A DNA stretch of 64,000 nucleotides from the NCBI GenBank assembly GCA_035498015.1, contig DATKAO010000018.1:1835-65834 (forward strand), given 5' to 3'. Below the pieces are notes generated by a model that made no database searches, was not told the origin of the DNA, and worked only from the letters and a program-made list of their open reading frames with translations. A program made the position numbers and the translations under genes. Positions 1 to 64,000 of the stretch are shown piece by piece. Positions within the stretch are counted from its first letter, which is position 1. Each line of letters begins with the position of its first letter. The DNA comes from Myxococcota bacterium. GTDB lineage: Bacteria; Myxococcota_A; UBA9160; SZUA-336.

Positions 1-1
1 G

Positions 2-799
2 CCGTTCGTGCCCGCCGACTTTCCCGATCCGGCCAGGCGCCGCGCGCGCTTCGCCGCCTGGCGGCTCAACTGGCAGCCGGGCACGAAGTTCGAGTACCAC
101 CCGAGCTCGTCCATGTACGTGATCGCCGACATCATCGAGCGACTCAGCGGCCAGACCTACAGTGACTTCGTGCGCGAGCGCATCGCGCTGCCGCTCGGGC
201 TCGAGGACCTGTGGGTCGGCCTGCCGCGCGCGCTGCACGGACGCCTGGCCGACTGCGTGCACGTGGGCGAGGCGCTGACCGAGGCCGACTACGCCAAGCT
301 CGGCGTGCCCATGCCGCCGGTCACCGAGGTCACCGAGGAGGCGATCACCAGCTTCAACCGGCCCGAGGTGCGCACGGCCGGCATTCCCGGCGGCGGCGGC
401 ACGATGACCGCGGCCGAGCTCGCGCTCTTCTACCAGGGCCTGCTCGACGGCGGGAAGTCACTCGCCGGGCGCGAGCTGTGGAAGCCCGACACGCTGGCTT
501 CGGCGCGGCGCGTCCGCTCGGGCGACCTGCGCGACCTGTTGTTCAAGAAGCACGCGAACCGCGCGCTCGGCGTGATCGTCGCCGGTGACTCGGACCGCAC
601 TTACCGCGGCTTCGGTCACACCAACTCGGAGCTCGCGTTCGGCCACGGCGGCGCCGGCGGGCAGATCGGCTGGGCGGACCCCAAGACCGGGATCTCGGTC
701 GGCTACTGCACCGACGGCCACGACCGGAACAACATGCGCCAGGGCCGGCGCGGCGTGGGAATCTCGAGCCGCGCGGCGTCCTGTCTGCTCGCTTCTTGA
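2..799 (+). CDS. beta-lactamase-family serine hydrolase (EstB/PBP-like), C-terminal part; the 5' end is outside the window
   Basis: The ORF 8..799 is open to the left window edge. The C-terminal motif AFGHGGAGGQIGWADPKTGISVGY is typical of the class-C beta-lactamase/esterase family. GC3-rich codons. Confidence 0.55.
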   Translation, partial: PFVPADFPDPARRRARFAAWRLNWQPGTKFEYHPSSSMYVIADIIERLSGQTYSDFVRERIALPLGLEDLWVGLPRALHGRLADCVHVGEALTEADYAKLGVPMPPVTEVTEEAITSFNRPEVRTAGIPGGGGTMTAAELALFYQGLLDGGKSLAGRELWKPDTLASARRVRSGDLRDLLFKKHANRALGVIVAGDSDRTYRGFGHTNSELAFGHGGAGGQIGWADPKTGISVGYCTDGHDRNNMRQGRRGVGISSRAASCLLAS

Positions 800-2025
800 C
801 GAAGGACGAGTTCTTTCGGCGCGCGCGCACCGACCTGCCGGGGCCGCTGGCCGGCGTCCGCGTCATCGAGGCGACCACCACCTGGGCCGGGCCCATGTGC
901 GCCTGCGTGCTGGCCGACTTCGGCGCCGACGTGATCAAGGTCGAGCTGCCCGAAGGCGAGGTCGCGCGCCGGCTGCCGCCGTTCCTGCCGGGCGCCGAGC
1001 CGGGTCTCTCGTTCATGCACACCACGGTGAATCGCAACAAGCGCAGCCTGACGCTCGACCTGCGCCAGCCCGCGGGCCGTGACTTGTTTCTGCGACTCGC
1101 GCGCAGCGCCGACGTGGTGGTCGAGAACTTCCGCCCAGGCACGATGGCGGAATGGGGGCTCGGCTACGACGACGTGCACGCGGTGCGGCCCGACGTGGTC
1201 TACGTGTCGATCAGCGGCTTCGGCCAGTTCGGCCCCGACCGCGAGCGCGCGGGCTACGACCCCATGGCGCAGGCCGCCAGCGGCTGGCTGTCACTCAACG
1301 GCGAGCCGGGGGGGCCGCCGGTGAAGGCGCCGACCTTCATCGGCGACGACCTGGGCGGGCTGCACGGCGCGCTCGCGGCGCTGGCCGCGCTGCGCCACCG
1401 TGACCGCACGGGCGAAGGCCAGCACGTGGACGTGGCGCTGCAGGATGCGCTCTTGTTCCAGTCGAACGGCTACCCGATGCTGGCGGCGCTCGGCGTCGAC
1501 CTGCCGCGCATGGGCAGTCAGTTCGTGGTCGCCGCGCCGGCCGGGGTGTACCGCTGCAGCGACGGCTACGTGATGCTCGGCGTCCTGCTCGACGCGCACT
1601 GGCGCGTGCTGGCGGGCCTGCTGGGCCGGCCAGAGCTGGCGGACGATCCCGCCTACGCCACCGGCCGGCTGCGAGTCACCAGGCGCCCGGAGCTGAACGC
1701 GCTGATCGAGGCCTGGGTCGGGCCGCAGCGCGTGGCGGAGGTGGTCGAGACACTCGTGGCGGCGCGGCTCCCCGCCTCGGCCGTGCGCCGCTACGCCGAC
1801 GCCGCCGGCGACCCTCACGTGCGCGAGCGCGACATGCTGCAGAGCGTGGAGCTCGAGAACGGCCAGCGGGCGCCGCTGGTCGGCCCGGCCGCGAAGTTCT
1901 CGCGCACGCCCGTCGGCGTGCGGGCCGCGGCGCCGGCGCTCGGCGCGCACACCGACGAGCTGCTCGAAGAGCTGGGAGTGACTCCCGGCGAGCGCGCCCG
2001 GCTGCGGGAGCGCGGAGTCATCTGA
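796..2025 (+). CDS. CoA-transferase family III (CaiB/BaiF-like)
   Basis: 409-aa ORF with VIEATTTWAGPMCACVLADFGADVIKVE and ENFRPGTMAEWGLGYDDV motifs typical of family-III CoA transferases. 4-nt overlap with the upstream gene. Confidence 0.85.
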   Translation: MTKDEFFRRARTDLPGPLAGVRVIEATTTWAGPMCACVLADFGADVIKVELPEGEVARRLPPFLPGAEPGLSFMHTTVNRNKRSLTLDLRQPAGRDLFLRLARSADVVVENFRPGTMAEWGLGYDDVHAVRPDVVYVSISGFGQFGPDRERAGYDPMAQAASGWLSLNGEPGGPPVKAPTFIGDDLGGLHGALAALAALRHRDRTGEGQHVDVALQDALLFQSNGYPMLAALGVDLPRMGSQFVVAAPAGVYRCSDGYVMLGVLLDAHWRVLAGLLGRPELADDPAYATGRLRVTRRPELNALIEAWVGPQRVAEVVETLVAARLPASAVRRYADAAGDPHVRERDMLQSVELENGQRAPLVGPAAKFSRTPVGVRAAAPALGAHTDELLEELGVTPGERARLRERGVI

Positions 2026-2029
2026 GCCC

Positions 2030-2722
2030 ATGCGGCGGCTGGCGCTCGCGCTCGTGCTGTTCGCGCTCGCCTCGGTCGGGCCGGCGCGCGCGGCCGAGCC
2101 CACCGGCAGCGTGAAGGGCAGCGTGAAGGTGCTGAAGAAGGGCTTCTTCGGGCGCATCGGCGAGAGCGACGACAAGAGCGGCGTCTTGCTGTACGTGACC
2201 GGCTACGAGGAGCCGGCGCCCCGAGAGGTCGCGCAGCTCGTGCAGCAGAACGAGCGCTTTGCGCCGCGCCTCCTGCCGATCGTGGCCGGTCAGACGGTGA
2301 GCTTCCCGAACCGCGACCGCCTGTACCACAACGTGTTCTCGGTCGCGCCCGCGATGTCGTTCGACCTGGGTCAGTACAAGTCGAGCGACCCGCCGCGCAC
2401 CCAGACCTTCGACAAGCCCGGCCTCGTGCCCGTTTACTGCAACATCCACCCGCAGATGATCTCCTACGTGGTGGTGCTGGAAAACCGCGCGTTCGCGCTG
2501 ACCGGCGAGGACGGCGCGTTCGAGCTGCGCGGCGTGCGCGCGGGCAAGCACGCACTGAACGCCTGGATGCCCGGCGCGCAGCGGGTGACTCGCGACGTCG
2601 AGATACCCGCCGGCGGCGAGGTTGCGGTGGAGCTCACGCTCGAGCAGACCCAGGCGATCCCGCCGCACCTGCGCAAGGACGGCACGCCCTATCCGCCGCC
2701 GCCGACCTACGACGGGAATTGA
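2030..2722 (+). CDS. secreted cupredoxin-like (amicyanin-type C-x2-H-x2-M) protein
   Basis: Signal peptide MRRLALALVLFALASVGPARA. C-terminal VYCNIHPQM matches the type-1 copper ligand spacing C-x2-H-x2-M of amicyanin, and YHNVF is a candidate upstream His ligand. Stop 4 nt before the cyclase start. Confidence 0.55.
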   Translation: MRRLALALVLFALASVGPARAAEPTGSVKGSVKVLKKGFFGRIGESDDKSGVLLYVTGYEEPAPREVAQLVQQNERFAPRLLPIVAGQTVSFPNRDRLYHNVFSVAPAMSFDLGQYKSSDPPRTQTFDKPGLVPVYCNIHPQMISYVVVLENRAFALTGEDGAFELRGVRAGKHALNAWMPGAQRVTRDVEIPAGGEVAVELTLEQTQAIPPHLRKDGTPYPPPPTYDGN

Positions 2723-2725
2723 GCG

Positions 2726-4765
2726 ATGGCCGCGCGGCTGCGCCTGCGCTTCCGCACCAAGATCTGGATCGCCCTGTGCGGCCTGGTCGGCGTGGCGCTG
2801 GCCGTCGCGCTCGCGGTCGCCCAGGACGCAGCGCTGGAGCGCGTGCGCAGCGAGTCACGCGCGCGCTTCGACCGCACGCTCACCGCGTTCCACGAGCTGC
2901 AGCGGCTGCGCGCGCAGTACGCCTCGGCCGAGATCGACGCGCTCTCGCGCGCGAACCCGCAGCTGCGCACGATCCTGTCCACGGCCTCGCTGGCCGCGGC
3001 CGACCTGGGCTTCGGCGGCGCCGCGCCCGAGGACGCGCTGCACGACGCCAACCTGCGCCTGCAGTCGGCGCTGCCCTCGCTCGCCGCCAAGGAGAAGCTC
3101 GTGGTGTTCGCGCTGACCGACGCGCACGGGCGCCTGCTCTACAGCCGCGCCGACCCGGAGCGCTTCGGCCAGGACCTGCTCGCGCTCGGCCGCGTGAAGA
3201 GCGTGGCCGACGGCGCGCGCGCCACCTGGATCTGGCTCGACGGCGACGCCGTGGTCGGCGACGCGCGGCTGGCGCCCGCGTATCCGTCGCCGGCGCTGTA
3301 TCTCGTGCGCGGCGAGCCGGTGGTCTTCGACGACGAGGTGCACGGCATCGTGCTGCTGGGCGAGCCGCTCGACCGCGAGCTGCTCGAGTCACTGCGCGGG
3401 ATCACCGGCGTCGACCTGGCCCTGGTCTCGCGCGGACGGGTGATCGCGACCACGCTCTCGGCCGCGCACGAGGGCGCGCTGCCGGTCGCGCTCGAGCGCA
3501 TGGAGCGCGCCCGCGACCCGGGCCGCGGCATGGCCGAGCTGCAGCTCGACGACGAGCGCTTCCTGGCGCTGCGCTCGGAGCTCGACCCGGGCACGCCCCA
3601 GGCCGACGCCGGCTTCGTGCTCCTGACTTCGCTCTCGGGCGAGCTCGCCGCGTTCCGCGAGCTGCGCACGACACTCTCCGGTGTCGGCCTGCTCGTGCTC
3701 GCCGGCGCGCTCGGCGTCGGCTACGCGCTGGCGCGCGGCATCACCAACCCGCTCTCCGACCTGGGGCGCGCGGCGCGCCGCGTGGGCCGAGGCGACCTGG
3801 ACGCGCGCGTCTCGATCGCGACCGGCGACGAGCTCGAATCACTCGGCGACGCCTTCAACGAGATGGCCGCGGGCCTGCGCGAGCGCGAGCTGATCAAGAG
3901 CACGCTCGAGCGCTACGTGAGCAAGAAGGTCGCGGCCGAGCTGCTGCGCGACCCGGGCCGCGTGACTCTGGCCGGCGCGCGCCGCGAGCTGACGGTGATG
4001 TTCGTCGACCTCGGCGGCTTCACGGCGCTGGCCGAGGAGCTCCCGCCCGAAGTCGTGGTCGCCCACCTGAACGAGTATTTCGAGGCGGTGTGCGGCGCCG
4101 TGCTCGAGGAGGACGGCACGGTCAAGGAGTTCCAGGGCGACGGCGTGGTGGCGTTCTGGGGCGCGCCCATCCCGCAGCCCGACCACGCGCCCCGCGCGTG
4201 CCGCGCCGCGCTCGCCGCCGCGGCGCGCCTCGACGCGCTGCGCGGCCGCTGGGAGCGGCGCGGAGTGATTGCCCCGAGCTACCGCCTGGGCTTGCACAGC
4301 GCGGAGCTGGTGGCGGGCGAGATCGGCTCGGCCGAGCGCGGCGCGTACGGGATCGTGGGCGACGGCATGAACCTCGCCGCGCGCATCGAGGGCGCGAACA
4401 AGCTCTACGGCACGCGCTTGCTCGTCTCCGAAGCCACGCGCGAGCGGCTCGGTGCCGGGTTCCTGCTGCGCGAGCTCGACCGCGTGCGCGTGGTCGGCCG
4501 CCGCCAGCCCGTGCGGCTGTTCGAGCTGATCGCGCAGGACTCCGCCGCCACCCCGCAGGCGCGGCGCGCGTGTGCGCTCTACGAGCGCGCGCTCGCCGCG
4601 TACCGCGCGCGCGCGTTCGGAGAGTCACTGCGCGCGCTCGACGAGCTCCTGGCAGCGGCGCCGGACGACGCCCCGGCGCGGTTCCTGCGCGCGCGCGTCA
4701 GCGAGCTCGAGTCGAGCCCGCCGCCGGCCGACTGGGACGCCGTGCTCGCGCTCGAGACCAAGTGA
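2726..4765 (+). CDS. membrane adenylate/guanylate cyclase with periplasmic sensor region, HAMP domain and C-terminal TPR-like tail
   Basis: N-terminal TM helix, about 280-aa extracytoplasmic region, second TM, HAMP (LSDLGRAARRVGRGDLDARV). Class III cyclase motifs LTVMFVDLGGFTALAEEL, FQGDGVVAFWGAP, GIVGDGMNLAARIEG. Confidence 0.85.
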   Translation: MAARLRLRFRTKIWIALCGLVGVALAVALAVAQDAALERVRSESRARFDRTLTAFHELQRLRAQYASAEIDALSRANPQLRTILSTASLAAADLGFGGAAPEDALHDANLRLQSALPSLAAKEKLVVFALTDAHGRLLYSRADPERFGQDLLALGRVKSVADGARATWIWLDGDAVVGDARLAPAYPSPALYLVRGEPVVFDDEVHGIVLLGEPLDRELLESLRGITGVDLALVSRGRVIATTLSAAHEGALPVALERMERARDPGRGMAELQLDDERFLALRSELDPGTPQADAGFVLLTSLSGELAAFRELRTTLSGVGLLVLAGALGVGYALARGITNPLSDLGRAARRVGRGDLDARVSIATGDELESLGDAFNEMAAGLRERELIKSTLERYVSKKVAAELLRDPGRVTLAGARRELTVMFVDLGGFTALAEELPPEVVVAHLNEYFEAVCGAVLEEDGTVKEFQGDGVVAFWGAPIPQPDHAPRACRAALAAAARLDALRGRWERRGVIAPSYRLGLHSAELVAGEIGSAERGAYGIVGDGMNLAARIEGANKLYGTRLLVSEATRERLGAGFLLRELDRVRVVGRRQPVRLFELIAQDSAATPQARRACALYERALAAYRARAFGESLRALDELLAAAPDDAPARFLRARVSELESSPPPADWDAVLALETK

Positions 4766-5534
4766 GTCCCAGCGCCGCCAGCGCCAGCAGTCCGGCCGCG
4801 CCGGGCTCCGGCACGATCGCGAAGGCGTCGACGTCGCTCGCGTAGGCGTCACCGGCGTCCTGGAACACGCGCACGTACTGGATCCAGGGCAGGCCGAGCG
4901 CGGCCAGGTCGACGCCCACACCGCCGCCGCCGCCCGCGTAGAGCGCCGCGATCTCGGCCGTCGTCTTGCCCGCGAAGTCGCCGAGCCCGAGCGCCGGGTC
5001 GACGGGCTGGGTGTAGCGGGTCGGGATCGAGCCGTCGGAGCCGAAGGGGTCGGTCACGTCCTGGTACGCCAGCGTCGGGAACATGCCGTCGGCAGTCACT
5101 GTCGCGGTGTACCAGGTCACGCCGTCCTGACTCACCGCGATGCGCGCCGGCTCGGCGAACACCGTGCCGTCGGCGAGACCGGTGTTGAAGTCGATGCCCA
5201 GGAAGGCGTTTCCGTACACCAGGAGGTCGATGCCGTACGGGTTGGCGCCGTCGTCGGCGACGGGGTGGTCGAAGCGCACCGTGAGCTGTCCGCCGGCGCC
5301 GATCGAGACCACGTCGCTCGACTGGTACGGCGCGTTGAACGGCGTGAGCGACCCGTCGAACGGGCCCGTGCCGGTGGCGCGCCCCGGCGAGCCGAGCGCC
5401 ACGTTCGGGTCCGTGTAGCCCGCGCTGACGTTCGAGCCGGGCGTGTAACTCACGACCTCGCTGGCAAAGGAGGACGCGAGCACACGCGTGGCCAGGGACG
5501 AAAAGACGACGGCGGTGAGCGCGATGGCTCTCAT
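4698..5534 (-). CDS. PEP-CTERM sorting-signal secreted protein
   Basis: N-terminal signal peptide. C-terminus IVPEPGAAGLLALAALGLTWSRARARR has the PEP motif, a hydrophobic helix and an Arg-rich tail. GGAGG-type RBS before the ATG at 5534. The 3' end overlaps the cyclase 3' end by 68 nt. Confidence 0.7.
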   Translation of the reverse strand: MRAIALTAVVFSSLATRVLASSFASEVVSYTPGSNVSAGYTDPNVALGSPGRATGTGPFDGSLTPFNAPYQSSDVVSIGAGGQLTVRFDHPVADDGANPYGIDLLVYGNAFLGIDFNTGLADGTVFAEPARIAVSQDGVTWYTATVTADGMFPTLAYQDVTDPFGSDGSIPTRYTQPVDPALGLGDFAGKTTAEIAALYAGGGGGVGVDLAALGLPWIQYVRVFQDAGDAYASDVDAFAIVPEPGAAGLLALAALGLTWSRARARRPSRPAAGSTRAR

Positions 5535-5839
5535 GCAAGAACTCCTCGACTCGCTTTCGGAGTCGCATTTCGGACGTTCATTCCACGCGCCAGGCCGGTC
5601 TTCTGGCTCCCGGATCGTCCTCCCGCCGAGCCTTCCCGGAGCCGCGAGGCGGCTCCAGTGGCATGATTCGGCGTTCGTCCCCGGTCACAGCGACGGGCTC
5701 GCGCCGGACTCTCACCGGCTTCCCGACACCTGACGCGACTCTTGTTGTTGGTCTTCTACCTCGCACCGCCGTCGGAGTCAAACCGCAGTCCTGTCGAGCG
5801 CGCGGCCACCCTGCCCACGCGCTCGGTTGACGCTGCAGG

Positions 5840-6020
5840 TTGCGGGGTGATACAGGTCGCGGTGAGCTCGGTTAAGGGAAGGCCGTGAGAATCGGCCGCG
5901 GTCCCGCCACTGTGATGGGGTTCCCCACGTCGGGGAAGTCAGTCCGAGACATGCCACTGGGAGCGCCGCTCCCGGGAAGGCTCGGAACGGCGAAGTAACC
6001 CTGAGCCAGGAGACCTGCCG
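5840..6020 (+). promoter_or_regulatory. cobalamin (AdoCbl) riboswitch
   Basis: Conserved elements GGTGATAC, GGTTAAGGGAAG, GTGAGAATC, CGGTCCCGCCACTGTGATGGGG, GCCACTGGGAG, CCGGGAAGG and the B12 box CCCTGAGCCAGGAGACCTGCC lie 40 nt upstream of a TonB-dependent receptor gene. GAGGAGGGAG RBS directly downstream. Confidence 0.85.
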
Positions 6021-6061
6021 AGCGCTCGGGACGAAGTCCCGCTCTCCGAGGAGGGAGTCAC

Positions 6062-8110
6062 TTGGCGTCGTCTCGACTCACTTGCGCGGCCCTGGCGTGC
6101 GTACTGGCTGCACGCAGCGTGCTCGCGGGCGAGCTGCACGAGTCGGCGGACGACCCGTCGGCGTTCTCGACCGTGATCGACGCCACGAAGTACGACGATC
6201 GCTTCGCCACCGTCGAGGAATTGCTCGACCAGGTGCCCGGCGCGAAGGTGACTCGCAGCGGGGGAATCGGCTCGCGCAGCACGCTCGGGCTGCGCGGCTC
6301 CAAGCCCGAGCAGGTGCTGGTGCTGCTCGACGGCGTCCGGCTCAATTCACCCGAGCGCGGCGCGGCGGACCTGTCGACCATCCCCGTGCGCCAGGTCCAA
6401 GAGATCGAAGTGATTCGCGGCGGCGGCGCCGCGCGCTTCGGCAGCGACGCCGTCGGCGGCGTGGTGCTGATCACCACGCGCAAGGCCGCGAGCGACGGCC
6501 CGCACGCCGACGCGTCGCTCACGGCCGGCAGCACCACGCTGCGCGGCGGCGACATCACGCTCTCGGGCGCGGGCGACCGCGGCAGCGCGCTCCTGAGTTA
6601 CTCGCGGCTCTCGGCCCGGAACGACTATCTCTTCGACCTGCCGTCGCGCGATCCGGGCCGGACCTTCACGTTCCGCCGGCTGAACGCCGACTCCAGCGAG
6701 GACTCCGGGCTGCTGCGCGGCAGCCTGCTCCTGGGTCAGTTCACCAGCCTCGATGCGTCCGTCGATCTCTACCGGCGCGACGGCGGCCAGCCGGGCAGCG
6801 TGTACGGCAAGCCGCGCGAGAACGCGACCAGCGAGGACATCTCGTGCACGACCAGCGACGAGAGCTACCAGCGCGGCCTGGCCCGGCTCGCGCTCGTGAG
6901 TCAGCGTTTCCTCGGCGGCGCCTTCGAGCTCGCGGGCTCGGTGCGCAGCGACGACGACGACCTCGAGGACCCCGGCGGCGCCTGCGGCTTCGTGAGCCCG
7001 CTGAACACGGGCGGCCGCGACAGCGCGTCGTGGCGCGAGCGCGAGTCGGCGCTCGAGACCAGTTGGTCCGCCGAGCGAGTCACTTGGGACTGGGTCGAGC
7101 TCTCCGGGCGTGCGGTGGCCGGCCTGCGCTACACCACGGTCGACTCTTCCGACGCGGACCTGCACCGGCGCACGCTCGGCTCGGTGTCACTCCTGCCGGA
7201 GCTCGCGTTCTTCGGGCGCACGCTGCGCATCCTGCCCGGCTTCGGCGTCGAGCTGGCGAGCTCGAGCTCGGGGCTGGCGCGCTCGTCGGTGTCGCAGTCG
7301 TTCGTCGAGACACAGCCGCACGATCCGACCGCGTGGCTGCCGGCCGTGGGCGCGATCCTGGAAGTCGCGCCCGGCTTCCGCTTCAAAGCCAACTGGAAGC
7401 GCGTGCTGCGCCGGCCCACGTTCACGGAGCTCTACCACCCCGACTGGACCTTCATCCGCGGCAACCCCGAGCTCGAGCCCGAGCGCGGCTGGAACGCCGA
7501 CGTGGGCTTCGAGCTGGCGTCGGACGGCGCGGGCTGGGTGCGCGACCTGGGGCTGCAGGTGAGTCTCTTCCAGCGCGAGCTCGACCAGGGCATCGAGTGG
7601 CTGTTGAGCCGGGGCAACAGCTACATGCCGCTCAACACCGGCCCGCAGCGCGCGCTCGGCGGCGAGCTGTCGTTCCAGTCCACCTGGCTGCGCGTGCTCG
7701 AGCTCGGCGGCTCCTACACCTACACCGACGCGCGCTATCTCGACCGGTCACAGGCGGGCGTGGCTTTCGACAGCGGCATCCGGCCCGTGGTGCCTCACGT
7801 GCCCATGAACTCGGTCTCGGCCAACGCCGCGCTCGAGCTGGGCGTGCTGCGGCCATGGGCGCAGCTGCACTACGACAGCGACTTCGCCTACCGCGTGGGA
7901 CAGGTGCCGCTGGCGCCGGCGACCTTCGTGGTGAACGCCGGCGTGGTGCTGCGGCCGAACCGCATTCCGCGGCTCCAGTTCCTGCCCGACACGCTCGCGC
8001 TGTCGCTCGAGGCGAGCAATCTCGGTCACGAGCAGCGCTACGACTCGTTCGGCCAGCCGCTCTCGCGACAGACGCTCTGGGTGGTGCGTATCCGCGGGGC
8101 CGCGCCGTGA
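6062..8110 (+). CDS. btuB: TonB-dependent outer-membrane receptor, BtuB-like (vitamin B12 transporter)
   Basis: TTG start after a strong RBS. Signal peptide, then plug-domain motifs (VTRSGGIGSRSTLGLRGSKPEQVLVLLDGVRLN, EIEVIRGGGAARFGSDAVGGVVLITT). Directly preceded by a cobalamin riboswitch. Confidence 0.8.
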   Translation: MASSRLTCAALACVLAARSVLAGELHESADDPSAFSTVIDATKYDDRFATVEELLDQVPGAKVTRSGGIGSRSTLGLRGSKPEQVLVLLDGVRLNSPERGAADLSTIPVRQVQEIEVIRGGGAARFGSDAVGGVVLITTRKAASDGPHADASLTAGSTTLRGGDITLSGAGDRGSALLSYSRLSARNDYLFDLPSRDPGRTFTFRRLNADSSEDSGLLRGSLLLGQFTSLDASVDLYRRDGGQPGSVYGKPRENATSEDISCTTSDESYQRGLARLALVSQRFLGGAFELAGSVRSDDDDLEDPGGACGFVSPLNTGGRDSASWRERESALETSWSAERVTWDWVELSGRAVAGLRYTTVDSSDADLHRRTLGSVSLLPELAFFGRTLRILPGFGVELASSSSGLARSSVSQSFVETQPHDPTAWLPAVGAILEVAPGFRFKANWKRVLRRPTFTELYHPDWTFIRGNPELEPERGWNADVGFELASDGAGWVRDLGLQVSLFQRELDQGIEWLLSRGNSYMPLNTGPQRALGGELSFQSTWLRVLELGGSYTYTDARYLDRSQAGVAFDSGIRPVVPHVPMNSVSANAALELGVLRPWAQLHYDSDFAYRVGQVPLAPATFVVNAGVVLRPNRIPRLQFLPDTLALSLEASNLGHEQRYDSFGQPLSRQTLWVVRIRGAAP

Positions 8111-9864
8111 TTGCCGCGCTGCTCGCGGTCACGCTCACGGTCGGCTCGGGCGACACGCTGCTGTTCGGCACCACCTCGGCGCCCGGGCTCGAAGTGAGTC
8201 CGGCGGACCCCAACCGGGCGTTCATCGCCGACTCGGAGACCGACCCGGGCATCTACCCGCTGCGAACGGCGACCGGCCAGTCGCTGGCGCTCGTGACTCC
8301 GTCGTACGGGCTCGCGGGCAACCTGAACTGCAGCGAGTCGTCGCCCTTCAACACCCCGCGCCTCGGGGGCTTCTGGCTCGAGCCCACGGGGCCCACCCGC
8401 GGCTGGATCCACACCTCGGCCTGCGAGCTGGCCGTGCCGTTCAACTACGCGACCGGCGCGGGAGTCACGATCAGCTACTCCGGCCAGACCCGCACGGCGG
8501 TGCCCACGCGGCAGACGCTCACGGGCGCGTTCACGCGCTACCAGAACGGCGGCGGCGGCGCGGCGATCACGAGCTTCAAGACCAACTTCACCTCCGGCGT
8601 GGTGCGAGTCGGGAACCGGCTGGTCGTGGCCAGCTCGAACCTGCAGCAGACCGGCTCGAACCCGGTCTACAACCCGGGCACGGTGCTGTTCTTCACGCTC
8701 GACGACTCCGGCTCCACGCCGGCGATCGCGCCGGCCAGCCCGTTCTTCGCCATCACCTCGGACCCGAACCCGATCGCGCTCAGCGTGCTGCCGGGCGGGC
8801 GCGTGGCCGTCACGAACGCGGGCATCTTCGACGCCTCGTTCCCGCCGCTGGTCACGGGTCAGGGCTCGATCGACATCATCGATCCGCAGAGCGGGTCACT
8901 CGTGGGCTCGATCCCGCTGGGCGCCGCCAACCCTTCGAGCGCGCTCGCGCTCGACCCGACCGGCTCGGTGGGAGTCACCGGCTCCGCCACGTTCCGGCGC
9001 CTGTACGCCGTCGACCTGCGCGGCGTGGACGCGCTGCCGGCGGCGCCCGTCGACCCGCGCGTGCAGCGGCCCTCGTGCAACGACGGCAGCGGTCCGAGCG
9101 CCGGCGGCGTGCCGTGCCTGCGCTCGCGCGTGGTGCGCGGCGGCGCGAGCCCGATCGTGCTGTCGCCGCCGCCCGGCTCGGGCGGCGTGTACTCCTACGT
9201 GCCCGTGACCCGCTTCGCGCCCTCGGGTGACTTCGCGGCGGCGACCTCCTACAACGACGGCGGGCTCGCGCTGGCGGCGTTCGACCCGCGCAACCTCGCG
9301 CGCTCTCACCCGCTGCTCGCCTCGCGCTTCGGCCCGCCCGAGACACTCGCCGCGACCGGTGCGGCCGGAGTGATCGGCCAGGAGTGCTGCCCCGGCCCGC
9401 TGCTCCTGCGCGCGACCGGCGGCGCCGGACTCACGACCACCGACGCGCTGTTCGCGACCGCCAGCCCGAGCGGCTTCGTGGTGCGCGGCCACCTGGGCGG
9501 CAGCCTCGCGCCCGCGGGCGGCGACGCCGACGGCGACGGCGTGGAGGACGCGCTCGACGTGTGCCCGCTCGCCGCCGATCCGGGTCAGGCCGACTCGGGC
9601 GGCGTGGGCAGTGCGGCGCCGCCCGACGGCGTCGGCAACGCGTGTCAGTGCGGCGACGTCTCCGACGACGGCCACGTCGACGTGGCCGACGTGATGGCGC
9701 TGCGCGACTTCCTGTCGCGGCCGTCCGTTCCGCTGCCCGCGCCGCAGAAGTGCGACGTGGGCTCGCTCGCCGGCGGGGCCTGCGACGTGCTCGACGCGGC
9801 GCTGTTGCGGCGGGCGCTCGCCGGGCTCGCGCCGGGGATCGGGTTCGGCTGCGAGCTCCAGTAG
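8107..9864 (+). CDS. secreted beta-rich (propeller-like) protein with C-terminal dockerin/thrombospondin-type Ca-binding repeats; co-transcribed with btuB
   Basis: GTG start overlaps the btuB stop (GTGA). It is the coding tail of the long ORF 6082..9864, whose first 2 kb is a frame-shadow of btuB. Hydrophobic N-terminus, repeated Gly/Ser/Thr-rich beta-strand segments, C-terminal DADGDGVEDALDVCP and CQCGDVSDDGHVDVADVMALRDFL. Confidence 0.55.
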   Translation: MIAALLAVTLTVGSGDTLLFGTTSAPGLEVSPADPNRAFIADSETDPGIYPLRTATGQSLALVTPSYGLAGNLNCSESSPFNTPRLGGFWLEPTGPTRGWIHTSACELAVPFNYATGAGVTISYSGQTRTAVPTRQTLTGAFTRYQNGGGGAAITSFKTNFTSGVVRVGNRLVVASSNLQQTGSNPVYNPGTVLFFTLDDSGSTPAIAPASPFFAITSDPNPIALSVLPGGRVAVTNAGIFDASFPPLVTGQGSIDIIDPQSGSLVGSIPLGAANPSSALALDPTGSVGVTGSATFRRLYAVDLRGVDALPAAPVDPRVQRPSCNDGSGPSAGGVPCLRSRVVRGGASPIVLSPPPGSGGVYSYVPVTRFAPSGDFAAATSYNDGGLALAAFDPRNLARSHPLLASRFGPPETLAATGAAGVIGQECCPGPLLLRATGGAGLTTTDALFATASPSGFVVRGHLGGSLAPAGGDADGDGVEDALDVCPLAADPGQADSGGVGSAAPPDGVGNACQCGDVSDDGHVDVADVMALRDFLSRPSVPLPAPQKCDVGSLAGGACDVLDAALLRRALAGLAPGIGFGCELQ

Positions 9865-9875
9865 ACTGCGCGGCC

Positions 9876-10607
9876 ATGGGCCGCGTGCGCCAGATCGCGG
9901 GCGTTCTGGAGATCGAGCGCGCGCTGCGCGCGGCCGAGGACGTGCGCCTCCTGCTCGTCGCCGACGACGCGCGCGCCGAGGACGTGCGCCGGCTGATCGC
10001 CAGCGCCGAGGAGCGCGGCGTGGCGGTCCGCACGATCACCCGCAACGTGATCGCGAGACTCTCCGTGGTCCGGCCCGCCGAGGACGCGCTCGCGCTCGTG
10101 GGCCGTGACCCGGCGGCGAGCCTCGACGAGTCACTCGCGCGCGGCGGCGCCTTCTGGCTGCTGGTCGGGGTGGCGTACCCCGGCAACGTGGGCATGGTGG
10201 TGCGCACCGCCGAGGTCTCGGGCGCCGACGGCATCGCGGTCGATGCCGGCTTCGACCATGAGGCCAAGCGCGCCGCGCTGCGCGCCTCGATGCGCGCCGA
10301 CAAGTTCATGCCCGTGTTCTGGGCCCGCGCGCAGGAGGTGCTCGACGCGGCCCGGGCGCACGGCCACCGCGTGCTCGCCGTCGACGAGGCGGGCGAGGCG
10401 AGTCATTTCGCCACCGACCTGACCGGGCCGCGCGTGTTCGTGGTGGGCGGCGAGAACGGGGGCGTTCCGCCCGAGGTGCTGGCGCGCTGCGACGCGCGCG
10501 TGCGCGTGCCCATGGCGGGCTTCATCCCTTGTTACAATCTCCAGGCTGCCGTCTCGGCCGTCGCGGTCGAGAGACTGCGGCAGCTGCTCGCGGCCGGCCA
10601 GGAGTGA
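9876..10607 (+). CDS. SpoU/TrmH-family RNA 2'-O-methyltransferase
   Basis: ATG at 9876 in-frame within ORF 9384..10607. Motifs WLLVGVAYPGNVGMVVRTAEVSGADGI and VFVVGGENGGVPPEVL, and a C-terminal SPOUT knot region. Confidence 0.75.
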   Translation: MGRVRQIAGVLEIERALRAAEDVRLLLVADDARAEDVRRLIASAEERGVAVRTITRNVIARLSVVRPAEDALALVGRDPAASLDESLARGGAFWLLVGVAYPGNVGMVVRTAEVSGADGIAVDAGFDHEAKRAALRASMRADKFMPVFWARAQEVLDAARAHGHRVLAVDEAGEASHFATDLTGPRVFVVGGENGGVPPEVLARCDARVRVPMAGFIPCYNLQAAVSAVAVERLRQLLAAGQE

Positions 10608-10681
10608 GCCACTCCTTAGACTCGACTCACGACGAGTGCGAGCGGAGCCGGCGGGAGAGCGACCTGCTACCCAAGCGCTTC

Positions 10682-12922
10682 ATGCAGCAACGCGGGGACG
10701 CACGGCTGGAAGGGCCGCCGATCGCGCGGGTGCTCGCGGCCGTCGCCGCGGGGGCGCTCGTCGACTTCGCGCTCTTCGCCTGGCTGGCGCGGCGCGGGGT
10801 GCTGCTGGCCGGCGCGAACCTGGCCGCCGGTGGCGCGGGCGCGGCGCTCGCGCTCCCGCTGTGCTTCCGGGGGCTCTACGGCCGGCGCGCGCTGCGCTTC
10901 GGGGCAGTGAGTCTCCTGGCGATCTTCCTGCGCGGCGGCGCGCTCGCCAGCCTGGCGCGCAATACGGCTCTCGGGCCGCTCGCGGCGTTCGCGCTCGCGC
11001 AGGCCGCCGGGCTCGCGATCCTGGCCGCGACCGTGCGCGGCTTCGTGCTCGCCCCCGAGCTCCGTCCCGAAACGCGCGAGCGCGCGCTGCAGCTCGCGTG
11101 TCTGGGCGTGGCCGCCTACCTGCTGGCCCTGCGCATCGCGTACGCGGGCGCGCTCGAGCTCCTGCCCGAGGAGGCCTACTACTGGAGCTACGCCCAGCAC
11201 CTGGACCTGTCGTATCTGGACCATCCGCCGCTCGTCGCCTGGCTGATCTCCGCGGGCACCAAGCTCGTCGGTCACAGTGAGTGGAGCGTGCGGCTGGGCG
11301 CGATCGCGTGCTCGGTGATCACCGCAACCTGCTGCGGCGCGCTGACCGTGCGCTGGTTCGGACGCACCGCGGGCGCGGCGGCGGTCGCGCTGCTCTCGGC
11401 CACTCCGTTCGGCTTCGCGAGCGGCGTGCTCATGACTCCCGATGCGCCGCTGGCGGCGGCCTGGGCCGGTGCGCTGCTGGCGCTGTGGTACGCGCTGGTC
11501 GAGCTGCGCCCGCGCGCCTGGCCGTGGGTCGGCGCGTGTCTGGGCGTGGGCCTGCTCGCGAAGTACACGATCGCGCTGCTCGGCGTGGGCGCGCTCCTGT
11601 TCCTGCTGGCCGACCGCCGCGCGCGCGGCGAGCTGCGCCGGCCCGGTCCGTATCTCGCGGGCCTGGTCGCGCTCGCGCTGTTCTCGCCCGTGCTGATCTG
11701 GAACTACCAGAACGACTGGGCGTCGTTCCTGTTCCAGACCCGGCGCAGGCTCGACGACCCGGCGGCCTTCGGCCTGCACCGGCTGATCGGCAGCGTGCTC
11801 GTGTTGCTCGGCCCGGGCGCGCTCGCCGCGCTGTTCGCGCTGCGCCGCAGTCAGGTCCGGCGCGCGCTCGACCCCGAGCCGTCGGGCAGCGAGCGCAAGC
11901 GCCACTGGCGCTTCGCGGCGCTGGCCGTGTTCGCGCCGCTGGTCGTGTTCGTGCTGTTCTCGCTTGCGCACCAGCCCAAGGTGAACTGGACCGGGCCGCT
12001 CTGGCTCGCGCTGCTGCCCGCGGCCGCCGCGCTGCTCGTGCGCGCCGGGCTGGCGCGCGACGATCGCGCGGGCCGGCTGGCCGCCTCGCTCACCGCGCCG
12101 AGTCTCTGGCTCGCGCTGCTCGGCTACGGCTTCGGGTTGCACTCACTCGCGCTCGGTGTGCCCGGCAGCGAGTTCCCCAACGGCACGCGCTGGGCGCAGC
12201 ACTGGCGCGCGATCGCCGCATCGGTCGACGGCTTCGCGCAGAGAGTGCGCGCCGAGACGGGCCAGTCACCCGTGATCGTGACCTTCGACCGCTACGCCAC
12301 CTCGAGCCTGATCGGCTTCTACCAGCCCCAGGGCGGACCGCGCTGGCGCCTGGGCGGCCGATCGCTGTTCGGCGCGGGCGAGAGCCTGATGTACGGCTAC
12401 TGGACGCCGCCCGACTCGGTCGCAGGAGAGACGCTCCTGTGCGTGTCCGACGACCTCGGGGACATGCAGCTGCCGATCCGCTTCGGACACGCGGGCGAGA
12501 TCGGCAGCATTCCCGTCGCCGGCGACGACCCGCTGTTCGTGCGCGCGCTGTACGGCTACGAGCCGGGCGCGCTCTCGGGCACGAAGCGGAAGAACGCGGC
12601 GGCCTCGAGCACCGCGGACTCTGCCGCCTCGAGCTCGCACATGCTGCCCAGCTCGCGGATGCCTTCGGTGGCGCGCTGGTCGAGCCCGAGCTCCTCGGGC
12701 TTGGCGGCCTTGGCCTTGCCGAGTGACTCGACGATCTTCGGCGCCCACTCCGGCCGCGGCTCGCCCTTGGTGTCGAACACCACCGCGCTCCAGTCCGGCC
12801 CGTCCTTGAACACGCAGATCACGCCCGCGCCGCGCAGCTCGGCCGAGGGCACCGTGAACATGGCCGCGCGGCCGCGCACGCCGTCCTCGAGCTCGAGCAG
12901 GAGACCCTCGACCAGCGGGTGA
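10682..12922 (+). CDS. GT39-family (ArnT/PMT-like) membrane glycosyltransferase with a GtrA-like N-terminal segment
   Basis: ATG at 10682. EEAYYWSYAQHLDLSYLDHPPLVAWLI motif and more than 10 TM helices. No stop until 12922; the last ~120 aa are Ser-rich low complexity that overlaps rapA on the opposite strand. Confidence 0.7.
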   Translation: MQQRGDARLEGPPIARVLAAVAAGALVDFALFAWLARRGVLLAGANLAAGGAGAALALPLCFRGLYGRRALRFGAVSLLAIFLRGGALASLARNTALGPLAAFALAQAAGLAILAATVRGFVLAPELRPETRERALQLACLGVAAYLLALRIAYAGALELLPEEAYYWSYAQHLDLSYLDHPPLVAWLISAGTKLVGHSEWSVRLGAIACSVITATCCGALTVRWFGRTAGAAAVALLSATPFGFASGVLMTPDAPLAAAWAGALLALWYALVELRPRAWPWVGACLGVGLLAKYTIALLGVGALLFLLADRRARGELRRPGPYLAGLVALALFSPVLIWNYQNDWASFLFQTRRRLDDPAAFGLHRLIGSVLVLLGPGALAALFALRRSQVRRALDPEPSGSERKRHWRFAALAVFAPLVVFVLFSLAHQPKVNWTGPLWLALLPAAAALLVRAGLARDDRAGRLAASLTAPSLWLALLGYGFGLHSLALGVPGSEFPNGTRWAQHWRAIAASVDGFAQRVRAETGQSPVIVTFDRYATSSLIGFYQPQGGPRWRLGGRSLFGAGESLMYGYWTPPDSVAGETLLCVSDDLGDMQLPIRFGHAGEIGSIPVAGDDPLFVRALYGYEPGALSGTKRKNAAASSTADSAASSSHMLPSSRMPSVARWSSPSSSGLAALALPSDSTIFGAHSGRGSPLVSNTTALQSGPSLNTQITPAPRSSAEGTVNMAARPRTPSSSSSRRPSTSG

Positions 12923-14916
12923 CCGCTGGCGAAGAACTCGAGCTCGTCCTTCTCCAGCGCCTCCACGCGGTCGAAGGTGCCGAGCCAGCGGCTCTCGTCG
13001 CGCACGCCGGGCAGTGACTCGACCGTGAGCGAGGTGCCCATCTCCAGGTAGTAGAGCGCCGTGCCGCCCTTCTCGACGATCTTGAGCCCGAGGTCGTTGG
13101 CCGCGCCCAGGCAGAAGCGGCGCATGTGCTGCTCGAGCTCGGGCGGCACGAGCGCGAGCAGGCGCTCGGCCTGCGAGGCGTCGTAGGCGTCGCGGTAGAT
13201 CACGCGCGGAATGTCGGCGACCTGCTGGGCGCGCGCGGCGTCGATCTCGGCCACCAGCGCGTCGACGTCGATCGCGCTCTCGTCGGCCTGCGCGCGCTCC
13301 ACCGCCGCGCGCACGCCGGCCAGCGCCAGGTCGAGCCCCGCCGACGGGCGCGCGAACAGGTCGAGTCTCTCGTACAGCCGCGCCACGTCGGGCTGCGCGT
13401 GCGCGCCCCGGAAGTACACGATCTCGACGTCTTTCGTGCGGCCGATGCGGTCGAGCCGGCCGATGCGCTGCTCGAGCGCGACCGGGTCGCTCGGCAGGTC
13501 GTAGTGCACCATGCGGTCGCAGAACTGGAAGTTGCGGCCCTCGGCGCCGGCCTCGGTGCAGATCAGCACGGGCAGGTGGGTCTCGCGGAAGCGCGCGACC
13601 TCGATGTCGCGCTGCGCGGGCGTCAGTGACTCGTGGAAGACGGCGATGTGCGTGCGCGTGGCCTGCTCGAGCTGCTTCTTCAGCTTCTCGAGCCGGTCTA
13701 GGTCGTGCACGAAGACCAGCGCCTTCTCCTTCTTCCGGTGCCACTCGCGCACGCGCGCCGACAGCCACTCGGTGCGCGGATCCTTGCGCGGGTCCTTGCC
13801 GAACGCGGCCACGTCGACCGGCTCGGGCTTGCGCGGCGGCAGGCCGCCCAGGTCGGAGCGGCGCACGGCGCTCGTGCAGGGAAACACCGCCCCGCCCGAG
13901 CCGACGGCGGCGTCGAAGGCCTCGAACGACGCGAAGCTCTCCGGGTGCAAGAGCTGCAGCAGGTGGAAGAAGCCGCGCTTGTCGGCCGAGAGCGGCGTGG
14001 CCGTGAGCAGGATCGAGTGAGTGGCGCTCTTCACCAGCGGCGCGACCGCGGCGTCGAAGTGCTCGAGCGCCAGCCGGTGCGCCTCGTCGACGATCACCAG
14101 GTCGAGGTCCGCGTTGCGCGCCTGGCGCGCGAGCGCCGGGTCCGCCGCCAGGTCCTCCATCGAGACCACGCCGAAGGGGTGCACGTCGAAGGGGTTGTTG
14201 CCCTCGCCGTAGTCGCGCTCGACGCTCTCGATGCGCGCCTCGTCGATCAGCACGAACACCTGGTGGAACTTGCGGTAGAGCTCGCCGAGCCACTGCACGG
14301 TCAAGGTCGACGGGGCGATCACGAGCGCGCGCTTGGCGCGGCCGGTGCGGATCAAGGCCGAGAGGATGAGACACGCGACGATGGTCTTGCCCAGCCCGAC
14401 CTCGTCGGCCAGGAGCCAGCGCACGGGGTCGGTGCGCACCGCCGCCAGGGCCGTGTGCAGCTGGTGCGGGAACAAGGCGATGCGCCCGCCCAGGAACGAG
14501 CCCAGCCCGCCGGCCTCGCGCAGCTTGCGCAGCTGCAGGCCCTCGATGCGGTTGCGGAACGAGCCCATCCGATCCAGCCGGAACTGCGCCAGTCGTTCGA
14601 TCGGCCCGGAGCTTTGCTCCAGAGGCCAGATCTCCTTGTCCTCGACGCGCCGGCCGTCGGCGAGCACGTAGCGCTCGCCGTCCCAGCTGGCGATGCGCAC
14701 CTCGGTGCTCGTCGCCAGCTCGATCGCAGGTGCGCCGGGCGGCAGGATCATCGGCACGAGGCCCGCGCCCTGCGCGGCCATCGTGACTTCGCGCTCGACC
14801 GCCGGGAAGTAGACCACCAGATAGCGGCCCTCGACGCGCCGGACGAAGCCCACCCCTAGCTCGGGGTTGTAGGGGTGGACCAGCTTGCTGCCTTCCCTCC
14901 AGGCAGGAGTGGTCAT
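12556..14916 (-). CDS. rapA: RNA polymerase-associated SNF2-family ATPase RapA/HepA
   Basis: N-terminus LVHPYNPELGVGFVRRVEG resembles the RapA N-domain. DEAH-box helicase motifs LLADEVGLGKTIVA and LVIVDEAHRL, plus a helicase-C region. Start chosen at the internal ATG 14916 to avoid a divergent overlap with the neighbouring start. Confidence 0.75.
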   Translation of the reverse strand: MTTPAWREGSKLVHPYNPELGVGFVRRVEGRYLVVYFPAVEREVTMAAQGAGLVPMILPPGAPAIELATSTEVRIASWDGERYVLADGRRVEDKEIWPLEQSSGPIERLAQFRLDRMGSFRNRIEGLQLRKLREAGGLGSFLGGRIALFPHQLHTALAAVRTDPVRWLLADEVGLGKTIVACLILSALIRTGRAKRALVIAPSTLTVQWLGELYRKFHQVFVLIDEARIESVERDYGEGNNPFDVHPFGVVSMEDLAADPALARQARNADLDLVIVDEAHRLALEHFDAAVAPLVKSATHSILLTATPLSADKRGFFHLLQLLHPESFASFEAFDAAVGSGGAVFPCTSAVRRSDLGGLPPRKPEPVDVAAFGKDPRKDPRTEWLSARVREWHRKKEKALVFVHDLDRLEKLKKQLEQATRTHIAVFHESLTPAQRDIEVARFRETHLPVLICTEAGAEGRNFQFCDRMVHYDLPSDPVALEQRIGRLDRIGRTKDVEIVYFRGAHAQPDVARLYERLDLFARPSAGLDLALAGVRAAVERAQADESAIDVDALVAEIDAARAQQVADIPRVIYRDAYDASQAERLLALVPPELEQHMRRFCLGAANDLGLKIVEKGGTALYYLEMGTSLTVESLPGVRDESRWLGTFDRVEALEKDELEFFASGHPLVEGLLLELEDGVRGRAAMFTVPSAELRGAGVICVFKDGPDWSAVVFDTKGEPRPEWAPKIVESLGKAKAAKPEELGLDQRATEGIRELGSMCELEAAESAVLEAAAFFRFVPESAPGS

Positions 14917-15019
14917 GGAAAGGGGGTGGGTAGCCCACTCGGCCAATCTTGCAAAGACCCTCTCTTGAACCGCGCGCGTCGTCGGATCTAGGCTTGCGCA
15001 CCCAGCGAGGGGAGGGGTC

Positions 15020-16213
15020 ATGTCCTTCGAGGTTCCAGAGCATGTGCGCGAGGTCCGCGACCGGGTCGCGCGCTTCGTCGAGGAGCGCTGCTACCCCGTC
15101 GAGCCCCTCGTCGAGGAGCGCGGCGGCGAGCAGGGCCGCGCGGTCATGCGCGACCTGATGAAGGCGGCCAAGGAAGAGGGCCTGTGGGCGCTCGGTCACC
15201 CGCGCGAGATCGGCGGCCACGGCATGCCCTTCCTCGACTACGTGTACGTGAACGAGGTGGTCGGCCGTTCGAGCGTGGCCATGGTCGCGCTCGGCACTCA
15301 CTCGCTGCAGGACTCGCTCATGCTGCACGAGTTCGCTGACAGCGAGTGGCGCGACAAGTACCTGCGCCCGCTCGTCGACGGAGACGTGTTCCCGAGCTTC
15401 GCCATGACCGAGCCCGACGTCGCGAGCTCCGACCCCACGCAGCTCCAGACGCGTGCCGATCTCCAGGGCGACCACTGGGTGATCAACGGCCGCAAGTGGT
15501 TCACCAGCGGGGCGGACGTGGCGGCCTACACCACCGTCATGTGCCGCACCGAGCCCGACGCGCAGTCACACGACGCGTTCTCGATGATCATCGTGCCCAC
15601 CGACACGCCCGGCTACAACATCGTGCGCGACGTGCGCGTCATGGGTCACTACGGCGGCCACTGCGAGGTGCAGTACGACAACGTGCGCGTGCCCCGCAAG
15701 AACCTGCTCGGCCCGCGCGGCGGCGGGTTCAAGATCGCCCAGCGCCGGCTCGGCCCGGGCCGCATCTTCCACTGCATGCGCTGGCTCGGCCAGGCGCAGC
15801 GCGCGTTCGACCTCTTGTGCGAGCGCGCGAACTCGCGTGTGGCCTTCGGCAAGACCCTCGGCCAGCACCAGCAGATCCAGAAGTTCGTGTTCGACAGCCT
15901 GTGCGAGATACAGGCAAGTCGCATGCTCACCCTGGCGGCCGCGCAGAAGATCGACCGCGGCGACGAGGCGCGGGTCGAGATCGGCATGATCAAGGTCTAC
16001 GGCGCGCAAATGCTGCACAACGTGGTCGACCGCGCGATCCAGGTCTGGGGCGCGAAGGGCGTCACCGAGGACACCCCGCTCGAGCGCATGTACCGCCACG
16101 CCCGCTTCGCGCGCATCTACGACGGCCCGGACGAGGTGCACGTGACCACCACGGCCCGGCGGGTGCTCGCTTCCTACAAGATCGGGGACGGCTGGGACTT
16201 TGGGCAGCACTGA
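15020..16213 (+). CDS. acyl-CoA dehydrogenase
   Basis: 397 aa with the ACAD three-domain pattern and the YDGPDEVH C-terminal motif. Confidence 0.85.
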   Translation: MSFEVPEHVREVRDRVARFVEERCYPVEPLVEERGGEQGRAVMRDLMKAAKEEGLWALGHPREIGGHGMPFLDYVYVNEVVGRSSVAMVALGTHSLQDSLMLHEFADSEWRDKYLRPLVDGDVFPSFAMTEPDVASSDPTQLQTRADLQGDHWVINGRKWFTSGADVAAYTTVMCRTEPDAQSHDAFSMIIVPTDTPGYNIVRDVRVMGHYGGHCEVQYDNVRVPRKNLLGPRGGGFKIAQRRLGPGRIFHCMRWLGQAQRAFDLLCERANSRVAFGKTLGQHQQIQKFVFDSLCEIQASRMLTLAAAQKIDRGDEARVEIGMIKVYGAQMLHNVVDRAIQVWGAKGVTEDTPLERMYRHARFARIYDGPDEVHVTTTARRVLASYKIGDGWDFGQH

Positions 16214-16264
16214 GCGCGGCCACCCGAATCCGCCTCCGCTCATTTTGTAAAACCACAGATTCTT

Positions 16265-16325
16265 GTTGACGCCGCCTTGGTCCGACCGGTATAACCCGCT
16301 CAGATCAGAACCGAAATTCGGGTTC
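16265..16325 (+). promoter_or_regulatory. putative sigma70-type promoter (TTGACG ... TATAAC) plus palindromic operator GAACCGAAATTCGGGTTC upstream of tetR
   Basis: TTGACG at 16265, TATAAC at about 16290 (19-nt spacer), near-perfect inverted repeat at 16308..16325, about 85 nt upstream of the TetR start. Confidence 0.35.
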
Positions 16326-16411
16326 GTGGCTTTTAGTTCAAAACTGCGGACCGAACAGTCCATCGACCGACCACCGCGCCTCACTCGAGCGCCTCACTCG
16401 AAGGAGACCCC

Positions 16412-17092
16412 ATGGCCGCCCCCCAGCTCTCGACCCCCAGCGCCCCACTTCCGGAGCTCGTGTGGGTCCGCCCGCCGCAGCAGGCGCGGAGTCAGCTGAC
16501 TCTCTCGCGCATCCTCGACGCGACGGAAGCGCTGCTGAACGAGAAGAGCTGGGAGGACGCGTCGGTCGCGGAAATCGCGCGCCGCGCGGGATCGTCGGTG
16601 GGCGCGTTCTACACGCGCTTCCCGGACAAGGACAGCCTGCTCGCGGCGCTGCACCAGCGCTTCGTGGAAGAGGCGTGGGCGACCGCGCAGGTGGCGCTCG
16701 ACGACAAGCGCTGGGCAGGCGCGTCGATCTGCGAGATCGTGCGCGAGCTCGTCGCGTTCCAGGTGCGCGTGAACGACCAGCGCCGCGGCCAGCTGCGCGC
16801 CTTCGCGCTGCGCAGCATCAACGACCCGAGCTTCTACGCGCGCGCCGAGAGACTCTCGAAGCAGATGGAGGAGCTGTTCGTGAAGCTCGTGGTCGCACGG
16901 CGCCATGAGATCCTCCACCCGATCCCGGTGGTCGCCGCGGGCTTCGTGGGCCGCATGATCAACGCCATGCTCACCAGCCGCCTGCTCGACGCGAAGTTCG
17001 TGCCGCCTGGAATCTCGTTCGTCGACGAGCTCACCCACGCCGCGCTCGCCTATCTCGGGGTGTTTCCGGAAGACGCGATCGACGTCTTATAG
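16412..17092 (+). CDS. TetR-family transcriptional regulator
   Basis: HTH LSRILDATEALLNEKSWEDASVAEIARRAGSSVGAFYTRFPDKDSLL. Confidence 0.85.
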   Translation: MAAPQLSTPSAPLPELVWVRPPQQARSQLTLSRILDATEALLNEKSWEDASVAEIARRAGSSVGAFYTRFPDKDSLLAALHQRFVEEAWATAQVALDDKRWAGASICEIVRELVAFQVRVNDQRRGQLRAFALRSINDPSFYARAERLSKQMEELFVKLVVARRHEILHPIPVVAAGFVGRMINAMLTSRLLDAKFVPPGISFVDELTHAALAYLGVFPEDAIDVL

Positions 17093-17167
17093 ACTTCGTT
17101 CGCCTGCGGCTCACTGCGCTCGGCTTGCGCCGCTTGCGGGCCTCGCTCAGGGCGGCCTTCGCTCGGC
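17092..17167. repeat. about 75-bp repeat, copy A (inverted relative to copy B at 19106..19180)
   Basis: The sequence gacttcgttcgcctgcggctcactgcgc...cctcgctcagggcggccttcgctcggc is the reverse complement of 19106..19180, apart from about 10 central mismatches. Confidence 0.6.
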
Positions 17168-17228
17168 TGCGCGCAGGTTCTGAAGCTGCGTTGACCCCGT
17201 TCGAGTGCGCGGGGCAAGCTACGCGCCG

Positions 17229-17693
17229 ATGGGATGGACGATGACGCCGGGTCCGCGCAGGACCGCCGCGATCGCACTCTGCGCCGCGGGGGTCGCCCTG
17301 TCCGGCTGTCGCCGAGCGGAGCCGACGACCCCGCCGCCGGTGGCTGCCTCGCCGGTGTCCCCGCCCGTCGACGGTCACATCGATCCCGGCCCGTATCGCA
17401 CCGAGATCCAGGCCGCAGAGGCGATCCTCTACGCCAGCGATGCCCCGAGCGACGGCGCGTGGAAGGACCTGTCTCGCGCGCTGCTCGAGCTCCACAACGC
17501 GATCGTCTTCCGCGATACCTCGCCCGAGGCCCGAGAGACCAGCCGCAAGCTCTTCTTCCTGTCGGCCGATGTCGATTCGAGGAAGGCGCCCACCCAAGGC
17601 GGCGAGCCGCTCGCCGAGGTGCGCGCCTCGTGGGAAGAGATTCGCACCCGGCAGTTCATCCAGGCGGATTGGTTTCACACGGCGACGCCGTAG
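17229..17693 (+). CDS. lipoprotein of unknown function
   Basis: Signal peptide with lipobox AAGVALSGC; Pro-rich linker. Precise start uncertain (Met at 17205, 17229 or 17241). Confidence 0.5.
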   Translation: MGWTMTPGPRRTAAIALCAAGVALSGCRRAEPTTPPPVAASPVSPPVDGHIDPGPYRTEIQAAEAILYASDAPSDGAWKDLSRALLELHNAIVFRDTSPEARETSRKLFFLSADVDSRKAPTQGGEPLAEVRASWEEIRTRQFIQADWFHTATP

Positions 17694-17768
17694 ACGCCCC
17701 GCGGCCGCTGCGCGAGAATCCGCGCGCGGCGCGCTGCCCGCGGCGCTCGCGCGCCTCGGAGCGATGCA

Positions 17769-19100
17769 ATGACTCAAGCGTTGGTCGATGAAGACGACCA
17801 TCTGAATCCCGCCGACCTGCGCACGATCTGGCGCATCCTCACGCCCGAGGAGCGCGTCGAGGCGTTCCACTTGCTCGGCCGCGAGGACGCGGAGGAGTTC
17901 TTCCTCGGTCTCTCCGCGGCCGACCTGGCCATGCTGATGCGCGTGCTGCCGCGCAGCGAGCGCCGCTCCTGGATGCGCCTGCTCGCGCCCGACGACGCGG
18001 CCGACCTGGTGCAGCAGGTCCCCGACGAGGAGCGCAACGAGTTACTCGGCCTGCTCGATGACCCGACGCGCAAGGAGGTCACGGCGCTCCTGGCCTACAA
18101 GCAGGACGCCGCCGGCGGGCTGATGAACCCGCGCTACGCGCGCCTGCGCCCCGAGATGACGGTCGACGAGGCGATCGGCTACCTGCGCCGGCAGGCGCGC
18201 ACGAACCTCGAGGTGATCTCCTACCTGTACGTGATCGACGACCAGCAGAAGCTGCTGGGCGTGGTGTCGTTCCGGGAGCTGTTCGGCTCGCCGCCCGAGC
18301 GCACGGTGCGCGAGGTCATGCGCAAAGACATCGTCATGGTGCGCGACGACCAGGACCAGGAGGAGGTCAGCAAGGTCTTCACCGAGAACGACCTGATCGC
18401 GATCCCCGTCGTCGACGCCGAGGGTCACATGAAGGGCATCGTGACCTTCGACGACATCGTCGGCGTCGTGCAGGAAGAAGCCACCGAGGACATCCAGAAA
18501 CTCGGCGGCATGGAGGCCCTCGAGGCCCCGTATCTCGACATCGCCTTCGGCCGCATGTTCCGGCGCCGCGCGGGCTGGCTCTCGGCGCTGTTTCTCGGCG
18601 AGATGCTCACCGCCACCGCGATGGCGTTCTTCGAGGACGAGATCGCGCGCGCGGTCGTGCTGGCGCTGTTCGTGCCGCTGATCATCTCGAGCGGCGGCAA
18701 CTCGGGCTCACAGGCCTCGACCCTGGTCGTGCGCGCCATGGCGCTGGGCGAAGTCACCCTGCGCGACTGGTGGCGCGTGGTGCGGCGCGAGTTCGCCTCG
18801 GGCCTGGCGCTGGGCTCGCTCCTGGGCACGATCGGCTTCTTCCGCATCGTGGTCTGGCAGATGGTCTCGCCGCTCTACGGCGAGCACTACCTGCGCGTGG
18901 CCTTCACGGTCGCGGGGAGCCTCGTGGGCGTGGTGCTGTTCGGCTCGCTCGCCGGCTCGCTCCTGCCGTTCCTGTTCCGCCGCCTGGGCGTCGACCCCGC
19001 GAGCGCCTCCGCGCCGTTCGTCGCCACGCTCGTCGACGTGAGCGGGCTCGTCATCTACTTCACGATCGCGAACCTGATTCTCGGTGGCACGCTGCTGTAG
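17769..19100 (+). CDS. mgtE: magnesium transporter MgtE
   Basis: MgtE N-domain, tandem CBS domains (VREVMRKDIVMV), five C-terminal TM helices. Confidence 0.85.
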   Translation: MTQALVDEDDHLNPADLRTIWRILTPEERVEAFHLLGREDAEEFFLGLSAADLAMLMRVLPRSERRSWMRLLAPDDAADLVQQVPDEERNELLGLLDDPTRKEVTALLAYKQDAAGGLMNPRYARLRPEMTVDEAIGYLRRQARTNLEVISYLYVIDDQQKLLGVVSFRELFGSPPERTVREVMRKDIVMVRDDQDQEEVSKVFTENDLIAIPVVDAEGHMKGIVTFDDIVGVVQEEATEDIQKLGGMEALEAPYLDIAFGRMFRRRAGWLSALFLGEMLTATAMAFFEDEIARAVVLALFVPLIISSGGNSGSQASTLVVRAMALGEVTLRDWWRVVRREFASGLALGSLLGTIGFFRIVVWQMVSPLYGEHYLRVAFTVAGSLVGVVLFGSLAGSLLPFLFRRLGVDPASASAPFVATLVDVSGLVIYFTIANLILGGTLL

Positions 19101-19105
19101 GTCAG

Positions 19106-19180
19106 GCCGAGCGAAGGCCGCCCTGAGCGAGGCCCGCAAGCGCCGGAGGCGCGCGCAGTGAGCCGCAGGCGAACGAAGTC
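19106..19180. repeat. about 75-bp repeat, copy B (inverted relative to copy A at 17092..17167)
   Basis: gccgagcgaaggccgccctgagcgagg...gcgcagtgagccgcaggcgaacgaagtc. Lies between the convergent mgtE and LLM oxidoreductase genes. Confidence 0.6.
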
Positions 19181-20060
19181 AGAAGTTACTGGCGGCGGGG
19201 ATGATCTCCTTGCCGAAGGTGACCAGCGGTGCGATGTCGTGGGCGTTGGGCAGGTTGAAGATCGCCTGGTCGATGCCCACGGCAGCGAGCTCGCGGCACA
19301 CCTTGATCAGGTCGGCGGCCGACTGCTTGCCCGGCGCAAGCCAGGCGGTGCCCAGCGTCGTCTTCTCGATCGCGCCGAAGTCGCGCTTCTCGGTGTCACA
19401 GTGGCGGCGCAGCACGTCGAGCTTGCGGCCCAGGCCGTCGGGACCGAGGAACGCGAATAGGTTGCAGGCGTCGGCGTAGCGCGCGACCAGGCGCAGCGTC
19501 TTCTTCTCGCCCGCGCCGCCGATCAGGATCTTGGGCCGCGGGCGGGTGATGGGCGCCGGCACGCACAGTGTCTCGGCCAGCTTGTAGTGCTTGCCGTTGA
19601 ACGGCGCGACCTTGCCCGACCACATCTGCAGGGCGATGCGCAGCGTTTCCTCGAGCCTCTCGAAGCGCTCGGCGAGCGGTGGGAAGGGCACGCCCAAACC
19701 CACGTGCTCGCGCTCGAACCAGGCCGCGCCGATGCCCAGGTACGCGCGGCCGCCCGACAGCACGTCGAGCGTGGTCACCGTCTTCAAGAGCACCCCCGGA
19801 TGGCGGTAGGTGACTCCCGTGACCATGGTGCCGAGCTTGGGGCGGTGGGTGACTCCCGCGAGATAGGAGAGTGCCGCGTAGCCCTCGAGCATCTCCTGCT
19901 CGGCTGCGCCCACCATCGGGATCTGGAAGAAGTGGTCCATGACCCAGATGCTGGCGAAGCCCGCCTCCTCGGCGGCCTGAGCGATCTCGCGCAGCTTGGC
20001 GGACAGCCCGGCGGCGCCGCCCGGCCAGGTGAAGATCGGGATCTGCAATCCGATTCGCAC
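19179..20060 (-). CDS. luciferase-like (LLM-class, probably F420/flavin-dependent) oxidoreductase
   Basis: GTG start at 20060 preceded by GGAGGAG, which overlaps the dsbA stop. Motifs RIGLQIPIF, IWVMDHFFQIP, LEGYAALSYLAGVT. Confidence 0.75.
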   Translation of the reverse strand: MRIGLQIPIFTWPGGAAGLSAKLREIAQAAEEAGFASIWVMDHFFQIPMVGAAEQEMLEGYAALSYLAGVTHRPKLGTMVTGVTYRHPGVLLKTVTTLDVLSGGRAYLGIGAAWFEREHVGLGVPFPPLAERFERLEETLRIALQMWSGKVAPFNGKHYKLAETLCVPAPITRPRPKILIGGAGEKKTLRLVARYADACNLFAFLGPDGLGRKLDVLRRHCDTEKRDFGAIEKTTLGTAWLAPGKQSAADLIKVCRELAAVGIDQAIFNLPNAHDIAPLVTFGKEIIPAASNF

Positions 20061-20071
20061 GGTGACTCCTC

Positions 20072-20683
20072 CTAGGCCGCGTCGAGCGCGCGGCGGACCC
20101 AGCGGCGGTAGACCTCGAGCGGCTGGGCGCCGCTGATCGCGACGTCGTTGCCGACCATGCGCACGGCGGGCACGCCGCCGACGCCCAGCTCGATGGCCTG
20201 GTTGTGCTCTTTGGCGATCTGCTCCAACAGCTCGGGCGCCATGGCGCGCGAGAGCTCGGACTCGGGCAGCCCCACCTCGCGCCACAGCGCAGCCAGCGTC
20301 TGCGCGTTCGAGATGTCGCGGCTCTGCACGAAGTAGGCGTGCAGGAGCGCGTGGTGCATCAGATAGAAGGGCTCGGGGCCGAGCGAGGCAGCGGCCTTGG
20401 CCACCAGGTGCGCGGGCACGCTGTGAGACGGCGGGCCCTCGTCGCTCGCCCAGGTGTGGAACTCCGCGGTCGGCTCTTCCTGCGCGGCGCGCTGCCACAG
20501 CTCGGTGTAGCGGCGGAACTTCTCGAGGTCGCGGCCCGGCTCGGGCGCGGGCCGGAGCAAGAAGCTTCTCCACACGATCTCGAGCTCGGGACCGACCTCG
20601 GCCGCGACGCGCTCCAGCCGGATCGACGCCACGTTGCACCACGGACACAGATAGTCGGACCAGACCTCGAGCACGACGGCCAA
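20072..20683 (-). CDS. DsbA-family thiol:disulfide oxidoreductase
   Basis: LAVVLEVWSDYLCPWC thioredoxin-fold CPxC motif. TTG (20683) or GTG (20674) start immediately after the ethD stop. Confidence 0.7.
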   Translation of the reverse strand: MAVVLEVWSDYLCPWCNVASIRLERVAAEVGPELEIVWRSFLLRPAPEPGRDLEKFRRYTELWQRAAQEEPTAEFHTWASDEGPPSHSVPAHLVAKAAASLGPEPFYLMHHALLHAYFVQSRDISNAQTLAALWREVGLPESELSRAMAPELLEQIAKEHNQAIELGVGGVPAVRMVGNDVAISGAQPLEVYRRWVRRALDAA

Positions 20684-20684
20684 G

Positions 20685-21059
20685 TTACTTCCCAGCGATG
20701 ATCTCGCGCTCGCGCGCCCAGAACAGCGGCGAGTTCGCGAGGTCGATGAACTTGCGCTCGTCTTCCAAGAGGATGCGTCCCGCCTCGACGCCCGCGGGTG
20801 TGCCGAGGGCGGCCGCGATGTCCTCCTCGCTCTTCCACCACAGCTCGGCAACGCCGTCGTAGCCGGGCGGGCCGCCGCGCGTCGCTCGCAGCGCGTCGGC
20901 GGCGTCGCCGAGCAGTGTATGGGTCTGCACGTAGCGCTGGATGCGCAGCGCGGCCGCTTGCTTCCGAACGAGCGGCGCGTGTGTCTCGAACCAGTACTTC
21001 TGGAACGCCTCGCGCGACAGGTGGGGCAGCCGGCGCAGACAGAAGCTGAGCTTCACCAT
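20685..21059 (-). CDS. EthD-family (Dabb-fold) protein
   Basis: MVKLSFCLRRLPHLSREAFQKYWFETHAPLV matches the EthD-family N-terminus. 124 aa. Confidence 0.65.
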   Translation of the reverse strand: MVKLSFCLRRLPHLSREAFQKYWFETHAPLVRKQAAALRIQRYVQTHTLLGDAADALRATRGGPPGYDGVAELWWKSEEDIAAALGTPAGVEAGRILLEDERKFIDLANSPLFWAREREIIAGK

Positions 21060-21089
21060 GGGCGCAGCGTATCACGCCCCGCGGGCCGG

Positions 21090-22154
21090 CTACTCCTTGG
21101 GCAGGAGCGGCTCGAAACGCTGCTTGTCGGTCGCCTTGGCGTAGGCGTCGTGCGGGTCGACCTTCTTGGCCTGGGCCAGCTCGAACAGCGCGTCGTCCAT
21201 GAGCTGCATGCCGTCGGCCTTGCCCTGCTGGATGAACGAGCCGAGCATGCCCACGTTCGCCTCGCGGATGATGTTCGGCAGCGCCTTGGTCTTGAGCAGT
21301 ATCTCGTTGGCGGCGACGCGGCCCTTGCCGTCGGCGGTCGGCAGCAAGAGCTGCGCGACCACGCCGCCGAGTGACTCGGCGAGCGACAGCCGCACCTGCG
21401 CCTGCTCGTCGGAGGGGAAGGTGTCGATGATGCGGTCGATCGTCTTGGGCGCGTTGTTCGTGTGCAGCGTGCCGAACACGAGCATGCCCATCTCGGCCGC
21501 GGTGAGCGCGAGCGAGATCGTCTCGTAGTCGCGCATCTCACCCACCAGCACCACGTCCGCGTCCTGGCGGATCGCGGCGCGCAGACCGGGGCCGAAGCCC
21601 CGGGTGTGCGAGCCGACCTCGCGGTGCGAGAGCACGCTCTTCTTGTTCTCGTGCACGAACTCGACCGGGTCCTCGAGCGTGAGGATGTGCTTGGCGTAGG
21701 TGCGGTTGATCTTGTCGATGATCGCCGCCAGCGTGGTCGACTTGCCCGAGCCGGTGGGGCCAGTCACCACGACCAGCCCCTTGCGCAGGTGCACCAGGCC
21801 CTCGATCGCCTTGGGCAGGTGCAGCTCCTCGAGCGGCACGATCTTCTCGGGGATCATGCGGAACACCGCGCCCGCGCCGTGCTCCTGCACGAAGAAGTTG
21901 GCGCGAAAGCGCGCGACGCCCTCGAGGCCGTAGGCGAAGTCGAGGTCGTGCTTCTCGTCGTAAGTCGTCCACTGGGACTGGGTCGCCATCTCGCGCAGCA
22001 GCTTGCGCAGGCCGGCGTCGTCGAGCCGCGACTGGCCTTCGACGGCCCGCAGCTCGCCGTTCACGCGGATGCGCGGCTCGAGACCCGCCGCGAGATGCAG
22101 GTCGGAGCCTTTGTGCTGTTTCAGGTAGCGGAGGAGCTCGTCGATCTGCGCCAC
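21090..22154 (-). CDS. pilT: type IV pilus retraction ATPase PilT
   Basis: Walker A GPTGSGKSTT, Asp box, and the AIRQDADVVLVGEMRD PilT signature. 354 aa. Confidence 0.85.
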   Translation of the reverse strand: MAQIDELLRYLKQHKGSDLHLAAGLEPRIRVNGELRAVEGQSRLDDAGLRKLLREMATQSQWTTYDEKHDLDFAYGLEGVARFRANFFVQEHGAGAVFRMIPEKIVPLEELHLPKAIEGLVHLRKGLVVVTGPTGSGKSTTLAAIIDKINRTYAKHILTLEDPVEFVHENKKSVLSHREVGSHTRGFGPGLRAAIRQDADVVLVGEMRDYETISLALTAAEMGMLVFGTLHTNNAPKTIDRIIDTFPSDEQAQVRLSLAESLGGVVAQLLLPTADGKGRVAANEILLKTKALPNIIREANVGMLGSFIQQGKADGMQLMDDALFELAQAKKVDPHDAYAKATDKQRFEPLLPKE

Positions 22155-22167
22155 GTCGTCTCTCCGC

Positions 22168-23649
22168 TCACTTCCCGCCCGGGATCAGCTTCGGATCCTC
22201 GGCGTGGAGCAGTGCCTCGTCGCGCTTCACGCTGCCGGCCTTGACCAGCTGGGCCAGCGACGCGTCGAGCAGACACATTCCCGACGCGGCGCCGGTCTGC
22301 ATGGTCGAGCGGATCTGGACCGTCTTCTCCTCGCGGATCAGGTTGCCGACCGGCCGGTTCACGACCAGGATCTCGACCGCCGGCACCATGCCGCGCGCGT
22401 CGGCGCGCGGCAGGAGCCGCTGCGAGATGACCGCGCGCAGTGACTCGGAGAGCATCGCGCGCACCTGGTCCTGCTGCTCGGGCGGGAACGAGCCGATGAT
22501 GCGGTTCACCGTGCGCACCGCGTTGTCGGTGTGCAGCGTGGCCAGCACGAAGTGACCCGTCTCGGCGGCGGTCATGGCCAGCGAGATCGTCTCGCGGTCG
22601 CGCAGCTCGCCGATCACGATCACGTCCGGGTCCTCGCGCAGGGCCGCGCGCAGCGCGCGCGCGAACGATTCGGTGTGGCGCTTCACGTTGCGCTGGTTGA
22701 CCACGCAGCGCTTCGACGGATGCAGATACTCGATCGGATCCTCGATCGTGAGGATGTGCTCGGCGCGCTCCTCGTTGATCAGGTTCACCAGCGCCGCCAT
22801 GGTCGACGACTTGCCGCAGGCCGACGGGCCGGTGATCAGCACCATGCCCTGGTGGAAGTTGGTGAACTTCGCGAGGGCGCTGGGCAGGTTCAGGTCGTCG
22901 AGCGTGGGCGGCTGGAGCGAGATGCGCCGGAAGCTCGCGTCGAGCCCGCGCAGCTGCTTGTACACGTTGGCGCGGAAGCGCGCGAGACCCTTCACCGTGT
23001 GACAGAAGTCGAGCTCGCCGTGGGTCTCGAGCGCCGCGCGGTCCTCGTCGGACAGCACGGACAGGATGAGCTTCTCGGCGATCGGCGGTGACAGCTTGGA
23101 GTCGGGCACCTCGACCAGTGACCCGCGCACGCGCAGGCGCACGTTCGAGCCGCTGTGCAGGTGCACGTCGCTCGCGCCCTGGCCGGCAGCGTCGACCAGC
23201 AGCGCGTCGAGGCCCTTGTCGAGCGGGATGCGCGAGGCCGCGCTGGCCGCGCTGCCCACGACCGGGCGCGCCTTGGGCGCAGTCGCGGGCGCGGCCTTCG
23301 GCGTGGGACGCGCCTCGCGCGCCAGCGACGCCGCCGCGGGTGAGTCGGTCTCGGAGCCGAGCTCGGGCGCCGGCTTCGCGATCGCCGGAGTGACTGGCGC
23401 ATCGCCCTTCTTCTCGCGGGCACGCGCGATCACGCTCTTCTGCAGCTCGACGGCCTTCGCGAGGTTGTCCTTGGAGAGGAATCCCATCGCGATCAGGACC
23501 TCGCCCAGGTTCTTGCCCCCGCCGATGCGCGCCTGCTCGCGCGTGGCCTGCGCGAGCTGCTCCATGGTGATCAGCTTCGCCGCGACGGCCACCCGCCCGA
23601 GCAGCGCATCGGCGGGTGTGGCGGGCGGGGGGTTCTGCGGCGTCGACAT
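22168..23649 (-). CDS. PilT/PilU-family ATPase paralog with an N-terminal GspE_N-like domain and Ala/Pro-rich linker
   Basis: ATG at 23649. N-terminal LGEVLIAMGFLSKDNLAKAVELQ (T2SS-E N-domain like). ATPase core LITGPSACGKSSTMAALV and IVIGELRDRETISLAMTAAETGH. Confidence 0.75.
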   Translation of the reverse strand: MSTPQNPPPATPADALLGRVAVAAKLITMEQLAQATREQARIGGGKNLGEVLIAMGFLSKDNLAKAVELQKSVIARAREKKGDAPVTPAIAKPAPELGSETDSPAAASLAREARPTPKAAPATAPKARPVVGSAASAASRIPLDKGLDALLVDAAGQGASDVHLHSGSNVRLRVRGSLVEVPDSKLSPPIAEKLILSVLSDEDRAALETHGELDFCHTVKGLARFRANVYKQLRGLDASFRRISLQPPTLDDLNLPSALAKFTNFHQGMVLITGPSACGKSSTMAALVNLINEERAEHILTIEDPIEYLHPSKRCVVNQRNVKRHTESFARALRAALREDPDVIVIGELRDRETISLAMTAAETGHFVLATLHTDNAVRTVNRIIGSFPPEQQDQVRAMLSESLRAVISQRLLPRADARGMVPAVEILVVNRPVGNLIREEKTVQIRSTMQTGAASGMCLLDASLAQLVKAGSVKRDEALLHAEDPKLIPGGK

Positions 23650-23761
23650 CGGCCCCCGCGCTATCGGCAGGCGCGGTGGGGCCGTTGAGCTCGCGACCGG
23701 CAACTCATGTGCAACTTCGAAGCGATTGTTCGCAGGTGCCGCGATCGCGTACCCTGTGGCC

Positions 23762-24142
23762 ATGGTGCGCGCGAGTGTCTCGTGTGTCGTGTGGCTGCTC
23801 CTCACCTCGCTCTGCCAGGCCGAGGGCCTGTCCGGGACTTACCAAGGCTCGGGCACCTGCCGCGGCGCGAACGGGGTCATGGCGCAGCCCTCGACGCTGG
23901 TGGTGTCCGAGACCGGCCCGGGTGCGTTTCGCGCCGAGCTCGGCGGCGTGGCCTACACGGGCCGGGTCGATGCCTCGGGCTCCGGATTCCTGAAGCGCCG
24001 CGGCGCGCTGGACCCCGGCTACGGGAACGGCCACGGGGCGCTGCTCGACCTGCGCCTGGCGCCGGGCGGGGCGCTCAGCGTCTCGGGCGAATTCCCGGGC
24101 GCGGGCACCTGCACGGGGACCTGGACGCGCGTCGCCGAGTGA
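23762..24142 (+). CDS. small secreted protein of unknown function
   Basis: ATG at 23762 within ORF 23066..24142. Signal peptide MVRASVSCVVWLLLTSLCQA; Gly-rich 126-aa product. Confidence 0.4.
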   Translation: MVRASVSCVVWLLLTSLCQAEGLSGTYQGSGTCRGANGVMAQPSTLVVSETGPGAFRAELGGVAYTGRVDASGSGFLKRRGALDPGYGNGHGALLDLRLAPGGALSVSGEFPGAGTCTGTWTRVAE

Positions 24143-24187
24143 CTCGCCGGCCGGCTGCGCCGGAGCGCGCCCGCTACTCTCCCTCGA

Positions 24188-25441
24188 GTGAAGCAGGTCG
24201 TGGTCGTCGGCGGAGGTTTTGCCGGCCTGGCCGCCGCGCGCGGGCTGGCGCGCGAGCCCGGTGTGCAGGTCACGTTGATCGACCGCCGCAATCACCACCT
24301 GTTTCAGCCGCTCTTGTACCAGGTCGCTACCGCCGGGCTGTCGCCGGCCGACATCGCCGTCCCGATTCGCGGGCTCTTGTCGCGCCAGGCGAACGCGCGC
24401 GTGCTGCGCGCGGAGGTGCGCGACGTGGATCTGGTGGCGCGCGAGGTGAAGACCGAGGCCGGCTCATTCCCTTACGACTATCTCGTGCTCGCGTGCGGCT
24501 CGCGCCATTCGTACTTCGGTCACGAGGAGTGGGAGGCGTTCGCGCCCGGCCTGAAGACCATCGAGCAGGCGACCGAGATCCGCCGCCGCGTGCTCGACGC
24601 CTTCGAAGACGCCGAGAAGGAGACCGACGCGCGCCGGCAGCGCGCGGCGCTCACCTTCGTGATCGTCGGCGGCGGCCCGACCGGCGTGGAGCTGGCGGGC
24701 GCGATCGGTGAGATGAGCCGCTTCACGCTGGCGCGTGACTTCCGCCGCATCGATCCCAAGCTCGCGCGCATCGTGCTGGTCGAGGCGGCAGCGCGCATCC
24801 TGCCCGCGCTCGCGCCCGCGCTCGCGAGCCGCGCCGTCCGCGACCTCGAGTCACTCGGCGTACAGGTGTGGACCCACAGCGCGGTCACGCGCGTCGACGC
24901 GCAGGGCGTCGAGATCGGCGCGGAGCGCATCGAAGCCCACACCGTGCTGTGGGCCGCGGGCGTGCGCTCCGACGAGCTCAGCCGGCGCCTGGGAGTCACG
25001 CTCGGTCCCGGTGGGCGCGTGCCGGTGGGCAGCGACCTCTCACTGGCCGATCACCCCGAGGTCTTCGTCGCCGGCGATCAGGCCCAGGTGCGCGATGCCG
25101 GAGGGCACGACCTGCCGGCGCTCGCGCCCGTCGCGCTCCAAGAGGGCCGCTTCATCGCGCGCCAGATCCGCGCCTCGCTGGCCGCGCTGCCGCGCGCGTC
25201 GTTCCACTACGTCGACCGCGGCACGCTCGCGACCATCGGCCGCAGCCGCGCGGTGGGCCAGATTCGCGGCTGGCAGGTGCACGGCAGCTTCGCCTGGCTG
25301 GTCTGGCTGTTCGTCCACATCTACTACCTGGTGGGCTTCCGCAACCGGGCGCTGGTCGTGTTCCAGTGGGCCTGGTCGTACTTCCGTTTCCGCCGGGGCG
25401 CGCGCTTGATCGTGGAGAAGGAGTGGCGCTTCTACGGCTGA
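24188..25441 (+). CDS. ndh: type II NADH:quinone oxidoreductase (NDH-2)
   Basis: GTG start. Two Rossmann motifs VVVVGGGFAGL and FVIVGGGPTGVELAG; C-terminal membrane-anchoring helix. Confidence 0.8.
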   Translation: MKQVVVVGGGFAGLAAARGLAREPGVQVTLIDRRNHHLFQPLLYQVATAGLSPADIAVPIRGLLSRQANARVLRAEVRDVDLVAREVKTEAGSFPYDYLVLACGSRHSYFGHEEWEAFAPGLKTIEQATEIRRRVLDAFEDAEKETDARRQRAALTFVIVGGGPTGVELAGAIGEMSRFTLARDFRRIDPKLARIVLVEAAARILPALAPALASRAVRDLESLGVQVWTHSAVTRVDAQGVEIGAERIEAHTVLWAAGVRSDELSRRLGVTLGPGGRVPVGSDLSLADHPEVFVAGDQAQVRDAGGHDLPALAPVALQEGRFIARQIRASLAALPRASFHYVDRGTLATIGRSRAVGQIRGWQVHGSFAWLVWLFVHIYYLVGFRNRALVVFQWAWSYFRFRRGARLIVEKEWRFYG

Positions 25442-26220
25442 CGCAGCGCGGCGCCGAGTCGCTCGGCGAACTCTTTGGCCGGGTCCGCTTCATGAGTCAT
25501 CACCGCCACGCCATCGGCCAGTCCCGAGCGCGCGAGCCGGCGCACGAGCTCGCCGAACCAGTCCCAGCCGAAGTCCGCGCCGCGCTCTTCGAGGCCGCGC
25601 AGCAAGGCCTCCGGCAGGGGCACGCCGAGCCGCTCGCCGAGCCGCTCGGCGGCAGCCAGGGAAGTGAGTGGGATCAGCATGGGCACGATCGCGACCGCGG
25701 GCGCCCGGGCGCGGATCGCCTCGGCCAGCGGAGCGAGCGCCGCGAGCTCGAAGACCGGCTGTGTCTGCACGAAGCCGGCCCCGGCCGCGAGCTTGGGCCA
25801 GAGCAGCGCCAGCGCGCGCTCGCGCGGGCCGTAGGGGTCGGCAGTGACTCCCACGCGCGCCCCCGGCATCGCGGCGCGAGTTCGCGCGACCAACGACGCC
25901 AGCGTGGGCGGCGGCACCGGCTCGGGCGGCCCCGCCTCACCGCGCACCACGAGTGCGGCGCGCAGGCCCGCCACGGCCGCGCGCGCGATCTCGCGCTCGA
26001 GCTCGGCTTCGCTGCGGCCGCGACTCACCAGGTGCCACACCGCGGGAGTGCCGTGGCGTTCGAGCTCGAGCGCCGCGTCGAGGCTCGGCTGGCGGTCGGG
26101 GCGTTGGATCACGTGGACCGGGCGGGCCAGGTCGCCGAGCAGGCCGGCCCGGCGCAGCAGGATCTCGGGCCGCGACTGGCGCGGTGGTGTGATCTCGAGC
26201 GCGACACCGAGCCGTGTCAT
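25432..26220 (-). CDS. methylenetetrahydrofolate reductase-like (MetF family) protein
   Basis: LEITPPRQ, VAVMTHEAD and a TIM-barrel pattern comparable to E. coli MetF. Start overlaps the lysR stop (operonic). Confidence 0.65.
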   Translation of the reverse strand: MTRLGVALEITPPRQSRPEILLRRAGLLGDLARPVHVIQRPDRQPSLDAALELERHGTPAVWHLVSRGRSEAELEREIARAAVAGLRAALVVRGEAGPPEPVPPPTLASLVARTRAAMPGARVGVTADPYGPRERALALLWPKLAAGAGFVQTQPVFELAALAPLAEAIRARAPAVAIVPMLIPLTSLAAAERLGERLGVPLPEALLRGLEERGADFGWDWFGELVRRLARSGLADGVAVMTHEADPAKEFAERLGAALRQP

Positions 26221-27143
26221 GGCTCGGCCAGGCCTGCGACGAGCGCGCTGCGGAAGGCGCGCAGGGTCTCGGAGCGCCAGGCGCCCGCCGGCTCCTCGAG
26301 CCAGACGGCGTCGCGCAGCTCGGGGCGGCCGCTGCGTGCCGCGTGGAGCTGCCCCGCGCGCAGCAGCGGCTCCGCCAGCTCGCGCGGCACGACCGCCGCG
26401 CCCGCGCCCGCCAGCACGAGCTCGAGCGCCATGTCGGTGCTGGCCGCGAACACGCGCACGTCGGGCGCGAGCCGGCGGCGCGGGAAGTGGTGGCGCAGCC
26501 AGCGGCGCACCAGCGTGCTGGACTGGTAGTAGTCGACGAAGGGTTGCGCGCCGAGTGACTCGACCAGCGCCCGCCCGCGGGCGAAAGGTCGCGCCGCCAC
26601 CAGCAGCAGCTCCTGGCGGAAGAGCAGGGTGGAGCGCACGCGCGCCAGCGGCGAGTGACTTGCCTCGAGCGCGAGCGCGAAGTCGAGCCGGTTCGCCGCC
26701 AGCGCCTCGCGCAGCTCGCCGTGTGCGCCGTAGAGCAGCTTCACCTGCAGCTTGGGGTGACTCGCGGTGAAGCCCGCCAGGAAGCCCGCCACCCGCGCGC
26801 GCGACGCGCCGAGATAGAGCCCCAGCCGCACCTGGCCACGCACCTCGCGCTCGGCGTTCACCACCAGCTCGAGCGCCGCGGCCAGCTCCTCGTGCAGGCG
26901 GCCGAAGCGGCGCGCCAGGGTGCGGCCCTCGCGCGTGGGCACGAGCCGCCGGCCGACCCGGTCGAAGAGCTGCACGCCCAGCGACCCTTCGAGGCCCGAC
27001 ACGCTCTGGCTCACGGCCGAGCGCGTGAGCCCCAGCGCCGCCGCCGCGGGGCTGATCCCGCCGCGCTCCGCCACGGCCAGGAAGGTGCGCAGCTTGTTGA
27101 GGTCGACATTGTTCAGCGCCACTGAACGATTCCGCCAGGACAT
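26217..27143 (-). CDS. LysR-family transcriptional regulator
   Basis: HTH LNKLRTFLAVAERGGISPAAAALGLTRSAVSQSVSGLE followed by a LysR substrate-binding domain. Confidence 0.8.
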   Translation of the reverse strand: MSWRNRSVALNNVDLNKLRTFLAVAERGGISPAAAALGLTRSAVSQSVSGLEGSLGVQLFDRVGRRLVPTREGRTLARRFGRLHEELAAALELVVNAEREVRGQVRLGLYLGASRARVAGFLAGFTASHPKLQVKLLYGAHGELREALAANRLDFALALEASHSPLARVRSTLLFRQELLLVAARPFARGRALVESLGAQPFVDYYQSSTLVRRWLRHHFPRRRLAPDVRVFAASTDMALELVLAGAGAAVVPRELAEPLLRAGQLHAARSGRPELRDAVWLEEPAGAWRSETLRAFRSALVAGLAEP

Positions 27144-27185
27144 TTAACGCGGCTAATCTAGCAGAGGCCGGTTAGGATCTGCGCC

Positions 27186-27560
27186 ATGGCCCTGCTCGAG
27201 TTCAACGGAGCGCGTCTCTGGCCGCGGCTCGGCTGCGGCGCGGAGGAGCGCGCCCGCCCGCAGGCCGTCGACCTCGACGTGGCGGTGCGCTTCGCCGAGC
27301 CGCCGCCGGCGTGCGAGAGCGACAAGCTCGGCGACACGGTCTGTTACGCCGACCTGATCGAAGCGGCGCGCGCGGCGGTCGCGGGCCGGGAGTTCCACCT
27401 GGTCGAGCGGCTTGCGCACGAGCTCTACGCCGCGCTGCGTCCGCTCGTGCCGCCCGGCGCCGAGCTCTGGCTGCGCGTGACCAAGCTCCACCCGCCCGTG
27501 GCCGATCTCGCCGGCGGTGTCGCTTTCTCACTCGGCGATTTCGAGAGGTCGTCCGGCTAG
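27186..27560 (+). CDS. folB: dihydroneopterin aldolase
   Basis: CYADLIEAARAAVAGREFHLVERLAHEL aligns with E. coli FolB (SYADIAETV...LVERVAEEV). Confidence 0.75.
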   Translation: MALLEFNGARLWPRLGCGAEERARPQAVDLDVAVRFAEPPPACESDKLGDTVCYADLIEAARAAVAGREFHLVERLAHELYAALRPLVPPGAELWLRVTKLHPPVADLAGGVAFSLGDFERSSG

Positions 27561-27569
27561 AATCGCGCG

Positions 27570-28928
27570 ATGGCGCGATACGACTTCGACCTGTTCGTGA
27601 TCGGCGCGGGCTCGGGCGGCGTGCGCGCGAGCCGCATGTCCGCGAGCTTCGGCGCGCGCGTGGCGGTCGCCGAGGAACGCTACCTGGGCGGCACCTGCGT
27701 GAACGTGGGCTGCATCCCGAAGAAGCTGCTCACCTATGCGGCTCACTACGCCGACGACTTCGAGGACGCGCGCGCCTACGGCTGGACGCTCGGCGAGCCG
27801 GCGTTCGACTGGGCGACGCTCGTCGCGAACAAGGACCGCGAGATCGCACGACTCAATTCGGTGTACGGCAAGCTCTTGGCCGACGCCGGCGTGAAGGTGA
27901 TCGACGCGCGCGCGCGCATCGTCGACGCGCACACGGTCGAGGCGGCGGGCAGGACCTACACGGCCGAGCACCTGCTGGTCGCGACGGGCGGCTGGCCCCG
28001 CCGGCCCGACCTGCCGGGCATCGAACACGCGATCAGCTCCAACGAGGCCTTCCACCTGAAGGAGCTGCCGCGCAGCGTGCTGGTCGTGGGCGGCGGCTAC
28101 ATCGCGGTCGAGTTCGCGGGCATCTTCCACGGGCTGGGCGCGCGAGTCACCCAGGTGCACCGGGGCGAGCTCTTCCTGCGTGGCTTCGACGACGACGTGC
28201 GCCACGCGCTGCGCAGCGAGATGGAGAAGCGCGGCATCGAGCTGCGCTTCGGCATGAAGCTCGGCTGCATCGAGCGCGCCGGCGCCGGCCTGCGCACCGT
28301 GTTCGCCGACGGCAGCGCGCTCGAGACCGACCAGGTGCTGGTGGCGATCGGGCGCGACCCGAACGTGGCGGGGCTCGGGCTCGAGGCGCTGGGCGTGGCA
28401 CTCACTCCGACCGGCGCCGTGGCGGTCGACGACTTCTCGCGCACGAGCGCCCCGAGCGTGTGCGCGATCGGCGACGTGACCGACCGGCTGAACCTCACGC
28501 CCGTGGCGATCCACGAGGCGATGGCCTACGCGCGCACGGTGTTCGGCAAGACGCCGACGCCAATCGATCACCGCGACGTGCCCAGCGCCGTGTTCAGCCA
28601 GCCGCAGCTCGGCGCGGTGGGACTCACCGAGGCAGCGGCGCGCGAGAGTCACGGCGAGCTCGACGTATATCTCAGCTCGTTCAAGCCGCTGCGCCACACG
28701 CTCACCGGCCGCGACGAGAAGACGCTGATGAAGCTCGTGGTCGAGCGCGCCGGCCAGCGGGTGGTGGGCGCGCACATGGTCGGCCCCGACGCCGGCGAGA
28801 TCATCCAGGGCATCGCGATCGCCGTGAAGCTGGGCGCGACCAAGGCGCAGTTCGACGCCACCGTCGGCATCCATCCCACCGCGGCGGAAGAGTTCGTGAC
28901 GATGCGGACGCCGGTGGCGCGCAGCTGA
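27570..28928 (+). CDS. gor: glutathione-disulfide reductase (class I pyridine nucleotide-disulfide oxidoreductase)
   Basis: MARYDFDLFVIGAGSGGVRAS...GGTCVNVGCIPKK matches the Gor N-terminus and redox-active CVNVGC. The C-terminal HPTAAEEF dimerisation-domain His is present. Confidence 0.75.
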   Translation: MARYDFDLFVIGAGSGGVRASRMSASFGARVAVAEERYLGGTCVNVGCIPKKLLTYAAHYADDFEDARAYGWTLGEPAFDWATLVANKDREIARLNSVYGKLLADAGVKVIDARARIVDAHTVEAAGRTYTAEHLLVATGGWPRRPDLPGIEHAISSNEAFHLKELPRSVLVVGGGYIAVEFAGIFHGLGARVTQVHRGELFLRGFDDDVRHALRSEMEKRGIELRFGMKLGCIERAGAGLRTVFADGSALETDQVLVAIGRDPNVAGLGLEALGVALTPTGAVAVDDFSRTSAPSVCAIGDVTDRLNLTPVAIHEAMAYARTVFGKTPTPIDHRDVPSAVFSQPQLGAVGLTEAAARESHGELDVYLSSFKPLRHTLTGRDEKTLMKLVVERAGQRVVGAHMVGPDAGEIIQGIAIAVKLGATKAQFDATVGIHPTAAEEFVTMRTPVARS

Positions 28929-29246
28929 GTCAGCGTCGCCGATCGGATCGTGCTGATCAGGATGAGGGCCGCCACGACGAGCGCGATCGCCGGGTCGAAG
29001 GCGCAGATGGGAACGAGCCCCAGTGAGTTGAACAGGTTGGCCCAGCGCAAGAATCCGCCGGAGAGTCCCGTGCGAAGCGTGTGGGCGAGGACGAGAAGAG
29101 CGAGGGCGACCTCGATCACGAGCACGCCGCCGTTCGGGAAGAATGCACCAGCCAGCGGTTTCCGACGGTGTGCCAGGGCCCTCGGCGAACGATGCCTCCG
29201 TTGGCTTCACGAGTCAACGTGAGACACGCTGTTTCCCCGCGATCGT

Positions 29247-29275
29247 TTGACACCCCCCTGGGCCTCCGATAGGTT
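29247..29275 (+). promoter_or_regulatory. sigma70-type promoter (TTGACA, 17 nt, TAGGTT) driving a leaderless mRNA
   Basis: TTGACA at 29247, a 17-nt spacer containing GGGCCTCCGA, TAGGTT at 29270, and the ATG 7 nt downstream of the -10 element. Near-identical module at 34011..34039. Confidence 0.5.
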
Positions 29276-29282
29276 CGCGCGG

Positions 29283-29657
29283 ATGCGGGAGTTTTTCTCC
29301 GCGCCCGTGAAACGAACTGCGCTCGCCGCCGCGTTGGCGCTCGCAACGCACGCGCTTCTCCCGTATCTGCACGTGCACCCCAACCCATGCAGTCCTGGCC
29401 AGTGCGCCTCCGAGGCGAGAGCCGGTCAGCCGGCATCGTCCGGCGCGGGGAGCTCGAGCTCTCCCGACGACTGCCCCGTGTGCAGCGCGCTCGCGCACGG
29501 CGGCGCCCGCGCCATCAACGCCCAGGCACCGCATCTGCTCGACTTGGTCGAGCTCTGGCTGGCGAACTCGCCGCCCGCCGCAGAAATCCTCGCGCCGACC
29601 AGCGACGTCGAAGTCGCTTGCGCGCGCGCGCCTCCTGCGCTCCCTCGCTCCGCCTAG
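29283..29657 (+). CDS. small Cys/His-rich exported protein, paralog of 34048..34428 (DUF2946-like?)
   Basis: 124 aa. Hydrophobic N-segment, CSPGQC, Ser/Gly linker, DDCPVCSALAHGG, C-terminus ...PRSA. The paralog has HCGICGAFAHGKG and ...RRSA. Confidence 0.5.
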   Translation: MREFFSAPVKRTALAAALALATHALLPYLHVHPNPCSPGQCASEARAGQPASSGAGSSSSPDDCPVCSALAHGGARAINAQAPHLLDLVELWLANSPPAAEILAPTSDVEVACARAPPALPRSA

Positions 29658-29849
29658 AGAAATCGTCAGCTACTGATCGATTCTCGGCAGAGTGCGCGAT
29701 GACGCCGAGGGGTGTCGTTCGCAGCTGACCGCCTGCCGGCCGTCGATCCAGGCGATCCGCCACGCCTGCGCAGTCACTGCGCCTCAGGAGTGGCCGTGAC
29801 CGGCCAGGTGCGCGCGCGTCGCGGGTGTCGGCCGGAGAGAGGGACGACC

Positions 29850-32195
29850 ATGAGAGGAATCACCATCGCGCTCATCTGCGCGCTGCAGCTCTGCAGCGCC
29901 GCGATTGCTTCGGCAGATCCCGCAACGCCAGCCGGCAAGGTCGTGGGGCGGATCAAGGACGCGCTCGACCGGCCGCTCGGAGGCGTCGAGCTCAAGCTCC
30001 AGGCACCGGACGGAAGCACCGTCGCCACGACCACGAGCGCACCGGACGGCCGCTTCGAGTTCGGGAACGTCGCGTCGGGCACGTACTCGCTCAGCGCCGC
30101 AAAGCAGGAGTTCGAGACCGCGACCGCCATCGTGAGCGTGAGCGGCGGAGAGACCGCTTCGGCGCAGCTCGTTCTGGCGTCGAAGACCGCGCTCGAGCTG
30201 GGAGTCGTCGCCCAGAAGCTCGACGTCGCGCGGAACTCGATCACTCCGAGCACCGGGAGCAGCGTCTACAACATCACCGAGAAGGCGATCGAGGCGCAGC
30301 CGCAGGGCGACAACTCCTCGTTCAACGAGGTCTTGCTGCGCGCGCCCGGGGTCGCGAATGACTCGTTCGGTCAGATTCACGTCCGCGGCGACCACGCGAA
30401 CCTGCAATACCGCATCAACGGCGTCCAACTGCCGGAGGGCATCAGCGGCTTCGGGCAGTCACTCGACCCCCGCTACGTCGACGGCCTGCGCCTGATCGAC
30501 GGCGCGCTTCCGGCGCAATACGGCTTCCGGACCGCTGGTGTGATCGAGATCGACACCAAGAACGGGGCCTACGAGCCCGGTGGCAGCGTCTCGATGTACG
30601 GCGGCAGCCACGGCACCATCGAGCCCAGCTTCGAGTACGGGGGCGCGAGCGACACGCTCAGCTACTTCGTGACCGGCAACTATCTCTACAACAACCTCGG
30701 CGTCGAGTCTCCCACGGGCACGATCAATCCCATTCACGACCGCTCGAATCAAGCGAAGGGCTTCGCCTACCTCTCGGGACTGCTCGATCCGACCACGCGC
30801 GTGAGTCTCATCACGGGCAACTTCGTCGGCAAGTTCGACATCCCGAACAACCCCGGCCAGATCCCCGGCTTCACCCTCAACGGCGTGCCTACCTTCTCTT
30901 CGCGCGACCTCGATGAGAATCAGTCTGAATGGAACCACTACGGAATCCTCTCGCTGCAGAAGTCGACGGAGTCGGTCGACTATCAGCTGTCGGCGTTCAC
31001 GCGCTTCAGCCAGACGCTCTTCCGACCCGACCTCGCGGGTGATCTGATCTTCAACGGAGTCGCGAGCCGGGACCTCCGAAACAGCTGGGCGAACGGCCTG
31101 CAGGGCGATGCCAGCTACAGGCTCAATGACTCGCACACAGTTCGCTTCGGCCTTCTCTTTCAGGAAGAGAAGATCACCAGCGACAACGACGTGACCGTGT
31201 TCCCGGTCGATGCGGGCGGCGCACAGACCAGCGACGTCCCCTTCACGATCACCGACAACAGCAACAAGCTCGGATACCAGTATGGCGCGTACTTGCAGGA
31301 CGAGTGGCGACTCACGAAAGAGCTCACCTTCAACTACGGTCTGCGCTACGACCGCGTAGCGGCGTTCGTCCGGGGCGGGCAGGTGAGCCCGCGCATCAAC
31401 ATGGTCTACGCCACGCCGGAGGGGACGACGCTCCACGTCGGCTGGTCGCGCTACTTCACGCCGCCGCCACTGGAGCTCGTCGCGCCGACGTCGGTTGCGG
31501 CGTTCAATGGAACGACGAACGAGTCGGCGATCCAGGCCGACTCACCCGTGAAGCCCGAGCGGACGGACTACTTCGACGCAGGGATCACGCAGGTGATCTT
31601 CCCCGGATTTCAGGTGGGGGTCGACGGGTACTACAAGAACGTCCGGAACCTGATCGACGAGGGACAGTTTGGCGCCGCGCTGATCCTCTCGCCCTTCAAC
31701 TACAAGCGGGGCTACGTTTATGGCACCGAGCTCACGGCCTCGTACCAGATCGAGAACTTCACGGCGTTCGCCAACGTGGCCTACTCGGTGGCGCGCGCGA
31801 AACAGGTGGTGTCGAGCGAGTTCGAGTTCGACCCGGACGAGCTGAACTTTATCGCCCAGCACTTCGTCTATCTGGACCACGACCAGCGCTACACCACGTC
31901 GTTCGGGGTTTCATATCTGTGGAGAGATACCCGGTTCACGGTGGATTGCCTGACGAGCAGTGGTCTGCGTCGCGGCTTCGCGAACACGGAGAAGCTTCCC
32001 GCCTACGAGCCCGTGAACATCGGCATCTCGCACGTCTTTCGCGTCGGCTCATTCGGCACTCTCACCGTGCGTGGCGACATCATCAACCTGTTCGACGAAG
32101 GCTACGAGATCCGCGACGGCAGCGGGATCGGGGTCGGCGCGCCGCAGTTCGGACAACGCCGCTCGTATTACGCCGGTATCTCGAAGAGTTTCTGA
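29850..32195 (+). CDS. TonB-dependent receptor with N-terminal carboxypeptidase-regulatory-like domain
   Basis: ATG at 29850 after GGAGAGAGGGA. Signal peptide. Cna-B/CarbopepD-reg-like segment GRIKDALDRPLGGVELKLQAPDGS...GRFEFGNVASGTYSL, then plug and barrel, C-terminal ...GISKSF. Confidence 0.85.
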   Translation: MRGITIALICALQLCSAAIASADPATPAGKVVGRIKDALDRPLGGVELKLQAPDGSTVATTTSAPDGRFEFGNVASGTYSLSAAKQEFETATAIVSVSGGETASAQLVLASKTALELGVVAQKLDVARNSITPSTGSSVYNITEKAIEAQPQGDNSSFNEVLLRAPGVANDSFGQIHVRGDHANLQYRINGVQLPEGISGFGQSLDPRYVDGLRLIDGALPAQYGFRTAGVIEIDTKNGAYEPGGSVSMYGGSHGTIEPSFEYGGASDTLSYFVTGNYLYNNLGVESPTGTINPIHDRSNQAKGFAYLSGLLDPTTRVSLITGNFVGKFDIPNNPGQIPGFTLNGVPTFSSRDLDENQSEWNHYGILSLQKSTESVDYQLSAFTRFSQTLFRPDLAGDLIFNGVASRDLRNSWANGLQGDASYRLNDSHTVRFGLLFQEEKITSDNDVTVFPVDAGGAQTSDVPFTITDNSNKLGYQYGAYLQDEWRLTKELTFNYGLRYDRVAAFVRGGQVSPRINMVYATPEGTTLHVGWSRYFTPPPLELVAPTSVAAFNGTTNESAIQADSPVKPERTDYFDAGITQVIFPGFQVGVDGYYKNVRNLIDEGQFGAALILSPFNYKRGYVYGTELTASYQIENFTAFANVAYSVARAKQVVSSEFEFDPDELNFIAQHFVYLDHDQRYTTSFGVSYLWRDTRFTVDCLTSSGLRRGFANTEKLPAYEPVNIGISHVFRVGSFGTLTVRGDIINLFDEGYEIRDGSGIGVGAPQFGQRRSYYAGISKSF

Positions 32196-32196
32196 G

Positions 32197-32844
32197 ATGA
32201 CATCGAACCTGACGGAGACACTGGCTGCGCTGCGCATCGGGGGCGCCGTCATCTACCCGCTCCTGGCGCTGGCGGTGCTCGCCGGGGTGATCGCGCTCGA
32301 CAAGTGCTGGGTGTACCTGCGCTGGACGCGTCTGCCGGCGCAGATCACCGATACCCTCGAAGAGTTCGGCTTCGACTGGAGCGGGCTCGAGAAGCAGCTC
32401 GCGAACGTCGATGGCCGGAACTACCTGGCGCGCTTCCTGGGTGTGATCGCGGAGAACCGTGAGCACCCCGCATGGTGGGTCGAGTCACGCGCCGCCGACG
32501 AGGCCAGCATGATCGAGCGCGCGCTCGCGCGCGGTCTCTGGGTGCTGGAGACGATCGTGACTGCTGCGCCGCTGCTCGGGCTGCTCGGCACCATCACCGG
32601 CATGATCCGCTCCTTCCACCTGTTCGGAGACCAGAGCCTGGTGGACCCGCGTGGCGTGACCGGCGGAGTCGCCGAAGCGCTGATCGCGACGGCGGTAGGG
32701 CTCTTGATCGCGCTCGCCGCCCTCTTCGCGTTCAATCTGCTGTCGAACTGGCAGACGGCCTTCATGGACCAGATGGAGCGGCTCGGTACGCGGCTGGTCG
32801 ACCACATCCGGCTCGACGAGGAGAAGTCCGATGCGGCTCCGTAG
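32197..32844 (+). CDS. exbB: MotA/TolQ/ExbB proton-channel protein
   Basis: 3-TM topology with the conserved TAAPLLGLLGTITGMI region. Start 2 nt after the receptor stop. Confidence 0.85.
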   Translation: MTSNLTETLAALRIGGAVIYPLLALAVLAGVIALDKCWVYLRWTRLPAQITDTLEEFGFDWSGLEKQLANVDGRNYLARFLGVIAENREHPAWWVESRAADEASMIERALARGLWVLETIVTAAPLLGLLGTITGMIRSFHLFGDQSLVDPRGVTGGVAEALIATAVGLLIALAALFAFNLLSNWQTAFMDQMERLGTRLVDHIRLDEEKSDAAP

Positions 32845-33229
32845 ACAGCGGCGCGCACGGCGCGGGCGCATCGAGATCATCCCGATGATCGACGTGATGT
32901 TCTTCTTGCTCGCCACGTTCATGCTCGCCTCGCTCGCGCTGCAGAACCTGCACTCCCTGCGCGTCGACCTGCCGCAGGGTAGAGCGGATCCGCTGCAGGC
33001 GCACTCGCCACTCACCCTGGGCGTGACGCGCGACGGGACGATCTACGTGAACGAGGTCGCGCTCACGCTGGACGATCTTGCTCCGGCGCTGCGGGCGATG
33101 CTCCACGGCGCCGATGACATCGTGGTCTCGGCCGACGCGGCCGCACCGGAGGGAGTCGTCGTGCAGGCGATGCTACGCGCGCGCGACGCTGGCGCGCAAC
33201 ACTTTCTGATCGCGGTCAGACGCGACTGA
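32831..33229 (+). CDS. exbD: biopolymer transport protein ExbD/TolR
   Basis: IEIIPMIDVMFFLLATFMLAS TM helix and a periplasmic domain. 132 aa. Confidence 0.85.
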   Translation: MRLRRQRRARRGRIEIIPMIDVMFFLLATFMLASLALQNLHSLRVDLPQGRADPLQAHSPLTLGVTRDGTIYVNEVALTLDDLAPALRAMLHGADDIVVSADAAAPEGVVVQAMLRARDAGAQHFLIAVRRD

Positions 33230-33248
33230 CACCGAACGGTGTTGGACG

Positions 33249-33905
33249 ATGGATAGCTCCTGGCAGCGACTGCCGTTCACGCTCCCGGGCGCGATCGTCC
33301 TCACCTCGACCTTGATGCTCGGCTTCCTGCGCCTCATGTCTCTCGGGGCGGCGGTGACCGCGCCGCCCGCGCCGCTGGACGCCCGCTTCGTCGAGATCGG
33401 ACCTCCGGAAGCCTCGGCGGCCGCGGCAGCACCTGCCGCCCCACCCGACGTCGCACCGCGCAGGAAGGTGCCTGCCGAGTCGAGGCCGCGGCCGAAGCCC
33501 GAGGCTGCGCAGCGGCCGGCGCCAGCCTCTGCAGCGCCGGAGACGGCGGGGCCAGCGGCCGCCGAATCGGGCGCCGAGACCTCGGCGAGTGCCGCTCGCA
33601 GCCAGCCGAGCGAGGCGCACGGCGGCGCTCCCGGGGGGAGCATGAGCGCACGCGCACTCTACAAGCCGCTGCCCGAGATTCCCGAACGGCTGCGACGCCA
33701 TGACGTGGAGCTCGTCGCGGTCGCACGCTTCCTGGTCGCGGCGGATGGCACCGCGCAGGTGGAGCTGATCGAGCCCACCAGCGAGCCGAGTCTGAATCAG
33801 AGCTTGTTGGTCACGCTTCGCACCTGGCGCTTCTTTCCAGCGCTCGAGCAGGGCCGGCCCGTCGCGTCCACGATCGATCTCCGGATCCCGATCTCGGTGC
33901 GCTGA
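33249..33905 (+). CDS. tonB: energy transducer TonB
   Basis: N-terminal anchor, Pro/Ala-rich spacer, C-terminal PEIPERLRRHDVELVAVARFLVAADGTAQVELIEPTSEPSLNQSLLVTLRTWRFFP TonB-C domain. Confidence 0.8.
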   Translation: MDSSWQRLPFTLPGAIVLTSTLMLGFLRLMSLGAAVTAPPAPLDARFVEIGPPEASAAAAAPAAPPDVAPRRKVPAESRPRPKPEAAQRPAPASAAPETAGPAAAESGAETSASAARSQPSEAHGGAPGGSMSARALYKPLPEIPERLRRHDVELVAVARFLVAADGTAQVELIEPTSEPSLNQSLLVTLRTWRFFPALEQGRPVASTIDLRIPISVR

Positions 33906-34010
33906 CCGCAAAGACCCAGGCGTGAGTCATGAGTAGCTTGTTAGCTGCGCCGGGTCACTGCACGCGACTACACAATTGTGTGACGGACCACGGCGCGGAC
34001 CCGAAGCGCG

Positions 34011-34039
34011 TTGACACCGATGGGGGCCTCCGATAGTTT
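34011..34039 (+). promoter_or_regulatory. sigma70-type promoter (TTGACA, 17 nt, TAGTTT) driving a leaderless or near-leaderless mRNA; paralog of 29247..29275
   Basis: TTGACA at 34011, spacer CCGATGGGGGCCTCCGA, TAGTTT at 34034, ATG at 34048. A 12-bp perfect palindrome ACACAATTGTGT lies 30 nt upstream. Confidence 0.5.
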
Positions 34040-34047
34040 GCGCGGCG

Positions 34048-34428
34048 ATGGGGACTCTCGCTCGCGAGGCGCTTCGCCGGGCAACGCTGCTCGGCTTGCT
34101 CGCGCTCGCGTCCGCGACGGTGTTGCCGTCCGTGCACGCGATCGTCGGCGGCTGCGCTCACGCCGTGTCGGCTTGCGACGCCTCCGACCATCAGGAGAGC
34201 GCGAGAGATGGCGCTGCTGGCTCGACGAGTCATAGGAGTCACTGCGGCATCTGTGGCGCGTTCGCACACGGCAAGGGCCGGAGCCTCGCATTGGGTCCCG
34301 CCCCGTCGGTGGCCTCGCCGCTGCTAGGCATCCCGGGCGCGCCTTTCGTTCCGGTCGTGGTCCTCTCCAGCAGCGACCGCGATGTGGCAGGTGCGCGCGC
34401 GCCGCCCGCTTCCCGTCGATCTGCCTGA
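34048..34428 (+). CDS. small Cys/His-rich exported protein, paralog of 29283..29657
   Basis: 126 aa. Hydrophobic N-segment LLGLLALASATVLPSVHA, CAHAVSAC, HCGICGAFAHGKG, C-terminal ...RRSA. Confidence 0.5.
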   Translation: MGTLAREALRRATLLGLLALASATVLPSVHAIVGGCAHAVSACDASDHQESARDGAAGSTSHRSHCGICGAFAHGKGRSLALGPAPSVASPLLGIPGAPFVPVVVLSSSDRDVAGARAPPASRRSA

Positions 34429-34477
34429 AAGAAGTCGTCAGTCACTCTGAGGCTTTCTCTTTTTTTCGGAGGATGCG

Positions 34478-35749
34478 ATGGGACCCGCACGTTCGGTGTC
34501 TCGCGCGGCGGTGGCGCTGGCCGCACTCGCCGCTCTCTCGTCGCCGGGCCTGGCTCGCGCCGAGACCGACTCACAACAGATTGCCGCCCTGAAGCAGGAG
34601 CTCGCCGCCACCAAAGGCGAGCTGTCTCGCACCCAGTCCGCGCTCGAGGCGCTCGAGCGCAAGGTCGACGCGCTGGGCGCCGCGCCGGCAGCCGCTGCGC
34701 CGGCGCCAGTCACTCCGAGCGACACCGCGCGGCTCGCGCCGGTGAACGCGGACAACCCGGCGATCAGCTTCGTGATCGACGCCCAGGCCGGTACCAACAC
34801 GCAGGGAAATGACGGCGTCGGCTTCCTGCTGGGCACGGGCGAGCTGTTCATCTCGGCGCCGATCGACCCGTTCCTGCGCGGCTACGCCAGCATCAACGGC
34901 ACGACCGACGAGGGCTTCGACATCGAGGAGGCGGCGCTGGTCACGACGGCTCTGCCGGGGAACCTCACCGTGAAGGGCGGGCGTTTCTTCGCCGACTTCG
35001 GGCGCTTTCCGCACTGGCACGACGAGGCGCTGCCCTTCGTCAAGCGGCCCGACTCGATCGAGCGCTTCATCGGCGGCGAATCGAAGTCCGAAGGCGCCGA
35101 AGTTTCCTGGCTGGCGCCCATGGACCAGTATCTCAACGTCAGCGTCGGGGTCTACAACTCCGTCGGCGCCGAGCGCTTCGAGGATCCGGCCATGTTCGGC
35201 GAGGACAAGGGCCAGCGATCGTTCAGCGAGCTGACCTACCTGGTGCATCCGACGACCTACTTCGACCTCACCGACACGCTGAATCTGGAGCTGGGCGGGA
35301 CTTACCTCAGCGTGCCGACCGGTGCGAAGCGCGGCCTCTACGGCCTCGACGCGACGCTCCGGCACCAGCCGGGCACGAGCGAGTTCTACCAGGGGACCGA
35401 CGTCGGCGTGGAGTGGCTGTGGAGCACCGAGCGCTTCGTGAACGCCGAGCTCGAAGACGGTGGGACCGTCTCGGGCCGCTTCCGGCGCGACGGCGGCTAC
35501 GCGTACTTCGAGAGCTTCTTCGGCCGGCGCTTCTCGGTCGGTGGGCTCTTCGACTACGCCGAGAACCTGTTCGGGCCCAAAGACCTGCAGCGCACTTACT
35601 CGGCCTTCATCACCTGGAAGCCGTCCGAGTTCCAGCGGCTGCGGCTGCAGTGGGACGACGTGGGCATCGACGGTCCGGACAACCAGCGCTTCACGCTGCA
35701 GTGGACCGCCTTCATCGGGAGTCACAGCCATGGTTTCTCGCAGCGTTAG
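34478..35749 (+). CDS. secreted coiled-coil plus beta-rich protein, putative outer-membrane channel in the zinc-uptake cluster
   Basis: Signal peptide, N-terminal coiled coil (QQIAALKQELAATKGELSRTQSALEALERKVDAL), then alternating amphipathic beta-strand-like segments. GGAGGA RBS. Directly upstream of znuA. Confidence 0.45.
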   Translation: MGPARSVSRAAVALAALAALSSPGLARAETDSQQIAALKQELAATKGELSRTQSALEALERKVDALGAAPAAAAPAPVTPSDTARLAPVNADNPAISFVIDAQAGTNTQGNDGVGFLLGTGELFISAPIDPFLRGYASINGTTDEGFDIEEAALVTTALPGNLTVKGGRFFADFGRFPHWHDEALPFVKRPDSIERFIGGESKSEGAEVSWLAPMDQYLNVSVGVYNSVGAERFEDPAMFGEDKGQRSFSELTYLVHPTTYFDLTDTLNLELGGTYLSVPTGAKRGLYGLDATLRHQPGTSEFYQGTDVGVEWLWSTERFVNAELEDGGTVSGRFRRDGGYAYFESFFGRRFSVGGLFDYAENLFGPKDLQRTYSAFITWKPSEFQRLRLQWDDVGIDGPDNQRFTLQWTAFIGSHSHGFSQR

Positions 35750-36662
35750 CGCCGCCCTCGCGGCGGCAGTCACTTGGAGTCTCGCGCTCGGCGCGGCAGG
35801 GGCGCTGCGCGTGGTCGCGTCGCTGCCCGACGTGGCCGACATGACGCGTCAGATCGGCGGCGACCGGGTCGACGTGACCACCATCGCCGAGGGCGGCCAG
35901 GACCCGCACAAGGTCCCGGTCAAGCCCTCGTTCGTGACCAAGCTGAACCGCGCCGACGCGCTGGTCGTGCAGGGGCTCGGGCTCGAGCACGCGTATCTCC
36001 CCGCGCTGATCGAGGCTTCGCGCAACCCGAAGATCGCGCCCGGCGCGGCCGCGTACATCGACGCGTCGCTCTACGTGCAGCCGCTCGAGGTGCCGGAGAG
36101 TCAGAACCGCGCGCAGGGCGAGCTCCACCCCTTGGGCAACCCGCACTTCAACCTGGACCCCGGCGAGGGCAAGCAGATGGCGCGCGCGATCGCCGAGGGA
36201 CTCACGCGCGTCGACCCGGACGGCGCGGCAGCCTACGCGGCCGGCCTCGCGCGCTACGAGAAGACGCTCGACGACAAGATCGCCGAATGGAACCAGCTGG
36301 CGGCGCCGCTGCGCGGGCTGAAGGTCGTTTCCTATCACCCCGACCTCGTGTATCTCGCGCGGCGCTACGGACTGGAGCTGGTGGGCACGATCGAGACCAG
36401 GCCCGGCGTGCCCGCCACGCCGGGTCACATCGCGGAGCTGGTGGCCTCCATGAAGCAGAAGAAGGTGGAGCTGGTGGTGCGCGAGGTGGCCTACGAGCTG
36501 CCGCTCGCCCAGGAGGTGGCCGAGCAGGCGGGCGCGAAGGTGGTCACGCTGTCCACGCTCACCGGCGGCCTGCCCGGCTCGGGTCCGACCTACATCGACT
36601 TCGTCGACGCCAACCTGCGCGCGCTGGTCGCCGCCGCGAAGCAGCAGGCCGGGAGTCACTGA
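35730..36662 (+). CDS. znuA: periplasmic zinc/manganese ABC transporter substrate-binding protein (TroA/ZnuA family)
   Basis: VVASLPDVADMTRQIGGDRVDVTTIAEGGQDPHKVPVKPS and ELHPLGNPHFNLDP: cluster-9 metal-binding motifs with conserved His residues. Confidence 0.75.
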   Translation: MVSRSVSAALAAAVTWSLALGAAGALRVVASLPDVADMTRQIGGDRVDVTTIAEGGQDPHKVPVKPSFVTKLNRADALVVQGLGLEHAYLPALIEASRNPKIAPGAAAYIDASLYVQPLEVPESQNRAQGELHPLGNPHFNLDPGEGKQMARAIAEGLTRVDPDGAAAYAAGLARYEKTLDDKIAEWNQLAAPLRGLKVVSYHPDLVYLARRYGLELVGTIETRPGVPATPGHIAELVASMKQKKVELVVREVAYELPLAQEVAEQAGAKVVTLSTLTGGLPGSGPTYIDFVDANLRALVAAAKQQAGSH

Positions 36663-37316
36663 GTGGAGGAGGAGCTGATCCGCGTGGAGCGCGCGACGCT
36701 GGGCTATCCCGGGCGCGTGGTGCTGCGCGACGTGTCGCTCGCGCTCCGCCCCGGCGAGTTCGTGGCGGTGCTGGGCGCCAACGGCTCGGGCAAGACCACG
36801 CTCTTGCGCAGCCTGCTCGGCTTCCTGCCGCCGCTGCTCGGCCGCGTGGAGCGCGCGGCCGGGCTGCGCGTGGGCTACGTGCCCCAGCGCGAGACACTCG
36901 ACGACCTGTACCCGCTCACCGCGGGCGACGTGGCGCTCATGGGCACCTACGCCGACGTGCCGTTCTGGCGCCTGCTCGGCGCAGGCGAGCGGGAGCGCGC
37001 GCGGCGGGCGCTCGCGGCTTGCGGGGCGACCGGCTTCGAGCGGCTGCGCTACTCGGAGCTCTCGGGCGGCCAGCGCCAGCGCGTGCTGATCTCGCGCGCC
37101 CTGGCGACCGAGCCGCAGCTGCTCTTGCTCGACGAGCCGACCGCGGGCGTGGACCACGAGACCGAGCAGGCGATCGTGCGCGTGCTGGCCGCCCTGCGCA
37201 GCGAGCGCTCGCTGGCGGTCTGGATCGTGACTCACCATGCCGAGGCGGTGCTCGGCGCGGTCGACCGCGTGATCCAACTCGGCGCCGGCACCGCGGCGGA
37301 GGTGCGTGCGCAATGA
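36663..37316 (+). CDS. znuC: zinc/manganese ABC transporter ATP-binding protein
   Basis: Walker A GANGSGKTT, signature LSGGQRQRV, Walker B LLLDEPTAGVD. GTG start abutting the znuA stop. Confidence 0.85.
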   Translation: MEEELIRVERATLGYPGRVVLRDVSLALRPGEFVAVLGANGSGKTTLLRSLLGFLPPLLGRVERAAGLRVGYVPQRETLDDLYPLTAGDVALMGTYADVPFWRLLGAGERERARRALAACGATGFERLRYSELSGGQRQRVLISRALATEPQLLLLDEPTAGVDHETEQAIVRVLAALRSERSLAVWIVTHHAEAVLGAVDRVIQLGAGTAAEVRAQ

Positions 37317-38668
37317 GCGAGCTGTTCTCACCGGACTTCCTGTTCCGCAACGCCGTGTACGGGGGCTGGATCGTGTGCGTCCTGTGCGCGCTGCTCGGGG
37401 TGTACGTGGCGCTGCGGCGCATGGTGCTCCTGGGCCTGGCGCTGCCGCAGGCCGGCGCGGCCGGCATCGCGTTTGTGTTTCTCGTGACCCACCACGTGCA
37501 CGGCGACGCCGGCGGTGCGCACGGGGTCGCGCTCGCGGGCTCGCTGGCCGCGACCTTCGCGGCGCTCGGACTCCTGGTCGCAGGCGCGCGCGGCTCGCGC
37601 ACGCCGGTGGAGTGGCGCATCGGCGCGGTGCTCGCGGTGGCCTCGGCGCTGACCCTGTTCTGTGTCTCGCTGAATCCGAGCGGCGACCTCGAGATGACGA
37701 GCCTGCTGCGCGGCGAGCTGCTCGCCATCTCGGACCGCGACCTGGCGGTGCTGGCAGTCACCGCCGGGCTCGTGCTGGTCGGCTTCGTGCTGTTCCGCCG
37801 CGACCTCCTGCTGGTCTCGTTCGACCGCGAGTTCGCGCGCACGGTCGGCAAGAGCCCGACCCGCTGGGACGCGTTGCTCTACGCGCTGCTCGGCGTGGGC
37901 ATCTCGGTCGGCGTGATGACGGCCGGGCCGATGGTGGTGTTCGGGTTCCTGGTGCTGCCGGCGCTCGCCGCGCTGCGCGTCACGAGTCGCCTGGCGGCGA
38001 CCTTCGCGCTCGCGGCCGCGATCGGCAGCGTGTGCGCGCTCGGCGGCTTCGAGATCTCGTATCGCGCGGACCTGCCCGCAGGCCCGGTGTACGTGCTGCT
38101 CGCGGCGGCGATCTGGCTGGCGATCAGTGGCGTGGCGCGGCTGCGGCGGCGGCGCGCCGTGGCGAGAGCGCTCGGGCTGCTGCTCGCGGCGCTGCTCCTG
38201 CCGGGCTGCGCGACGACCCGCGGAACGGTGCTTCCGCCGCTCGAAGGCCGCTCGGTGGCCGTGCTGCCGTTCCGCAACGAGACCGGCGCGAGCCTGCGCC
38301 TGGCCTCGCCCAACCCGCTCCAGGAGGTGACTCGCGCGCTGGGCCGCGCCTCGGCCGATCCGCCCGCGACCGTGCTCGACGTGCTCGAGGCCAGCGCCGT
38401 GCGCGAGCTCGCGCAGCGCGGCTACCGGGTCGCGCCGAGTGACTTCCCGCCCGTGAATCTCGTCGGCACGCTCTACGTCTTCGACCGCCCCGCAGACGAG
38501 CCGCTGCGCGTCCGGCTCGAGCTCGAGCTCGTCGACCCGGCCGACGGCTCGGTGCTGTGGCGCGGCGGCGCACGCCGCCCGGTGCCCGTGCCGGCCGCGC
38601 AGACGCTGGCCGAGGTCGCGCAAGATGCCGCGCCCAGCATCTTTGCCGAGGCCTTCGCGGCGCACTGA
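37313..38668 (+). CDS. znuB: ABC-3 family metal permease (ZnuB-like) fused in frame to a C-terminal lipoprotein-type domain
   Basis: ATG at 37313 overlapping the znuC stop. 8-TM permease with no stop codon, continuing into RLRRRRAVARALGLLLAALLLPGC (signal-peptide-like with a lipobox) and an SVAVLPFRNETG module. Internal in-frame GTG candidates at 38132 and 38159. Confidence 0.7.
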   Translation: MSELFSPDFLFRNAVYGGWIVCVLCALLGVYVALRRMVLLGLALPQAGAAGIAFVFLVTHHVHGDAGGAHGVALAGSLAATFAALGLLVAGARGSRTPVEWRIGAVLAVASALTLFCVSLNPSGDLEMTSLLRGELLAISDRDLAVLAVTAGLVLVGFVLFRRDLLLVSFDREFARTVGKSPTRWDALLYALLGVGISVGVMTAGPMVVFGFLVLPALAALRVTSRLAATFALAAAIGSVCALGGFEISYRADLPAGPVYVLLAAAIWLAISGVARLRRRRAVARALGLLLAALLLPGCATTRGTVLPPLEGRSVAVLPFRNETGASLRLASPNPLQEVTRALGRASADPPATVLDVLEASAVRELAQRGYRVAPSDFPPVNLVGTLYVFDRPADEPLRVRLELELVDPADGSVLWRGGARRPVPVPAAQTLAEVAQDAAPSIFAEAFAAH

Positions 38669-38713
38669 CTCGCGCTTGCCGCGCCTCGGGCCCCGTGGCA
38701 CGTTCGGGCGCGC

Positions 38714-39358
38714 ATGGACCTGCAGCGCCCGAACGCGGAGCTCCTGCTGCGCGCCTACGCGCGCGGCATCTTTCCCATGGCCGACCCCGGCACGGGCAGC
38801 ATCGACTGGTACAGCCCCGACCCGCGCGCCGTGATTCCGCTCGACGCCTTCCACGTGCCCAGGAGCGTGCAGCGCGTGGCGCGCTCGGGTGCGTTCGAGA
38901 TCCGGAGTGACTCGGAGTTCGAGGCGGTGATCCGCGCCTGCGCCGAGCCCCGCCCGGGCCGCAAGCAGACCTGGCTGAACGAGCGCCTGATCCGGCCCTA
39001 CGTCGAGCTGCACCGCAACGGTTTCGCCCACAGCGTGGAGGCCTGGCGCGACGGGCAGCTGGTGGGCGGCTTGTACGGCGTGCACGTCGGCGGCGCCTTC
39101 TTCGGCGAGAGCATGTTCAGCCGCCCCGAGACGGGCGGGCGCGACGCCTCGAAGGTGTGTCTGGTGCGGCTCGTCGAGTGGCTGCGCGCGGGCCGCTTCC
39201 ACCTGCTCGACACCCAGTTCAAGACGCCGCACCTGGCGCGCTTCGGCTGCGTGGAGATCCCGCGCGGAGAGTATCTCGAGCGGCTCGCGCAGGCGCTCGA
39301 GCGCCGCGGGCGCTGGCCGCACGAGCCACCTCCGCCCCAGGGCCGCGACTTCAAGTAG
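38714..39358 (+). CDS. aat: leucyl/phenylalanyl-tRNA--protein transferase
   Basis: GIFPMADPG...DWYSPDPRAVIPL and GVHVGGAFFGESMFS motifs. 214 aa. Confidence 0.85.
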   Translation: MDLQRPNAELLLRAYARGIFPMADPGTGSIDWYSPDPRAVIPLDAFHVPRSVQRVARSGAFEIRSDSEFEAVIRACAEPRPGRKQTWLNERLIRPYVELHRNGFAHSVEAWRDGQLVGGLYGVHVGGAFFGESMFSRPETGGRDASKVCLVRLVEWLRAGRFHLLDTQFKTPHLARFGCVEIPRGEYLERLAQALERRGRWPHEPPPPQGRDFK

Positions 39359-39558
39359 CTTCGGGGCGGTTCCGATGCGAGCCCATGGCGAGCTTCATGG
39401 CGATGGTCGTCGCCTCGCTCGTGGGGCTCGGGCTGCGCGACCCGTTGGACGGGCTGTTCGGCGTGGTGCCCGGCGAGGCGCTCGGGCTGGTCGTCGGCTT
39501 GGTGGTGTACTTCTACGCGCGCCGCTGGCTTCGCGAGCTGCGCGGAGAGTGAGTCGAC

Positions 39559-40824
39559 CTAGCGCTCGGGATCGAACTCGATGCGCATTTCCTTCACGCC
39601 GTTGATGAAGTTCGAGCGCAGGCGGCGCGGCGGCGCGGCCAGGCGCGGGTTCTTCAGGCGCCTCAGCATCTCCTGGAAGATCACGGTCAGCTCGAGCCGC
39701 GCGAGGTTCGCGCCCAGGCAGTAGTGCTCGCCGATGCCGAACGCGAGGTGCTCGTTCTCCCGGCGCGTCACGTCGAAGCGGTCGGGGCTCGCGAACACGT
39801 CCTCGTCGCGGTTCGCCGACGGGTACCACATGACCACCTTGTCGCCCTCGCGGATCTTGCGCCCGCGGAGCTCCGTGTCTTGCGTCGCGGTGCGGCGGAA
39901 GTGATGCACCGCGGGGTCGAAGCGCACGAACTCCTCGACCGCGCCCGGCACGAGTGAGGGGTCGTTGGCCAGCATGCGCAGCTGGTCCGGATGGTCGAGC
40001 AGCGCCTTCATGCCGTTGGTCGTGACGGTGCGCGTGGTCTCGTTGCCGGCCACGAGCAGGAGCAGGAAGAACGAGCAGAACTCGAGCTCGGTCAGCTTCT
40101 CGCCGTCGATCTCCACGTTCATGAGCGTGGTGGTGAGGTTGTCCGCGGGGTGATTGCGGTAGTACTCCGCCAGCTTCATGGCGAAGCCGAACATCTGCGC
40201 CGAGGCCGCGCGCGCGTCTTCCTCGGTGTTCTGATACTCCGGATCGTCGAAGCCGATCAGCTTGTTCGACAGCTCGAAGATCAGCTTGCGGTCTTCCTGC
40301 GGCACTCCGACCAGCTCGCAGATCACCTGCAGCGGCAGCTCGGCGGCGAGCTCCTCCACGAACTCACACTCGCCGCGGTGCGCGACCTGGTCGACGATGC
40401 GCTTCGAGAGCGCGCGCAGATACGGCTCCTGTTTCGCCGTCATCTGCGGCGTGAAGCCGCGCTGCACCATGCGCCGGAACTTCACGTGCTGCGGCGGATC
40501 CATGTTGAGCATGATCATGCGCATGCCCATGAGCGCGGCCTCGTCGCGGTCGGGGATGTTCGTGCCGCCGCGCCACGACGAGAACAAGAGCGGGTTGCGC
40601 GAGACGTGCTTCAGGTCCTCGTACTTGGTCACGCACCAGAAGCCGCGTCCGCCGGGGGTCTGCTCCTTGTGCCAGTGGACCGGGTCCTCGCGCCGCAGCT
40701 CCTTGAACCAGTGGTGCGGGGTGCCCGCGACGAAGTTGTCCGGATTGTCGAGGTCGATGTGTTCGAGGGCCAACGGACGTCCTCCAGCGTGCGCGATTAG
40801 AACACGTTCTACTCGCACTGGCAA
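39559..40824 (-). CDS. cytochrome P450
   Basis: Heme-binding loop FGIGEHYCLGANLARLE, EXXR (ETTR) motif, I-helix AGNETT. Confidence 0.85.
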   Translation of the reverse strand: MPVRVERVLIAHAGGRPLALEHIDLDNPDNFVAGTPHHWFKELRREDPVHWHKEQTPGGRGFWCVTKYEDLKHVSRNPLLFSSWRGGTNIPDRDEAALMGMRMIMLNMDPPQHVKFRRMVQRGFTPQMTAKQEPYLRALSKRIVDQVAHRGECEFVEELAAELPLQVICELVGVPQEDRKLIFELSNKLIGFDDPEYQNTEEDARAASAQMFGFAMKLAEYYRNHPADNLTTTLMNVEIDGEKLTELEFCSFFLLLLVAGNETTRTVTTNGMKALLDHPDQLRMLANDPSLVPGAVEEFVRFDPAVHHFRRTATQDTELRGRKIREGDKVVMWYPSANRDEDVFASPDRFDVTRRENEHLAFGIGEHYCLGANLARLELTVIFQEMLRRLKNPRLAAPPRRLRSNFINGVKEMRIEFDPER

Positions 40825-40871
40825 CCGTTCGGTCGATTGAGAGCAGCCCGATCGCGTGTTCCAATCGTGGC

Positions 40872-41669
40872 ATGCCGAGCCCCCACGCGATCGTCGAGCG
40901 CGACGGACACGTCCTGGTCGTGACCTTGAACCGGCCCGAGGCGAAGAACGCCCTCTCGCCCGACATGTTGTGGCGTTTGTACGAGGCGTGGCGGCTGCTC
41001 GACAGCGACTCCGAGCTGCGCTGCGCCGTGCTCACCGGCGCGGGCGGCACGTTCTGCGCCGGCGCCGACTTGAAGACGATGGGACGCGAGCAGCCGGACG
41101 CGGAAATGCAGAAGCGCATGCAGGAGGTGCCCGACCTGCACTGGCAGGCGCTGTTGCGGCACAACCGGCCGATGAAGCCGATCATCGCTGCGGTCGAGGG
41201 CTACGCGGTGGCCGGAGGCACCGAGATACTCCAGGGCACCGACATCCGCGTCGCAGGAGACAGCGCGACCTTCGGAGTCACCGAGGCCAAGCGCGGGCTG
41301 TTCCCGCTGGGCGGCTCGACCGTCCGCCTGCGCCGGCAGATCCCGTACACGCTCGCGGCCGAGATCCTGCTCACCGCGCGCCACGTGAGCGCGCAGGAGG
41401 CCAAGGAGTTCGGCCTGATCGGGCGCGTCGTGCCGGCCGGCTCCGCGCTCGAGGAGGCGCGCAAGATCGCGGCGCAGATCTGCGAGAACGGCCCGCTCTC
41501 GGTGCAGGCGATCTTGAAGTCACTGCGCACGCTCGACGAGTCAGTCCCCGAAGCGGTCGCGCTCGAGAAGGAGCTCGAGCTCGGCTGGCCCGTGTTCGCC
41601 AGCGAAGACGCGAAGGAGGGACCGCGCGCCTTCGCCGAGAAGCGCAAGCCCGTCTACAAGGGGCGCTAG
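40872..41669 (+). CDS. enoyl-CoA hydratase/isomerase (crotonase family)
   Basis: FCAGADLK oxyanion-hole motif and IAAVEGYAVAGGTEI. 265 aa. Confidence 0.85.
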   Translation: MPSPHAIVERDGHVLVVTLNRPEAKNALSPDMLWRLYEAWRLLDSDSELRCAVLTGAGGTFCAGADLKTMGREQPDAEMQKRMQEVPDLHWQALLRHNRPMKPIIAAVEGYAVAGGTEILQGTDIRVAGDSATFGVTEAKRGLFPLGGSTVRLRRQIPYTLAAEILLTARHVSAQEAKEFGLIGRVVPAGSALEEARKIAAQICENGPLSVQAILKSLRTLDESVPEAVALEKELELGWPVFASEDAKEGPRAFAEKRKPVYKGR

Positions 41670-41679
41670 GCCCCGCGAC

Positions 41680-42813
41680 TCACTGACCCGCGGGCGGGGT
41701 CGAGGCGAGCACCTCGCCGATGCGCTCCAGATGGCGGGCGGCGGAGCCGAGCGTGAGCTCGATCTGCCGCGTCCACAGATAGGAGCGGTGCAAGGGGTAG
41801 TCGAGGTCGACGCCGATGCCGCCGTGCAGGTGCTGCGCAGCGTAGGTCGAGAAGTTGCCGCCGTCGGCGGCCCAGATCTTCGCGACCGAGACCGCGAGCG
41901 CCGCGGGCCGGCCCTCGGCCAGCAGGAAGGCGGCCTGCTGCATGGTGAGCCGCATGGCTTCGATGTTCACGTACGCGTCGCCCGCGCGCTGGTGCACGGC
42001 CTGGAAGCTGCCGATCGGCCGGTCGAACTGCTTGCGCTCCGAGGTGTAGGCGGCGGTCATGCGCAGCGCCCGGTCGGCCACGCCGACCTGCATGGCGCAC
42101 AGGCCGGTCACCGCGCGCTCGCCGATCCAGCGCGCGATCTCGCGCCCGCGCGCGATCGTGCCCAGCAGGTCCTGTGACTTCGCCTTGGTGCGGCGCAGCG
42201 TGAGCGTCGCGACCGGCTCGCGGCTCGTGACTCGCTGGGGCTCGAGCTTCACGCCTGGCGCGTTCGGGTCGATCCAGAACCAGCCGATGCGGCCCTGGCC
42301 GGTCGCGGCCGGCACCAGCACGCGCGCCGCGTGCTGGGCGATCGGCACCGTGAGCTTGGTGCCGGTGAGTCGCCAGCCCGCGCCGTCGCGCTCGGCGCGC
42401 GTCGAGGGGCGCTCGAGGTCGTCGGAATCGGGCTCTTCGAGCGCGGCGGTGAGCAGCGTCTCGCCCGAGATCACGCCCGGGAGCCAGCTCTTCTTCTGCT
42501 CGGCCGAGCCGAACTGCGCCAGTGGCAGCGCACCCAGCACGACCGTGGCGAAGTAGGGCACCGGCGCCACCGTGCGGCCGACCTCTTCGAGCACGAGACA
42601 CAGCTCGAAGAAGCCCAGGCCGCTGCCGCCGAACTCCTCGGGCAGGCAGGCGCCCACCAGGTTCGCCTCGGCCAGCGCGCGCCACAGCTCGCGGTCGATG
42701 CCGTCGGCGCTGGCCTCGATCGCCTTCAGGCGCTCGTGGGTCGCGCGGTCCTGCAGGATCTTGCGCGCCAGCTCGACGAGTGACTTCTGGTCTTCCGAGA
42801 GTGCGAAGTTCAT
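41680..42813 (-). CDS. acyl-CoA dehydrogenase family protein
   Basis: ACAD three-domain architecture, C-terminal QHLHGGIGVDLDYPLHRSY. Confidence 0.8.
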   Translation of the reverse strand: MNFALSEDQKSLVELARKILQDRATHERLKAIEASADGIDRELWRALAEANLVGACLPEEFGGSGLGFFELCLVLEEVGRTVAPVPYFATVVLGALPLAQFGSAEQKKSWLPGVISGETLLTAALEEPDSDDLERPSTRAERDGAGWRLTGTKLTVPIAQHAARVLVPAATGQGRIGWFWIDPNAPGVKLEPQRVTSREPVATLTLRRTKAKSQDLLGTIARGREIARWIGERAVTGLCAMQVGVADRALRMTAAYTSERKQFDRPIGSFQAVHQRAGDAYVNIEAMRLTMQQAAFLLAEGRPAALAVSVAKIWAADGGNFSTYAAQHLHGGIGVDLDYPLHRSYLWTRQIELTLGSAARHLERIGEVLASTPPAGQ

Positions 42814-42820
42814 CGCGCGC

Positions 42821-43999
42821 TCACCCCTTGTAGTGCGGCATCTGCAGGCCGGCCATCGCGATGATGTCGCGCTGCACCTCGTTGGTGCCGCCTCCGAAGG
42901 TCAGGATCAGCGCCGAGCGGTACATGCGCTCCAGCCGCCCGGCCAGCACGGCGCCCGGCGAGCGCCGGTTGATCGCCGCCGCGGGGCCGATCACCTCCAT
43001 CAGCAGCCGGTAGGCCTCGACGAAGAACTCACTGGCGTAGACCTTCACGGTCGAGGCCTCGGCCGGGTGCAGCCGCGAGTGAGTCAGCGTCCAGGCCTGC
43101 TTCCACAGCATGAGCCGCAGCGCCTCGGCGCCCGCGTAGCAGCGCGCGAGGTTGCGGCGCACGAACGGCTGGTCGATCACACGCCGGCCGTCGGCGAGCT
43201 TGGTCGACTGCGCCCAGCGGCGCACGTCGTCGGAGAGCCTCTCGAACGGCCCGATCGGGAACAGCGACACGCGCTCGTGGTTGAGCTGACTCGTGATCAG
43301 GCCCCAGCCGTTGTTCAGCCCGCCCACCAGATAGCGGCCGGGCACGCGCACCTGGTCGTAGAAGGTCGCGTTGGTGCGCACGTCGGAGACGGTCCAGATC
43401 GGCGTGAGTCGGAAGCCGGGCGAGCTCGTCGGCACGATGAACATGGAGATGCCGCGGTGCTTCTTCGCGTCGGGATCGGTGCGGGCCGCGAGCCAGATGT
43501 AGTCGGCGAAGTCGGCCAGGCTGGTGAAGGTTTTCTGGCCCTGGATGATCCAGTCGTCGCCGTCGCGCACCGCGCTGGTGGTGAGCGAGGCCAGGTCGGT
43601 GCCGGCACCCGGCTCCGAGTAGCCGATCGCGAAGTTCAGCTCGCCGGCAAGAATGCGCGGCAGGAACTCGGCCTTCTGCTCCGGCGTGCCGAACGCCATG
43701 ATCGTCGGGCCGATCGTGTTCAAGGTGAGGAAGGGCAGGGGGAAGCCGGCGCGCTGGATCTCGTCGGCGAACAGGAACTGCTCGAGCGGCGTGCGGTCCA
43801 TGCCGCCGTATTCCTTGGGCCAGCCGACGCCCAGCCAGCCGTCCTTCCCCATCTTCTTCATGGCGCGGCGGTACTGCGGCCCGCCGCCTTCGCCGCCCGC
43901 GGTCAGCTCGGCGACGAGCTCCGGAGTCATGAGCTTGGCGAAGTAGGTGCGGAGCTCGTCGCGCAGCGCGCGCAGCTCGGGGGTCAGATCGATGTACAT
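42821..43999 (-). CDS. acyl-CoA dehydrogenase family protein
   Basis: ATG at 43999 with a GGGAGAG RBS. ACAD motifs GYSEPGAGTDLASL and FGGGTNEVQRDIIA. Confidence 0.8.
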   Translation of the reverse strand: MYIDLTPELRALRDELRTYFAKLMTPELVAELTAGGEGGGPQYRRAMKKMGKDGWLGVGWPKEYGGMDRTPLEQFLFADEIQRAGFPLPFLTLNTIGPTIMAFGTPEQKAEFLPRILAGELNFAIGYSEPGAGTDLASLTTSAVRDGDDWIIQGQKTFTSLADFADYIWLAARTDPDAKKHRGISMFIVPTSSPGFRLTPIWTVSDVRTNATFYDQVRVPGRYLVGGLNNGWGLITSQLNHERVSLFPIGPFERLSDDVRRWAQSTKLADGRRVIDQPFVRRNLARCYAGAEALRLMLWKQAWTLTHSRLHPAEASTVKVYASEFFVEAYRLLMEVIGPAAAINRRSPGAVLAGRLERMYRSALILTFGGGTNEVQRDIIAMAGLQMPHYKG

Positions 44000-44073
44000 G
44001 GGCTCTCCCGTCGGAGAGCCATTAGAACGTGTTGCAAAATAGAGGGCAAGCGCGCCCGTCTCATGTTCGGGCC

Positions 44074-45519
44074 TCAGCCCGCGGCGGCGGCTCTCTTCTT
44101 GCGGTGGTCGCGCTCGCGGCGCGCGATGGCCGCGAGGATCACGCCTTCGCGGATGCCCCAGTCGCTGATCATCATGCCGGGCAGGCCGAGCGACTGGAGC
44201 ACGGTCGAGAGGATCAGCGCGCCGGTCGGCAGCAGGTCGGCGCGGCGCGAGTCGATGCCGACCATGTCGAGTCTCTCTTCGTGGGACGAACGGCGCAGCC
44301 GGCTCGCGAGCTTCTCGAGCTGGTCGGCCGAGACGAGCAGGCCGCGCAGCGCGCCGTTCTCTTCCTCGAGCAGGAGCCGGCCGAGCGCGCGGGCGGTGCC
44401 GCCCGCGGCGATGCAGCGCACGGGCGCGAGCGCCTTCACGCGCGACACGAGCGGCGCGAGCGAATCCTCGACCCGCTGGCGCAGGGCGCGCGCCTCGCCG
44501 CCCGTCATGGGGTCCGAGGGCGCGAGCTCGCTCTGCAGGCGAGTCACTCCGAGCCGCAGCGTCTCTTCGAAGCGCAGGTGCTGCGCGTTGCCGACCGCGA
44601 GCTCCAGGCTGCCGCCGCCCAGGTCGAGCCCGAGCGCCGGCTCGGTGCCCAGGCCGACGCGGCGCCGGAAGGCCGAGAAGATCAGGCGCGCCTCCTCCTG
44701 GCCGGAGAGGATGCGCACGTTGGTGCCGAGCGCGCGCCCGAGCTGCTCGGCGAGCTTGCGCCCGTTCCTGGCGTCGCGCAGCGCCGCGGTCGCGATCGCG
44801 TGCATCTGCTCCGCGCCCGCGCGCTGCGCGGCGCGGCCGAGCCGGCGCGCTGCGTCGACCGCGCGCTCGCAGGTCTCGGGCGGGATCAGCCCGTCGGGTC
44901 CGATGGCCGCGCCCAGGCGCAGCATCTCGCGCTCGCGCGCGACGCGCTCCAAGTGACCGTCGGGCGTGGCGTCGGCGACCATCACGTGGAAGGACGTGCT
45001 GCCCAGATCGGCCACGCCGACGCGCACTCTCTCGCCCTCGGCGCCGGTGCCGAAGGCGTGCTTCGGCGGCGGGAGATACGCGACGCGCAGCGTGTCGCCC
45101 AGCGTCCCCTGGAACACCCAGGTCGCGCCCTTGGGCACGCCGCCGCCGCCCTCGAGCTCGAGCGCCCCCGGCCAGAGTCTCTCGACGAGCCCGGGAATCA
45201 GATCTCCGTGCGAGCACAGCGCCACCGGCCGGTTGCCGAGTGACTGGATGAGCGACATGGCGTCGCCCATGCTCGAGCCTTCACCGAGCCGCGGATCGAT
45301 CTCGACCGGCAGGCCGAAGCGCGAGGCGAGTGGCTCGACCGTCTGCCGGCAGCGCAGCGCGGGGCTCGAGATGACTCGCGCCAGTGGCACGCCGTCGAGT
45401 CTCTCGACCAGGCCCATCGCTTCGGAGTGACCTGCGGCGGAGAGAGGCCGGAGCACGTCTTCGTGCCACCACGATGCTCGGCTCTCCGCTTTGGCGTGCC
45501 GGATCAGGTAGAGCTTCAC
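44074..45519 (-). CDS. ppx: fusion of a histidine-phosphatase (SixA-like) domain to exopolyphosphatase/guanosine pentaphosphate phosphohydrolase (Ppx/GppA)
   Basis: N-terminus MKLYLIRHAKAE...CSHGDL (RHG phosphatase), then Ppx/GppA motifs VGVADLGSTSFHVMVAD and LGLDLGGGSLELAV. Downstream of ppk on the same strand. Confidence 0.8.
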   Translation of the reverse strand: MKLYLIRHAKAESRASWWHEDVLRPLSAAGHSEAMGLVERLDGVPLARVISSPALRCRQTVEPLASRFGLPVEIDPRLGEGSSMGDAMSLIQSLGNRPVALCSHGDLIPGLVERLWPGALELEGGGGVPKGATWVFQGTLGDTLRVAYLPPPKHAFGTGAEGERVRVGVADLGSTSFHVMVADATPDGHLERVAREREMLRLGAAIGPDGLIPPETCERAVDAARRLGRAAQRAGAEQMHAIATAALRDARNGRKLAEQLGRALGTNVRILSGQEEARLIFSAFRRRVGLGTEPALGLDLGGGSLELAVGNAQHLRFEETLRLGVTRLQSELAPSDPMTGGEARALRQRVEDSLAPLVSRVKALAPVRCIAAGGTARALGRLLLEEENGALRGLLVSADQLEKLASRLRRSSHEERLDMVGIDSRRADLLPTGALILSTVLQSLGLPGMMISDWGIREGVILAAIARRERDHRKKRAAAAG

Positions 45520-45564
45520 TGCCGTCCTTCGCCGCAGAACGTAATGCGTTCGCGGCGAAAGCGC

Positions 45565-47670
45565 TCAGGTCGAAGGGGCGAGTGAGCGCTCCCGGGCCAG
45601 CCGTTGGAAACGTTCGTGTGACGTCGGCGTGGCGGTCTCGCGCTTGGACCACACGCCGTCCGGCCCGAGCGACCACGCCAGCGCATTGGGCGCCAGGTTC
45701 ACCTCGAGCAGCTCCTCGAGGCGCGCCTGCAGCGCCGGGTCGTCGACCTGCGCGAGAGTCTCGACCCGTTTGTCGAGGTTGCGGTTCATGAGGTCGGCCG
45801 AGCCGATGTAGTAGCGGGCGTTGCGGCCGGGCTTGCCGAAGCGGTACACGCGCGAGTGTTCCAGGAAGCGGCCGAGCACCGAGCGCACGCGGATGCGCTC
45901 GGACAGGCCGGGCACGCCGGGGCGCAGGCAGCAGATGGCGCGCACGGAGAGGTCGATCTCGGTGCCCGCGGCCGATGCGGCGTAGAGCGCCTCGATGATG
46001 GTCTCGTCGGAGAGGTTGTTGACCTTGATCGCGATGCGACCGTCGCCCGACTCCGCCTCGCGCCGGATCTCTTCCAGGAGCCGCGGCCGCAGAGTCACCG
46101 GCGCGACCAAGAGCTTGCGATAGCTCTGCGGCCGGCCGCAGCCCGTCAGGTAGTTGAACAGCTCCGTCAGGTCCTGGCCGAGCTCGGGCCGCGCCGAGAG
46201 CAGGCCCACGTCTTCGTAGGTGTCGGCGGTGATCGGGTTGTAGTTGCCCGTGCCGATGTGCACGTAGCGGCGGATCTGCGCGCCCTCGCGCCGCACGACC
46301 AGCGCGATCTTGGCGTGCGTCTTCAGCCCGACGATCCCGTACACCACGTGCACGCCGGCCTGCTCGAGGCGCCGCGCCCACTCGATGTTGGAGCCTTCGT
46401 CGAAGCGCGCCTTGAGCTCGATCAGCGCCACGACCTCTTTGCCGGACTGCGCCGCGCGCATCAGCGCGCGCACCAGCGGGTTGTCGCGGCCCGAGGTGCG
46501 GTAGAGCGTGTGCTTGATCGCCAGCACGTCGGGGTCACTCGCGGCCTCGGTGAGGAACGCCTCGACCGAGGTGCGGAACGAGTCGTAGGGGTGGTGCAGC
46601 AGCACGTCGCCTTCCGACACCACGCGGAAGATCGAGATCTTGCCCTCGTCGGACTTGAGCCGCGCCGGAGTCTGCGGCTGCCAGGGCTCGTCTTTCAGGT
46701 CGGGGCGGCTCAGCCCGTACAGCGCCCATAGACTGGCGAGGTCGAGCAGGCCGTCCATCACGTACACGTCGTCGGGCGTGAGCTCGAGCTCGGAGACCAG
46801 CACGTCGCGCACCTTCGACGACATGGTCTTGTCGACCTCGAGCCGCACGGCGTCGTTCAGCCGCAGACGCCGGTGCAAGCCGGACTGGACCGCCGCGAGC
46901 AGGTCGCGCGCCGCGTCTTCGTCGACGGCGAGGTCGGCGTCGAGCGTGAGTCGGAACGGGTGGTGCGAGACCAGCTCCATGCCGGGGAAGAGTGACTCGA
47001 GGTTCGCCGCGATCAGCTGCTCGACCGGCAGGAAGCGCTCGCCGTCGGGCAGCGCGTAGAAGCGGGGCAAGAGCCGCGGCACCTTCACGCGCGCGAAGCG
47101 GTTCTCGCCGCTGGCGGCGTCGCGCACCACGACCGCGAGGTTCAGCGACAGGTTCGAGATGTACGGGAACGGGTGCGCGCGGTCGACCGACTGCGGCGTC
47201 AGCACCGGCAGGATCTCGTCCTCGAAGATGCGCGCGAGCCGCGAGCGGTCGATCTCGTCGAGCTGGCTCCAATCCACGATGCGGATGCGCTGCTCGGCGA
47301 GCTTGGGTAGGAGCTCCTTGTGCAGCAGGCTCTCCTGCTCGCGCAGCTGGTCGAGCACCTGCGCGCGCGCCTCGGCGACCTGCTCGCGCGGGCTGCGCCC
47401 GTCGGCTCCCGGCTGGGTGACCCCGGCGTCGATCTGCGCGTGCAGACCCGCGATCCGCACCTGGAAGAACTCGTCGAGGTTCGCGCTCACGATCGCGAGG
47501 TACTTCACGCGCTCGAGCAGCGGCTGCGCGGGATCCTGCGCCAGCGCGAGCACGCGCTTGTTGAAGTCGAGCCACGACAGCTCGCGGTTCAGGAAGCGAG
47601 CCGGGGGGGCTGGGCTCGCGGAACCGGTTGCGGAAAGGTCGCCGGGCATCGGCTCTCCGGGGGAGGACAT
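45565..47670 (-). CDS. ppk: polyphosphate kinase 1
   Basis: 701 aa. FLNRELSWLDFNKRVLALA N-domain, two PLD-like HKD motifs (THAKIALV), C-terminal domains. Confidence 0.9.
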   Translation of the reverse strand: MSSPGEPMPGDLSATGSASPAPPARFLNRELSWLDFNKRVLALAQDPAQPLLERVKYLAIVSANLDEFFQVRIAGLHAQIDAGVTQPGADGRSPREQVAEARAQVLDQLREQESLLHKELLPKLAEQRIRIVDWSQLDEIDRSRLARIFEDEILPVLTPQSVDRAHPFPYISNLSLNLAVVVRDAASGENRFARVKVPRLLPRFYALPDGERFLPVEQLIAANLESLFPGMELVSHHPFRLTLDADLAVDEDAARDLLAAVQSGLHRRLRLNDAVRLEVDKTMSSKVRDVLVSELELTPDDVYVMDGLLDLASLWALYGLSRPDLKDEPWQPQTPARLKSDEGKISIFRVVSEGDVLLHHPYDSFRTSVEAFLTEAASDPDVLAIKHTLYRTSGRDNPLVRALMRAAQSGKEVVALIELKARFDEGSNIEWARRLEQAGVHVVYGIVGLKTHAKIALVVRREGAQIRRYVHIGTGNYNPITADTYEDVGLLSARPELGQDLTELFNYLTGCGRPQSYRKLLVAPVTLRPRLLEEIRREAESGDGRIAIKVNNLSDETIIEALYAASAAGTEIDLSVRAICCLRPGVPGLSERIRVRSVLGRFLEHSRVYRFGKPGRNARYYIGSADLMNRNLDKRVETLAQVDDPALQARLEELLEVNLAPNALAWSLGPDGVWSKRETATPTSHERFQRLARERSLAPST

Positions 47671-47779
47671 GGGTGCGGGAACGGTACCGAGACCAAGCCC
47701 GGTTCTGGCCCCCCATCTTACGACATTCGGGTGACGATTTCGGGTGGTCCCGTGTGTTCCCGCGGAGTTGCTCGGTTAA

Positions 47780-48478
47780 TTACCGTTCTTTTTCCGGCAA
47801 CGCCGCCAGGCGATAGCCCACGCCGTGGAGGCTTTCGAGCACCCAGGCCGAGCTGCCCAGCTTGCGCCGGATCCCCTTCACATGGGTGTCGACCACGCGG
47901 GGGGTCCGGGCCGCGCCATCGGGCCAGATCTCGGTGAGGATCTCCTCGCGGGTGAACACGTGGGTAGGGCGGCGCAGCAGCAGCCCGAGCAGCGCGAACT
48001 CGATCTCGGTCAGCGCGACCGCGTCGCCGTCGGCCAGCACCGAGCGGCGGCCGGGATCGAGGCTGATCGGCCCGTGCGCGAGCGGCGGCTCGGGCGCGCT
48101 GCGCTCGCCGTCGGCCCGGCGCAAGAGCGCCCGCACGCGCAGCGCGAGCTCGCGCGGGAAGAACGGCCGCACCACCACGTCGTCGGCGCCGGCCTCGAGC
48201 GCCAGGATCCGGTCCAGGTCCGAGGTGCTGCGAGTCACGACCAGAATGGGCACGTCCTTCGCGTCGGGGTTCTCGCGGATCGCGCGGCAGACCGCGAAGC
48301 CCGACTGGTCGCGCAGGAACATGTCGAGCACCACGGCGTTGGGCGCCGAGTCACGCAGCCGCTCGGCGGCCTCGCTGGCGGTCGAGGCTTCCGCAAGACT
48401 GAATCCCGCCCCGGACAGACAGCTCTCCAGCTCGGCTCGGCCAGCCGGATCCGAATCGACGACGAGCACACGCGCCAC
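47780..48478 (-). CDS. OmpR/PhoB-family response regulator (orphan; no kinase adjacent)
   Basis: GTG at 48478 after GGGAGG. Receiver domain RVLVVDSD...VVLDMFL...ILVVT, winged-helix LTEIEFALLGLL...VDTHVKGIRRKL. Confidence 0.8.
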   Translation of the reverse strand: MARVLVVDSDPAGRAELESCLSGAGFSLAEASTASEAAERLRDSAPNAVVLDMFLRDQSGFAVCRAIRENPDAKDVPILVVTRSTSDLDRILALEAGADDVVVRPFFPRELALRVRALLRRADGERSAPEPPLAHGPISLDPGRRSVLADGDAVALTEIEFALLGLLLRRPTHVFTREEILTEIWPDGAARTPRVVDTHVKGIRRKLGSSAWVLESLHGVGYRLAALPEKER

Positions 48479-48616
48479 GCCTCCCGTGTAGCAGGCCAAG
48501 GGAGCGTTACTGCCAAGGATCCGTGCGAAGCTCGTGAAGTCTCTGCGTCGAGCCTTCGGCAAACCGCCATCTGACCGTCACGGAGCGCCCTCGGGTGAGT
48601 GCTAACCTGCCGTTTC

Positions 48617-49249
48617 ATGTCACGGGTCGCTCTCGGAGCGCTGGCGGCGCTCGGCGCCGCAGTGATCGCCGCGGCCGTGTGGCTCCGGCCCGCGCCCGAG
48701 GTCGCGCCGGCGCCCGCTCCGAAGCCGCGAGCTGCGGCCGACGCACCGCCCGCACCCGCCGAGAACGCCCGGCCAGCGGCGGCTGCCGTCGTCGAGCCCC
48801 CGGCCGTCGCGCCGCCTCCCCCCAATTCCGCGTCGCGGACTTACGGCGCGTCGCCGGCCGAGATCCAGCTCATCGGGCTCGAGGAGGAGGCCCTGCGGCG
48901 GATCGACGTGGAGGCCGTGCTCGAGGCCGCCGGCGTCGACGTCCACGCGCTCAAAGCCCGCCCCGATGCTGCGGAAATCCTGCGCCACGTGGCCGCCGAC
49001 GAGCTCATGACCCGCAGCTACATGCGCGACTACTTCAACGACACGACCTTCCCGTACGGCTACCCGACCGAGAACGCGACCCGCGATGCGCGCGCGCACG
49101 CGGAAGGCATGATCGCCCAGCTGACCGTCGAGGGCCGGGTGGAATCTCTCACTCACGACCTCGAGTCCGACGACGTGGAGATGCCGGAGCCCAAGGTCTA
49201 CCCGGAATCCAGTGGCCGCATCTGGACTCCTCCGTCAGAGCAACCGTGA
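48617..49249 (+). CDS. membrane-anchored Ala/Pro-rich protein of unknown function
   Basis: ATG at 48617. N-terminal TM MSRVALGALAALGAAVIAAAVWL, Pro/Ala-rich linker, C-terminal globular segment. Confidence 0.4.
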   Translation: MSRVALGALAALGAAVIAAAVWLRPAPEVAPAPAPKPRAAADAPPAPAENARPAAAAVVEPPAVAPPPPNSASRTYGASPAEIQLIGLEEEALRRIDVEAVLEAAGVDVHALKARPDAAEILRHVAADELMTRSYMRDYFNDTTFPYGYPTENATRDARAHAEGMIAQLTVEGRVESLTHDLESDDVEMPEPKVYPESSGRIWTPPSEQP

Positions 49250-49333
49250 GCACACGGTTCCTTCACGCCGAGTTCGCATAATCGTCACGGTCGATCCACT
49301 GCTGCGACACCCTCGCTGCCTAGTCTTCGCACG

Positions 49334-50053
49334 ATGGAAGGCCACCAATCGGCGCTGATTTTCGCGCTGGGGCACATGACCATCGAGGGTAAGGTCACGA
49401 TGAGCCTGCTCTTCGTGCTCTCGCTGCTCTCGTGGGCCGTGATCTTCAGCAAGTGGATTGCCGTGATCCGGCAGCGCCGCGCGATGCGCCGGTTCGACGA
49501 AGCCTACGCCGAGCTGCAGGACTCACTGACGCTCGACACCGAGGCGAAAGGTCTGGCGCAGGCGCCGGCGCTGACCGTGTACGAAGCCATGCGCGAGGAG
49601 ATCGACCGGCAGACGGCGAAGGGCGCGCGCTCTCTGTCGGAGCGCAACCTGCCGTCGCTGCACGCGGTGCTCGAGAAGAGCGTGAACATCGAGTCGCTGG
49701 CGCTCGAGTCCGGCACGATCGTGCTGGCGATGGCGATCTCGGGCGGTCCGTTCATCGGACTCACCGGCACGGTGTTCGGCGTGATGGAGACCTTCTCGGG
49801 CGTCGCGCAGGCCGGTCAGGCGAACCTGGCCGCGATGGCGCCCGGCGTCGCGGGCGCGCTGGTCAACACGATCGTGGGCCTGGTCGTCGCGATCCCGGCG
49901 CTGTTCGCGTACAACCTGATCACCAAGTCGATCCAGGGCATCCAGGTCGCGCTCACGGGCTTCGCGACCGACCTCGAAGCGCGCGTGATCTCCGAGCACT
50001 ACCGCGGCGAGCGGGGCGAGCGCGACGTGCCCAAGCTCGCGGCGAGTCACTGA
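49334..50053 (+). CDS. MotA/TolQ/ExbB-family proton-channel protein (second module)
   Basis: 3-TM protein with a GPFIGLTGTVFGVMETF signature. Confidence 0.8.
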   Translation: MEGHQSALIFALGHMTIEGKVTMSLLFVLSLLSWAVIFSKWIAVIRQRRAMRRFDEAYAELQDSLTLDTEAKGLAQAPALTVYEAMREEIDRQTAKGARSLSERNLPSLHAVLEKSVNIESLALESGTIVLAMAISGGPFIGLTGTVFGVMETFSGVAQAGQANLAAMAPGVAGALVNTIVGLVVAIPALFAYNLITKSIQGIQVALTGFATDLEARVISEHYRGERGERDVPKLAASH

Positions 50054-50065
50054 GGCAGGTGACCC

Positions 50066-50467
50066 GTGAAAGCCCCTCAGCGCGGCGGCGTCGTCGCAGA
50101 CATCAACATCACCCCGCTGCTCGACCTGGCGTGGGTGCTGCTCGTGATCTTCATCCTCACGACCACCACGATCGTGCAGGGCATCGACCTCAAGCTCCCC
50201 GACGCGTCCAAGGAGCAGAAGCAGGAGATTCCGACCGAGGTCGTGACCATCTCCCTCGACCAGACGGGCACGATCTTCGTCAACGAGGAGCCCATGCCGC
50301 TGGAGCGGATGATGGAGAAGCTCCGCCTGTACAAGCTCGCGAACCCTGATTTGCCGGTGATCCTGCGCGCGGACAAGCGGCTCTACTACGAGCAGGTCGT
50401 GAAAGTGCTCGACGGCATCAAGCGCGTGCCCGTCGAGAATCTGGCCGTGGCCACGGAGGTGGAATGA
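50066..50467 (+). CDS. ExbD/TolR-family protein (second module)
   Basis: GTG start. ADINITPLLDLAWVLLVIFIL TM helix and a periplasmic domain. Confidence 0.8.
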   Translation: MKAPQRGGVVADINITPLLDLAWVLLVIFILTTTTIVQGIDLKLPDASKEQKQEIPTEVVTISLDQTGTIFVNEEPMPLERMMEKLRLYKLANPDLPVILRADKRLYYEQVVKVLDGIKRVPVENLAVATEVE

Positions 50468-51120
50468 CTCCCCAGCAGTCGACTCAGAAGAAGAAACGGA
50501 AGCGCGGCTCGAACCTGCCGGTCGTGATCGGCTTGGTGGTCGGCATTCATGCCGTGATGGGCGGCGGACTCTACGCACTCACTCAGACCGACGCCGGTCA
50601 GGAGTTCATCCGCATCCACAAGATCAAGTTTCTCGAGCCCGAGCAGGAGAAGCAGGAAGAGGCCAAGGCCCCGGAGCCGCCGCCTCTGCCGCCGCCCATC
50701 CAGCAGCAGGTCGAAGCTCCCACGGTGAGTGCAGCGCCGGCCCCGACCACCAGCGCGCCGTCGGTCTCGATCGGCGGCGGCGGCGGTACGAACTGGAGCG
50801 GTGGCAAGTTCATCGGCGGGCTCGAGGACGGCCCGATGGGCGCGTTCCACGCCGGCGTGCTGGGGCGGATCCGCAGCTGCTTCGGCAGCTGGACCGGACC
50901 GTCTCGTCCGGCCGAGGTCGCGCTCGACGTGAGTCACGAGGGATCGGTCGTCTCGTACAAGCTCGTCCACGGCACCGGATCGACCGCCGAGGACGACCAG
51001 CTCATGGACGCGGTCCGCTGCGTCCAGCAGAAGGGCGTCGGTGCTCCCCCCGAAGGCGTCGGACGCGTCGTGACCCTGCGCCTCCGGCCGTCCCACGGGG
51101 TCGCCAGTGGTCAGGGTTAG
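50464..51120 (+). CDS. TolA/TonB-like energy-transducing protein
   Basis: ATGA overlap with the upstream stop. Basic N-terminus plus TM helix, Glu/Lys and Pro-rich spacer, C-terminal VALDVSHEGSVVSYKLVHGTGSTAEDDQLMDAVRCV resembling TolA domain III / the TonB-C fold. Confidence 0.6.
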   Translation: MTPQQSTQKKKRKRGSNLPVVIGLVVGIHAVMGGGLYALTQTDAGQEFIRIHKIKFLEPEQEKQEEAKAPEPPPLPPPIQQQVEAPTVSAAPAPTTSAPSVSIGGGGGTNWSGGKFIGGLEDGPMGAFHAGVLGRIRSCFGSWTGPSRPAEVALDVSHEGSVVSYKLVHGTGSTAEDDQLMDAVRCVQQKGVGAPPEGVGRVVTLRLRPSHGVASGQG

Positions 51121-54100
51121 CCAGCAGCTGCTGTCCGTCCTGCTGTCCGGGCTGATCGCGGGACTCGGACCCGCCTCCGCGCTCGCGAACCCGGCGGGCG
51201 GGGTCGTGCAGGGCGGCGCCGCCACGATCTCGGGTCAGGGCACCTCGAACGTCACGATCAACCAGACCTCGAATTCCGCGGTGCTGTCCTGGCAGAGCTT
51301 CAACATCGCGCCCGGAGAGAGCACCAACTTCGTGCAGCCGAGCGCCCGCGCGCTCGCGCTGAACCGCATCCTCGATGGCCAGGCCTCGCAGATCCTCGGC
51401 AACCTGAACGCGAACGGCCGCGTGTATCTCATCAACCCGAACGGCATCCTGTTCGGGCAGGGCGCCGTGGTGAACGTGGGCGGCCTCGCGGCGGCCACGA
51501 ACGCGCAGGTCACCAACCTGGTGAATGCGCAGGTCGATGCGGCGGCCAGCGCGCAGGGCGCCCCGGGCGCGAGCATCACCAACCAGGGCCGCATCAACGT
51601 GGCGCCGGGGGGTGACGTGTATCTGGTCGGCGCCAAGGTCGAGAACTCGACGACCGGAGTGATCCACGTCGACGGCGGCACCGTGACGGTGGCGTCGGGC
51701 GCCACGCTCACGCTCGCGGGCGAGGATGGCGTGGCGGTCGAGTATCAGGTGCCGACCACTCCGGACAACACGGCGGTGAACCTGGGCCAGATCCTTGCGG
51801 ACAAGGGCACGGCCGACATCCGCGCCGCGGTCGTGCGCCAGGGCGCGGCGCAGGCGAGCGCCGCGGTGGAGATCGACGGACAGATCGTGCTGGTCGGTGA
51901 CTCCGTGCGGGTCGCGGGAGACACCGCGACCGACAACGGCAAGGTGGGCGTGACTGCGCTGAATGGCGACGTGGAGATCGCCGCCGGCGGCAACGTGCGC
52001 AGCAACACCGGGGACATCGCGGTGACTGCGGGTCGCGACGTGACCTTCACCTCGACCGACCGGGCCCACGACAGCGTGATCGAGACGGGCAGCGGCAACA
52101 TCGACGTGGTCGCCGAGCGCGACGTGAACCTGCAGCCCAACGTGAACGCGGCCGGGAACACGGCGATCCGCACGCGCGGCATCGACGTCGAGCAACCGGA
52201 CGGCACTGTCGTGCACGAGAAGGGCGACGGCGGCAACGTGGTCGTGATTGCGAAGACCGGCAACGTGAACGCAGGCACGGCTGATCGCTGGGTCGACTCC
52301 GTGCCGCCGCTCGAGCGCACGGCCTTCGGAACGTTCGGCCTCGACTACCCCAAGAACTTCGACCCGCTCCCCGTCGACCCGCGCGGGATCCTCGGCATCG
52401 GCTCCGAAGCCGGCGGCAACGTCACGGTGATCGCGGGTGGCAACGTCGCGACCCGCCGCACCGACGTGAACGTGACTCGCACCGGTGGCAGCGCCACGGC
52501 CCTCCCACCGTCGGACCCCGACGCACCGCTCCCGTTCGACTACGACGGGAGTCACATCGGCGTGTTCGGTCAGGCCTATACGACCCTCGAGCTGCCGCCC
52601 TTTGCCTTTCCGGTGAACAGCCTGCGGATCCCCGTCGCCAACGCGCCCAAGGCCAAGCTCACGGTGATTGCGGGCGGCGACATCACCGGCGACTACATGA
52701 TTCGCAACGGCACGGCGACGCTGCGCGCCGGCTACGCACTCGCACCCGACGCCCTCCCGCAGGTCGCCGCCGACCCGGGCGCGCTGGCGGCGATCGAGGC
52801 GAGCAGCAATCATGCCGATCCCACCAGCCAGTTCCACTTCTCCGATGCCGCGACCGCGGACCCCTCGCGCGGCTGGCTCGGCAGCCTCGGCAGCCCGCTC
52901 ACGCTCGACATGGTCTTCGCTTCGGTCGACGGGCGCGGCGCCAACGGAGTCGCACTCCGCGCGGCGGAGAACCCGTCGCTCGTCTACCCGTCGTCGAACA
53001 TCAACGCGAACGGCACCGCCAAGCTGCCGACCTACGGCGAGGACGACACTCTCGCGCTGGACGCCGAGCGCGGCGACGTGGTCCTGCTCGGAACGGACAC
53101 CGTGTTGCGGGAGGCCGGGAGCACGGCGACCACCACGCCCAACCCGTTCGTCCTGATGCTGCCTCCGAGTGTCTCGATCGCGACTCACGACTTCACGCGC
53201 AACGTCGGGTCGGAGGTCGAGTCGCGGTCCGGCGATCTCGTGATCCTGAACGACTTCCAGATGCTTCCCTCCGAACAGGGGGGCCTGTCACTGAACGTCG
53301 CGGGCGAGGTGCGGACCGCAGGCGTGGCTGCGAGCGGCAAGGCCAAGGTGCAGATCGACGTGCAGTCGTTCGGCGCCTCGGGCGACCAGAGCTTCACTCT
53401 GCTGCCGGGGCTCAAGCTGCGCGACACCGCGAACGGCGCCGAGTACACGCTGGACGGCCAGATCTCGATGCAGCCGCGCCTCCCGCCCACGCCGGCTCAG
53501 GGCTCCGTCCAGTTCAACATCTCGCCCGACGCCCTGGCGCACGGAATCACCATTCCCAAGGGTACGGTGGTCGTCGCTCAGAACGGGACGCGCTACACGA
53601 CCGACCGCGAGCTGGTGATTCCGCCGCCGGCACAACGCCCGCGGCAGACCCAGGTGGTCCTCACACTCGCCCAGGCGCCCTCGGGCCCGGTCACGGTGGC
53701 GGCGACCGCGAAGCTCGTGGGCCCCGACGGAGCGCTCTACAACCTCGACCAGGCCGTGAACTTCAAGGCGGGGCAGACGTCGGCGCTCGTCACGGTCACC
53801 GCGCAACAGGGCGGCGGCAAGGACTTGCGCCCCGGTCAGCTCCAGCTCGCAGCGCCGGTGGCCGAGTTCCCGGGGCTCACCGCGACGAACATCACGATCA
53901 GCACGCGCAAGGCCATCACCGCAGTCACTGTGACTGCGGAGGATACGGGGCTGGACGGGAACTCGCTGCCTCGTCGGGTCGCGGGCCTCGAGACTCCGAT
54001 TCCCGGCGTCATCTCGGTCACGAACTCCTCGGCGCTGAGCAACGGGAGCGACCTCGCAGAGTTCGGCAAGGTCGTGGGCGGGGGTGTGTCGCTGCCGACG

Positions 54101-56086
54101 ATCTCCGCGCTGACCGTGCTGGGTCCTGCCGGTGTGGCGCCGCAGGGCTCGACCCTGGTGATCGAGCCCGGTCAGAACCTGCCTGCCGGGATCTCCACGG
54201 AGGACATCGTGATCACGGCGGGCGGCAAGGTCGGTGGCAGTGACGCGCTCGTGCCGGCGGTGTTCCGAACGCTGCAAGTGACTCACGACGACGCGGGCAA
54301 GGTCTCGACCCGGGTCGATCCCGCGCGCGGCGAGCTCCTGGTGCTCGATCCGAGCCTGGTGTGGACCTCGTCGGCATCGGCGCCTTCTGGGCTCTCTGCC
54401 ACGGCGCACATCGTGCAGTCACGCGCGAGTCCCGACATCGACGGACGCGGTGGCGCGGTCTTCAACTACGCGGACTACTACACGACCTGCCGCTCCGGCG
54501 CCGCCTGCCGCATGCAGGACCCGGTGAACGTGGACCCGAACGGCGTGCCGCTTCCGACCACGCTCCGGGGAACCGGCCCGACTCACTCCGACAACCCGTC
54601 GCCTGCCCTCTTGCTCGCGTACGGCGGATACCACCGGATCGGCTTCGATCTCGCCGAGTCGGCCACCGTGTGGAGTGGGAAGAACGTCGTCGACCTGCAG
54701 CTCAAGGCGCAGAACACCTCGGCTACGGACCTGACTCAGATCGTCGTGCCGTACGGCAACGCCACGTTCGGCGCAGGTACCGAGACACTCGTCGACCACC
54801 AGCTCGGGTCCCCGGTCAACGTGGAGCTTCCGGACGATCCGGGCGCCGGCATGAACGTGAGTGGTCCGGGCCGGGCGCGCATGCTCGTCGGCGTTGCGCC
54901 GCACGTGGATCCGATCGAGGGCTTCGAAGGCCCGCTTGCGGCGCTCGTGCCTGCGCCCGTCGACCCGCAGGACGACGGGATCCGGCTCGCGGACTGGACC
55001 GGGAGCGCGGAGTCATTCACGGGTCTGGACGAGCGCGGGAAGCTGCCGGGCACCGGCGACGGTGTCCTGACCGCGAGCGAGGCGCCCTGGGTGCCGACCG
55101 CGAAGGCGCTCGACGGCACCGCGCTCGCCCCGGGCAGCGCGGGAAGGCTCGAGCTCGACGACGTCGGTGGCGGGGCACTGGGGTCCGTCGCCGAGCCGCT
55201 GATTCTGGGGCTGCTCACGTCCGGTAACGCGAGCAACGCGGCACTGGCGCGCGGGGGTGCGAGTCTCGAAGTGGTCACTGCGGGTGACGTGCTGATGCAC
55301 CGCTTCGGTGCCGTGGGCGCCATCCAGGGCGGCGACCTCAGCGTCACGAGCGTGGCGGGTCAGATCACCGCCACGCAGCCGCCGTCGACTTACACGCGCC
55401 AGCGCGGCTTCCTGACGATGAACGCCGAGGGCTCCACGAACGAGCCCGAGGGCGGCGGGAAGATCTCGCTCGACGCGAGCGGCGACGTCGACACCGGCGG
55501 CTCGGCCGTGGCGACGCTCTCGTCGTCGGACATCGCCATCACGACGCGGACCGGCTCCATCACCGCCGGGCACGGCGAGAAGTTCGAGATTCGGGGCATC
55601 GGCTACGACCCGGTCACAGGGACTCCCCAGATCTCGTACGCGGGTGCCGGCTTCTTCGCGTCCGGCGACGGCAACGTCAAGCTGACCGCGCGGAAGGACA
55701 TCAACCTCGGGGCGGGCATCCGGGCGCAGGGCATCCAGCTCACCGCCGGCGGGAACATCACGGCGGGCACGGGCTCTGCGCAGGCGTCGACGATCTCGAT
55801 CGACGCCGGCGGAACCATCAGCGGTCACATGTCGGCGACCAGCATCAGCATCGGCAGCGGAACGGTCTCGTCGGGAGCCACGCTCACGGCCGGCGTCGTG
55901 TCTGGAGCGGGCGGGTCCGTGTCCAATACCGGCGCGAATCAAGTGAGCGCAGGCAGCGTGCTCTCGGGCTCGAGCCCGCAGGCGGGCTCGATCACAGAGA
56001 CGGCCGCGGGCGCGGCTCAATCGGGCCTGCGCAGCGTGATCATCGACATCAGCTCACGCCCCTGCGAATCGCAAGAGTGCCGCTAG
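51107..56086 (+). CDS. two-partner-secretion exoprotein (TpsA, filamentous-haemagglutinin family)
   Basis: GTG start overlapping the TolA-like gene by 14 nt. Signal peptide, then a TPS/haemagglutination-activity domain (NPAGGVVQGGAATISGQG...LINPNGILFGQGAVVNVGGLAAATN), followed by about 1400 aa of beta-helical-type Gly/Thr/Val-rich repeats. Confidence 0.85.
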   Translation: MVRVSQQLLSVLLSGLIAGLGPASALANPAGGVVQGGAATISGQGTSNVTINQTSNSAVLSWQSFNIAPGESTNFVQPSARALALNRILDGQASQILGNLNANGRVYLINPNGILFGQGAVVNVGGLAAATNAQVTNLVNAQVDAAASAQGAPGASITNQGRINVAPGGDVYLVGAKVENSTTGVIHVDGGTVTVASGATLTLAGEDGVAVEYQVPTTPDNTAVNLGQILADKGTADIRAAVVRQGAAQASAAVEIDGQIVLVGDSVRVAGDTATDNGKVGVTALNGDVEIAAGGNVRSNTGDIAVTAGRDVTFTSTDRAHDSVIETGSGNIDVVAERDVNLQPNVNAAGNTAIRTRGIDVEQPDGTVVHEKGDGGNVVVIAKTGNVNAGTADRWVDSVPPLERTAFGTFGLDYPKNFDPLPVDPRGILGIGSEAGGNVTVIAGGNVATRRTDVNVTRTGGSATALPPSDPDAPLPFDYDGSHIGVFGQAYTTLELPPFAFPVNSLRIPVANAPKAKLTVIAGGDITGDYMIRNGTATLRAGYALAPDALPQVAADPGALAAIEASSNHADPTSQFHFSDAATADPSRGWLGSLGSPLTLDMVFASVDGRGANGVALRAAENPSLVYPSSNINANGTAKLPTYGEDDTLALDAERGDVVLLGTDTVLREAGSTATTTPNPFVLMLPPSVSIATHDFTRNVGSEVESRSGDLVILNDFQMLPSEQGGLSLNVAGEVRTAGVAASGKAKVQIDVQSFGASGDQSFTLLPGLKLRDTANGAEYTLDGQISMQPRLPPTPAQGSVQFNISPDALAHGITIPKGTVVVAQNGTRYTTDRELVIPPPAQRPRQTQVVLTLAQAPSGPVTVAATAKLVGPDGALYNLDQAVNFKAGQTSALVTVTAQQGGGKDLRPGQLQLAAPVAEFPGLTATNITISTRKAITAVTVTAEDTGLDGNSLPRRVAGLETPIPGVISVTNSSALSNGSDLAEFGKVVGGGVSLPTISALTVLGPAGVAPQGSTLVIEPGQNLPAGISTEDIVITAGGKVGGSDALVPAVFRTLQVTHDDAGKVSTRVDPARGELLVLDPSLVWTSSASAPSGLSATAHIVQSRASPDIDGRGGAVFNYADYYTTCRSGAACRMQDPVNVDPNGVPLPTTLRGTGPTHSDNPSPALLLAYGGYHRIGFDLAESATVWSGKNVVDLQLKAQNTSATDLTQIVVPYGNATFGAGTETLVDHQLGSPVNVELPDDPGAGMNVSGPGRARMLVGVAPHVDPIEGFEGPLAALVPAPVDPQDDGIRLADWTGSAESFTGLDERGKLPGTGDGVLTASEAPWVPTAKALDGTALAPGSAGRLELDDVGGGALGSVAEPLILGLLTSGNASNAALARGGASLEVVTAGDVLMHRFGAVGAIQGGDLSVTSVAGQITATQPPSTYTRQRGFLTMNAEGSTNEPEGGGKISLDASGDVDTGGSAVATLSSSDIAITTRTGSITAGHGEKFEIRGIGYDPVTGTPQISYAGAGFFASGDGNVKLTARKDINLGAGIRAQGIQLTAGGNITAGTGSAQASTISIDAGGTISGHMSATSISIGSGTVSSGATLTAGVVSGAGGSVSNTGANQVSAGSVLSGSSPQAGSITETAAGAAQSGLRSVIIDISSRPCESQECR

Positions 56087-56265
56087 CGGGGCTTCCGCGT
56101 CGGAAGCAAAGCAAAAGCGACGGTTTTGTGAGTGCCGATGCCCGTTTTATGGAGATTCGCGTAACCCAGTTCCGCAGTGAATTCGCCCGCTTATACTGCC
56201 CGCGATCCAAAAAAGTGTAGATCGTTCTGCTTCGCGTGTTGGCCTTAATCCTTGGAGGGAATGAA

Positions 56266-56979
56266 ATGCATCGCAACTTGTCCCCCTGGCTCCGGAGGGG
56301 CGTCGTGGCCGTGGCAGGCTTCGCGCTCTTGTTCGGGGCCTCGCTCAGCGCTCGAGCGGGCTCGCTCGTCGGCGTATACCAGAAGAACGGCTTCGAGTAT
56401 CTCGTGAACCTGGGCACCGGCGTCGGGCCACTCACTTACGACGCGAACATCACCGAGTTCGGAGGCTCCACCGCCGGTGCGCTCTTCAGCGTCGTCGGCG
56501 TCGTCGACCGCAACCTGGTGGATGACTTCGGAAGCGCGATCGGCAACATCGAGTACAGCAAGACCGGCTCGCCAGGCTCGCTCAGCGACGACGCGATCCT
56601 CACGGCGGGAACCCGCGTCGCGGGCTTCGGCACTTCGGACTCGTGGTTCGACCTGATCCCGGCGATCGCCAACGGCGCGCCCGGGACTCACACCACGATT
56701 CCCAACAACCTCGTCAACTCCTTCGCGGTGCGAGTCGACAACACCTTCTTCGGCGCCTTCCCCTTCTCGATCGCCGGGACGATCGCAGCCGACGGCACGC
56801 TCACGACCTCGGTGTACCAAGCCATCTCGAGCAGTGACGTCAACGGCACGCCCCAGGTGAACAGCTTGCTCGTGACTCTGCATGTGACACCCACGGGTCT
56901 GGCTCCGGAGCCCATGAGCATGGTGCTGATCGGCGTGGCCCTCGCGGGCGTCGCCGCCGTGCGCCGCCGCTCCGCCTGA
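56266..56979 (+). CDS. PEP-CTERM sorting-signal secreted protein
   Basis: GGAGGG RBS, signal peptide, C-terminal TGLAPEPMSMVLIGVALAGVAAVRRRSA. Confidence 0.7.
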   Translation: MHRNLSPWLRRGVVAVAGFALLFGASLSARAGSLVGVYQKNGFEYLVNLGTGVGPLTYDANITEFGGSTAGALFSVVGVVDRNLVDDFGSAIGNIEYSKTGSPGSLSDDAILTAGTRVAGFGTSDSWFDLIPAIANGAPGTHTTIPNNLVNSFAVRVDNTFFGAFPFSIAGTIAADGTLTTSVYQAISSSDVNGTPQVNSLLVTLHVTPTGLAPEPMSMVLIGVALAGVAAVRRRSA

Positions 56980-57042
56980 TCGCTCGACTCACTTTCCGCA
57001 TCAAGCGAACCCTCTCGTAACCCCTTTGTGGAGAACCTACAG

Positions 57043-58812
57043 ATGACCCTTGCCCGAAAATCGATCAGCTGGGTGATCGCGGCCGGCCTGATGGTCGGCT
57101 TGGCCTCACCCGCCTTTGCCTTGAATCCCTCGACGACCAGTGACGCAGGCACCGATCGCGACGGTCTGCGCACCGGTGGCTGCACCGGCTGCTTCGACGC
57201 GCAGATGCAGGCCGCGATCGCGAGCTTCGCCAGCATCAACCGCGTGTTCCGCATCTGTCAGAAGGGCGCGGCGCTGACCGGCGACAACTGCGACGGCAGC
57301 GGCAACGGCGTCCTGGCTCAGTTCATCGAGCTCCAGGGCGTGCTGCGCAACTCGAGCACCGACCCGCTCGGGCTCGGCGTTCCGGGCGGATCGCCGAACG
57401 ACCCCAACCAGCTCGTGACTTACCGCATCTCCGGCAACGGCTCCGGCAACGGTCTGGCGTGCGCGTCCGGCTCGGGCCCGACCGGGATCGGCTTCATCGC
57501 GCCCGAAGGCTTCGACGGCATTCCGAACACCGCCGACGACGCCGGAGGCAATGGCGTGAACACCTTCGGACAGCCCGGCCCCGGCACCAACAACGGCCTC
57601 CCGGGAGCGACCGGCGACCCCAACGACACCGCGCCGGCGATGACCGCGTGTGACACGAAGCTCCGCAAGTCGGACGGCGCCGCGAACGGCTACGCGTTCA
57701 CGTTCCCCGGGAGCGTCGCCGAGCCCGACACGGCCTATCCCGCGCGACTGACTCAGGAGTTCTGCATCATCAACGTCGACAAGGCTCCCGGCGACAAGCA
57801 GATCCTGAACGATCGCGTCGGCGCTGCGGCACCGGGCGTGATCACCAAGCTCGGTCAGCTCAACGCTGCCAACGAGACCACCAACCTCACCATGTCCTGC
57901 GACACGGGTTTCGCGGATCTTCCGCCGACGGACTTCATCCAGGCCTCGTTGAACACGCTCACGTTCGCGAACCAGGACACGTTCGGCGCGCAGATCTTCA
58001 AGATCGTCGCGAGCAAGGACGTCCACGCGAACGGAACCAACAACAAGAAGGTGCAGCTCGCCAAGCCCCAGATCGAGGGCATCTTCAACGCATGGTCTGG
58101 GCAGACCACCTGCAGCTGGCAGCAGGTCGGCGCTGACTCGGGCACTCACCACGTGGCCGGTCCGCCGCTCTCCGGAACGGACATGAACGTGTGCTACCGC
58201 GCGCTCGGCTCGGGCACGCGAGAGGTGTTCCGCAACACGTGGGACGCGAATACCAAGGGCGATGCCAACCAGGGCCAGGGCAGCACGGTGGGCATCACGA
58301 ACACCTGCGCTCAGCGGCTGGGCTCGATCACCGCGCCGGCGAACACGCCGTTCCGCAAGACTCTGATCGAGAACGGTGGAACGAACGACGTGAAGACGTG
58401 CGTGAGCACCAACCTGGGCGCAGTCGGCTACGTCGACGGGTTCATCAATACGGATCCCGCCAATCCCCTCTTCTATGGGGTTCCCGTCGACGGCGTGGAC
58501 CCGGACACGAACGACCTGAAGCTGCTCACTCGCTGCGGCCTCTACCGGTACTGGGGCCCGCTCGCGGGCGGCACCGGCGGTCGCCTGGGTGGCATCGCCA
58601 CGGATCCCAAGACGGGTCACCGCTTCGCGATGAAGGTGGCGCAGATCTTCGTGACCAACGAGTCATATCTGCCCTCGAACGGCCTGAACTACAACAAGAC
58701 CGCAACCGACGGCGCGAGCGTCACTCAGTTCGTCTCGCCGGCGTTCCCCGCGGCCGATGCGTGCCCCGGGTCGATCAACCCGCCCGGCACCATTCCCGGT
58801 GTCGCTCCGTGA
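57043..58812 (+). CDS. secreted Gly/Asn-rich protein with a C-terminal PstS/PBP-like (phosphate-binding-type) domain
   Basis: Signal peptide MTLARKSISWVIAAGLMVGLASPAFA. CYRALGSGTREVFRNTW resembles the SGSGT motif of phosphate-binding PBP_like_2 proteins. Followed by a strong terminator. Confidence 0.45.
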   Translation: MTLARKSISWVIAAGLMVGLASPAFALNPSTTSDAGTDRDGLRTGGCTGCFDAQMQAAIASFASINRVFRICQKGAALTGDNCDGSGNGVLAQFIELQGVLRNSSTDPLGLGVPGGSPNDPNQLVTYRISGNGSGNGLACASGSGPTGIGFIAPEGFDGIPNTADDAGGNGVNTFGQPGPGTNNGLPGATGDPNDTAPAMTACDTKLRKSDGAANGYAFTFPGSVAEPDTAYPARLTQEFCIINVDKAPGDKQILNDRVGAAAPGVITKLGQLNAANETTNLTMSCDTGFADLPPTDFIQASLNTLTFANQDTFGAQIFKIVASKDVHANGTNNKKVQLAKPQIEGIFNAWSGQTTCSWQQVGADSGTHHVAGPPLSGTDMNVCYRALGSGTREVFRNTWDANTKGDANQGQGSTVGITNTCAQRLGSITAPANTPFRKTLIENGGTNDVKTCVSTNLGAVGYVDGFINTDPANPLFYGVPVDGVDPDTNDLKLLTRCGLYRYWGPLAGGTGGRLGGIATDPKTGHRFAMKVAQIFVTNESYLPSNGLNYNKTATDGASVTQFVSPAFPAADACPGSINPPGTIPGVAP

Positions 58813-58853
58813 TGTCTGAGACACACAGGCTCTAAAGAGAGCCTGGGCACTTC

Positions 58854-58897
58854 GGGGGCCTGGATCCGATTGCGGATCCAGGCCCCCTTCGCTTTTG
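58854..58897 (+). terminator. rho-independent terminator
   Basis: 14-bp perfect stem GGGGGCCTGGATCC / GGATCCAGGCCCCC with a 6-nt loop, followed by TTCGCTTTTG. A second 8-bp hairpin CAGGCTCTaaagAGAGCCTG lies at 58826..58845. Confidence 0.7.
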
Positions 58898-59005
58898 AAT
58901 CTCACGGTTCCTTCGCGAACGCGGAGAGACTCACACGCAACCTTCACAGAACCGAGAGATCTCCTTCACGAGAGCGCTACAGAGCAGGTGCTAGGTTGCC
59001 TGGGG

Positions 59006-60859
59006 ATGCGGGGCCGGGAGCTCATTGCAGTTCTATTTGTCGTGGTGTCGTTCGCGCTCGCCCGGACGGCGAGCGCCGACGACGCCGGTGCGTCGACGTT
59101 CGCCTCGGGTGAGCGTCTGTACCGCACGCGCAAGTGGACGATGGACGAGATCCCGGTGCCGGCGCGACCCGTGGCGCGAGCTGCGCCCGAGGTCAAGGCT
59201 CCGAACGGCCCGGTCTTCGCGATCCGCCGCTTCGAGATCGTCGGAAACACTCTTCTGCCCAGGGACGAGGTCGACAAGACGCTCGCGCCCTACGTGACTC
59301 CCAAGGCGACCTTCGACACGATCGAGCAAGCGCGCGACGCGCTGCAGCAGCGCTACGCGAGCGACGGCTTCATCGCGGTGGCGGTCGGCGTGCCACCGCA
59401 GACCGTCGAGAGCGGGAGCGTGCGCCTCGACGTGGCCGAGGCGCGCATCGGCAACGTCACGGTCGAGAACGAAGGCCAGCGCTGGATCTCCGACGCACGC
59501 GTCCGTGCGCTGACTCCTCACATCCAGTCCGGCGCGATCCTGCGCGAGTCGGACCTGCGCCAGGACCTGACCGCGGCCAACACGAGCGCCGATCGCATCA
59601 TCCGGCCGGTGCTGACCGCGGGCAAGCAGCCGGGGATCGTCGACGTGAAGCTGATCGTCGACGACCAGGCGCCCGTGCACGCCTCGGTGAATCTCGACAA
59701 CGACCGCACCCCGGGATCGCCTCACTCCCGCCTCGAGACGAACTTCAACTACAACAACCTCTGGGACCTCGACCACGCGCTGGGTCTCACCTACATCACG
59801 TCTCCCACCGACTCCAGCGCGGTGCTGATCGGCACCGCCAACTACAGCGCGCCGATGCCCTGGAACCCGAACGAGCAGCTCATGGGTTACTGGGCCTACT
59901 CGGACACGTTCAGCAACGTGCCGCTGGTCCCGGGTCTGGGCAGCCTCGGCAACGGGCAGAGCTTCGGCCTGCGCTACAACGTCGCGGCGCCGGATTTCTC
60001 GGTCTGGGAGAAGCCGGTACGCGCCGGAATCACCGCGGGCGTCGACTACAAGGACATCCACAGCACGCTGCGGCAGGACTCGAACGACCCGAACCAGTCG
60101 GGCGCCGAGATCAAGACCCCGATCCGCTACCTCCCGTTCCTGCTCAACCTGTGGACGAGCTACACCGGCCGCGACGACTTCCTGGCCGCGTCGGTCGGCG
60201 ATCACTGGAACTACGCAGGGCTCGTCTCGGGCGGCAGCAGCGACGACTTCCGCGCGAATCGCTCCGCGAACAACGTGGATGGCAACTACCACGTCATGGT
60301 GTGGACCGCCGACTGGCGGCACCGGCTCTCGATGGCCGACGGCGAGAGCTGGCTGGCCAACCTGAGTCAGTCGGCGCTCGGTCCGCTATGGCCGCACACG
60401 GGCATCCCTCCCGAAGCGATCGGCTTGTTCGACGACTGGGCGCTCAGCGTGCACGTCAACGGCCAGCTCGCGAGTCAGCCGCTGATTCCCACCGAGCAGT
60501 ACGCCGCGGGCGGCGTGAGCAGCGTGCGCGGCTACCTGCAGAGCGAGATCTTCGGCGACTCCGCCTGGGCTTTCAACATCGAGCTCTGGACGCGCCGTTA
60601 CTCGTTCCCGATCGGCGCGGCCGGCTATCCGTTCGACCTGCGGCCCTCGGCGTTCTGGGACCACGCCTGCATGCACAACCTCGATCCCGGCGAAGGCGAG
60701 AAGTCGGGTCAGTGCATGTCCTCGGTCGGTCTGGGGCTGCAGCTCGCGGTCACACGCTGGTTCACGGGTCAGCTTTATCTCGCCGACCCGCTCGACACCA
60801 CCCCCAATACGACGGCCGGCAACGTCCGGCTCCATTTCCGCCTGACGGGCGGCTTCTGA
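59006..60859 (+). CDS. TPS outer-membrane transporter (TpsB; ShlB/FhaC/HecB family)
   Basis: Signal peptide from the ATG at 59006 (within ORF 58895..60859). POTRA region FAIRRFEIVGNTLLPRDEVDKTL...RLDVAEARIGNVTVEN, C-terminal beta-barrel ending RLTGGF. Confidence 0.8.
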   Translation: MRGRELIAVLFVVVSFALARTASADDAGASTFASGERLYRTRKWTMDEIPVPARPVARAAPEVKAPNGPVFAIRRFEIVGNTLLPRDEVDKTLAPYVTPKATFDTIEQARDALQQRYASDGFIAVAVGVPPQTVESGSVRLDVAEARIGNVTVENEGQRWISDARVRALTPHIQSGAILRESDLRQDLTAANTSADRIIRPVLTAGKQPGIVDVKLIVDDQAPVHASVNLDNDRTPGSPHSRLETNFNYNNLWDLDHALGLTYITSPTDSSAVLIGTANYSAPMPWNPNEQLMGYWAYSDTFSNVPLVPGLGSLGNGQSFGLRYNVAAPDFSVWEKPVRAGITAGVDYKDIHSTLRQDSNDPNQSGAEIKTPIRYLPFLLNLWTSYTGRDDFLAASVGDHWNYAGLVSGGSSDDFRANRSANNVDGNYHVMVWTADWRHRLSMADGESWLANLSQSALGPLWPHTGIPPEAIGLFDDWALSVHVNGQLASQPLIPTEQYAAGGVSSVRGYLQSEIFGDSAWAFNIELWTRRYSFPIGAAGYPFDLRPSAFWDHACMHNLDPGEGEKSGQCMSSVGLGLQLAVTRWFTGQLYLADPLDTTPNTTAGNVRLHFRLTGGF

Positions 60860-60872
60860 TCTCGGAGGACCC

Positions 60873-62459
60873 ATGCACCACCGCGCCGCCCGATGCCTCT
60901 CTTTGGCCGCCGTTGTGACACTGTACTGTGTCACAGGCATCGCCTTCGCCGACGATGCGCAGCCTCCGAAGCCCTCCGACGCCGCGGCCGGCATGCTCGA
61001 TGCGATGCGCGAGAAGGGCATCATCACCGAGGCCGAGTACGAGGATCTCTACAAACGCCAGGCCCTGTACGAGATGGAGCAGAAGGAGGCCTCGGCGCTG
61101 CCCGCCTGGCTGCGCGACTGGACCTTCGGCGGTGACGCCGGCGTGCGCTTCGACGAAGTCGACCGCGGCGGCAAGATCAAGCTGAACAAGCCGCTCTTCT
61201 CGAGCCAGGACCCGGTGAATCTCACCGACGGGACCGCGAGCGCGAAGCGCGACCGCTTCCGCTTCCGGCTGCGGCTCGGCGCCGAGCGCAAGCTCGGCGA
61301 CGATTTCCTGGTCGGCTTCCGGATCGCCACGGCCCAGGCCAGCGCCTTCGGCGTCGACGCGAGCAGCCAGAACACGCTCGGCGTCAACTTCTCGCGCCGC
61401 TTCAACACGGACCCCCGGTCCGCGTGGGTGACGGCGGGTGACTACTTCGCGCCGAAGGGCATTGCGGTCGACCGGATCTACATCCAGTGGGCGCCGCACC
61501 TCGTCGACGGCCTCTCCTTCCAGGTCGGCAAGATGGAGAACGCTTTCTGGTCGCGTGACTTCTCCGGCGACATCATGGTCTGGGACCACGACATCAGCCC
61601 CGAGGGCGGGCTGATCCAGTACGGCCACAGCTTCTTCGGCGAGCGAATGTGGGTGCACGTGCGCGGGTCGTACTTCCAGGTCGACGAGGTCCCGAACGCG
61701 ACCATCCCGGGTCCGCTGCCCGCCACCGACGGCAGCTCGACCTTCCCGCCCGACGTGGACGAGAAGGACCCGTTCATGTACGCGGCACAGGTCGATTTCT
61801 CGGGCGACGTGACTCCCTGGCTGCGCGCAGGTGCGCGCGTGTCCTACTACGACGTGAAGGACGTGAACATGCGGTTTGCCGCCGCGAGCGAGGATCTCGG
61901 AAACGGCGGCGCGTCGATCAAGAACAACCCGCTGCTCGCGATCTTCACGCCGGCGCTCACCGACGGCCGCTCGCGGGGTGAGATGCGCGAGATCGTCTAC
62001 GACATGTTCATGAAGTTCACGCCCTGGGAAGGCTGGTCGCTCACGCCGTGGTTCCAGCTCACGCACATGTTCGAGGTGTCGAGCGAGAACTACGGCTACG
62101 ACACCGGCTTCGACCTCCTCGCGCCCACCAATACCAAGCTCACCTTCATGTGGGCGTCGATGCCGAGGAACGGGACGATGGCGGTGTTCACCGACTCCGA
62201 CTTCTTCGACGGCTACACGAACGCGCGCGGCTGGGGGCTCAGCCTGGAGCAGGCGATCAACCGCTGGGTGTCGCTGCGCGGCAGCTATCTCTCGTCCACC
62301 GAGCGCAGCAAGAACTGCGGCGCTTTCGAAGGCTCGGGAGCGAGCCAGCTCTGTGACACCGCCTTCTGGGGAGGCACCCCACCTTCCGCGCTCGGCAACT
62401 TCCGCCGCCAGGTCCTCGACCGGGATCGCATCCTGGTCGACCTCTTGGTCAAGTTCTGA
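60873..62459 (+). CDS. outer-membrane beta-barrel (putative porin)
   Basis: Signal peptide, alternating amphipathic strands, C-terminal ...LLVKF (terminal Phe). Confidence 0.5.
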   Translation: MHHRAARCLSLAAVVTLYCVTGIAFADDAQPPKPSDAAAGMLDAMREKGIITEAEYEDLYKRQALYEMEQKEASALPAWLRDWTFGGDAGVRFDEVDRGGKIKLNKPLFSSQDPVNLTDGTASAKRDRFRFRLRLGAERKLGDDFLVGFRIATAQASAFGVDASSQNTLGVNFSRRFNTDPRSAWVTAGDYFAPKGIAVDRIYIQWAPHLVDGLSFQVGKMENAFWSRDFSGDIMVWDHDISPEGGLIQYGHSFFGERMWVHVRGSYFQVDEVPNATIPGPLPATDGSSTFPPDVDEKDPFMYAAQVDFSGDVTPWLRAGARVSYYDVKDVNMRFAAASEDLGNGGASIKNNPLLAIFTPALTDGRSRGEMREIVYDMFMKFTPWEGWSLTPWFQLTHMFEVSSENYGYDTGFDLLAPTNTKLTFMWASMPRNGTMAVFTDSDFFDGYTNARGWGLSLEQAINRWVSLRGSYLSSTERSKNCGAFEGSGASQLCDTAFWGGTPPSALGNFRRQVLDRDRILVDLLVKF

Positions 62460-62464
62460 CTCCC

Positions 62465-62872
62465 GTGCGAACGCTGGCAGTCACACTCGCGTTCGCGCTG
62501 ACTCTCGCGAGCTCGCTCTCGTGCAAGCCCGAGGACCCGGCCCCGCTCGAAGCCGAGCGCGCGAAGCTTTTGGAGAGCACGGTCCCGAAGGACGACTACT
62601 GGCGCGAGGTCGAGCGCAAAGGAAGCGCGCTCAAGACCCAGAAGGCCGCGGCTCAGCGCAGCGCGCGCGCCGCCGCGGACCGAGCGCAGATCGAGCCCGC
62701 CATCGAGCAGATGCGCAAGGCGCTTGCCGACGCCAAGCAAGTCAATGCGCAGGTCGAGGAGCAGGTCGCCGGCCTGGACGCGCAGAGCAAGAAGCTGCAC
62801 GCGCGCCAGCAGGAGCTGGAGAGCTATCTCGCGCGCACCGGTCCGCCCGACGTCGGGGCCAAGAAGCCGTGA
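62465..62872 (+). CDS. coiled-coil lipoprotein
   Basis: GTG start. Lipobox LASSLSC, then coiled-coil-forming Ala/Gln/Lys/Glu-rich sequence. Confidence 0.5.
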   Translation: MRTLAVTLAFALTLASSLSCKPEDPAPLEAERAKLLESTVPKDDYWREVERKGSALKTQKAAAQRSARAAADRAQIEPAIEQMRKALADAKQVNAQVEEQVAGLDAQSKKLHARQQELESYLARTGPPDVGAKKP

Positions 62873-63522
62873 CTCGCCGCGCCGGCGCGCTCGTGCTCGC
62901 GCTGCTGCTGCTCGGCTGCGGCGAGGACAAGGTCACTCCGCTGCGCGAAGAGATCGCGAAGCTGAAGAAGGAGCGCGTGCCCGCCGAGCAGCTCGAGACG
63001 GCCAAGAAGGAGGCCGGCGAGGCCGAGACGTCGCGAGACGCGGCGCTTGCGCGCGCGGATGCCGACGAGGCCGGGATCGCCGCGCAGCGCGCGGAGCTCG
63101 AGCGCCTGCGTGGCGCCCTGCAGCACGAGGTGGACCGGAACACGGAGCTGAGAGCGGCCATCGACGCGCGCCAGCAGCCGCTCGCGAACGCCGTGTCGGG
63201 AGTCAATGACCTCGAGGTGCGCGCGAACGAGCGGCGCCGCTATCTGACGACGCTGCGCGATCAGGCGAAGGCGCTCGCGAAGGCGCTCACGCCCGAAGAC
63301 CCCGCCTGGGCCGACAAGCGCCGGCTCGCGGCCGTCGGCGACTTCGAGCGCGCGCTTCGGGAGCAGCTCCCCGGCGAGCCACAGGTCCAGGACCTGGGCC
63401 GGCAGCTGGTGGCGACCCCGCCCGACAAGGCGGCGCTCGTCGCTTCGCTGCAGTCCGTCGCCGAGCTCCTGGACCGCAGGGTCGGGGAGGCGGCCTCGGC
63501 GGCCGCCGCAACGGGCAAATGA
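62869..63522 (+). CDS. coiled-coil lipoprotein
   Basis: GTG overlapping the upstream stop. Lipobox LLLLGC, then an extended coiled coil. Confidence 0.5.
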   Translation: MTRRAGALVLALLLLGCGEDKVTPLREEIAKLKKERVPAEQLETAKKEAGEAETSRDAALARADADEAGIAAQRAELERLRGALQHEVDRNTELRAAIDARQQPLANAVSGVNDLEVRANERRRYLTTLRDQAKALAKALTPEDPAWADKRRLAAVGDFERALREQLPGEPQVQDLGRQLVATPPDKAALVASLQSVAELLDRRVGEAASAAAATGK

Positions 63523-64000
63523 CCGCGTCGCTCGCGCAGCGACTCACTCGGCTCGCGCCCGGCCTCGTGCTGGTGGCGTGCGCCGCCGTGCTGTACGCGC
63601 GCAGCCTGTCCGCGCCGTTCGTGTTCGATGACCTGCCCTCGATCGTCGAGAACCAGAACGTCCGGGCGCTGTGGCCGCTCTCGCGCGCGCTCGGCTCTCC
63701 TGCGCAGTCGAGCGTCGCCGGGCGTCCGCTCGCCAGCCTGTCTTTCGCCGTCAGCTACGCCGCGTTCGGGCTCGATCCGCGGGGCTGGCGCGCGCTGAAC
63801 GTGGCGCTGCACGCCGCGTGCGCGCTGCTGCTGTTCGGCCTGGTGCGACGCAGCCTCGAGCGAGTCACCGAGCGCGCCGGACTCGCCGGCTCGGCGCGCG
63901 GCCTCGCGTTCGCGAGCGCGCTGTTGTGGACCGTCCATCCGCTCGTGACCGAGTCGGTGGCCTACGTGACTCAGCGGACGGAGCTGCTCGTGGCGCTGGC
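63519..64000 (+). CDS. polytopic membrane protein, TMTC/PMT-like (GT-C type?) N-terminal part; continues beyond the window
   Basis: ATG overlapping the upstream stop. YARSLSAPFVFDDLPSIVENQNVR and a hydrophobic ALNVALHAACALLLFGLV helix, typical of TPR-containing PMT_2-type proteins. Confidence 0.45.
   Translation, partial: MTASLAQRLTRLAPGLVLVACAAVLYARSLSAPFVFDDLPSIVENQNVRALWPLSRALGSPAQSSVAGRPLASLSFAVSYAAFGLDPRGWRALNVALHAACALLLFGLVRRSLERVTERAGLAGSARGLAFASALLWTVHPLVTESVAYVTQRTELLVAL

Follow-up and report, generated by a model that had tools for sequence, protein, structure and literature searches.

An envelope gene cluster of about 15 kb and 11–12 genes spans positions ~47.8–64 kb of the window, the 64,000-nucleotide stretch of Myxococcota DNA analyzed here. 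The cluster is a self-contained, clade-specific unit of uncultured Myxococcota. It combines a private TolQ/TolR/TolA-like motor with a two-partner-secretion (TPS) protein, a putative phosphate-binding protein and a porin, and this combination suggests an energised outer-membrane machine, probably for phosphate scavenging. The order is OmpR/PhoB-family regulator, motor, TpsA, PEP-CTERM protein, PstS-fold protein, TpsB, Porin_5 and two coiled-coil lipoproteins. The original prediction treated the motor and TpsA alone as the unit; however, six conserved component types accompany the motor (TpsA, TpsB, the PstS-fold protein, the PEP-CTERM protein, the Porin_5 barrel and the two lipoproteins).

The motor is encoded by three genes:
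49334–50053, + strand: ExbB/TolQ-like proton-channel subunit, 239 aa (Pfam MotA_ExbB, 1e-24)
50066–50467, + strand: ExbD/TolR-like subunit, 133 aa (Pfam ExbD, 2.2e-28)
50464–51120, + strand: TolA/TonB-like energy transducer, 218 aa (TonB_2, 1.4e-4)

The ExbB-like protein, which is 46–90% identical across all related loci, scored 140 bits with the TolQ model and 113 bits with the ExbB model, both under the equivalog cut-offs. The ExbD-like protein scored 89 bits with the TolR model, again below the cut-off. Overall, the TolQ, TolR and TolA models slightly outscored the ExbB, ExbD and TonB models. The TonB_2 match of the third protein was marginal (22.4 bits against a Pfam cut-off of 22). This weak assignment is upheld by the alignment, the AF2 model and the fold matches in the PDB. 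The protein comprises a transmembrane (TM) helix (aa 18–40), a Pro-rich disordered linker and a C-terminal domain (aa 121–212). In the alignment, the TM His29 is invariant, and the poly-Pro linker and the C-terminal domain are retained; a Gly-rich NW-GGKF-DGP-GAFHA motif is present. In the AF2 model, the TM helix and the disordered linker are followed by a C-terminal domain of alpha-beta-beta-alpha-beta topology with a pLDDT of about 90. The best Foldseek matches in the PDB were TolA domain III and the C-terminal domains of HasB, TonB and FusB, with target-normalised TM-scores of up to 0.69, and public annotations name the relatives TolA or TonB. The TM aspartate of the ExbD-like protein is located in ITPLLDLAW. 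The motor retains the residues expected of a working Ton/Tol stator (ExbD Asp) and transducer (His29).

The three genes run head-to-tail with the predicted order and coordinates. exbD and the tonB-like gene share an ATGA overlap (50464–50467) preceded by GGAGG; however, exbB and exbD do not overlap, since the exbB TGA stop (50051–53) is separated by a 12-nt spacer from the exbD GTG at 50066. The predicted 14-nt overlap with the start of the 1659-aa TpsA was read directly from the DNA: it extends from the tpsA GTG at 51107 to the end of the tonB-like TAG (51118–51120). No TolB, Pal/OmpA or TonB-dependent-receptor Pfam match was obtained among the cluster products, as had been stated for tolB-pal. 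The accompanying statement that no TonB-dependent receptor is nearby applies to the cluster products but not to the window, which encodes two (6062–8110 and 29712–32195). A second ExbB/ExbD/TonB-like set is located at 32071–33905, more than 15 kb from the motor of the cluster, to which it is 27–37% identical over partial lengths.

Co-occurrence of the motor with the TpsA clade, for which phylogenetic profiling had been proposed, was analyzed in both directions. The tonB-like gene was directly upstream in each of the 12 genome loci that encode a full-length TpsA relative, and exbB and exbD were also present wherever the contig reached. Conversely, 40 metagenome loci were fetched via the TonB-like protein. 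TpsA was encoded downstream in 19 of the 19 informative loci (those extending downstream by at least 1.6 kb), and ExbD upstream in 27/27 loci. As controls, 66 loci of generic TpsAs were searched, and only 1–2 carried a motor: ExbB/ExbD were not found by tblastn, and with the family HMM only the Sporomusa locus L055 and a fragment in L073 scored, while the distant motor paralogue of the window was picked up as a positive control. Among 1.84 billion representatives, the TonB-like family numbered 70 at E≤1e-3, 16 at 1e-10 and 12 at 1e-30. Thus, the motor is a private paralogue: strict co-inheritance with this TpsA was seen from both search directions, and the linkage is far beyond chance. In 23/32 metagenome loci, the tonB-like gene and tpsA either overlap or are separated by less than 100 nt. 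In the other nine, a gap of 1–1.2 kb holds an AraC gene on the opposite strand. Since this gene splits the pair in about a quarter of the loci, the 14-nt coupling is limited to one subclade.

TpsA has the following features:
51107–56086, + strand: TpsA exoprotein, 1659 aa, with a Sec signal peptide (Pfam TPS domain, 6e-25)
51203–51919, + strand: TPS secretion domain, aa 33–271, with NPNG motif (PF05860, 6e-25; TIGR01901, 4e-23)
53327–54106, + strand: Baseplate_J-like small beta-barrel repeats, passenger aa 741–1000 (PF04865, E=1.3e-12 when the passenger segment was scanned alone)
56036–56083, + strand: C-terminal motif, hydrophobic beta-strand VIIDISS followed by RPCESQEC with a Cys pair

Against PDB sequences, the TPS domain matched HMW1-PP (2odl, 1.6e-33), EtpA (3e-31) and HxuA (6e-22), and FHA, HpmA and CdiA were not matched. 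TpsA is thus of the HMW1/EtpA/HxuA type. An FhaB/CdiA-like assignment was rejected, and with it the earlier description as a short FhaB-family member. As had been noted, the VENN motif is absent, and neither an enzymatic nor a toxin domain was found in the passenger. Weak Baseplate_J-like matches were also recorded for homologues. The 33 full-length homologues bear names from Myxococcota only, or none; the 12 genome loci with full-length TpsA come from MAGs assigned to Myxococcota or to a "delta-proteobacterium". The carriers of the cluster are uncultured organisms throughout.

The strand pattern [IVL][DEQ][IV]x[STV] was present within the last 25 aa of 28/31 family TpsAs but of only 1/49 control TpsAs, and the Cys pair in about 23/31 family members. 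The Ton-linked TpsAs of the remote loci L124 and L128 end in a similar GV(V/T)IEV(E/N)V. The control TpsAs possess a different conserved C-terminal motif of their own; therefore, a conserved C-terminus alone is no sign of TonB docking. In HMW1 and HxuA, a C-terminal disulfide anchor remains in the periplasm (PMC5422565), and the Cys pair of TpsA may be likened to it. TpsA is probably surface-tethered.

Two further secreted proteins are encoded downstream:
56236–56979, + strand: protein with a PEP-CTERM tail, 247 aa, N-terminal domain of unknown function
57028–58812, + strand: secreted PstS-fold (PBP_like_2) protein, 594 aa, with large insertions and many conserved cysteines

The PEP-CTERM motif was detected by Pfam (1.7e-3) and TIGR02595 (16.7 bits, cut-off 16), and PEP-CTERM genes occupy the same position in L001, L007 and L123. 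Homologues of the 594-aa protein are annotated with PF12849 or, by JGI, as "phosphate transport substrate-binding protein". With the AF2 model (pLDDT 83, pTM 0.85), the top 42 Foldseek matches in the PDB were all PstS, DING or PhoX (best E=2e-10). Its profile matched PDB PstS sequences at 2.7e-5, and R-x-x-G-S-G-T-R, NGSxxGI and aIGY were aligned in this match. R386, G389, S390 and G391 are invariant, and the sequence motifs for phosphate binding are retained. It is probably a phosphate or oxyanion binder. However, it is twice the size of a normal PstS, most members carry CxxC in the first binding motif, and pstCAB is absent from the cluster; for these reasons, its ligand is one that we infer.

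The outer-membrane components follow:
58895–60859, + strand: TpsB transporter (POTRA_2, 2.6e-16; ShlB, 5.7e-10; Omp85, 1.3e-5)
60873–62459, + strand: Porin_5-family outer-membrane barrel, 528 aa (PF16930, 2.2e-25)

The true start of TpsB is likely the ATG at 59006. TpsB combines POTRA domains with a barrel that bears the L6 VRGY motif, and the alignment indicates a clade-conserved mature N-terminus, DAGASTFE. The N-terminal periplasmic helix of Porin_5 is strongly conserved and SHOCT-like (3.6e-4 on the N-terminal segment). No plug and no recognised TonB box were found in the outer-membrane proteins of the cluster.

We give about even credence to the explanation that the cluster is a scavenging module of the phosphate-limitation type with its own Ton/Tol-like energiser. 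The module would serve nutrient limitation, most likely of phosphate, and work along the lines of HxuCBA and the pdtAB-exbB2D2-tonB4-porin cluster of P. aeruginosa. TpsB would export TpsA, which would stay tethered at the surface by its conserved C-terminal strand (plus the disulfide loop), held in the periplasm. At the cell surface, TpsA and the PstS-like protein may together capture a phosphorus source. The TonB/TolA-like protein would span the periplasm and pass work derived from the proton-motive force to some element of the outer-membrane part that is exposed to the periplasm, driving release, gating or import through a component that lacks a classical plug. The candidate contacts are, in order of preference, the TpsA C-terminal tail, the porin N-terminal helix and the TpsB N-terminus. 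Against this reading, free phosphate does not normally need an energised outer-membrane step, and ppk-ppx adjoins the cluster only in the 65%-identity subclade.

The original prediction placed a motor–TPS link outside known TPS biology and thereby overlooked a published case. In P. aeruginosa, pdtA/pdtB, exbB2, exbD2 and tonB4 are joined by genes for an AraC-type regulator and the putative porin PA0696, and all of these are co-induced by PhoB/VreI under phosphate starvation (PMC2729926; PMC7035377). That TonB system is described as "still uncharacterized" (PMC2729926; PMC7035377). By gene content, the Myxococcota cluster is similar. Thus, this kind of system is already known from P. aeruginosa yet unexplained, and the Myxococcota cluster is a further variant.

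Remote relatives of the motor (ExbB identity 39–43% in L124, L125, L127 and L128) bear on its partner. On the unrelated contigs L124, L127 and L128, ExbB/ExbD subfamily members adjoin tpsB-tpsA without Porin_5 in the stretch seen; L127 and L128 carry no PstS-like gene, and L128 additionally encodes a response regulator and a GDPD phosphodiesterase. In L055, tpsB-tpsA-exbB-exbD-tonB are likewise associated without Porin_5 or a PstS-like gene. In L125, by contrast, the motor lies beside pstSCAB-phoU, PhoU_div, PHO4, Porin_5 and a PEP-CTERM protein, with no TPS genes, and in L131 it is next to pseudopilin-like genes, also without TPS. No single partner is universal for the motor subfamily. The idea of a motor dedicated to TpsA is partly supported: the motor is private and co-conserved with the TpsA clade, but the cluster is larger and the subfamily (L125, L131) also occurs without TPS.

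The minimal set tpsB-tpsA-exbB-exbD-tonB, recurring without Porin_5 or PstS-like genes in L124, L127, L128 and L055, is what would be expected if the motor served TPS itself, energising or gating the export, surface retention, retraction or release of TpsA via TpsB, with the PstS-like protein and the porin as accessory or unrelated passengers. The 14-nt overlap in the window and near relatives and the C-terminal strand motif of Ton-linked TpsAs, absent from 48/49 controls, agree with this. However, canonical TPS secretion requires no inner-membrane energy source (PMC5422565), and the nine loci with the AraC-containing gap and L125 argue against it; we regard it as possible but rather doubtful. 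It is compatible with the scavenging module, the main difference being the use of the work.

L125 instead favors the Porin_5 barrel as the partner, with energised uptake via a plug-less porin and the TPS pair as a later add-on delivering a surface factor. The conserved porin helix and the position of PA0696 directly after tonB4 in P. aeruginosa (PMC7035377) point in the same direction. This is unlikely, given the motor–TPS loci without Porin_5 (L124, L127, L128), the lack of a recognisable TonB box in the porin and the identity of only 23% between the Porin_5 of L125 and that of the window.

Three genes close the cluster:
62465–62872, + strand: coiled-coil lipoprotein, 135 aa, with lipobox and weak coiled-coil-type matches only, conserved in related loci
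62869–63522, + strand: coiled-coil lipoprotein, 217 aa, with GTGA overlap with the preceding gene, conserved in related loci
63519–64000, + strand: start of a membrane protein running off the window

The L003 homologue of the last protein has 586 aa and C-terminal TPR repeats, with a weak YbgF-type match (1.9e-3). These lipoproteins and the TPR protein, the slightly higher Tol scores and the host, a myxobacterial relative, would suit a surface-motility or adhesion engine related to Agl-Glt, or a housekeeping Tol system that adjoins the TPS locus by accident. However, TolB and Pal are lacking, there is one TolR-like gene only, and the strict two-way co-inheritance with TpsA excludes chance adjacency. 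No cluster protein matched Glt/Agl gliding-motility families in NCBIfam or Pfam, which leaves the earlier analogy with myxobacterial gliding unsupported, and to our knowledge TPS proteins are not part of Glt. Such an origin is highly improbable.

The upstream gene pair and the regulatory DNA are as follows:
47780–48490, − strand: OmpR/PhoB-family response regulator, divergently transcribed (Response_reg, 2.5e-19; Trans_reg_C, 5e-19)
48491–48598, + strand: conserved intergenic region with a GGAAC-N16-AGTCTC element (alignment of five loci)
48599–49249, + strand: membrane-anchored protein of unknown function, 216 aa, first + strand gene (ORF, GC3 bias)
49250–49333, + strand: conserved non-coding element 5′ of exbB, CCTTCACG...GTTCGCA...GATACAC, candidate promoter or operator
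58854–58887, + strand: 15-bp GC-rich hairpin 3′ of the pstS-like gene, which may act as a terminator, attenuator or mRNA-stabilising element
58888–59005, + strand: conserved region upstream of tpsB with CCTTCRC boxes and GCTACA

The regulator probably starts near 48490, although the longest ORF reaches 48562, and a homologue occupies the same place in most related loci. Its best NCBIfam matches, CreB and PhoB, scored alike and far below the cut-offs; the name PhoB is therefore not warranted. The 216-aa protein had no family matches, and its homologues in related loci are 30–48% identical. In L001-type loci, an ECF sigma factor and a 265-aa protein replace it directly upstream of exbB; ECF sigma and AraC genes also lie inside L001-type Myxococcota loci. 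The GGAAC-N16-AGTCTC element resembles an ECF-sigma promoter in motif only, and the window reads GGATC.

The ECF sigma gene with its 265-aa neighbor and the ECF-like GGAAC-N16-GTC element in the regulator-proximal region raise the question of a signalling device, in which surface signals would reach an ECF sigma factor or the response regulator through the TonB/TolA-like protein, as in cell-surface signalling by PUMA3 VreA/VreI/VreR; VreA has a TolA/TonB-like C-terminal domain (PMC2729926). We give this very little credence: an ECF sigma gene is missing from window-type loci, the TonB-like protein lacks a signalling domain, and a complete ExbB/ExbD stator with the catalytic Asp conserved everywhere points to mechanical work.

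For the scavenging module, transcription probably proceeds in two units under common regulation, one from exbB to the pstS-like gene and the other from tpsB onwards. The element before exbB has a mean column identity of 74% across loci whose proteins are 65–80% identical. The hairpin is kept in L003, L006, L088 and L091; in L088, one pair shows a compensatory change. CCTTCRC boxes are located at 58886, 58910, 58941 and 58963, four copies in 84 nt, as compared with a window-wide frequency of about one per 2.6 kb; the last two, 22 bp apart, are conserved in five loci. Since tpsB lies behind a conserved hairpin and has its own conserved upstream element, it probably begins a second transcription unit. 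ppk-ppx adjoins the cluster only in the 65%-identity subclade.

The motor genes (exbB/tolQ-like, exbD/tolR-like and tonB/tolA-like) lie on the + strand of the window, in a gene run with strong GC3 bias at 48.6-64 kb. The G+C content of the window is about 70%. The features of the region are as follows.

44074-47670, minus strand: ppx (with a His_Phos_1 domain) and ppk, adjoining the response regulator gene
47780-48490, divergent from the + strand run: OmpR/PhoB-family response regulator
48599-49249, + strand: 216-aa membrane protein
49334-50053, + strand: ExbB/TolQ-like protein (MotA_ExbB, 1e-24)
50066-50467, + strand: ExbD/TolR-like protein (ExbD Pfam, 2e-28)
50464-51120, + strand: TonB/TolA-like protein, 218 aa (TonB_2, just at threshold)
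51107-56086, + strand: TpsA, 1659 aa (TPS domain, 6e-25)
56236-56979, + strand: PEP-CTERM protein
57028-58812, + strand: 594-aa PstS-like protein (own sequence without a family match)
58895/59006-60859, + strand: TpsB (POTRA_2, 2.6e-16; ShlB; Omp85)
60873-62459, + strand: Porin_5 barrel
62465-62872 and 62869-63522, + strand: two coiled-coil lipoproteins
after the lipoproteins, + strand: membrane/TPR protein, of which only the start lies within the window

The exbB and exbD genes are separated by a 12-nt gap without overlap, exbD and the tonB-like gene have an ATGA in common, and the last 14 nt of the tonB-like gene are also the first 14 nt of tpsA, from its GTG onwards. The original prediction had described overlaps along the whole motor and into tpsA; the junctions are as described except that between exbB and exbD. 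There is no space for a promoter from exbB to tpsA. Conserved non-coding elements were found upstream of the gene for the 216-aa protein and immediately upstream of exbB.

The tpsA and tpsB genes are on the same strand but are set apart by two genes and a conserved hairpin, and tpsB has a conserved upstream element of its own. The hairpin (15 bp, GC, 58854-58887) is located 3' of the PstS-like gene and is kept in four related loci (L003, L006, L088 and L091), with a compensatory base-pair change in L088. Ahead of tpsB, four CCTTCRC boxes are clustered at 58886-58969, two of which, reading CCTTCAC, are conserved and 22 bp apart. A similar element, CCTTCACG...GATACAC, precedes exbB (49260). These boxes and the element are candidate binding sites of the neighbouring response regulator. 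Since the conserved hairpin and the conserved boxes sit ahead of tpsB, the arrangement points to a pair of co-regulated units, one running from exbB to the PstS-like gene and the other starting with tpsB, and not to one operon. The sigma-70 promoter scan detected no promoter, and in the terminator scan only the hairpin at 58854 stood out from the level expected by chance.

A PhoB/OmpR-type regulator gene is present in most of the Myxococcota loci that reach far enough upstream, and the L001-type loci contain ECF sigma and AraC genes. The assignment of the window regulator as PhoB was considered and rejected: since CreB and PhoB score alike and both remain below the cut-off, the regulator is not callable as PhoB. 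The adjacency of ppk-ppx is confined to the 65%-identity subclade; at this position, the L001-type loci possess citrate synthase, acetyltransferase and LMWPc phosphatase genes instead. In the intergenic region 48491-48598, the corresponding sequences of L003 (6638-6786) and its relatives contain GGAAC-N16-AGTCTC, which resembles an ECF-sigma promoter. The window version reads GGATC and there is no sigma gene nearby. An ECF sigma gene occupies the position of this region in the L001-type loci.

To describe the distribution of the cluster, full-length relatives of TpsA were collected. The family comprises 33 clusters, in which the named members are Myxococcota MAGs and the remainder are unnamed metagenome proteins. 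The window TpsA itself is identical to a protein from a MAG labelled 'Myxococcota bacterium'. All other TpsA matches have just the TPS domain in common. The TpsA-side scan, with one genome per species, gave 12 loci with full-length relatives and 66 control loci with generic TpsAs. A TonB-like gene was found directly upstream of tpsA in all 12 loci, together with ExbB and ExbD wherever the contig extends. In the 66 control loci, no motor was detected by tblastn; the family HMM, which detects the distant ExbB/ExbD paralogue of the window itself, found the motor in one locus only (L055) and a fragment in another (L073). The reverse scan of metagenomes, seeded by the TonB-like alignment, gave 40 loci. 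TpsA was present in 19 of the 19 whose downstream DNA extends to 1.6 kb or more and ExbD in 27 of the 27 with upstream DNA. The distance from the tonB-like gene to tpsA varied: the genes overlap in 9 loci, are 12-92 nt apart in 14 and are about 1.03-1.2 kb apart in 9. In L001, where genes were called, the larger gap contains an AraC-type gene on the opposite strand. Synteny of the whole cluster, from the regulator through the lipoproteins, is kept among loci with TpsA identities as low as 39%. The TonB-like family is narrow, with 70, 16 and 12 representatives at E<=1e-3, 1e-10 and 1e-30, respectively, among 1.84 billion.

The window contains a second Ton set, remote from the cluster. A TonB-dependent receptor with a CarboxypepD_reg N-domain (29712-32195) is accompanied by ExbB (32071-32844), an ExbD-like protein (32831-33229) and a Pro/Ala-rich 218-aa protein that is a possible TonB (33249-33905), with ZnuA (35460-36662) and an ABC ATPase (36663-37316) as neighbours. 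This conventional Ton locus (29712-37316) looks like a zinc-uptake system. Its proteins are 27-37% identical to those of the TPS-linked motor, over partial lengths only. A further TonB-dependent receptor (Plug and barrel) is encoded at 6062-8110, far from the cluster.

Because of the two-way co-occurrence, the narrow TonB-like family and the remote second Ton set, we conclude that the motor is a private paralogue co-inherited with the TPS cluster. A chance adjacency, or a generic paralogue that happens to lie beside tpsA, is ruled out by the two-way co-occurrence and the narrow family. The profiling of the motor against the TpsA clade, which had been proposed as a check, thus came out in favour of the link (12/12 genome loci and 19/19 metagenome loci), and the motor-TPS association is confirmed as real and statistically solid. 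The motor had been supposed to be dedicated to the TPS exoprotein. The dedication is real, but it is to a larger module, the role of which is probably phosphorus scavenging.

The sequences and models were then consulted as to whether the module is a Ton/Tol engine. In the alignment of 13 TonB-like homologues, a His in the TM helix and a poly-Pro stretch are invariant; conservation extends to a Gly-rich motif, NW-GGKF-DGP-GAFHA, and to the C-terminal domain, which has about 90 residues. In the AF2 model, a TM helix (aa 18-40) is followed by a disordered linker and then by an alpha-beta-beta-alpha-beta domain with pLDDT of about 90. In Foldseek, nearly all of the best PDB matches of the model were either TolA domain III or C-terminal domains from TonB, HasB and FusB, and TolA domain III was matched with a target-normalised TM-score of 0.61-0.69. 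The protein therefore has the TonB architecture of an N-terminal TM helix with His, a Pro-rich spacer and an alpha/beta C-terminal domain. ExbD retains the TM Asp, in PLLDLAW. Since this Asp is kept and the third protein has a TonB/TolA-like architecture, the module looks like a functioning Ton/Tol-type motor. Homologue search with the TonB-like protein returned close relatives only, and single-sequence searches of this protein, the PstS-like protein and the porin against the PDB gave no match; the PDB relatives of the TonB-like and PstS-like proteins came via profile and fold search only.

As in the Tol-Pal system (TolQ-TolR-TolA-TolB-Pal-CpoB), the motor is a three-gene inner-membrane module of the same families, and its C-terminal domain is nearest to TolA domain III. 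Unlike Tol-Pal, it is linked to TPS, lacks TolB and Pal, and scores below the TolQ and TolR cut-offs (140 bits against 221 for TolQ, and 89 against 127 for TolR). The NCBIfam equivalog cut-offs of the ExbB and ExbD models were not reached either, and the NCBIfam TolA model had no match in the motor. The scores are slightly more Tol-like than Exb-like, below every equivalog cut-off. A housekeeping Tol-Pal system was rejected on these scores and on the lack of TolB and Pal. The original prediction had noted that neither tolB-pal nor a TonB-dependent receptor is nearby, and both points agree with our results. No cluster protein matched the TolB, Pal or OmpA families, and none was found among the called genes of the related loci. 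Likewise, no cluster protein matched Plug or TonB_dep_Rec, and the receptors of the window are at least 17 kb off, with their own ExbBD. A TonB-box regular expression hit among the cluster proteins only an internal TAVTVTA in the TpsA passenger, away from the termini.

TpsA possesses a Sec signal peptide and a TPS domain (PF05860, 6e-25; TIGR01901, 4e-23) with LINPNGILFG. In the PDB sequence search, this domain matched only HMW1-PP (2odl, 1.6e-33), EtpA (3e-31) and HxuA, and no FHA or CdiA match was obtained. From its sequence, TpsA is placed in the adhesin/nutrient-capture branch, where 1659 aa is a normal size. The view that it is short for the FhaB family is therefore not retained. The earlier remark that a CDI-type toxin is missing was correct: the VENN-type motif is absent and segment-wise Pfam scans detected no toxin domain. 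This lack is expected because TpsA belongs to the adhesin/nutrient-capture branch. A CDI/FhaB-type toxin reading was rejected on these grounds and on the HMW1/HxuA-type TPS domain; the next gene encodes the PEP-CTERM protein. The passenger contains Baseplate_J-like beta-barrel repeats (1.3e-12).

The extreme C-terminus of TpsA is conserved, with a hydrophobic strand (VIIDISS in the window) followed by a Cys pair in about 23 of 31 members. A loose pattern of this strand was present in the last 25 residues of 28/31 family members, as against 1/49 control TpsAs, which have a different conserved ending, LxIVxGGVxLP. In HMW1 and HxuA, a disulfide-looped C-terminus stays periplasmic and anchors the protein at the surface (PMC5422565). 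By analogy, an anchor of this style is plausible for the window TpsA. In TpsB, the L6 VRGY motif was found in 8/8 aligned sequences. The N-terminal DAGASTFE of TpsB was considered as a universal docking motif and rejected: it is conserved within the clade and absent from the Ton-linked TpsBs of the metagenome loci L124 and L128.

The 594-aa protein has the type II periplasmic-binding-protein fold of PstS, as judged from its model. Some of its homologues carry PF12849. The AF2 model (pLDDT 83, pTM 0.85) had PstS, DING or PhoX phosphate-binding proteins as all of its top 42 PDB matches, the best with E=2e-10. The family profile matched solved PstS at 2.7e-5, and in this alignment the motifs R-x-x-G-S-G-T-R, NGSxxGI and aIGY fell in register. 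Arg386, Gly389, Ser390 and Gly391 are invariant in the family and S134 is nearly so. The protein keeps the phosphate-ligating motifs, namely Arg...Ser-Gly-Thr and the Ser of the GS(S/G)xG loop, and is a predicted phosphate binder. It is like PstS/DING proteins in the fold and in the R-x-x-G-S-G-T, NGSxxG and aIGY motifs. Unlike them, it is about 590 aa long (as against 260-375), has large insertions and about 14 conserved Cys, and has no adjacent pstCAB; no such ABC transporter genes were found in the cluster or related loci. All homologues with genomic information lie in the cluster. One short homologue (P0187) was considered as a free-standing version and rejected, since it proved to be a piece of this cluster from a contig with frameshifts. 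In most members, the first ligand-binding loop (aa 45-51 of P0138) reads GGCTGCF with a nearly invariant CxxC, and a minority has GGSSA(A/G)F or GGSTALF. The CxxC suggests that a disulfide or metal site adjoins the anion pocket. At its N-terminus, the porin carries a periplasmic SHOCT-like helix that is conserved; the literature consulted on Porin_5/PF16930 was of no help.

Remote TonB-like relatives were taken from the representative search and their genomic surroundings were inspected. Their ExbB proteins are 39-43% identical to the window ExbB over the full length, far closer than the window's own paralogue. In three metagenome contigs (L124, L127 and L128; 52-63% G+C against about 70% for the window), the motor directly follows tpsB-tpsA. 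It is followed by a response regulator in L124 and by a response regulator and a GDPD phosphodiesterase in L128. The TpsAs of L124 and L128 have almost nothing in common with the window passenger, yet end in a basic patch and GV(T/V)IEV(N/E)V, which resembles the Myxococcota C-terminal strand. In L125 (784-13832, metagenome contig Ga0494709_0000250), the genes pstB, pstB, pstA, pstC, pstS, phoU/LMWPc, PhoU_div and PHO4 are directly followed by exbB-exbD-tonB-exbD of the motor subfamily, Porin_5 and PEP-CTERM, without TPS. L126 and L130, cut at the upstream end, adjoin T2SSC and ModABC genes, and in L131 the motor follows pseudopilin-like genes. L129 was too short for a neighbourhood call. The control locus with a motor, L055 (8272-16017), is on the chromosome of Sporomusa aerivorans DSM 13326 and has the order tpsB-tpsA-exbB-exbD-tonB, with a TpsA that has a TPS domain plus GLUG repeats. 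Its ExbB lies outside the Myxococcota subfamily (36% identity over 80 aa). This organism is a cultured diderm Firmicute, and its Ton set is the sole complete one among the 66 control TpsA loci.

The published gene content of a P. aeruginosa cluster was compared. This cluster comprises pdtA (PA0690), pdtB (PA0692), exbB2-exbD2-tonB4 (PA0693-0695), a putative porin (PA0696), further unknown genes and an AraC-type regulator; it is co-induced by the ECF sigma VreI and PhoB under phosphate starvation, and its ExbB2-ExbD2-TonB4 system was termed still uncharacterised (PMC2729926, PMC7035377). No PstS-like/PEP-CTERM gene, as found in the Myxococcota cluster, is described for it (PMC2729926, PMC7035377). 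Both clusters combine a TPS pair, a private ExbB-ExbD-TonB and a putative porin, and both have ECF-sigma, AraC-type and PhoB-type regulators around them and a phosphate-starvation theme. They differ in host (Gammaproteobacteria versus Myxococcota) and in order, since tpsA-tpsB precede the motor in P. aeruginosa whereas the motor precedes tpsA in Myxococcota. PdtA, which is much larger than the window TpsA, is not among the full-length relatives. Our literature search found no later functional study of the P. aeruginosa TonB system and no paper on a TPS-PstS-Ton cluster. We rate the arrangement as one with a published, unexplained precedent in P. aeruginosa, of which the Myxococcota cluster is a variant.

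In HxuCBA of H. influenzae, the TpsA HxuA is retained at the cell surface, where it captures a nutrient source in concert with an outer-membrane step energised by Ton (PMC5422565). The window TpsA has a TPS domain of the HxuA type. However, HxuC is a classical plugged TonB-dependent transporter working on the general TonB of the cell, whereas the cluster has no such receptor and its motor is private; the nutrient theme is haem in HxuCBA and phosphate in the cluster. HMW1 and EtpA have the closest solved TPS domains and a similar size, and the C-terminal Cys pair fits an HMW1/HxuA-type anchor. Differences from them are the Baseplate_J-like barrels in the passenger, the absence of a glycosyltransferase family match in the cluster and the lack of the Cys pair in about one quarter of the TpsA family. 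In addition, the TPS review (PMC5422565) mentions no Ton/Tol motor for either HMW1 or EtpA.

An analogy with myxobacterial gliding had also been proposed for the motor. Agl-Glt is a TolQR-type motor outside Tol-Pal in myxobacteria, with TonB-like periplasmic proteins that contact outer-membrane barrels. It uses AglR and two TolR-like proteins, AglQ and AglS, and TPS, PstS-like and Porin_5 proteins are not known to be Glt components. The cluster has a single ExbD/TolR-like gene, and its proteins matched no gliding-motility (Glt/Agl) family in the NCBIfam and Pfam scans, to the extent that these include such models. The analogy found no supporting feature.

Textbook accounts describe two-partner secretion as an outer-membrane pathway independent of energy and Ton systems as the engines of plugged receptors. 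Neither account accommodates a Ton/Tol-like motor that is strictly co-inherited with TPS. In this group of Myxococcota, the motor is inherited together with a TPS system of the HMW1/HxuA type, a PstS-fold protein, a PEP-CTERM protein and a Porin_5 barrel, and its subfamily recurs both with TPS pairs and with phosphate-uptake genes. The TPS-Ton association also recurs across unrelated lineages, namely the three metagenome contigs, Sporomusa and the Pho-regulated cluster of P. aeruginosa. Because of the PstS-fold protein, the porin and the relative embedded in a pstSCAB-phoU/PHO4 locus, phosphorus scavenging is the first concrete functional lead. From fold, motifs, neighbourhoods and analogy, we infer that the cluster may be a scavenging module of the phosphate-limitation type. 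Three points weaken this reading: ordinarily free phosphate needs no energised outer-membrane step, the regulator is not callable as PhoB, and the ppk-ppx adjacency is limited to one subclade. The lead makes the role of ExbB2-ExbD2-TonB4 experimentally testable in P. aeruginosa, a tractable organism.

In such a module, TpsA would be tethered at the surface and the TonB/TolA-like protein would transmit work derived from the PMF to an element of the outer-membrane part that is exposed to the periplasm. The Myxococcota cluster offers specific candidate contact sites for TPS-linked Ton systems: the C-terminal strand of TpsA, which is common to distant Ton-linked TpsAs (C-termini are conserved in other families of TpsA as well); the N-terminal helix of the porin, backed by L125; and the N-terminus of TpsB, conserved only within the clade. 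A bolder proposal, to which we attach a low probability, is that the TonB/TolA-like protein grips the C-terminal strand, a basic patch followed by G-V-h-I-D/E-V-x-S/V, which would be periplasmic while TpsA threads TpsB. PMF-derived force would then act along the threaded polypeptide on the extracellular beta-helix, and not on a plug domain, and would strip or hand over phosphorus captured outside by the exoprotein and the giant PstS-like 'phosphophore'. P. aeruginosa, Sporomusa and other lineages would use the same mechanism in their TPS-linked Ton systems. If true, this would add a new mode of outer-membrane energisation.

Two minor observations were made on other loci. The ending LxIVxGGVxLP occurs about 10-15 residues from the C-terminus in many Burkholderiales-type TpsAs (MBG/YDG/GLUG; L017-L082), and may serve these proteins as a TpsB-related anchor or release signal of their own. 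In L016 and L123, several genes of the cluster are split by apparent frameshifts, which are probably assembly errors rather than marks of pseudogenes.
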